Virus record (IMG/VR): IMGVR_UViG_3300020044_007581
Span: 1 to 26,049 of that record
DNA: 26,049 nt
Origin: a virus
Lineage: Duplodnaviria > Caudoviricetes
Direction: 5' to 3' (one strand)
The notes below the pieces were generated by a model. That model was given only the letters and a program-made list of their open reading frames with translations. It did no database searches and had not been told where the DNA came from. The stretch's first letter is position 1, and each line of letters opens with the position of its first letter. A program made the position numbers and the translations under genes. Shown in pieces: positions 1-26,049 of the stretch.

Positions 1-380
1 CCCATATTTGCGGCCCGTTCGATCCTTGCGTACCCGTTGCCGTAGTTCAGCGCCCAGTGGAGCGTGGTTTCGCGCCACTTTTGCGGGGTTTGGAAGCCGT
101 TTGGTACAAGGTTGAGGATGCGGTGCAGGCGGGAATCAGGCTCGAAAGTGGTTTTGAAGCCAACTTTGCGCACCACCGGCAAGGGCATCGAAGCGATAGG
201 CGAACAGATAGCGCGCGTGCAAGCGGCCACGGGGCCGCAGCGCATGGCGTTTTCGACGTTGACGACTACGCCCGCGTCAGTCTGCTGGCCGGCGCCGTAC
301 AGCTGGGCGAGGCGGTAGTAACCATTTCGCTGGTACCACGCCGCTGCCACCGCTTCGTATGCTTTTCGAATGATGTTCAA
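1..380 (-). CDS. Portal protein 5' fragment (second allele, truncated by window edge)
   Basis: TTG at 380 overlaps the terL stop. It reads (M)NIIRKAYEAVAAAWYQRNGYYRLAQLYGAGQQTD..., identical to the portal at 2392 except K2N and M30A. Confidence 0.85.
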   Translation of the reverse strand, partial: MNIIRKAYEAVAAAWYQRNGYYRLAQLYGAGQQTDAGVVVNVENAMRCGPVAACTRAICSPIASMPLPVVRKVGFKTTFEPDSRLHRILNLVPNGFQTPQKWRETTLHWALNYGNGYARIERAANM

Positions 381-445
381 TTGAGAGTCGCCCGCCCGTC
401 GCTGTACGGGTCACTGTATTCTTCGGCCTGTATCAGCCCGCCCAC
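1..445. repeat. Left arm of 445-bp inverted repeat (partner 2327..2771)
   Basis: The reverse complement of 1..445 aligns without gaps to 2327..2771 (paired positions sum to 2772). I count 15 mismatches, all within 291..375. The arm runs off the window edge. Confidence 0.95.
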
Positions 446-1954
446 GGCCATGACCAGAGACGCGGCCTTGTCAATTCGTTTTCGGTTGGTAAGCCGCTGC
501 ACCTTGGCTATCTTGCGGTGCCCGTTGTCGTCGCTTTTAACCATGGTGTTATCGATGCACCAGCGCAAAGAGGCGTCGTTTTCGTGGATCAGCCGGCCCA
601 TGTGTAAAAGGTCTTCGACGCGCTTTACTGCTGGCGATTGGTCCCTGTAATCCTGCCCAAACTTGATCACCTCCATGCCGCCCTCAGCGAGAGCTACAGC
701 GGTGTCACGTGCGCCCCAGGCGTCGTAACACACGCTCTGGATTTGGTACTGTTCGTTCAGTGTTCTGATGTGATCGGCGACAAAGCGCCAATCGGTCACA
801 TTGCCGGGGGTGAGGATGATATGCCCGTCAAGCGCCCATTGCGCGTAGGGTACGGCGTCGCGCTTCTCGCGGCCTCGTACATCGTCCTCGGGTAGGTATC
901 CCCAAGAGCGGAGGAAGACGTTGCCGTCCGGGAGTTTCCAAGCCAGTGTGAACGCTGTTAAGTCGCGGGTGGCGCCGAGATCAAGGCCACCAAAACACGG
1001 AGCCTGTCGAAGCACTTCCTCGCTGACTGAACCGGTGCGCTCGTCCCATAGCTGGATGTCCAGCCACGCCGTCTCCGAGCCCATTGGCTGATTTAGGTAT
1101 AGGCGTCGGAATGTGGCTTCCTCAGCCTTGGAATGCTCGGCTTTTAAAAAGTCCTCTTCGTAGTCCTCAAGCTGGTGGTGCCCGGTTTTCAGGAGCGGTA
1201 GGGCCAGCGGCCATAAGGAGCGGTCGCGCCAGTCTGCGTCAATAGGCACCTCGTGGACCATGGCGAGATAAGAGGGATCTTTGATCTTGCCGGAAAGCAC
1301 CTCTTTGGCGTACTGGTATTCTTGCCCCCACAGCGACTCCATGTCGTGCCCGGCGGTCGTCGGCATGATGCGCAGTGGATCGCGGCGAGACTTGCCACCG
1401 GTGGTCAGCGCTCGGTAGAGTTCCATGTGCGCCGGTCCCCAGGCGTGCAGTTCGTCGCAAACTACCAGCGATGGGTTGTATCCGTGCTTCCCAGCGCCCT
1501 CGGCCGATAGCACGCGCATGATATTTCCGTTTTGACGGTTTTCGATGCGCTTTAACGATGGGGTAATGCGGCAGAGGTCGGACAGATCCGGCTCGGCCTT
1601 GATCATGTCGTGTACTGCATCGAAACAGATGCCCGCTTGGCTAACATCGGTGGCGGCGAAGTAAATCTCGTGCCGGGCAGTGTCGCCCATGAAGAACTCG
1701 TAGGTGCAAACTCCGGCCGCGAATTGCGTCTTAGCCTGCTTGCGGCCGCACGTCAGGAACGCTTTGCGGTATTGCCTTCGCCCGTCTGGTCTGCGCCACC
1801 CATAAAGCTGCGTGATGGCTTCGCGCCAGTGCGGCAAAAGGATGAACGGCTCAGGCTCGTCTGATTTGGTCGCCTTGGTGAGCGTGAGTGATTCGATAAA
1901 GCGGATGACGTGATCGACTTTGGCTTGATCGAAATAGTTAGCCGTCGGTGCCAT
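377..1954 (-). CDS. terL: Terminase large subunit
   Basis: 525 aa. Has LLPHW..I..LYGW....GRRQYR, Walker A-like GRKQAKT, Walker B LVVCDELH, TTAG coupling motif, and nuclease motifs GLDLG..DLTA and RID.A. Confidence 0.95.
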   Translation of the reverse strand: MAPTANYFDQAKVDHVIRFIESLTLTKATKSDEPEPFILLPHWREAITQLYGWRRPDGRRQYRKAFLTCGRKQAKTQFAAGVCTYEFFMGDTARHEIYFAATDVSQAGICFDAVHDMIKAEPDLSDLCRITPSLKRIENRQNGNIMRVLSAEGAGKHGYNPSLVVCDELHAWGPAHMELYRALTTGGKSRRDPLRIMPTTAGHDMESLWGQEYQYAKEVLSGKIKDPSYLAMVHEVPIDADWRDRSLWPLALPLLKTGHHQLEDYEEDFLKAEHSKAEEATFRRLYLNQPMGSETAWLDIQLWDERTGSVSEEVLRQAPCFGGLDLGATRDLTAFTLAWKLPDGNVFLRSWGYLPEDDVRGREKRDAVPYAQWALDGHIILTPGNVTDWRFVADHIRTLNEQYQIQSVCYDAWGARDTAVALAEGGMEVIKFGQDYRDQSPAVKRVEDLLHMGRLIHENDASLRWCIDNTMVKSDDNGHRKIAKVQRLTNRKRIDKAASLVMAVGGLIQAEEYSDPYSDGRATLN

Positions 1955-2326
1955 TCTTCTCAGCGATCATCAGAGCCAGTTTGCCCTTAGCGGGTGCTTT
2001 CTTGCCACGGATGCCGACGCGCTGGCGGGACTTCTCGCCGATGACCAAGCTATCCTCTAGCCCGGCCATGACGCGGCGGGCCTTCTGGCGCTGGTCGGGG
2101 TCTTTGGCGCGGCGGAAGTCGTCTAGGAGTATCACGTACTGCGCGTACAGATCAGCGTCAGCCTGACGGGTGCCAACACCGGCGCCGTGCTGCATGTCGA
2201 TAAGCTTTTGAAATTCGGCGTGATGACGCTTCGGAAGCCAGGACGGAGGAGTGACGGACTCCTGAATGAAGTCTGACGGCGCGTTGTTGGTGCCATTTAG
2301 CCCGCGCCGGGAATCAGGCTGCGGGA
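1938..2326 (-). CDS. terS: Terminase small subunit, 5'-truncated at the inversion junction
   Basis: The frame of ORF 1938..2195 stays open upstream: (P)LPQPDSRRGLNGTNNAPSDFIQESVTPPSWLPKRHHAEFQKLID-MQHG... The PLPQP and PPSWL motifs resemble P27-type TerS. It lies directly upstream of terL and overlaps it. No start codon precedes the junction at 2326/2327. Confidence 0.75.
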
Positions 2327-2771
2327 GTGGGCGGGCTGATACAGGCCGAAGAATACAGTGACCCGTACAGCGACGGGCGGGCGACTCTCAATTGAAAATC
2401 ATTCGCAAAGCATACGAGGCGGTGGCAGCGGCGTGGTACCAGCGCAACGGGTACTATCGGCTGGCGCAGCTCTACGGTATGGGCCAGCAGACTGACGCGG
2501 GCGTAGTCGTCAACGTCGAAAACGCCATGCGCTGCGGCCCCGTGGCCGCTTGCACGCGCGCTATCTGTTCGCCTATCGCTTCGATGCCCTTGCCGGTGGT
2601 GCGCAAAGTTGGCTTCAAAACCACTTTCGAGCCTGATTCCCGCCTGCACCGCATCCTCAACCTTGTACCAAACGGCTTCCAAACCCCGCAAAAGTGGCGC
2701 GAAACCACGCTCCACTGGGCGCTGAACTACGGCAACGGGTACGCAAGGATCGAACGGGCCGCAAATATGGG
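2327..2771. repeat. Right arm of 445-bp inverted repeat (partner 1..445)
   Basis: Contains the last 22 codons plus stop of terL (VGGLIQAEEYSDPYSDGRATLN*, 2327..2395) and the first 380 nt of the portal gene. Confidence 0.95.
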
Positions 2772-3684
2772 AGAGCCGGTCGCGCTGATCCCGATTCACC
2801 CGTCGCTGCTGATAAAAAAAGACATCGTGCGCGGTGAGCCGGAATACCTGTTTCGGATAAACAACAAGGAAGAACGGTACAAAAACCGTGAAATCTTCCA
2901 CCTTCAAGGGCACTCCGAGGACGGAGTTTTAGGCGTTGGGACTGTCGATCTCGCCAAAGAAGCCATCGGGCGCGCAATGGCTATGGAAGCCTTCGGCGGC
3001 ACGTTTTTCGGTCGTGGTGGCGTTCGCGCCGGGCTACTCAAGCGCACGATGCCGTTTGCCGACGAAACGGCGCAGAAGCGCTTCGAGGACGAATGGCAGC
3101 GCAAGTACCGCAACGGCAAAGAATCATTCCACCGTAACATCCTCCTCGTCGCCAACTCCAAAGGCAGTGACGGATGGGAGTGGGAGGGCATTGGGTCGCA
3201 GCCGTCCGAGGCGCAACTGGTCGAGCAATCCCGCGCCGTGGTCCCTGAAATCTGCCGCTTCTACGGCGTCTCGCCGACGCTGGTACAGGATCTTACGCAG
3301 GCGCACTACAACAACTTGGAGCACGAAAACCGGGCGCATCTTACCGGCGTACTGACCAAGTGGATGACGGCGTTTGAACAGGAGTGCTATCGGGTACTCC
3401 TCACCGACGCGCAGAAGTCCGCCGGCTGGGCCGTCAAGCACGACGCCAGCGGGTTCCTTCGTGGCGACTTTAAGTCGATGCTCGAAGCCATCGCCGCCGC
3501 GCTTGAAAAAGGCCTCATCACGATCAACGAAGGCCGCGAAATGATCGACTTCGACCCGATTCCGAACGCTGACGCGCTGTACATCCAGCTCAACCGGCAG
3601 ACCGTACCCGGCACCGGCCAGCCCACGGCGGCCGAGGCCGCATCAATTGCAAAGACCAACGCAGGAGGACAAGCCAATGGATAA
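2392..3684 (+). CDS. Portal protein (HK97 family)
   Basis: 430 aa. Has V.AC...I...IASMPL, PN..QT...W, GNGYA.I, EIFHL, EICRFYGVSP, and G.ITINEGR. TTG start overlaps the terL-remnant stop. Confidence 0.95.
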   Translation: MKIIRKAYEAVAAAWYQRNGYYRLAQLYGMGQQTDAGVVVNVENAMRCGPVAACTRAICSPIASMPLPVVRKVGFKTTFEPDSRLHRILNLVPNGFQTPQKWRETTLHWALNYGNGYARIERAANMGEPVALIPIHPSLLIKKDIVRGEPEYLFRINNKEERYKNREIFHLQGHSEDGVLGVGTVDLAKEAIGRAMAMEAFGGTFFGRGGVRAGLLKRTMPFADETAQKRFEDEWQRKYRNGKESFHRNILLVANSKGSDGWEWEGIGSQPSEAQLVEQSRAVVPEICRFYGVSPTLVQDLTQAHYNNLEHENRAHLTGVLTKWMTAFEQECYRVLLTDAQKSAGWAVKHDASGFLRGDFKSMLEAIAAALEKGLITINEGREMIDFDPIPNADALYIQLNRQTVPGTGQPTAAEAASIAKTNAGGQANG

Positions 3685-4288
3685 CGGGCAAATCGTTTTG
3701 GAAATCAAGTCGCTGAACGAGGACGGATCTTTTACTGGCATCGCGTCCGTGTACGGCGTTGAGGACTCCTACGGCGACATCATCGAAAAAGGCGCATTCA
3801 CAAAGACGCTTCAGGAAAACCCCGAAATCCCGCTCCTGTGGCAGCACGACGATTCCGAAGTGATCGGCAAAGGCACGGTCACTGAGCAGGGCGGCAAAGT
3901 GATGATCTCTGCCCAGCTTGACATGGAAGACTCGACGGCGCAAAAGGCGTATCGAAAGATCAAAAACAAGATGATCAAAGGCCTTTCCATCGGCTTCCAA
4001 AGCATCAAGCGTACCTTCGGCGAGGAGAATGGTCGCTATATTCGGCGCATTCAGGAATTGAAGCTCATGGAGGTGTCCATTGTCACCTTTCCCGCCCTCG
4101 CGCAAGCGCAAATCATGCAAGTTAAACAGCGCGACGAACTCACAGAGCGGCTCGCTGCCGTTGAATCCCAACTTTCCGCACTGGCCGCTGAAAAAGCCGC
4201 CCCAGCCGCACCCGCAAAACCCGAGCCGGTCGCCGACCACTCGGCGGAATTGGCAATCGCGCGTTTGCGCTTGTCTCTCCTCAACTAA
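3677..4288 (+). CDS. Prohead maturation protease (HK97 family)
   Basis: Has FTGIASVYGVEDSYGDIIEKGAF, PLLWQHD, GLSIGF, and EVSIVTFPA. Start moved to ATG 3677, which has GGAGG at 3664..3668. Confidence 0.95.
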   Translation: MDNGQIVLEIKSLNEDGSFTGIASVYGVEDSYGDIIEKGAFTKTLQENPEIPLLWQHDDSEVIGKGTVTEQGGKVMISAQLDMEDSTAQKAYRKIKNKMIKGLSIGFQSIKRTFGEENGRYIRRIQELKLMEVSIVTFPALAQAQIMQVKQRDELTERLAAVESQLSALAAEKAAPAAPAKPEPVADHSAELAIARLRLSLLN

Positions 4289-4318
4289 CCGCCGTTTCGG
4301 CACCACAGAAAGAGCAAT

Positions 4319-5497
4319 ATGGAACTCTCCCAGCAACTCGACAACATTTCTCAGCTCGTCATCACCGGCCAGAACAAGCAGGCCGAAGAAATCAAAAGCA
4401 TGGGCGCAGCCCTTGCGGAAACCAAGTCCGCCAACCTCCAGCTCCGCAATGAACTGGACGCCCTGATTGCCAAGCAGGCCGCCATGCCCGAGAAAAGCAC
4501 GGAAGGCGAATTGGCGCGCAGCCTGAAGGAGTTCGACGCCGTTGAGCGCTTGAAGAAAGACGGCCGCGCGCGGTTTGTCCTCAAAGGCGGCGCCGCTCAG
4601 GAAGTCATCGAACGTAAATCCACGATTACCTCGTCCACGCTGGGATTCCCCACCGCCGGCGTCATGCCGATGGAAATGGGATCGTATGTCGTGGAGCCGC
4701 GCAAAACACTGCGGATGCGTGACGTGATCCCGTCCCGCCCGATCAGCGTCCAGCAGTATTCCTGGCCGAAGTACAGTATCACCGGCACCAAGGCATCACC
4801 CGTCGCCGAAGCCAGCACGAAGCCGCTGAACACGATGGACCCGACGACCGCCACCGAGCGCGTCAAAACGATTGCCACCTACTTCAAGATCGGGCGGCAG
4901 GCGTTCGAGGACTACAGCGAGTTGCAGGGCCTCATCAACTCCCTCGGCAGCTACAAGATCAACGCCGAAATGGACCGCCAGATTCTCACCGGCTCCAACA
5001 CGGGCGAAGATTTGGACGGGCTCATCACGCAGGCGACGGCGTTCGACTCCACGCTGTTGAGCGCGGCCACGGGCTACACCTACTTCGACCAGATCGCCGC
5101 AGCCGCCCAGCAGGTCGGGGAAGCGGACGAGTTTGAGCCCACGTTCTTCGTCGTCCACCCGCGCAACTGGTGGCAGATGAAGCGGCTGAAGGACAGCCAA
5201 AAGCAGTACCTGCTGGACGGTCCTCGTGGCGACGGCGCCGCCGAATCCATCTGGGGCATGACTCCGGTGGCTACCACGCAGATCACCAGCGGAACGTTTC
5301 TGGTCGGTTCCGGCACCTCCCCGGCTGTCGAGTTCCGCCCGCGTATGGAACTGGAAGTGATGATCAGCGCCGAAGACGGCGACAACTTCAAAGAGAACAT
5401 GTACACCGTTCGCTTTGAAGCCCGCGGCCTGCTGGCCGTCTACCGTCCCGGCAGCTTCATCACCGGCACCTTCCTCAACTCGCCCGCGCAGTCGTAG
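4319..5497 (+). CDS. Major capsid protein (HK97 fold, with N-terminal delta domain)
   Basis: 392 aa after the protease. Coiled-coil first ~100 aa, a probable cleavage site IERK100/S101 (analogous to HK97 K103/S104), and motifs VAE...KP, LKDSQKQYL, IWGMTPV, F.ENM..VRFE.R. Confidence 0.95.
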   Translation: MELSQQLDNISQLVITGQNKQAEEIKSMGAALAETKSANLQLRNELDALIAKQAAMPEKSTEGELARSLKEFDAVERLKKDGRARFVLKGGAAQEVIERKSTITSSTLGFPTAGVMPMEMGSYVVEPRKTLRMRDVIPSRPISVQQYSWPKYSITGTKASPVAEASTKPLNTMDPTTATERVKTIATYFKIGRQAFEDYSELQGLINSLGSYKINAEMDRQILTGSNTGEDLDGLITQATAFDSTLLSAATGYTYFDQIAAAAQQVGEADEFEPTFFVVHPRNWWQMKRLKDSQKQYLLDGPRGDGAAESIWGMTPVATTQITSGTFLVGSGTSPAVEFRPRMELEVMISAEDGDNFKENMYTVRFEARGLLAVYRPGSFITGTFLNSPAQS

Positions 5498-5515
5498 TTT
5501 TCCTCTCCCTCCGAC

Positions 5516-5545
5516 ATGGGGGCGGCTCCTCCGCCCCTATTTTTT
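5516..5545 (+). terminator. Rho-independent terminator after the major capsid gene
   Basis: ATGGGGGCGG-ctcct-CCGCCCCTAT hairpin followed by a T-run ending at 5545. Confidence 0.8.
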
Positions 5546-5547
5546 CC

Positions 5548-6324
5548 ATGGAACTCATCGCAAATCGACAATTGACCGTGGGCCGACAAAGCTACGAGGC
5601 GGGCCAGCGGTTCAGCGCCGATATCTACATCGCCCGTCAGCTTCTCCAGCAAGGCAAAGCGCACGAAGCCACGCTGTGCGCGCCGCAATCGAACGTCGGG
5701 CTAGTGTCCTGCATCATGCCGACCAAGGACCGCCGCAAGTGGATTCCTCGGGCGCTGGAATGCTGGCAGGCGCAGACTTATCAACCCCTTCAACTGGTCG
5801 TGCTCGACAACGGCGCAGATCCAATCAAAGACCTCCTCCCAGCCGACCAGCGCATCATCTATACCCGCGCCGGCCAGGGTATGAAGCTTGGCATGCTTCG
5901 CAACCTCGCGTGCCAGCTTGCAACCGGCGAGTTTATCGCCCACTGGGACGATGACGACTGGTATTCGCCTGATCGCATCGAAAAGCAGGTGCAGGCCATC
6001 GGCTCCGCGCCCATGTGCGCGCCGCTCGGGTGCCACTTCGCCAGCGCATCGCAAGCCTACAAGATCGACGCCGATCCGATGTTTGGCATTGGCTCTGGCC
6101 TGCTCTACCGCCGCGACTATTGGATGAAATCGCGCTTTGCTCCCGTGGCTCACGAGGGCGAAGATTCGATGTTCCTGCAGGGCTGCAAAAGCAAAGTCCA
6201 CATCGACGGCTACGGCTTGATGGTGGCCAGCGTCCACGACAAGCACACCTCGCAGCGCATCTTGAAAACCAAGTGCTCAATGTCTGAACTTCCGAAGGGG
6301 TACCAATGGCCGTCTGGTATGTGA
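5548..6324 (+). CDS. GT2-family glycosyltransferase with a small extra N-terminal domain
   Basis: Has VSCIMPTKDR, QLVVLDNG, LGMLRN, GEFIAHWDDDDWYSPDRIEKQV (DxD), and GED motifs. The first ~45 aa do not belong to the GT domain. Confidence 0.9.
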   Translation: MELIANRQLTVGRQSYEAGQRFSADIYIARQLLQQGKAHEATLCAPQSNVGLVSCIMPTKDRRKWIPRALECWQAQTYQPLQLVVLDNGADPIKDLLPADQRIIYTRAGQGMKLGMLRNLACQLATGEFIAHWDDDDWYSPDRIEKQVQAIGSAPMCAPLGCHFASASQAYKIDADPMFGIGSGLLYRRDYWMKSRFAPVAHEGEDSMFLQGCKSKVHIDGYGLMVASVHDKHTSQRILKTKCSMSELPKGYQWPSGM

Positions 6325-7007
6325 TCCCGAGCGCCAAGCCAGCGCGTGATGCGCAAGACTGCATCAACGAATGGCGGCGCATGGGCTATAAGGTGGCCGT
6401 GTGGCGCGATGCCGACGCGCAGCCGGTAGACGCTGACTTCGCAATTTACGCGCCTTATCCGGGCTACGCTCAAGCGGTTAATGCCCTTGCTCAAACCGTT
6501 CTTGCGATGGACCCCGGATGCGAATGGGTCGTAACTGGCGGAGACGACGTTTTCCCGGACAAGTTGAAGCACCCGGACCAGATCGCGCGCGAATGCTCGC
6601 GCCGGTTTGGGAAGGGAGACATACTTGACCACGGGGACGCGGAAAGCCTGTTTGGCACCTACGGCGTCATGCAGCCGATTGGCGACGCCTGGGGCGGAAT
6701 CGAGCGTATCTGTGGTAGCCCTTGGATGGGACGCGAGTGGTGCCTAAAGGCCAATAAAGGTGCTGGGCCGCTGCATCCCGACTACTTCCACATGCACGTA
6801 GACCAGCATTTACAAGAGGCCGCAAAGGCTCAAAAGTGCCTGTGGCAGCGCAAAGACATCAGCCACGAGCATCGACACTGGGCACGCGAGAAAAAGCCAA
6901 TGCCGCCGTACTTGGCGCAGGTCAACACGCAACGGCACTGGGACGAAAGCCTCGCGCTGTTCAATCGGCATCGCGCCAGTGGATTTGCTGAAAGTTACCC
7001 GGTATGA
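6306..7007 (+). CDS. Putative GT-A fold glycosyltransferase
   Basis: Has N-terminal YVIPS, GYAQAVNAL, WVVTGGDDVFPD (DD motif), YFHMHVDQHL and HEHRHW. Overlaps the upstream GT gene. Confidence 0.7.
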   Translation: MAVWYVIPSAKPARDAQDCINEWRRMGYKVAVWRDADAQPVDADFAIYAPYPGYAQAVNALAQTVLAMDPGCEWVVTGGDDVFPDKLKHPDQIARECSRRFGKGDILDHGDAESLFGTYGVMQPIGDAWGGIERICGSPWMGREWCLKANKGAGPLHPDYFHMHVDQHLQEAAKAQKCLWQRKDISHEHRHWAREKKPMPPYLAQVNTQRHWDESLALFNRHRASGFAESYPV

Positions 7008-7555
7008 ACCGACTCACTAGCCTTTCGCTTATCCCAAGCGGCCTTCCTGGCAGCCGACCTCCTCTCGGTTGAAACCGGACGCTGATTGGCTTGCTGTTCT
7101 TTTTGAGTCGCCCACCGAATGTTTCCAGGCGCATACGGCCCGTTGTTGTCAATCCGGTCAAGCGTCTTCCCTACGGGTTTCGGGCCTACATCGGACAGAA
7201 ACTTATTGAAATCGTTTTTCCATTCATCGCAAACGGTGATACCCCGTGCGCCGTAAAACTCAAAGCGGTCGGAGTTCGGGTTATAACATCGCTGCTTCAT
7301 AGCATTCCACAGGCCATACATTTGGGTTTTCGATTTACCGTGAATCGTTTCCTGCTTAATCGCGGTTTCGCGTCGAAGGCACCCGCAACTTTTCGTACAT
7401 CCACGGCGAAGTTCGGCGGCGGCGGCGAATACAGGCTTTACTCCACAGTCGCAAGCGCACTCCCAAATCACGCTTGTCCGCCGGCCTCGCCTCTGACTGA
7501 CGCCCAATACCGTTAATCGTCCAAATTTAAGCCCGGCAAGTTCAATTCGTCTCAT
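6995..7555 (-). CDS. HNH homing endonuclease-like protein (free-standing)
   Basis: Has KFGRLTVL, WECACDCG, TKSCGC, W.AMKQRCYNP....YGARGITVCDEW, and TLDRIDNNGPY.PGNIRWAT..EQ..N. It is antisense to the operon. Confidence 0.9.
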   Translation of the reverse strand: MRRIELAGLKFGRLTVLGVSQRRGRRTSVIWECACDCGVKPVFAAAAELRRGCTKSCGCLRRETAIKQETIHGKSKTQMYGLWNAMKQRCYNPNSDRFEFYGARGITVCDEWKNDFNKFLSDVGPKPVGKTLDRIDNNGPYAPGNIRWATQKEQQANQRPVSTERRSAARKAAWDKRKASESVHTG

Positions 7556-7570
7556 GTCTAATTATACAAC
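7556..7570 (-). promoter_or_regulatory. Probable -10 box for a leaderless HNH transcript
   Basis: Minus strand reads gttgTATAATtagacATG: a perfect TATAAT (7561..7566) 5 nt before the ATG, with no SD. No clear -35 element. Confidence 0.5.
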
Positions 7571-7575
7571 GTAAC

Positions 7576-8370
7576 ATGCGGAAAACCTACATAACTTTTG
7601 GCGGAGCGGCCTATGATGAGATCACGGCGGTAGTCATGCGTGACGCGCTTCGGCTGGGCGTAGATGAACTCCTGATCTATGACGACAAATGGTTGACAGA
7701 GCAACCGTTTTTCTCAACGCCGGAGTTCCAGTATCTATTTACGCATCGCGGCGTAGGTAACCCTAATGGGAGGCGTGGTTTTGGATGGTTTTCGTGGAAG
7801 CCATTTTGTATACAGAATGCGCTTTCCAGGGTGTCAGATGGCGATATTGTGATGTTTGTAGACGCCGACACGTACCCCATTGCCGACCTGACCGTCCTGT
7901 ACGAGGAGTGCTCCCGCATCGGCGGCATCATGGCCTTCGCCGCCACCGCTGGCCGTTTGCCATTCAAGAACCGCGAATGGAACAAGCGGGATTGCATGAT
8001 TCAGATGGGCATGGATACACCAGAGTACTTGGAAGCGCCCACCGCTGTTGCTCGGTTCATGCTGTTTGAAAAGGGTAAACCGTTGGTAGACACATTCCTG
8101 GCTGAATGGCAGTATTACTGCCTCGATCCGGTTTGCCAGACCTTCGAGCCGTCCATGCTGGCGCCGGAGCATCCCGGATTCCGCGAGCACCGCACCGAGC
8201 AGGCCATCTACACCAACCTCTGCCACAAGTACGGCCTGAAGCTGTACCGCGAAGCGTGCGCGTTCGGGAACGAGCACCAGCAAGACTGGGAACTCTACCC
8301 GCAGCTGTTCATCCAACAAGACCCAGCCCGCCCGAAGTCGTTGCAAGGGAGCCGATACCGGAATGTTTAG
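7576..8370 (+). CDS. Putative nucleotide-diphospho-sugar transferase (GT-A-like)
   Basis: Has RGFGWFSWKPFCI..AL, DGDIVMFVDAD (DxD), WNKRD, and FREHRTEQAI motifs. Family assignment is uncertain. Confidence 0.65.
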   Translation: MRKTYITFGGAAYDEITAVVMRDALRLGVDELLIYDDKWLTEQPFFSTPEFQYLFTHRGVGNPNGRRGFGWFSWKPFCIQNALSRVSDGDIVMFVDADTYPIADLTVLYEECSRIGGIMAFAATAGRLPFKNREWNKRDCMIQMGMDTPEYLEAPTAVARFMLFEKGKPLVDTFLAEWQYYCLDPVCQTFEPSMLAPEHPGFREHRTEQAIYTNLCHKYGLKLYREACAFGNEHQQDWELYPQLFIQQDPARPKSLQGSRYRNV

Positions 8371-8950
8371 CCAGAATGACGAGGAGTGGTACATCCTCAA
8401 ATGGACGCCCGAGCATGGTCGCGTGCTGGACATCGGTGCATGGTGGCCGACGAACCTCTCCAACTCCCGCGCGTTGATTGAAAAAGGCTGGGACGCTGTG
8501 CTGGTTGAGCCATCGCCGGGACCGATGCGGGTTTTGCTTGGCGAGTACGGCCACAACGACAAAATCACGCTGCTCCAGGCCGCCGTCACCGCCCACGGCA
8601 AGCGCATCACCATGCAGGTGACCGACTACCCGGTGTCCACCTCGGATCACAAAGTTTACTCGCTCTGGCAGACTGACCCGCTGACGCAGTACCTCGGGCC
8701 CTTGGTGGTCCCGTCGATGACCCTTGCCGCAATTTTCGAGGAGTTCGGGCGCTTCGACTTTATTGATATTGACGCCGAAGGCCAATCCGTCGAACTCGCG
8801 ACCCAGCTCCTCGAACAGCCCGACGAAATGCTTCCGCAGTGCTTTTGCGTTGAGCACGACGGTTACGCTCCACAGATAGAATCCGCCGCCCGCCGTCGCG
8901 GCTACGTCAATTTTCACGTGACCGGGGAGAACATCGTTGCGGCTCGTTAA
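8363..8950 (+). CDS. FkbM-family SAM-dependent methyltransferase
   Basis: Has SQNDEE, VLDIGA, SNSRAL...GW.AVLVEP, FDFIDIDAEG, and CVEH. Confidence 0.9.
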   Translation: MFSQNDEEWYILKWTPEHGRVLDIGAWWPTNLSNSRALIEKGWDAVLVEPSPGPMRVLLGEYGHNDKITLLQAAVTAHGKRITMQVTDYPVSTSDHKVYSLWQTDPLTQYLGPLVVPSMTLAAIFEEFGRFDFIDIDAEGQSVELATQLLEQPDEMLPQCFCVEHDGYAPQIESAARRRGYVNFHVTGENIVAAR

Positions 8951-9788
8951 CATCCAGCCCGTCCGTAATGAAGCATGGTGCCTGGGCCTCACAGCCCGCG
9001 CGCTGCTTCAATGGTGCGATGATGCCGTGTTCCTCCTCCACGCTTGCACGGACGCCTCTGGGTCAATCCTAGAGGCCGTAGCGGCTGAATATCCGGGGCG
9101 CGTGCACGTCATCCACGAAGCCGAGACGATCTGGCGCGAGATGCACCATCGGCAACGGCTGCTGGAGTACGCGCGATGCCTCGACGCCACGCACATCGCC
9201 GTGGTGGACGCTGACGAGATTATCGCGGGCGACACGCTGCCCGCCATGCGCGACCATGTGGCGCACCTGGCACCCAAGCAGTTCGCCGCCATCAAATTCA
9301 GAAACATCATCGACGGGCTAGACCAGTACCGCGCTGAGCGTGGCCCGTGGGGCACCGACGCGGGAACCATCGTGGCCTTCGGCGATCATGGCCGCCTCTG
9401 CTGGGAGGCCCGCAACGGCTACGACCACCACCAGCGCAGTCCGTATGGCGCAGCGCAGGCCAGTTATATCAACGGCGGCGGACTACTCCATCTTCAATTT
9501 GCCAGCCGTCGCCGCCTACTCGCAAAGCACGCGCTGTACAAGGCATCAGAGCGGGTGAAGTACCCGAACAAATCCATTCGCGACATCGACGCGCTTTACA
9601 ATATGGCGCCGTCGCTGGCCGGAATTACTAGACAGCCGACGCCCGCCGAATGGTGGGCGCCGTATGCCGACCTTATGCCCCACTGCGACATCGACGCGGA
9701 ACCGTGGCAGGAACAGGCGACGCGGGAACTGGTGGCGCAATACGGGCCGTCGCACTTTGGCGGACTTGACCTCTTTGGAGTGGCATGA
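8937..9788 (+). CDS. GT2-like glycosyltransferase
   Basis: Has PVRNEAWCL, W.CD.....ACTDAS, THIAVVDADE (DxD), and LLHLQF. TTG start with GGGGAG upstream. Confidence 0.8.
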   Translation: MRLVNIQPVRNEAWCLGLTARALLQWCDDAVFLLHACTDASGSILEAVAAEYPGRVHVIHEAETIWREMHHRQRLLEYARCLDATHIAVVDADEIIAGDTLPAMRDHVAHLAPKQFAAIKFRNIIDGLDQYRAERGPWGTDAGTIVAFGDHGRLCWEARNGYDHHQRSPYGAAQASYINGGGLLHLQFASRRRLLAKHALYKASERVKYPNKSIRDIDALYNMAPSLAGITRQPTPAEWWAPYADLMPHCDIDAEPWQEQATRELVAQYGPSHFGGLDLFGVA

Positions 9789-10369
9789 GCACAATCCTAA
9801 AACTTACCGTCACCTCGCCGGTCCAATCGCCAACCGAGCCGGTAACGCTGTCGGAAGTGCGCGAAGCGCTGGGCATCCCAGACGCCGATACCTCGCGCGA
9901 CACGCTTCTTCAGGCCTACCTGCCAGCCGCCCGCGAGGTCGCTGAAGCGTGCCAGCAGCGTGACATCGTGACGAAGCAATGGGATTTGTTTCTGTCGTCG
10001 TTTGACGACTATTTCATCACTTTGCGCGACAACACCACCGCCGTGACCACCTTCCGCTACCGCAAAAGCGATGGCGACTACGTGACGATGGTTTCTGGCA
10101 CCGATTACGAGTTTGATTCGGCTTTGGGCATCCTGACACCTGTGAGCAATGGCACATGGCCCACGGCTGAACTGTGGCCGTCTTCGGCAATTGAGATCCA
10201 ATTTACTGTGACGCCGCCAGCGATCCCGAGCAGGCTGAAGCAAGGCATTCTTGCGCTGATCTCCCTGTGGGACGCCAACCGAGTGCCCGCTGAACTGGGC
10301 GCGTCGGCAGTGCAGAATTACCCGTTCATGCTGTCGCTCTTGGAAATCGGCCGCCGTGAAATCGTATGA
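9785..10369 (+). CDS. Head-tail connector/adaptor (HK97 gp6 / phiE125 gp8-like)
   Basis: Has PTEPVTLSEVREAL.I....D.LL..YL.AAREVAE...QR and IP..LKQGILALI..W.ANR. Confidence 0.9.
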   Translation: MSTILKLTVTSPVQSPTEPVTLSEVREALGIPDADTSRDTLLQAYLPAAREVAEACQQRDIVTKQWDLFLSSFDDYFITLRDNTTAVTTFRYRKSDGDYVTMVSGTDYEFDSALGILTPVSNGTWPTAELWPSSAIEIQFTVTPPAIPSRLKQGILALISLWDANRVPAELGASAVQNYPFMLSLLEIGRREIV

Positions 10370-10737
10370 CCAATCGCCAACGTCACAAGGGCAACCCTGG
10401 CCGATTCACGCAGTTGCTCACGATCACCGCATCAAGCGGCGCACGTGGCGACGGTGGAGACTTTCAGCCGGCTTGGAACGGCACTAGCACGCAAGTGCGA
10501 GGCATGTGGCGCAAGACCTCGTACACGGAGGCGGTCATGGAGGGCGGGCGCTTCTCGCGTGCATCGGGCGTTTGGGAGATCCCGTGGATTCCATCGCTCG
10601 CTGAAGATTTCCGCGTGAGCTTCACTGACCGCAGTGGCACCACGCAATACCAGCGCATCGTGGGGATTGACGAGCCAGAGCGGCGCGGGCGCGAGTTGCA
10701 CCTGTACGTTGTCGAGGATGAAGGGGCGAAGTTATGA
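10366..10737 (+). CDS. Head closure / head-tail joining protein
   Basis: 123 aa. Has GRF...LTI......D.GG....W and I.GIDEPE.RGRELHL. Position after the connector and ATGA coupling fit. Confidence 0.8.
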   Translation: MTNRQRHKGNPGRFTQLLTITASSGARGDGGDFQPAWNGTSTQVRGMWRKTSYTEAVMEGGRFSRASGVWEIPWIPSLAEDFRVSFTDRSGTTQYQRIVGIDEPERRGRELHLYVVEDEGAKL

Positions 10738-11165
10738 GAGTGCAGGAAGCCATCACGCGGCAATTGGCGCAAACAAGTAGCGCAACCTACGCGCTGTGCG
10801 GCACGCGGGTGTATTGGAACCTCCTCCCCAAAAATCCGCAATTCCCGCTGGTCCGCATCAGCAAAACCGCGAAGCGCCCGATTATCCAAGGGCTCACCTT
10901 CACCGCGGACCCGAGCATTACCGATATTCAGGTAGGCTGCTTTGCAAAGACGCAGGAAGCCGCCGCAGACCTTGCCGACGCCGTTTCATCCGACCTTTCG
11001 ATATACGGCACCGCATGGCTGTCTTTGCCTCTTACCAGCCCTGTCACCGGCGACGCGCTGACGGCCAAAATCGACCCGACCGGCGAGGAAGACCTGATTT
11101 CCGACGACCTCGTAGAGCTGGGCGTGGCTGGTGAAGCACGCTCGTTCTCAGTTCATACGCGCTAA
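10734..11165 (+). CDS. Tail terminator / tail completion protein (DUF3168-like)
   Basis: Has AL.GTRVYW..LP....FP.V and IQV.CFAKT...A..LADAV...L. Confidence 0.8.
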   Translation: MRVQEAITRQLAQTSSATYALCGTRVYWNLLPKNPQFPLVRISKTAKRPIIQGLTFTADPSITDIQVGCFAKTQEAAADLADAVSSDLSIYGTAWLSLPLTSPVTGDALTAKIDPTGEEDLISDDLVELGVAGEARSFSVHTR

Positions 11166-11218
11166 CCGCGCGCAACCCATAACCCACTAGCTACCGCCGA
11201 ACGGCGGAAAGGAACCGT

Positions 11219-11635
11219 ATGCCTCAAGCCTACAGCGCCGCCGGCTCGTTGCTCCAATTTGGTAGCTCCAGCCCGGTCACCTATACCACCATCCCATATG
11301 TCATGGGGTACTCCTACGGCGGCTCCGAACGGCCGCGCATCGACGTGACGCCAATTTCGGCCAGCGCCTACGAATTCATCGCTGACATCCCCGGCGAACA
11401 GAACGTCTCCTTTGACGTTGCCATTGACCCGGATGACACGCAGCACGCCGCACTGCTTGCGGCATACAACAACCAGACACTCCTGTACTTCCGTGACCGC
11501 CACGACAACACCGGGGCCTGCGATGAGTACTTCACCGGCTATGTGACCCAGTGGAATCGCTCGGCCGCCAAGGGCTCCGCCCGCATGGTTTCCGTGGTTG
11601 TCACGATTACCGGAGCCGTTAGCACCGTCCCGTAA
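11219..11635 (+). CDS. Major tail tube protein
   Basis: 138 aa. Has IDVT.......EFI..I and F.GYVT......A......VSVVVTITG. AAAGGA RBS and synteny fit. Confidence 0.85.
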   Translation: MPQAYSAAGSLLQFGSSSPVTYTTIPYVMGYSYGGSERPRIDVTPISASAYEFIADIPGEQNVSFDVAIDPDDTQHAALLAAYNNQTLLYFRDRHDNTGACDEYFTGYVTQWNRSAAKGSARMVSVVVTITGAVSTVP

Positions 11636-11640
11636 ACCAT

Positions 11641-12081
11641 ATGATCAATCCAATCAACCCGCCAATCGAAGTCGGCTGGCGCGGAAAGCTATATCCCTGC
11701 GATCTCACTCTCGGCCAGCTTGCGCTGGTCGAGGGCGAGGCAGGGGTTGCCATTGTCTACCCGGCTCCGGCGATGCTTTGGCAGAAGCCGGAAGCCTATC
11801 AACGCGGCGTGCTTTTGTATGCCATGCTCAAGCCGCACGATATTCCCACCGCCACACTTACCGAGTGCATGGCGGCCGTCGTCGGCGACCAGCGCGAGTA
11901 TTTTCTGGTCAAGCTCCAGAAGGCCACCGACCGGCTGCGTCCTCAACTGCGGGCTATTTGGGGTGTTGCGGAAGAGGAAGAGGCACCAGCCGACCCTTTA
12001 GCCGTGACCAGTGGTGGACTCAACTCTGGGCAAACTCCCGAATCCACCTTGGAATCGCAGAGCCCGAATTCTGGAGCCTGA
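11641..12081 (+). CDS. Tail assembly chaperone (G-like)
   Basis: Lies between the tail tube and tape measure genes and contains the slippery heptamer C CCT TTA. Confidence 0.75.
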   Translation: MINPINPPIEVGWRGKLYPCDLTLGQLALVEGEAGVAIVYPAPAMLWQKPEAYQRGVLLYAMLKPHDIPTATLTECMAAVVGDQREYFLVKLQKATDRLRPQLRAIWGVAEEEEAPADPLAVTSGGLNSGQTPESTLESQSPNSGA

Positions 12082-12176
12082 CACCTGGGCAACTAATGGA
12101 CCTGTCCACGACGAAAGCAAAGGCAAATGGCGACACCTCGGAACGTAATCACACGCGCGGGCCGATGGCGCGTTGA
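11994..12176 (+). other. -1 programmed frameshift site and GT-like extension of the tail chaperone
   Basis: X XXY YYZ heptamer CCCTTTA at 11994..12000 is in the correct phase. The -1 frame reads PFSRDQWWTQLWANSRIHLGIAEPEFWSLTPGQL..., with the typical LG....FW.LTP motif. Confidence 0.8.
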
Positions 12177-12681
12177 AGTCCAAGGGCTCAAAGCCGTTCA
12201 GACCAGCTTTTCCGAACTGTCGTCTATGCTGTTGGCTGATGGCCGCGTTGAGAAGTACCAGCGCGGCCTCGCCATCGTCAAGTACGGATTTGCGCAGGCA
12301 TCCATGATTCTTCGGGATGCGGCGCGCTCTGCGATTGGCGGAAAATCACGCCGCGTTACCGCCGCCACCTTTGCCTTTGCTGATCTCGACGCAGGCCGCA
12401 CGAAAGCGCAAAAACGCTCATCGCTTGTGGGCGTCAGAACCGGTGCCCCACCGCGCCTAGATCGCAGTATCTACCGCGTGTGGGGTGCCGGATCAACTCG
12501 GAAGAATGGCACCACGGCAACCAACGGGCTCGGCATTTCGCTGGGCCGCATTTTTGAATCCGGCACGCGCTACCACCGCGGCACGCGGTTCTTTTCCAGC
12601 GCCATCCGCAACACGAAATCCCGCGCAATCTCAACACTCGTAACCGCCTACAAGGACGCAATCAGACTATTCAATGGCTAG
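12127..12681 (+). CDS. Basic tail/neck protein, HK97 gp10-like
   Basis: Has VEVQGLK.V at the N-terminus and RIFESGTRYH.G.RFF..A near the C-terminus. Confidence 0.7.
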   Translation: MATPRNVITRAGRWRVEVQGLKAVQTSFSELSSMLLADGRVEKYQRGLAIVKYGFAQASMILRDAARSAIGGKSRRVTAATFAFADLDAGRTKAQKRSSLVGVRTGAPPRLDRSIYRVWGAGSTRKNGTTATNGLGISLGRIFESGTRYHRGTRFFSSAIRNTKSRAISTLVTAYKDAIRLFNG

Positions 12682-15127
12682 CCTAATCGTCAAAATCACC
12701 GGGGACGCAAGTGGGTTTAAGGGAGTCGCGGATTCGCTTACGCGCGACCTCAACTCCATTGCCTCGCGTGCGGATAAAGTCGGCGGCTCCATCAGTTCGC
12801 TGGGATCAACGCTATCGGTTGGCCTGAGCGCGCCACTGCTGGCCCTTGGTGGCGTTGCCGTCAAAGCCTCGGCTGACATGGACTCCTTGCGCCGTGCGCT
12901 TGTCACAACTACGGGCAGTGCGTCGGAAGCGTCGAAACAGTTTGCCCGCCTGGAGGAAATCGCCAAGCTACCGGCTATCGGCTTAGAGGAAGCCGTTCGC
13001 GGTTCAATCCGCCTGCAAAACTACGGACTCTCAGCAGAACTGGCGGAAAAGGCAATGCGTGGTTTTTCCAACGCCATCGGCTCGTCTGGCGGCTCTGCTG
13101 ACGATACGAACGAGGCGCTACGCCAACTCGGGCAGACCTTCGGCCGCCAGAAGGTCACTATGGATAATCTGCGGATTATCCTGGAGCGCGTCCCGCAAGC
13201 GGCCAAGATCATCCGCGAAGAGTTTGGCTCCGCCGCTCTTGCCGACCCCGCCACTGCCCTCGAAAAGCTGGGCGTCAACTCCGAGCAGTTTGTAACCGTT
13301 CTCATCAACCGCTTGAACGAAGCGCAGAAGGTTGCGCCGGGGCTCAAGACGGAAATCGAAAATTTAGGCCAGGAGTTCCAGAAGACCGCCGCCGCCGTTG
13401 GCGATCAACTTGCCCCCGCCATCAAGGACATGATTGGGTATATGTCTGATGGGCTGAAGACCGTGGCAGACTTTGCCAAAGGCTTCGCGGACATGCCGAA
13501 GCCGGTGCAGCAAATCGGGCTGGCCTTCGGCGCGTTTCTTGTCACTGCTCCGCTTGTTGTAACGGCTGTTGGTACCATCATCACTAACTTCGGCGTCATC
13601 GCCGGGGCGGCGGGCACTATCGGAACTGCCGTAGCTGGATTCGCCACCACCCTCGGAACGTATGGCGCGGCCACATCTGCGGCTGTTGGCCTGATGGCTG
13701 GCGCGTGGGTAGCAGGGGCCGCTGTTGCAGTGTACTCCGTCGGCACGCTTGTCAGTGCGTTTTACGAACTCTACGCGGCGCAATCCAAGCTGGACACGTC
13801 CACCAATAGCCTGGCGTTTTCGATTGAAAAGCTATTGGACCGCGTGCGCAAGCAACACCCTGAAGTGGGCGCGCTTGAGTTGCAGTACCGGGCCGGAAAA
13901 TTGTCTGCTGAAGACTTTTCAGCCGAACTGCGGCGGCTTGCGTCTGGCATGGAATCCACGACCGTGCAGGGCACCGCATCAAAGCCGGTCATCAAAGGAT
14001 TGGGCGAGGAACACGGAAAAGCGGCCGAAGCCGTCACGAAGCACGCTAAGGCCATGGAGATGGCAAAGCTGCCTTCCGCCGATCTACTGGCGCTATTTGA
14101 GCGCATGAAGGACGCCGCGCAGCAAAAGCAAGAGCAAATCGGCAAACTGGCCGACATCATGGACCGCTACGGCGTGGTCACGGCTGACGCTGCATTGAAG
14201 GCTGCTCGGTCGCTCGATATCCTGTTTCAATCCTATCGCCAACTTTCCGACGCTCCAGACCTGGGCAACCTCAACCGCATTGATTTTTCAAAGCTGCCGA
14301 AAGTTAAAGACGTAATTAACAGTGGCATCGACCCCAAGCTGTCAGCGCCAATGCCGGGTGATTTTGACGCGTTCAAGCGGTCAGGCCGCAATATCGGACC
14401 GGAAGGCATGTTGACGCGCGAGCAAGCTGATGCAATCAAAGAACGCTACAAGCAGGTAGGCGCGGCTGGAAAAGCTGCCATGCGCCAGGTGTCCACCGTC
14501 GTCACCGACCTCTCCCGCGGCATCGCCGGCATCATCTTCGAGGGCGGCAAGATGGGAGATATGCTCCAGAAGGTGGCGAAGCAGGCAGGGCAGGCTATCA
14601 CGCGCGAACTGATTGAGGGCGCGTTGAAAAATCTGTCCACGCGGCTGCTGGAAGTCGGCGGCATCTTTGGCAAGGTGTTCGGCGGCGGCACGGGCGTAGT
14701 TAAGTCCGTATCGGGAGGAATGGGCGACCTGGGCGGGTCTTCGGCTGGCGGCATCGGCGGCGCTGCATCGGCGGCGGCGGGTGGCGTCACTGGCATGGTT
14801 TCCGCAGTGGCCGCGGTTGGCTCTCTTATTTCCGGTATCGTCGGCAATTTCCAGATGATGGGCATGAACAAAACGCTCGATCTCATCGAGCACGAAGTCC
14901 GCTACAGTCAAATCCACCTCCTCAACACCCTCAACAAAGCCAATGAATACTGGCCTTATATGAAGACTTGCTGGGAATCCCTAATCCGCATGGAGCAGCG
15001 CGGTATGGGTGTGGCTGGCGGCGGAGCCGTGCAGAACAACTTTGCCGGGGCCTACTTCCTGACCGATTCAGCCTTTGAAGACTTCATGCAAAAACAAGCC
15101 CGCTGGTTGAAAGCGCAAGGGCTTTAA
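12674..15127 (+). CDS. Tail tape measure protein
   Basis: 817 aa, Ala/Gly-rich and helical. Has L.VKITGDASGF, LS.GLSAPL..LG, the tape-measure domain (ALRQLGQ.....KV...NLR.I.ER.P) and hydrophobic central segments. Confidence 0.95.
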   Translation: MASLIVKITGDASGFKGVADSLTRDLNSIASRADKVGGSISSLGSTLSVGLSAPLLALGGVAVKASADMDSLRRALVTTTGSASEASKQFARLEEIAKLPAIGLEEAVRGSIRLQNYGLSAELAEKAMRGFSNAIGSSGGSADDTNEALRQLGQTFGRQKVTMDNLRIILERVPQAAKIIREEFGSAALADPATALEKLGVNSEQFVTVLINRLNEAQKVAPGLKTEIENLGQEFQKTAAAVGDQLAPAIKDMIGYMSDGLKTVADFAKGFADMPKPVQQIGLAFGAFLVTAPLVVTAVGTIITNFGVIAGAAGTIGTAVAGFATTLGTYGAATSAAVGLMAGAWVAGAAVAVYSVGTLVSAFYELYAAQSKLDTSTNSLAFSIEKLLDRVRKQHPEVGALELQYRAGKLSAEDFSAELRRLASGMESTTVQGTASKPVIKGLGEEHGKAAEAVTKHAKAMEMAKLPSADLLALFERMKDAAQQKQEQIGKLADIMDRYGVVTADAALKAARSLDILFQSYRQLSDAPDLGNLNRIDFSKLPKVKDVINSGIDPKLSAPMPGDFDAFKRSGRNIGPEGMLTREQADAIKERYKQVGAAGKAAMRQVSTVVTDLSRGIAGIIFEGGKMGDMLQKVAKQAGQAITRELIEGALKNLSTRLLEVGGIFGKVFGGGTGVVKSVSGGMGDLGGSSAGGIGGAASAAAGGVTGMVSAVAAVGSLISGIVGNFQMMGMNKTLDLIEHEVRYSQIHLLNTLNKANEYWPYMKTCWESLIRMEQRGMGVAGGGAVQNNFAGAYFLTDSAFEDFMQKQARWLKAQGL

Positions 15128-16758
15128 TGGGCGTTTCCGTCCTTATCCAATCGACCACACGCAACGCCTTGACGGGGCGTGACGGGGTGACGATTACCAA
15201 GGCACTCCGCACGATTCCCACGGCCACGATTCGCACCATCGACCCGGCCGGCTCATTCCTGCCGGGCGTAGGCAATCTGGTCGAAGTGCAGGACGACCTC
15301 AACGGGCCGACAGTGACGCTGTTCGGTGGATCGATCTCCGAAGTTGAGCGTATCCGGCGCCGCACCAGCATCGCCACGTTGGAAACCAACTGCGCGTGCG
15401 TGGGCAAGGCGGATCGACTGGAGCGGCGCCTGGCTGGCTACTACGAGTTCACCGGCAAAACGGCGGGCTACATCCTCGGGCAATTGGTGGCGAATAGCCT
15501 ATCTGGAGACATCTCCATCGCCTCTCCATCCGGCATCGCAACCGGGCCAACCATCGAGTCTCTAGTGTGGGACTACCCGACCGCCAAGGATGCGGCCGAT
15601 TCCGTCGTAAACCTGTCGCCAGGTTACGAGTACTACGTCAAACCTGACGGCACACTCTCATATTTCCAGACCTCCTCGAACGCCTGCCCGGTAAGCATTA
15701 CGACCGGCGCAAACGTCAACAAAATCACCACCCGCGAGACACGCGAGGACTTCTGTAATCGCGTCACGATCAAGGTAGCCAACGCGCTCCGCGATCCCGA
15801 CACCGAAAACTTCACCGGCGACGGGGCAACGCAGAGCTTTAACGTTGGGTACCCGTTGGCGCAGGCTCCTGAAATCTTCGTCGGCTCGCCAGCCGTGGCG
15901 CAGACGGTCGGAATCATCGGCGTGGATACTGGGAAAGATTGGTACTGGCAGGAAGGATCAACCGAGATCCGCCAGGAAGACACGGACACGCCGCTTGGCT
16001 CAGGCGTGGTCCTGATGGTTACCTACGTTGGCACCGAGTCTATTCTGGTTTCGGCCGCCAACACGACCAGCATCAGCGACCGCGCCACCGCAGAAAACAA
16101 CAGCGGTATCTATCACAAGCTGCTGACGCTGGATAGCAAGCTGACGCGCGCCAATGCACAAGCCGTCGCCGATGCCTACGTTGATCGCTATTCGTCCCTG
16201 TCCGTGGTGATGGTGTTTGAAACTGACACGCGGCTGGAACCGGAAGCAATCAACATCGAACCAGGCCAAACGCTCACCGTTTCGCTCACTGGCTACAATT
16301 GCGCTGGCACCTACTTAGTCCGCTCCGTCACGCTGCAACTGCGAATCAACGACGTCCACCAGGCGCGCTGGGTTGTGAAGGTTGAAGCCGTTAGCGGGCC
16401 TGTGCTGCGCAACTATGTTGACGTTTTCCGCGACACCCCAGGCGGCGGTGGAAACATCACCGGCAGCGGTTCTATCGCTTCATCGACTGGCGGCGCTGGT
16501 ACCTACGTCTACGAGCCCGCAAAGCTGACGGCAAACACAACGATCACCTCTCCAATCCCAGCGACCAGCGGCGCAACGATGGTTGTGTTTATCAAGCAGG
16601 GCGCTGGTCCATACACCATCAGCTTTGACGCCACGCAGTTTAGCCAAATCGTCAACACCGCAATACCGGCAGTTGAAAATATGGAAATAGCGTTTCCGTT
16701 TGTCGGTCGTGGCGATGGCTTATGGTGGCCGATGTCGTTTGCACGCGAGATGTCCTAA
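15127..16758 (+). CDS. Minor tail / tail tip hub-like protein
   Basis: 543 aa, TAATG-coupled to the tape measure gene. Has LFGG.I..V, YYVKPDG.L.YF, NRVTI, and IEPGQ.L.V........YLVRSV, typical of Tal/hub proteins. Confidence 0.7.
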   Translation: MGVSVLIQSTTRNALTGRDGVTITKALRTIPTATIRTIDPAGSFLPGVGNLVEVQDDLNGPTVTLFGGSISEVERIRRRTSIATLETNCACVGKADRLERRLAGYYEFTGKTAGYILGQLVANSLSGDISIASPSGIATGPTIESLVWDYPTAKDAADSVVNLSPGYEYYVKPDGTLSYFQTSSNACPVSITTGANVNKITTRETREDFCNRVTIKVANALRDPDTENFTGDGATQSFNVGYPLAQAPEIFVGSPAVAQTVGIIGVDTGKDWYWQEGSTEIRQEDTDTPLGSGVVLMVTYVGTESILVSAANTTSISDRATAENNSGIYHKLLTLDSKLTRANAQAVADAYVDRYSSLSVVMVFETDTRLEPEAINIEPGQTLTVSLTGYNCAGTYLVRSVTLQLRINDVHQARWVVKVEAVSGPVLRNYVDVFRDTPGGGGNITGSGSIASSTGGAGTYVYEPAKLTANTTITSPIPATSGATMVVFIKQGAGPYTISFDATQFSQIVNTAIPAVENMEIAFPFVGRGDGLWWPMSFAREMS

Positions 16759-19700
16759 TGAATAAACTCCTCATACTTTTCGTCCTGGCGGCCGTGGCGG
16801 CGTTTCCGCAAGCGCAGACGCCTCTCACTATCACGCAGTCAGCCGGCAGCGCTACGGGCGAATTGCGGATGCAAGAGCGCCGCACAAACGGCACGAACTA
16901 CGTGGGCATCAAAGCGCCGCAATCTGTAGCGGCAAACACTGTGTGGACGCTTCCCGGTGCGGACGGCACTGACAACCAATGCCTGAAGACCGATGGCGCT
17001 GGTCAGTGGTCATGGGAGTCTTGCACACCAGAGCGGCTTGTATCCGATTACAACTGGACACAGACGATTGGCGCGCGAAGTGGGTCTAGTGCTATCACGC
17101 TGACGTTTTCTGGCACGTCCTGCCCTGCATCCGGCTCAGACACCATTTTCGTTTACCGCGTCTACGAGTCCTCCACCCCGACGACCTACGAACTTGCCAC
17201 ATCTGACGGCAGTGGCACCTGCACGCGCGGCGGTTCTGGAACGATTGTCGCCACTGGCGTGACAGGCACGTATACCAACGCCATCGCTACGTCTGCATCG
17301 GCTGGCTTTCAGGAAGCGATTCTCAGTGTGGCGGATGGGCTGCATGTACGGGCGCGAGCGGCCATTGGATCGTACAGCATTTACTCTCCGATTTACACGG
17401 AGGACCGTGCGGTGTTGATCGAGTGTGAATCCTTGGGCGCTGGGCTGATCCCGCGCGTCAATAATCTCAAGGTGATTCACACGGCAGCGCCTACCGGCAT
17501 TCGCGTGAAGAATTGCCTGTTCACCAATGCCTACGCCACGACGGGCAACACAGCCATCTATGCTGACAACCCAGACGGCAGCAACTACGGAGGGCTGATC
17601 GAAGGCAACTGGTTTTCCTCGTTCGACAAATCCATCCACGCGGCAACGATTAGCGGGTGGGTGATCTCAAAAAACCACTTCCTGAACTTGACCTCTGCAA
17701 CCAGCGCGATCCACGTCGAAAACTTGACCAACGGCGACCAGGGAGTTGGACTAATCCACGGCAATATCTTCACTTGCGGCGCAACTTGCACGTATGGTTT
17801 GTTATGGAACGGACCCGGAGCGCTGCAACTCAAGCACAACAACTTCAACGGCTACACCACGCAGGTGCATTTACAGCCGAAGTACGGCACCGCCAGCAGT
17901 TCCGGCTCTACTGTCACCTGGCAGAGCGGGAACAAGTTCCGCGCCATTCTCGCTGGCCAAACTATCTACCTTGGCAGCACAGCGGCCACAATCGCATCAG
18001 TCGATAGCGATACGCAGATCACCACGTCATCGCCGATTGGGACGATTTCGACCACTGACTATTACGTAAACATCACCTCACAGCTTCAGATTAGTTCCAA
18101 CAACTTCGACAGTGGTGCAAACACGACCAAAGGCATCCGCTGGGAGGGGCCGGTACAATTCCAAAACGGACAGATTGAGCACAACTTTTTCTCCAATTGG
18201 AGCGGCGTTGCCAATCTCGAAGCCATCAGCATCGCCTCCAGCGGCGCAAACTTCCTGTCCATTCGCGGGAATAACATTCAGTCTCCGCAGGCCACGACGG
18301 GCACGTATGGCATTCGCTTGTCTGGTGGCTCAACGGTCAGCGTCACGGACAACCAGGTTATCGGCAGCAAGACCGCCATCGCCATCGAATCCGGCGCGTC
18401 GGCAGTCACGCTAACTGGCAACACGTTCCGCTACAACGACACAGCGCAGGTTACATCAGCCGTAAGCGATACAGTTTTGCAAGATCAAATCACAGTCGCC
18501 TACGCAGACCTATCTGGCCTGACCGTTGCCAACTCCTCGCGCGTCTATTGCAGCGATTGCAAGCAAAGCACCACCGCTTGCGCTGGAAGTGGCTCAGGCG
18601 CGGTCGCAACGAGAATCAATAGCACGTGGCAGTGTCAGGACCAGGCGAGCGGCTACCAGCCTTGGACGGTCAGTGGAAGCGATGTATACCGCAGCGCTGG
18701 GAACGTGGCTATTGGATCATCTCCCAACACGTCTACGCTGTTAGTTAAAGGCGCATCCGGCGCGTCTGGCATTTTGGAATTGAAGCACGGTACGGCTTCC
18801 TCGTCGCTGCAACTGTACGCGGAAAGCTCGTTTTCAGTGTTGGGCACCTATACCTCATCTCCGCTCATTTTCGCGTCTGATTCGGCTGGGCGATGGCGAC
18901 TCAATGCCAGCGGGATGCTGACGCCGGAAACAACGGATACCTACGACATTGGCAACCTGACATCGCCGCTTCGCGTTCGTGGCATCTACGGGAAGATCGT
19001 CGACACGGCTCTCGCTGGTGGTACTGGCGATTATCTCCAGACGCGCAAAATCCAACTCTTCGATAACACCGGCTCATCCACGGGGGCCTCCTACTGGGAT
19101 CTGAACGTCGTGATGAGCGGTGTTGGCGCTGGCCAAAACTCGTATTTTTACTTGCGCGACAACGGAGGAAACACCGTTTGGCGCGCGGACAAGATTGCAT
19201 CCGGTTCGCCAGTTGCAACGACGACAATCTATACCGACTTGCTGCCAGATTCAACGGCCAACGTCCGCGATCTCGGCAAAATTACGCAGCGCTGGGACGA
19301 AATAAACGGGGCCTCCATGGATCTCAGCGGCGCGGCCAACATCACCGGCAACCTTTCGGCGGCGGTCATCAACGCAACCGGGAGCCCAGCGTATCGGGTG
19401 AGCGGCACGACCGTTATAGACGCCTCCCGCAACCTGTCAAACATCGGCACGGGCGGCTTCTCCGGGTTAATCACTGCGTCCGCTGGTGTCGCGTTCGGCG
19501 CTTCCTCTACGTTTGCCGCCGATGCGACTTATGACTTCGGCACGTCGTCAAACAAGCTGCGCCGCTTATACGCAACCGGATGGACAATTTACGGCTCGGC
19601 CTTTGCTTCGTCTGGTTCGTCAATCACAATCCAAAGCGGCGCAACATTTACCGATGGGCGCACGTGCTCGTCTGGTGACGTGTGGACGGCTGACGGTTCC

Positions 19701-20258
19701 GGCAACCTTGCGTGCGCCGCTCCCGCTGCGTCATCGCTTCCAGTGGCCGACACGACAAACGTTGTCAAAGGCTCTGCCGACGCTACCAAGCTACTACGGT
19801 TTGAGGTGGACGGGTTCACCACAGGCACCACCCGCACGCTGACACCGCAGAACGCATCTTATACGCTTGCCGGAACGGACATTGCGCAGACATTCACGCA
19901 AACGCAAACATTCAACGGCTCCGCGCTTGTGCTGAATAGCACTATCACCGGCGACCTCATTCCGACCACATCAGCGGTGTATGTGATCGGCTCGTCCTCT
20001 TTCCTTTGGAACAACATCCACGCGGACACTGTGACCGTATACACAAACCTGATCCCCGACGCCAGCGCATCGGCCAATCTAGGCGGCAGCACGAAGCGAT
20101 GGACGAAAACCTGGACGGCCGATCTGGATATCACGGGAACAATCACCCCGCCAAGTGGCACCGCATTTAGCGGAACCAAAACCGTGCGCGCATCTGGCGG
20201 AGCCTCGGATTGCACGCTTACATTTTCCGCTGGCATCATGACTGGCGGCACCTGCTAA
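16758..20258 (+). CDS. Tail fibre/tailspike-like protein with beta-helix region and N-terminal signal peptide
   Basis: Start moved to ATG 16758 (TAATG coupling), giving 1166 aa that begin MNKLLILFVLAAVAAFPQAQ. Has parallel beta-helix repeats (IEGNWF, ISKNHF, IHGNIF, ISSNNF, IRGNNI, VTDNQV, LTGNTF) and five P.....Y/xDxG....R/W fibre repeats. Ser/Thr-rich. Confidence 0.75.
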   Translation: MNKLLILFVLAAVAAFPQAQTPLTITQSAGSATGELRMQERRTNGTNYVGIKAPQSVAANTVWTLPGADGTDNQCLKTDGAGQWSWESCTPERLVSDYNWTQTIGARSGSSAITLTFSGTSCPASGSDTIFVYRVYESSTPTTYELATSDGSGTCTRGGSGTIVATGVTGTYTNAIATSASAGFQEAILSVADGLHVRARAAIGSYSIYSPIYTEDRAVLIECESLGAGLIPRVNNLKVIHTAAPTGIRVKNCLFTNAYATTGNTAIYADNPDGSNYGGLIEGNWFSSFDKSIHAATISGWVISKNHFLNLTSATSAIHVENLTNGDQGVGLIHGNIFTCGATCTYGLLWNGPGALQLKHNNFNGYTTQVHLQPKYGTASSSGSTVTWQSGNKFRAILAGQTIYLGSTAATIASVDSDTQITTSSPIGTISTTDYYVNITSQLQISSNNFDSGANTTKGIRWEGPVQFQNGQIEHNFFSNWSGVANLEAISIASSGANFLSIRGNNIQSPQATTGTYGIRLSGGSTVSVTDNQVIGSKTAIAIESGASAVTLTGNTFRYNDTAQVTSAVSDTVLQDQITVAYADLSGLTVANSSRVYCSDCKQSTTACAGSGSGAVATRINSTWQCQDQASGYQPWTVSGSDVYRSAGNVAIGSSPNTSTLLVKGASGASGILELKHGTASSSLQLYAESSFSVLGTYTSSPLIFASDSAGRWRLNASGMLTPETTDTYDIGNLTSPLRVRGIYGKIVDTALAGGTGDYLQTRKIQLFDNTGSSTGASYWDLNVVMSGVGAGQNSYFYLRDNGGNTVWRADKIASGSPVATTTIYTDLLPDSTANVRDLGKITQRWDEINGASMDLSGAANITGNLSAAVINATGSPAYRVSGTTVIDASRNLSNIGTGGFSGLITASAGVAFGASSTFAADATYDFGTSSNKLRRLYATGWTIYGSAFASSGSSITIQSGATFTDGRTCSSGDVWTADGSGNLACAAPAASSLPVADTTNVVKGSADATKLLRFEVDGFTTGTTRTLTPQNASYTLAGTDIAQTFTQTQTFNGSALVLNSTITGDLIPTTSAVYVIGSSSFLWNNIHADTVTVYTNLIPDASASANLGGSTKRWTKTWTADLDITGTITPPSGTAFSGTKTVRASGGASDCTLTFSAGIMTGGTC

Positions 20259-20326
20259 ACCTCCCCGCGTGCCCTCTCCCGCGCGGGCGCTTCCGCGAGT
20301 GTGCGAAAACACTCGCTCACGACTTT

Positions 20327-20602
20327 ATGCGCACCATCACACTCATCGCAAGCCTGGGCCTGCTTGCGGCGGCCGAACAGCCGAAACCGAAGCCCGAACT
20401 GTCCACCGCCGCGCGGATCGCGCTCGGCACCATAGTCGGCGAGTCCAAAAAACTTGCCGACCAGCAAAAAGACCTGGCCGCTCAATACGAGGCGGTCAAA
20501 TCCGAAGAATGCCAGCGGGTTTTCGGATCGCAGAAATGCGACATCAACGGAGCCGGCCAACTGGTGCTTCTCGCACCGCCGCCGGCAGAAGTGAAGAAAT
20601 GA
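20327..20602 (+). CDS. Small coiled-coil protein with signal peptide
   Basis: MRTITLIASLGLLAAAEQPKP..., start moved to ATG 20327. Contains two Cys. Sits in the position of a fibre chaperone. Confidence 0.65.
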   Translation: MRTITLIASLGLLAAAEQPKPKPELSTAARIALGTIVGESKKLADQQKDLAAQYEAVKSEECQRVFGSQKCDINGAGQLVLLAPPPAEVKK

Positions 20603-20958
20603 TCTCGCCCAAGCTGATCCCAGCCATTTTATTGGCAATTGCGGCGCTGCGGGGCGAGTCGATCTGCGGCATTGACAAGCAAAACGCAACCGCCAATATC
20701 GACCTCGTGCAAGTGTCCTGCGTGGATTACGACCGGCTGCGCGCGCAAGCTCCGCAATTCCCCTGGCCCACCGGGCGTGTCACGCAGGTGCTCGTCCACA
20801 TCCGCGAGGGCGACGCCGTGCGCGTGACCGTCGATGGCGTGGCAAAATTCGCCGATCTCATCCGTGACGCCTGGGGGCGGCTGATTGCGCTGGTTCAATT
20901 CGACGGCGTGGATCATGCGGCGGTGGCCGTCAAGGTGTATCGGGCGGTGGAGGAGTGA
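20599..20958 (+). CDS. Hypothetical protein with signal peptide
   Basis: MISPKLIPAILLAIAALRGESICG..., ATGA-coupled to the upstream gene. Contains two Cys. Confidence 0.65.
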   Translation: MISPKLIPAILLAIAALRGESICGIDKQNATANIDLVQVSCVDYDRLRAQAPQFPWPTGRVTQVLVHIREGDAVRVTVDGVAKFADLIRDAWGRLIALVQFDGVDHAAVAVKVYRAVEE

Positions 20959-21119
20959 AGCTCCGCACCGCTGCCGTAGATGCGGCCGTGGATGGAAAGC
21001 GCGTCGGTGGTCCGTGGGCTATCCCGCTGGACAAAGACGCGCTAAAGGAAATCAAGGCGCTTGAACTGGAGTTCGGGCGTGTGGAATTCGAGCAGATCAA
21101 GGACAAAAACCATGAGTAA
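20955..21119 (+). CDS. Small hypothetical protein (54 aa, not in ORF track)
   Basis: GTGA overlap with the upstream stop. Reads MKLRTAAVDAAVDGKRVGGPWAIPLDKDALKEIKALELEFGRVEFEQIKDKNHE* and fills the gap exactly. Confidence 0.6.
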   Translation: MKLRTAAVDAAVDGKRVGGPWAIPLDKDALKEIKALELEFGRVEFEQIKDKNHE

Positions 21120-21531
21120 CCATCTCGGGCCTGACGCCCAAACCGCCAAGCTAAACAGCGGCGGCGAATCCATCGACGCGCTGAACGCCGCCCGGGCGGA
21201 CGAAGCCAAGGACGCCGCCACGAAGTACCGCGAGCAGGCAACGGCCAAGTTGCAACGGCTCGGTGTGGCAACGCTGTACAGCGACATCCCGCCGACAAAC
21301 GAAGTCCTCCGCGCCGCGCTGGCGAAGATCAAGGCGGCCGGTGCCATTGACCCCATCGTGGAGCGCGTCACCGTTGCCAACCAGGGCGGGAACTGGACGT
21401 TCGACCTGTATCACTTCCCCAAGTTCCTCTCTCCGGGCATCCGCTACAGCGCGGACGAGACGCTGTTGGCGCTGTCGCCCGATAGCGTCATCGCGGCGCT
21501 GCGTGACGGTGGCTTCCTCGGGGGCCGGTAA
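21112..21531 (+). CDS. Hypothetical protein
   Basis: MSNHLGPDAQ..., with AAGGA RBS upstream and TAATG coupling to the next gene. No motif recognised. Confidence 0.65.
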   Translation: MSNHLGPDAQTAKLNSGGESIDALNAARADEAKDAATKYREQATAKLQRLGVATLYSDIPPTNEVLRAALAKIKAAGAIDPIVERVTVANQGGNWTFDLYHFPKFLSPGIRYSADETLLALSPDSVIAALRDGGFLGGR

Positions 21532-21728
21532 TGCGAACCGCATGGAAAGCCATTCTTGCCGCCGCGCTCGGCGGGGCCGCTACGGCGGCTTCTGACGCGC
21601 TGATGTTCGACGGCACAACTCACCCCAAGCAACTTGCCGCTAAGGCCGCAATTGGGGCCGCTGTGGCCGTGGCGGGGTATCTGAAGCAATCGCCCATTAA
21701 ACCGGAAGCACCACCGCCCGAGAAGTGA
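21531..21728 (+). CDS. Putative holin
   Basis: 65 aa with two Ala/Gly-rich hydrophobic segments and a charged, Pro-rich C-terminus (YLKQSP...). Confidence 0.55.
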   Translation: MRTAWKAILAAALGGAATAASDALMFDGTTHPKQLAAKAAIGAAVAVAGYLKQSPIKPEAPPPEK

Positions 21729-22036
21729 AAACTCCAATGCCGGAGAATGAATTGGAACAACTCGAACGTATTGCCGATACCCTCGAAGATGTCCGCTCAG
21801 ACGTAAGTGGCCTCACTACGTCGCAAGCTGTCCAGACTGAACAGCTCAAAAGCATCGCCGAGCATTTAGCGCGCCTCAACGGGCGCGTTGGCAAGTCCGA
21901 AGACCGCCTTTCCTCACTCGAAAACGACCGGGCCGAGCAGCGCGGGGCGTGGAAGTTTATCGCGCTCATCTCGTCGATTCCGGCCTCTATCATCGGGGCC
22001 GGGGCGATGTGGCTGGCGAATCACGGGGGCAAATGA
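21725..22036 (+). CDS. Coiled-coil protein with C-terminal TM helix (XhlA/holin-associated type)
   Basis: Has HLARLNGRV...E.RL..LE and C-terminal WKFIALISSIPASIIGAGAMWL. Confidence 0.6.
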   Translation: MKTPMPENELEQLERIADTLEDVRSDVSGLTTSQAVQTEQLKSIAEHLARLNGRVGKSEDRLSSLENDRAEQRGAWKFIALISSIPASIIGAGAMWLANHGGK

Positions 22037-22899
22037 CTCAGAAATGGTCGATCACGCGAGACTCTGACATGGTGGCAACTCTTCGCCTGGAGAAGTTCGC
22101 CAGCGTCAATGATGAGCGGTGGGTGCTCCTGCAATCTGACGAGCACGCGGATAATCAGCACAGCGATCTCGACCTCATCCGGCGCCACATGGCCGAAGCC
22201 GTTGAGCGCGGCGCGCCGGTCCTCAAGTTCGGCGACACCTACTGCGCAATGCAAGGGCGCTGGGACAAGCGAGCGGACCCGCGGCAATTGCGGGAGGAGT
22301 TGCGCGGAGCGAACTACCTGGACGAGCTGGTCCGCTACCATGAGCGGCTGTACTCGCCCTACGCCGCGCAGATCGCGGCCATCGGCTACGGCAACCACGA
22401 AACGTCGATTCAGACTCACCACCAAACCGACCTCGTAGAGCGCCTCGTGGACCGTCTACGGCAAGCCGGAAGCCCGGTTCAAAAGCTTGGCTACACCGGG
22501 TTCGTCCGCATCGCGGCGCAGTATGGCAACACCGTGCGGACTTTCCTACTCCACTTCCACCACGGCAGCGGCGGCGGCGGCGAAGTCACGCGCGGCTTCA
22601 TCGACTGGAACCGAACGCGCGGGATGTACTCGGCGGATGTCTACTATGCTGGGCACATCCACCGCCGCAACATGGACGAAAACGTAATCGTCGGCGTGAG
22701 CGCAAAGGGCACCTGCGAACGGCGCCATCAGCTTATGCTTCGCGGCTCCTGCTACAAAGACGAAGACGGCGACGGCGGCTGGCACGTTGAGCGCGGCCGC
22801 GCCGCGCGGCCTAAGGGCGGCTGGTGGTTGCGAATCACGCCCGAGTATCGGCACGGGCAGAACTCCGCCGACTTCCGGCTGGAGGCTGTTGCCGCATGA
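22033..22899 (+). CDS. Calcineurin-like metallophosphoesterase
   Basis: Has SDEH, FGD, GNHE, HHG and AGHIH motifs in order. Start moved to ATG 22033 (ATGA coupling). Confidence 0.85.
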   Translation: MTQKWSITRDSDMVATLRLEKFASVNDERWVLLQSDEHADNQHSDLDLIRRHMAEAVERGAPVLKFGDTYCAMQGRWDKRADPRQLREELRGANYLDELVRYHERLYSPYAAQIAAIGYGNHETSIQTHHQTDLVERLVDRLRQAGSPVQKLGYTGFVRIAAQYGNTVRTFLLHFHHGSGGGGEVTRGFIDWNRTRGMYSADVYYAGHIHRRNMDENVIVGVSAKGTCERRHQLMLRGSCYKDEDGDGGWHVERGRAARPKGGWWLRITPEYRHGQNSADFRLEAVAA

Positions 22900-23213
22900 C
22901 CCGCGAACGCTGGGCGCTGATGTTGGGCGAGTGGTGTGTCATCCTCGGAATCACCACGCCGCCAACGCTGGTATTCCTGCCCGCGCGCCGGATGCCGCAG
23001 GGCGTAGCGATGCTTACCGAGTGGTACTTGGCGCTCGAAAACGGCTGGCAAATCAAAATCAACACGGGCGACCTGGACGACCCGGAGGCGCTGTTGGTCC
23101 ATGAACTCCTCCACGTCCGCAGCGGCTGCACGGACCAGGCGCACGAGCCATGGATTAGGGACGTTGCGGCGGCGTTGGTGGCGCTGAAGCGGCGCTCTTT
23201 GCCCGCCGCGTAG
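22896..23213 (+). CDS. Small HExxH zinc metallopeptidase-like protein
   Basis: MTRERWALMLGEW..., with EALLVHELLHV and a downstream E (AHEPW). ATGA-coupled at 22896. Confidence 0.7.
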   Translation: MTRERWALMLGEWCVILGITTPPTLVFLPARRMPQGVAMLTEWYLALENGWQIKINTGDLDDPEALLVHELLHVRSGCTDQAHEPWIRDVAAALVALKRRSLPAA

Positions 23214-23337
23214 CAAGCGACTTCGCCATTGATTCAGCTCGGCGTTCTGGCGACATCGAGCCGAATCCCTTGCGGGGGTTTTTGACAATGCCGCCAAGCC
23301 TCCCGATTTCAACGGCGGCGGGGTTTTTCGGGGTCAT
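23155..23337 (-). CDS. Small basic protein with KNPAAV.xGRLGG / KGG-like motif
   Basis: MTPKNPAAVEIGRLGGIVKNPRKGFGSMSPERRAESMAKS.... ATG 23337 overlaps the upstream stop (ATGA). Confidence 0.65.
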   Translation of the reverse strand: MTPKNPAAVEIGRLGGIVKNPRKGFGSMSPERRAESMAKSLATRRAKSAASAPPTPPQRP

Positions 23338-23576
23338 CGCGCCCACCCCAGCAACTGCGCCACTGCACGGGCGGCGTTGCGGTCGTGTTCTGATCCACCG
23401 TTGCGAATAGCGGCCAGCGTGTCTTTCTTTCCCCAAGCCCACTTGTAATAGTCGCCGTGCTTGGAAACCGGAACTTCATTTCGGCCAATGAAGGACCCGG
23501 GCTTAACGGCGTCCATGCGAACGCAGGAGCCGGTGGTCACGTAAGCGTAGGTTTTATCTCGTTTCGCGCTGTTCAT
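23334..23576 (-). CDS. Hypothetical protein (80 aa), first gene of antisense unit
   Basis: Directly preceded by a consensus promoter and coupled to the downstream small ORF. Confidence 0.65.
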   Translation of the reverse strand: MNSAKRDKTYAYVTTGSCVRMDAVKPGSFIGRNEVPVSKHGDYYKWAWGKKDTLAAIRNGGSEHDRNAARAVAQLLGWAR

Positions 23577-23610
23577 AACTCAATATTAGCATAACCGCTT
23601 ATGCTGTCAA
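23577..23610 (-). promoter_or_regulatory. Sigma70-type leaderless promoter with palindromic operator
   Basis: Minus strand reads TTGACA-gcataagcggttaTGc-TAATAT-tgagtt-ATG. The palindrome AGCATAA-N4-TTATGCT (23588..23605) spans the spacer. Confidence 0.75.
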
Positions 23611-23617
23611 CAACAAA

Positions 23618-23800
23618 ATGACCCGCCGCGCATTATTTTTTCTCGCCGCCGCTGACGCGGACAAACCGCCACCCGTCAGCGAGCAAGCCATGAACCGCTT
23701 CGCCGGGCTCTGGAATGAGTATGTCGAACGCCTGAAAGTTGGCGTGATCGACCTCAAGCAGTGGCGGGCGGTCTGCCGGGAGTGGGAGCGGTTGCGGTGA
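23618..23800 (+). CDS. Small hypothetical protein
   Basis: 60 aa with a MTRRALFFLAAA N-terminus. Fills the gap before the second fibre gene. Confidence 0.55.
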   Translation: MTRRALFFLAAADADKPPPVSEQAMNRFAGLWNEYVERLKVGVIDLKQWRAVCREWERLR

Positions 23801-23817
23801 ACGAAAGGGTTTCGACT

Positions 23818-25680
23818 ATGACAATTACCAAGAAGATCGCACTACTTTTCCTTGGAGCCATGGGCCTCGCCTATGGCACCGACTGCACTATCTCCGACAC
23901 CGTGCGCACGCCGTTTGGCGGGTACTTCGCGGGCAAAATAACGGTGGTACTCAACTCCCCATCGCTGGCCCAACCCCTCTACAGTGGCAGCCAAACCCTC
24001 ACCGGCTGGCAGACCACCATTGACGTCCCCGCGTCGGCCAATGGCGCGGTTGCGGTGACGCTCGTTTGCACGGACTCCATCACTCCCAGCGGGACGAGCT
24101 ACGCGGCGCGCTACCAGCCGACGAGCGGCGCCGGGTGGGCGGAAACCTGGACGCCGGCAACGGGCACCACGACGATCCGCGCCATGCGCGCCACCACCGT
24201 CCCATCCCCGACCGTCACCTTCCAGCCGTCGCAGATCGCCCCTGGCAGCAGCGGCCAAGTGCTGACCACCTCGGGCGGGGCGGCAGTGTGGGCGGCTTCG
24301 TCAGGTGGCGTTACATCGCTGAACGGCACGGCCAACCAGATCACCGCCAGCGCGTCGACTGGCGCGGTCACGCTGTCGCTTCCCGCAACCATCACCGGGC
24401 TCACGTCGGTGACCTCGACGGGGTTTACCGGCGCCCTCACCGGCAACGCTTCGACAGCCACCGCGCTCGCCTCAACACTGACGACCGGCCAAATCCTTTT
24501 CGGCCAGGGCACAGGGGTTCCAACGTCAGAGAGTGATTTGTATTGGGATTCCGCAGCGAATGAGCTAGGTATCCGCCAAAGCACCCCGGTGGCGCCGCTG
24601 CACGTTGGCAACTCTACCACCAACGGTTCCACCGACGCGCAAATTCTGATTTCTCGCTTGGTCAACGATGCGTCAGGCACGGGCAACGGACATGCGTTCG
24701 CCGATTCATCCACCGTCAGCCGGTCTGGCACCATCGGATACAACTCGTTTGATGCCCGTTCGACGGTTTCCGGCTCCTCAAATTACGACCACTACGCGGC
24801 GTTCCAGGTGCAATCGAGCCACGCGACGGTCGGAACTACCACACATCTATACGGGTATTTTTTCGGGCCAACTGTTAGCGCTGGTTCCGTCACAAATGTC
24901 TACGGAACCTATATTACGGGCGTGAACTCTGGGAGCCGGGCGGTCAATGTGTACGGCCATTACATCGCGGACCAGACGACCGGAACCACCTCAAACTGGG
25001 CTGTATATGCGGCGGGAACAACCAAGAGTTTCTTTGGCGGAGGCGTCACGCTTGGAGGAACGACGCAAACCACCAGTCTGCCGCTGGTGGACGGGTCGCA
25101 GACGTGGAACGCCGGTGGCGTGACATTTACCGGGCTCAAGGTCAATATCACTAACACGGCAAGCGCAGCCGCGTCGAAAGTCTTTGATTTTCAGGTTAAC
25201 TCTGTTTCCTACCTGTCCATGGCGCCATCTACCGGCCTTGTATCGGTCGCGGGCGGCTTGCCTGCTGGTGGAGACATAAGTGGCAATAACTGGCTAGGCG
25301 TCGGCAACGTCCGCGCAGGTGCGTCGCAATCCGTGTTTTTCACTGGCAGGACAATCATCAGCAGTCCAGCTAATGGAGATTTACTGTTATGGAACACTGG
25401 AGGAACTGACTTTGGGCTAATTAAACTTGGTGGTATCACCTCCAGTTTTCCGGCCCTGAAGCGCGCGGGAACGGCTTTACAAGTTCGCCTTGCCGATGAC
25501 TCCGCGTTTACCGAATTGTCCGCCGCCGCGTTCCAGTGGCAGACCGGCACGCGGCCAACGTGCAACAGCGGCAACCGGTTCAAGGTCTGGGCTGTCGCCG
25601 GCGGGGCGGGCGTACTCGATACGTTCGAGTTGTGCAGGAAGGACGCAGCCGATGCGTATGCCTGGGTGACGCTGTTCTAG
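23818..25680 (+). CDS. Second fibre/adhesin-like virion-type protein with N-terminal signal peptide
   Basis: Start moved to ATG 23818 (AAAGGG upstream), giving 620 aa that begin MTITKKIALLFLGAMGLAYG-TDC. Has fibre motifs GQVLTT.GG...W, GVTSLNG, FTGALTGNASTATALA, and LGI.QSTP.APLHV. Four Cys in two terminal pairs. Confidence 0.7.
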   Translation: MTITKKIALLFLGAMGLAYGTDCTISDTVRTPFGGYFAGKITVVLNSPSLAQPLYSGSQTLTGWQTTIDVPASANGAVAVTLVCTDSITPSGTSYAARYQPTSGAGWAETWTPATGTTTIRAMRATTVPSPTVTFQPSQIAPGSSGQVLTTSGGAAVWAASSGGVTSLNGTANQITASASTGAVTLSLPATITGLTSVTSTGFTGALTGNASTATALASTLTTGQILFGQGTGVPTSESDLYWDSAANELGIRQSTPVAPLHVGNSTTNGSTDAQILISRLVNDASGTGNGHAFADSSTVSRSGTIGYNSFDARSTVSGSSNYDHYAAFQVQSSHATVGTTTHLYGYFFGPTVSAGSVTNVYGTYITGVNSGSRAVNVYGHYIADQTTGTTSNWAVYAAGTTKSFFGGGVTLGGTTQTTSLPLVDGSQTWNAGGVTFTGLKVNITNTASAAASKVFDFQVNSVSYLSMAPSTGLVSVAGGLPAGGDISGNNWLGVGNVRAGASQSVFFTGRTIISSPANGDLLLWNTGGTDFGLIKLGGITSSFPALKRAGTALQVRLADDSAFTELSAAAFQWQTGTRPTCNSGNRFKVWAVAGGAGVLDTFELCRKDAADAYAWVTLF

Positions 25681-25689
25681 GGAGGCATC

Positions 25690-26049
25690 ATGATTCTCGC
25701 GCTCACTATCCTCCTCACCTGGGCAGACGCCGCCAACCCGCCCAACACCACGTATCACGTTTATCGCGCTGGCGGCGGCTGTGGCGACGGCGCGCCATTC
25801 GAGCGACTGACCACCGCACCGCAGCCCACCAAGAGCTACAAAGACACCCCGCCCTCTGGCACCTACTGTTATCAGGTGACGGCAATTGTGGACGGGGTGG
25901 AGTCGGACCCATCTCCAAAGATCAGGGTGCAAAAGCCCGTCCCGCCCAGTGCTCTCAAGATCGCTCCCGTGCGAAGGGCTGTTCCGCCATCGACACCAGC
26001 CGCGTTCTGGGTGAGTTGGTATCGCCCGCCGAGGGGATCGCCTACACCG
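25690..26049 (+). CDS. Fibronectin type III-like domain protein (open at window end)
   Basis: GGAGG RBS at 25681. Reads LLTW......TYHVYR......F..LT..P....SYKD.....TYCYQVTA...GVES.PS. No stop codon before the edge. Confidence 0.7.
   Translation, partial: MILALTILLTWADAANPPNTTYHVYRAGGGCGDGAPFERLTTAPQPTKSYKDTPPSGTYCYQVTAIVDGVESDPSPKIRVQKPVPPSALKIAPVRRAVPPSTPAAFWVSWYRPPRGSPTP

Follow-up and report, generated by a model that had tools for sequence, protein, structure and literature searches.

Tailed phages are held to finish their assembly in the cytoplasm before lysis. Multi-part fibres occur among them, as in T4 gp34-gp37, where an anchor protein is used according to the same docking principle as that discussed below, and every part of this system and of CBA120 TSP4 is cytoplasmic. 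A Sec-exported and periplasmically oxidised receptor-binding protein is known in filamentous, not tailed, phages: this protein, pIII, is membrane-anchored and is added during extrusion without lysis.

In the available text of the respective papers, disulfide networks are described in the tailed virions of Agrobacterium phage Milano (PMC10811340), and disulfide formation in oxygen is reported to be possible spontaneously (PMC13576161). The accessible part of the work on Bdellovibrio MAT proteins (PMC10769870) describes a signal peptide followed by a conserved N-terminal domain of about 130 aa, a mosaic phage-like trimeric fibre and a disulfide in one tip. No description of an exported-fibre assembly route for tailed phages was found in the literature searched; the phiCbK paper (PMC3556154), considered as a precedent, was set aside, the term "signal peptide" occurring in its available text in a reference alone.

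Tail-tip hub and proposed socket domain

The window, that is the whole stretch of 26,049 nucleotides analysed here, comes from an uncultured tailed phage (Duplodnaviria; Caudoviricetes; IMG/VR record IMGVR_UViG_3300020044_007581) whose nearest cultured terminases are just about 35% identical. GTDB scans with the fibre N-terminus and with the phosphoesterase gave no relative, and look-ups of clusters yielded no host name; the style of the signals is reminiscent of an Acidobacteriota host, a resemblance and not a result. The genes upstream of the fibre are the following:

12674..15127, + strand: tape measure protein (Pfam TMP_3 E=1.4e-19; PHROG tape measure matches)
15127..16758, + strand: leaderless tail-tip hub with gp27/Tal fold, linker and C-terminal socket domain (AF2, Foldseek, VIA-align)
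15790..16035, + strand: inserted beta domain of the hub (residues 222-303), candidate second attachment site (CBA120 TSP4-like)
16498..16758, + strand: proposed socket domain (hub residues 458-543, ~85 aa), candidate binder of the mature fibre N-terminus (complex model, co-occurrence)

The hub consists of a gp27/Tal fold (residues 1-425), a Gly-rich linker (426-457) and the socket domain (458-543); its AF2 model has a mean pLDDT of 81.7 and matches known hubs in Foldseek with E values of 1e-16 to 1e-7. The gp27-like fold is recovered in the top six VIA-align matches (Z 22-24.6, rmsd 2.8-4.3, about 300 residues aligned), the needle chain of phiCD508 reaching Z 24.6 with rmsd 2.9 over 299 aligned residues, and the inserted domain resembles the N-terminal region of CBA120 TSP4 (7rfv) with a middling Z of 8.7 (rmsd 1.6, 64 aligned). 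No further large tail-tip gene appears in the gene calls of the near-complete genomes G004 and G002.

The socket has a feature score of 0.97 against Atlas clusters in which the label PF26209 (Phage_phiTE_241_C) is carried by only 11-14% of the members. A Pfam profile search gave no match to the domain, nothing significant was retrieved from the PDB by sequence (best E 0.11), and gp241 is unmentioned in the available text of the phiTE paper (PMC11972413).

A search with the socket alone found 57 loci, and in 55/55 of those with downstream DNA the next gene encodes a signal-bearing fibre, a redundant set with 26 distinct fibre starts that derives from the patterns of one clade; this adjacency can be explained by gene linkage alone. 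The socket also terminates leaderless stubs of about 160 aa in podovirus-type phages with SU10-type adaptors, some of which start with a segment weakly similar to the N-terminus of T7 gp17 (Pfam E 0.004-0.006, below the cut-off), as well as a gpJ-like tip protein of 1247 aa, and in both cases a signal-bearing fibre follows directly. In the gpJ-like protein the narrow profile gives no significant match (hhalign E=0.17), and significance is reached only after the profile is widened (iE 3e-13 to 2e-11, small set). In a library clustered at 50%, 81 of the 94 socket domains are C-terminal and 0 lie within signal-bearing proteins; the signal-bearing locus L134 matched through an internal repeat only, its upstream ORF not being scored as a socket. 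A motif scan returned 18 loci, and the five examined comprise three chance matches and two true sockets, both followed by a signal-bearing fibre. As far as these sequences indicate, a putative domain of about 85 aa that ends a leaderless hub and is coupled to signal-bearing fibres is new here.

The fibre, its predicted signal and its cysteines

The fibre ORF (16758-20258, 1166 aa, N-terminus MNKLLILFVLAAVAAFPQAQ) is divided as follows:

16758..16808, + strand: predicted Sec/SPase I signal peptide (residues 1-17; sequence, heuristic in homologues)
16809..17033, + strand: mature N-terminal plug module (residues 18-92), conserved, with the pair Cys75/Cys89 (modelled interface, Cys co-loss, shared repeat)
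17325..18497, + strand: right-handed beta-helix (about residues 190-580), tailspike/depolymerase-like, variable among relatives (Pfam, AF2, Foldseek)
18549..18635, + strand: four-Cys module (598/601, 608/626; joint loss of 608 and 626)
20136..20258, + strand: conserved beta tip at the C-terminus, with the pair Cys1152/Cys1166 (homologues have shifted alternative pairs)

An earlier note, made on the letters of this DNA, had placed the gene in the canonical fibre position and coupled it to the hub gene; in agreement, it lies directly after the tape measure and hub genes, and its ATG overlaps the hub stop codon (TAATG). An in-frame ATG 12 codons upstream, at 16722, was considered as the start and is ruled out by stops in homologous loci: in three of them (L009, L013, L025) a stop lies 3 codons upstream of MNK, which is therefore the conserved start. 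The same note had proposed a signal peptide and named its conservation in homologues as a check. A signal-like start is found in 48/52 fibre homologues, 37 of the signal sequences being distinct; of the remaining four, two start inside the signal and two are without the N-module. All signal calls and counts given here rest on a heuristic of our own based on hydrophobicity, charge and cleavage site, by which the basic n-region, the hydrophobic h-region and the small-residue cleavage site are all conserved, with predicted cleavage before Q18 or Q20.

The beta-helix is recognised by Pfam (Beta_helix E=1.2e-6) and modelled by AF2 with pLDDT mostly of 80-95, and its Foldseek matches include GH110, the P22 tailspike and phage pectate-lyase-like proteins; the model is of low confidence across most of residues 629-1113, and no significant sequence match to the fibre is present in the PDB. 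The body is mosaic among relatives, some of which have a 549-aa form without the beta-helix, while the N-module is conserved. Repeats and a beta-helix body are as in a classical siphovirus tail fibre or tailspike; in contrast, the classical absence of a leader, with cytoplasmic folding, is contradicted by the conserved signal-like start and the paired cysteines.

The 16 cysteines are at 75, 89, 122, 155, 223, 253, 340, 344, 598, 601, 608, 626, 970, 986, 1152 and 1166, and their pairing, already noticed in the earlier reading, is borne out in the homologues. The mature Cys count is even in 44/52 (p=4e-7) and odd in 8/52, while control residues (W, H, M, F, E) are near 50:50; after thinning to <60% identity it is even in 25/27 fibres, and in the control set of hub homologues in 21/37. 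Of 40 aligned homologues, 36 have C75 as well as C89 and the other 4 have neither, and double losses occur at 75/89, 340/344, 598/601 and 608/626. Cys richness was dropped as evidence: the mean density is 1.26% in fibres vs 0.93% in hubs, a modest excess, so the argument is based on pairing and not on abundance. The capsid protein contains 0 Cys, as had been stated, yet the portal has 5, the hub 5 and the terminase 8.

Two further ORFs at the end of the window had been overlooked in the earlier note:

23818..25680, + strand: second fibre-like protein with a signal; 620 aa, of which 4 are Cys (sequence and homologues)
25690..26049, + strand: signal-like beta-sandwich ORF with 2 Cys, truncated where the contig ends (Pfam RGI_lyase beta-sheet match, weak, below the cut-off)

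Signal and even mature Cys count are found in 7/7 homologues of the second fibre, and an eighth (L021) has the signal; L011 was left out. In several loci the ORF at 25690 is likewise placed after the second fibre gene.

Modelled docking and competing explanations

A complex of three sockets and three fibre N-modules, with the trimer state assumed and with our own alignments, unlike the calibration of the tool, scores 0.83, the best of three controls being 0.00; the score mark is reached by 116/157 solved complexes and by 2/215 mismatched pairs. One of the three runs scored just 0.32, and the contact agreement between runs is at least 0%. The partners have pLDDT >=87, and the fibre residues at the predicted interface are 18-21, 24, 26-30, 32 and 42-46, of which 18-21 are strictly conserved. 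The signal was removed before folding, and so the model is silent on the need for cleavage; it supports, and does not show, binding of the mature fibre N-terminus to the hub socket.

Two small genes follow the fibre:

20327..20602, + strand: P4, with a signal peptide, one Cys pair and a likely coiled coil; candidate chaperone of the fibre in the periplasm (sequence)
20599..20958, + strand: P2, signal peptide and domain of about 100 aa, one Cys pair; candidate accessory/tip protein (sequence)

P4 (91 aa, N-terminus MRTITLIASLGLLAAA) and P2 (119 aa, N-terminus MISPKLIPAILLAIAALRG) each have 2 Cys and a signal by the heuristic, just as the earlier note had read them. Exactly 2 Cys are kept in every distinct copy compared, together with the signal-like start in P4 and with 65-92% identity across 19 loci in P2. 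P2 has no family in Pfam/PHROG-type profile searches, and its Atlas matches are all <0.9. It is unlikely that these genes encode periplasmic lysis proteins, either spanin-like or an unrecognised exported endolysin, instead of fibre helpers. Such a role would fit their overlap (ATGA), their location between the fibre and holin-like genes, the coiled-coil look of P4 with its Cys, and the fact that no endolysin is recognised in the window or in 47 scanned ORFs of G004/G002. Against it, both lack the lipobox of o-spanins, and the spacer between the signal and the first Cys of P2 is variable, with insertions of about 10-40 aa in L003 and L005; the hydrophobic stretch of P4, compared by eye with the i-spanin helix, is short, with an Ala-rich end, and looks cleavable. 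Moreover, locus L065 carries both genes plus a separate M15 endolysin, and both travel with the fibre even into a podovirus-type phage, L093 (P2 homologue with E=2e-6; P4 homologue detected via L065).

A second explanation is that the fibre is exported and disulfide-bonded and never becomes virion-bound, acting as a free depolymerase at lysis or as a host-surface factor, with the hub C-terminal domain as the receptor-binding tip. The beta-helix is similar to secreted glycosidases and tailspikes alike, and the Bdellovibrio MAT proteins, in the accessible text (PMC10769870), are signal-bearing phage-like trimeric fibres that serve as adhesins. Either way enzyme activity is dispensable, since the 549-aa relatives are without the beta-helix. 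This explanation is improbable in view of the translational coupling to the hub, the conservation of the N-module despite the mosaic body, the fact that socket and fibre keep together in three tail types, and the interface modelled between socket and plug; in addition, no integrase is recognised among the scanned G004/G002 ORFs, which lowers the likelihood of a surface factor made by a lysogen.

It is still less probable that the start of the fibre is uncleaved or unused, owing to an internal start or an inner-membrane tether, with assembly on the cytoplasmic side and cysteines oxidised only after lysis, as may be possible for Milano. Pro at -1 is unusual for signal cleavage, and it precedes the first Gln in many copies; tailed-virion disulfides (PMC10811340) and their spontaneous formation in oxygen (PMC13576161), both taken from the available text, would also agree with this explanation. 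In contrast, all 37 distinct signals end with a small residue and Gln, Gly is a common alternative to Pro, a second Ala/Ser-Gln site lies after the first, and a membrane anchor would call for a longer h-region; were translation to begin further inside, the modelled interface, to which the strictly conserved residues 18-21 belong, would be lost. Finally, metal binding by the fibre cysteines, imaginable for the CxxC at 598-601 with two more Cys or for a trimer pooling two Cys per chain, is very improbable, considering that pairs come and go two at a time and independently in many separate modules, 608 and 626 vanish jointly with the CxxC kept, and alternative shifted pairs occur in the region of Cys1152/Cys1166.

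Proposed assembly and comparison with known systems

Maturation of the fibre in the periplasm and its docking in the hub socket at lysis are the probable course of events. What has been computed is a conserved signal, pairwise gain and loss of cysteines, coupling of socket and fibre genes across three tail types and a modelled interface. The interpretation of the earlier note, that the fibre is exported, disulfide-bonded and joined to particles, is strengthened and is favoured over a free secreted enzyme because of the signal conservation, the Gln after the cleavage site, the paired Cys loss and the predicted docking on the hub.

According to known siphovirus biology, the head, tube, tape measure and trimeric hub, none of which bears a signal, would be built in the cytoplasm. 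The fibre would be translated with its Sec signal and cleaved before Gln; it would fold in the periplasm as a trimer, its paired cysteines being closed there by host oxidases. Co-exported P4 and P2 may aid its folding or cap it, the weakest step. Once lysis breaches the inner membrane, the N-terminus of the freed fibre trimer would enter the three socket copies that hang from the hub on the Gly-rich linker. Export, oxidation, trimer state, timing and presence in the virion are what we infer for the fibre.

In a wider sense, socket and plug may well form a portable cassette by which unrelated tailed phages (siphoviruses with a Tal hub or a gpJ-like tip, and podovirus-type phages) complete their virions outside the cytoplasm, a periplasmic stock of oxidised fibres joining a widespread socket only at lysis and signal cleavage creating the plug. 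If so, intracellular particles would be non-adsorbing until release and co-infecting phages could swap fibres; the final step of tail assembly would require Sec export, oxidation in the periplasm and lysis, which would revise the present picture and account for signal-bearing virion proteins already in the records, such as those of phi18:3. The 85-aa socket and the 75-aa plug are a small pair that could be assayed without phage culture, and the socket domain may be used as a search marker for the export route in other phages.

Among known proteins, the beta-repeat of the N-module is shared with gp68 of Pelagibacter phage Mosig and QCW22873 of Synechococcus phage S-B05 (37-40% identity over about 85 aa), both annotated as tail fibre; unlike the fibre described here, they are leaderless and have no Cys in the repeat, and the socket has no match in the fetched regions of the two phages. 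In Cellulophaga phage phi18:3, gp085-gp087 (KC821620) are annotated as structural proteins detected by MS/MS and have signal-like starts, two of the three with Ala-Gln at the likely cleavage site; they differ in having 0, 1 and 3 Cys, no socket match and no similarity to this fibre, and export is unmentioned in the record. The available text on Milano and on a siphovirus gp39 tube describes virion disulfides, in receptor-binding proteins as well, with bonds largely inter-subunit, and does not contain "signal peptide" or "periplasm". The Bdellovibrio MAT proteins, likened here by their description in the accessible text, are chromosomal cell-surface adhesins and not virion parts, whereas the present fibre belongs to a phage tail operon. 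In CBA120 TSP4-type systems a virion-bound protein docks a separate, variable receptor-binding trimer, as is proposed here; the difference from these and from the T4 multi-part fibre is that the docked part of the present phage bears a predicted export signal.

The fibre cassette and its setting

The fibre would be exported and then cleaved, would form its disulfides and its trimer in the periplasm and, once lysis mixes the compartments, would dock on the sockets of the hub; this is the most likely reading, and a probable one. The finding of a signal-bearing fibre is real, conserved and mechanistically specific, and is computational throughout. The window is a whole virus record of 26 kb; in it the cassette belongs to a long-tailed phage's late operon, which comprises portal, protease, HK97-type capsid, a glycosyltransferase/methyltransferase block, connectors, tube, tape measure, hub, fibre, two small genes, holin-like genes, and a second fibre-like gene. 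In particular, the following features are considered here:

1-2332: segment with the terminase, in the opposite orientation to that of the close relative G004; a second, inverted copy of the portal start (466 nt, 95%) flanks it, probably an assembly fold-back or chimera
5548-9788: block of genes resembling glycosyltransferases, with an FkbM methyltransferase, lying between the capsid and the connectors and kept in the related loci L002 and L009
6995-7555, minus strand: HNH endonuclease inside this block, with no counterpart aligned in G004
15127-16758: hub, a leaderless tail-tip protein ending in the proposed socket (residues 458-543)
16758-20258: fibre, 1166 residues
20327-20602: P4, small gene after the fibre
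20599-20958: P2, small gene after P4
22033-22899: metallophosphoesterase-like gene (PHROG 7339) after the holins, where relatives have another form of 249 aa
23818-26049: second family of fibres with a signal, conserved in the N-terminal domain and variable at the tip; small ORFs that also carry signals come after it

The glycosyltransferase block, which we take to resemble that of mycobacteriophages, points to possible virion glycosylation. In the relative G002 (L034 4531-9357) the same fibre cassette goes with another head module and with two genes resembling the tail tube. Another relative, L065, encodes an M15 endolysin, so that the hosts have peptidoglycan, and we infer a periplasm in the hosts of these phages; the place of that endolysin is otherwise taken by an uncharacterised, variable gene of 121-142 aa. 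Beside the holin-like and XhlA-like genes (window 20955-23213; 27 ORFs of G004 and 20 of G002 scanned), no endolysin or spanin was recognised.

The proposed socket and predicted docking of the fibre

The hub is modelled as a gp27/Tal fold into which a further domain is inserted; a Gly-rich linker leads on to a separate C-terminal domain, modelled with confidence, which is the proposed socket. Scanning with this domain gave 57 loci, two of which stop inside the hub, and in 55/55 with downstream DNA the next gene is a signal-bearing fibre (26 distinct starts), one being visible for 12 residues only. Two of the 55 are not hubs: in these phages, which have SU10-type adaptors, the socket closes a leaderless stub of 163 aa, and the locus that extends far enough has a fibre gene and then P4-like and P2-like genes after it. 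Starting from the fibre instead, a search returned 64 loci, of which 24 were examined; the upstream gene ends in a socket in 16, five of them redundant loci for a gpJ-like protein of 1247 aa, 4 lack upstream DNA, and 4 match the internal repeat only. Among the latter, L134 encodes at 4857-6782 an unrelated signal-bearing protein that uses this repeat close to its N-terminus and has no socket upstream. A socket profile search over 1.84 billion representatives returned 106 matches, 94 of them with a long domain match; in these the domain is C-terminal in 81 and lies in a signal-bearing protein in none. Some of the matches are short stubs that begin with a weak likeness to the N-termini of T7-type fibres.

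Complex prediction with three sockets and three fibre N-modules (residues 18-92) scored 0.83 (runs 0.91, 0.83, and 0.32), the best of three for the controls being 0.00; among solved complexes 116 of 157 attained the mark, among mismatched pairs 2 of 215, counts that apply only roughly to a 3+3 job with custom alignments. Contact agreement between runs was at least 0% and partner pLDDT at least 87; the best-placed contacts involve the nearly invariant fibre residues 19-21, immediately behind the site of predicted cleavage. Binding of the fibre to the socket is supported by this model, short of being demonstrated. A PDB sequence search found no significant relative of socket or fibre, and a similar fold is possible.

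That the fibre is exported yet stays free is unlikely, though the foremost of the alternatives. Its model contains a confident beta-helix (about 190-580) matching glycosidases and tailspikes in a structure search, and is mostly of low confidence elsewhere (modelled as a monomer). In favour of docking, gene calls on two near-complete relatives show no leaderless fibre able to replace the signal-bearing one.

Predicted signal peptide and paired cysteines

The fibre search gave 55 matches, and the set analysed comprises the query and 51 of these (n=52), three weak matches (E 8e-16 or worse, 5% coverage) sharing only a common short stretch having been left out. By a heuristic of hydrophobicity, charge, and cleavage, 48/52 fibres carry a signal (37 distinct sequences); in all 37 its last residue is small and Gln comes next. 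Among the other four, two begin within the signal and two, without the N-module, may be mis-called starts. The fibre start remains coupled to the upstream stop in loci with hubs of different types, at offsets between -8 and +2 nt. That the signal goes unused is improbable.

The earlier note had read signal peptides and cysteines, many paired, in the fibre, P4, and P2, and re-reading of the window ORFs bore out all its sequence statements on them; each distinct copy of P4 and P2 listed begins like a signal peptide and has two Cys, neither more nor fewer. It had also seen no Cys in the capsid protein, which holds, but the contrast is weak because hub and portal carry 5 Cys each and terminase 8, and because the fibre and hub families are much alike in Cys density. 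Parity is more telling: mature fibres have 6 to 24 Cys, even in 44/52 and, after identity thinning, in 34/38 (70%), 25/27 (60%), and 15/17 (50%), with controls at chance level (other fibre residues; Cys in hub homologues, 21/37 even); the p-values overstate independence because the sequences are mosaic relatives. In a 40-row alignment, a single member of the pairs 75/89, 340/344, 598/601, and 608/626 is never seen, and both Cys of 75/89 and of 608/626 are lost together within an otherwise intact module; 122/155 is less well correlated and the 970/986 columns aligned poorly. The C-terminal tip has alternative Cys pairs at shifted positions, and the N-module repeat, as it occurs in leaderless fibres of two cultured phages, has no Cys. 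Metal binding by the cysteines is, next to such pairwise gain and loss, very improbable.

Comparison with known virions

In the full-text literature searched, with subscription papers mostly outside it, no account was found of a Sec-exported fibre becoming part of a tailed virion. For phi18:3, the GenBank record names three structural proteins detected by MS/MS that have signal-like starts. Disulfides in tailed virions are already known from phage Milano (PMC10811340) and from the gp39 tube (PMC13576161), and phage-like fibres with a signal are known in Bdellovibrio (PMC10769870).
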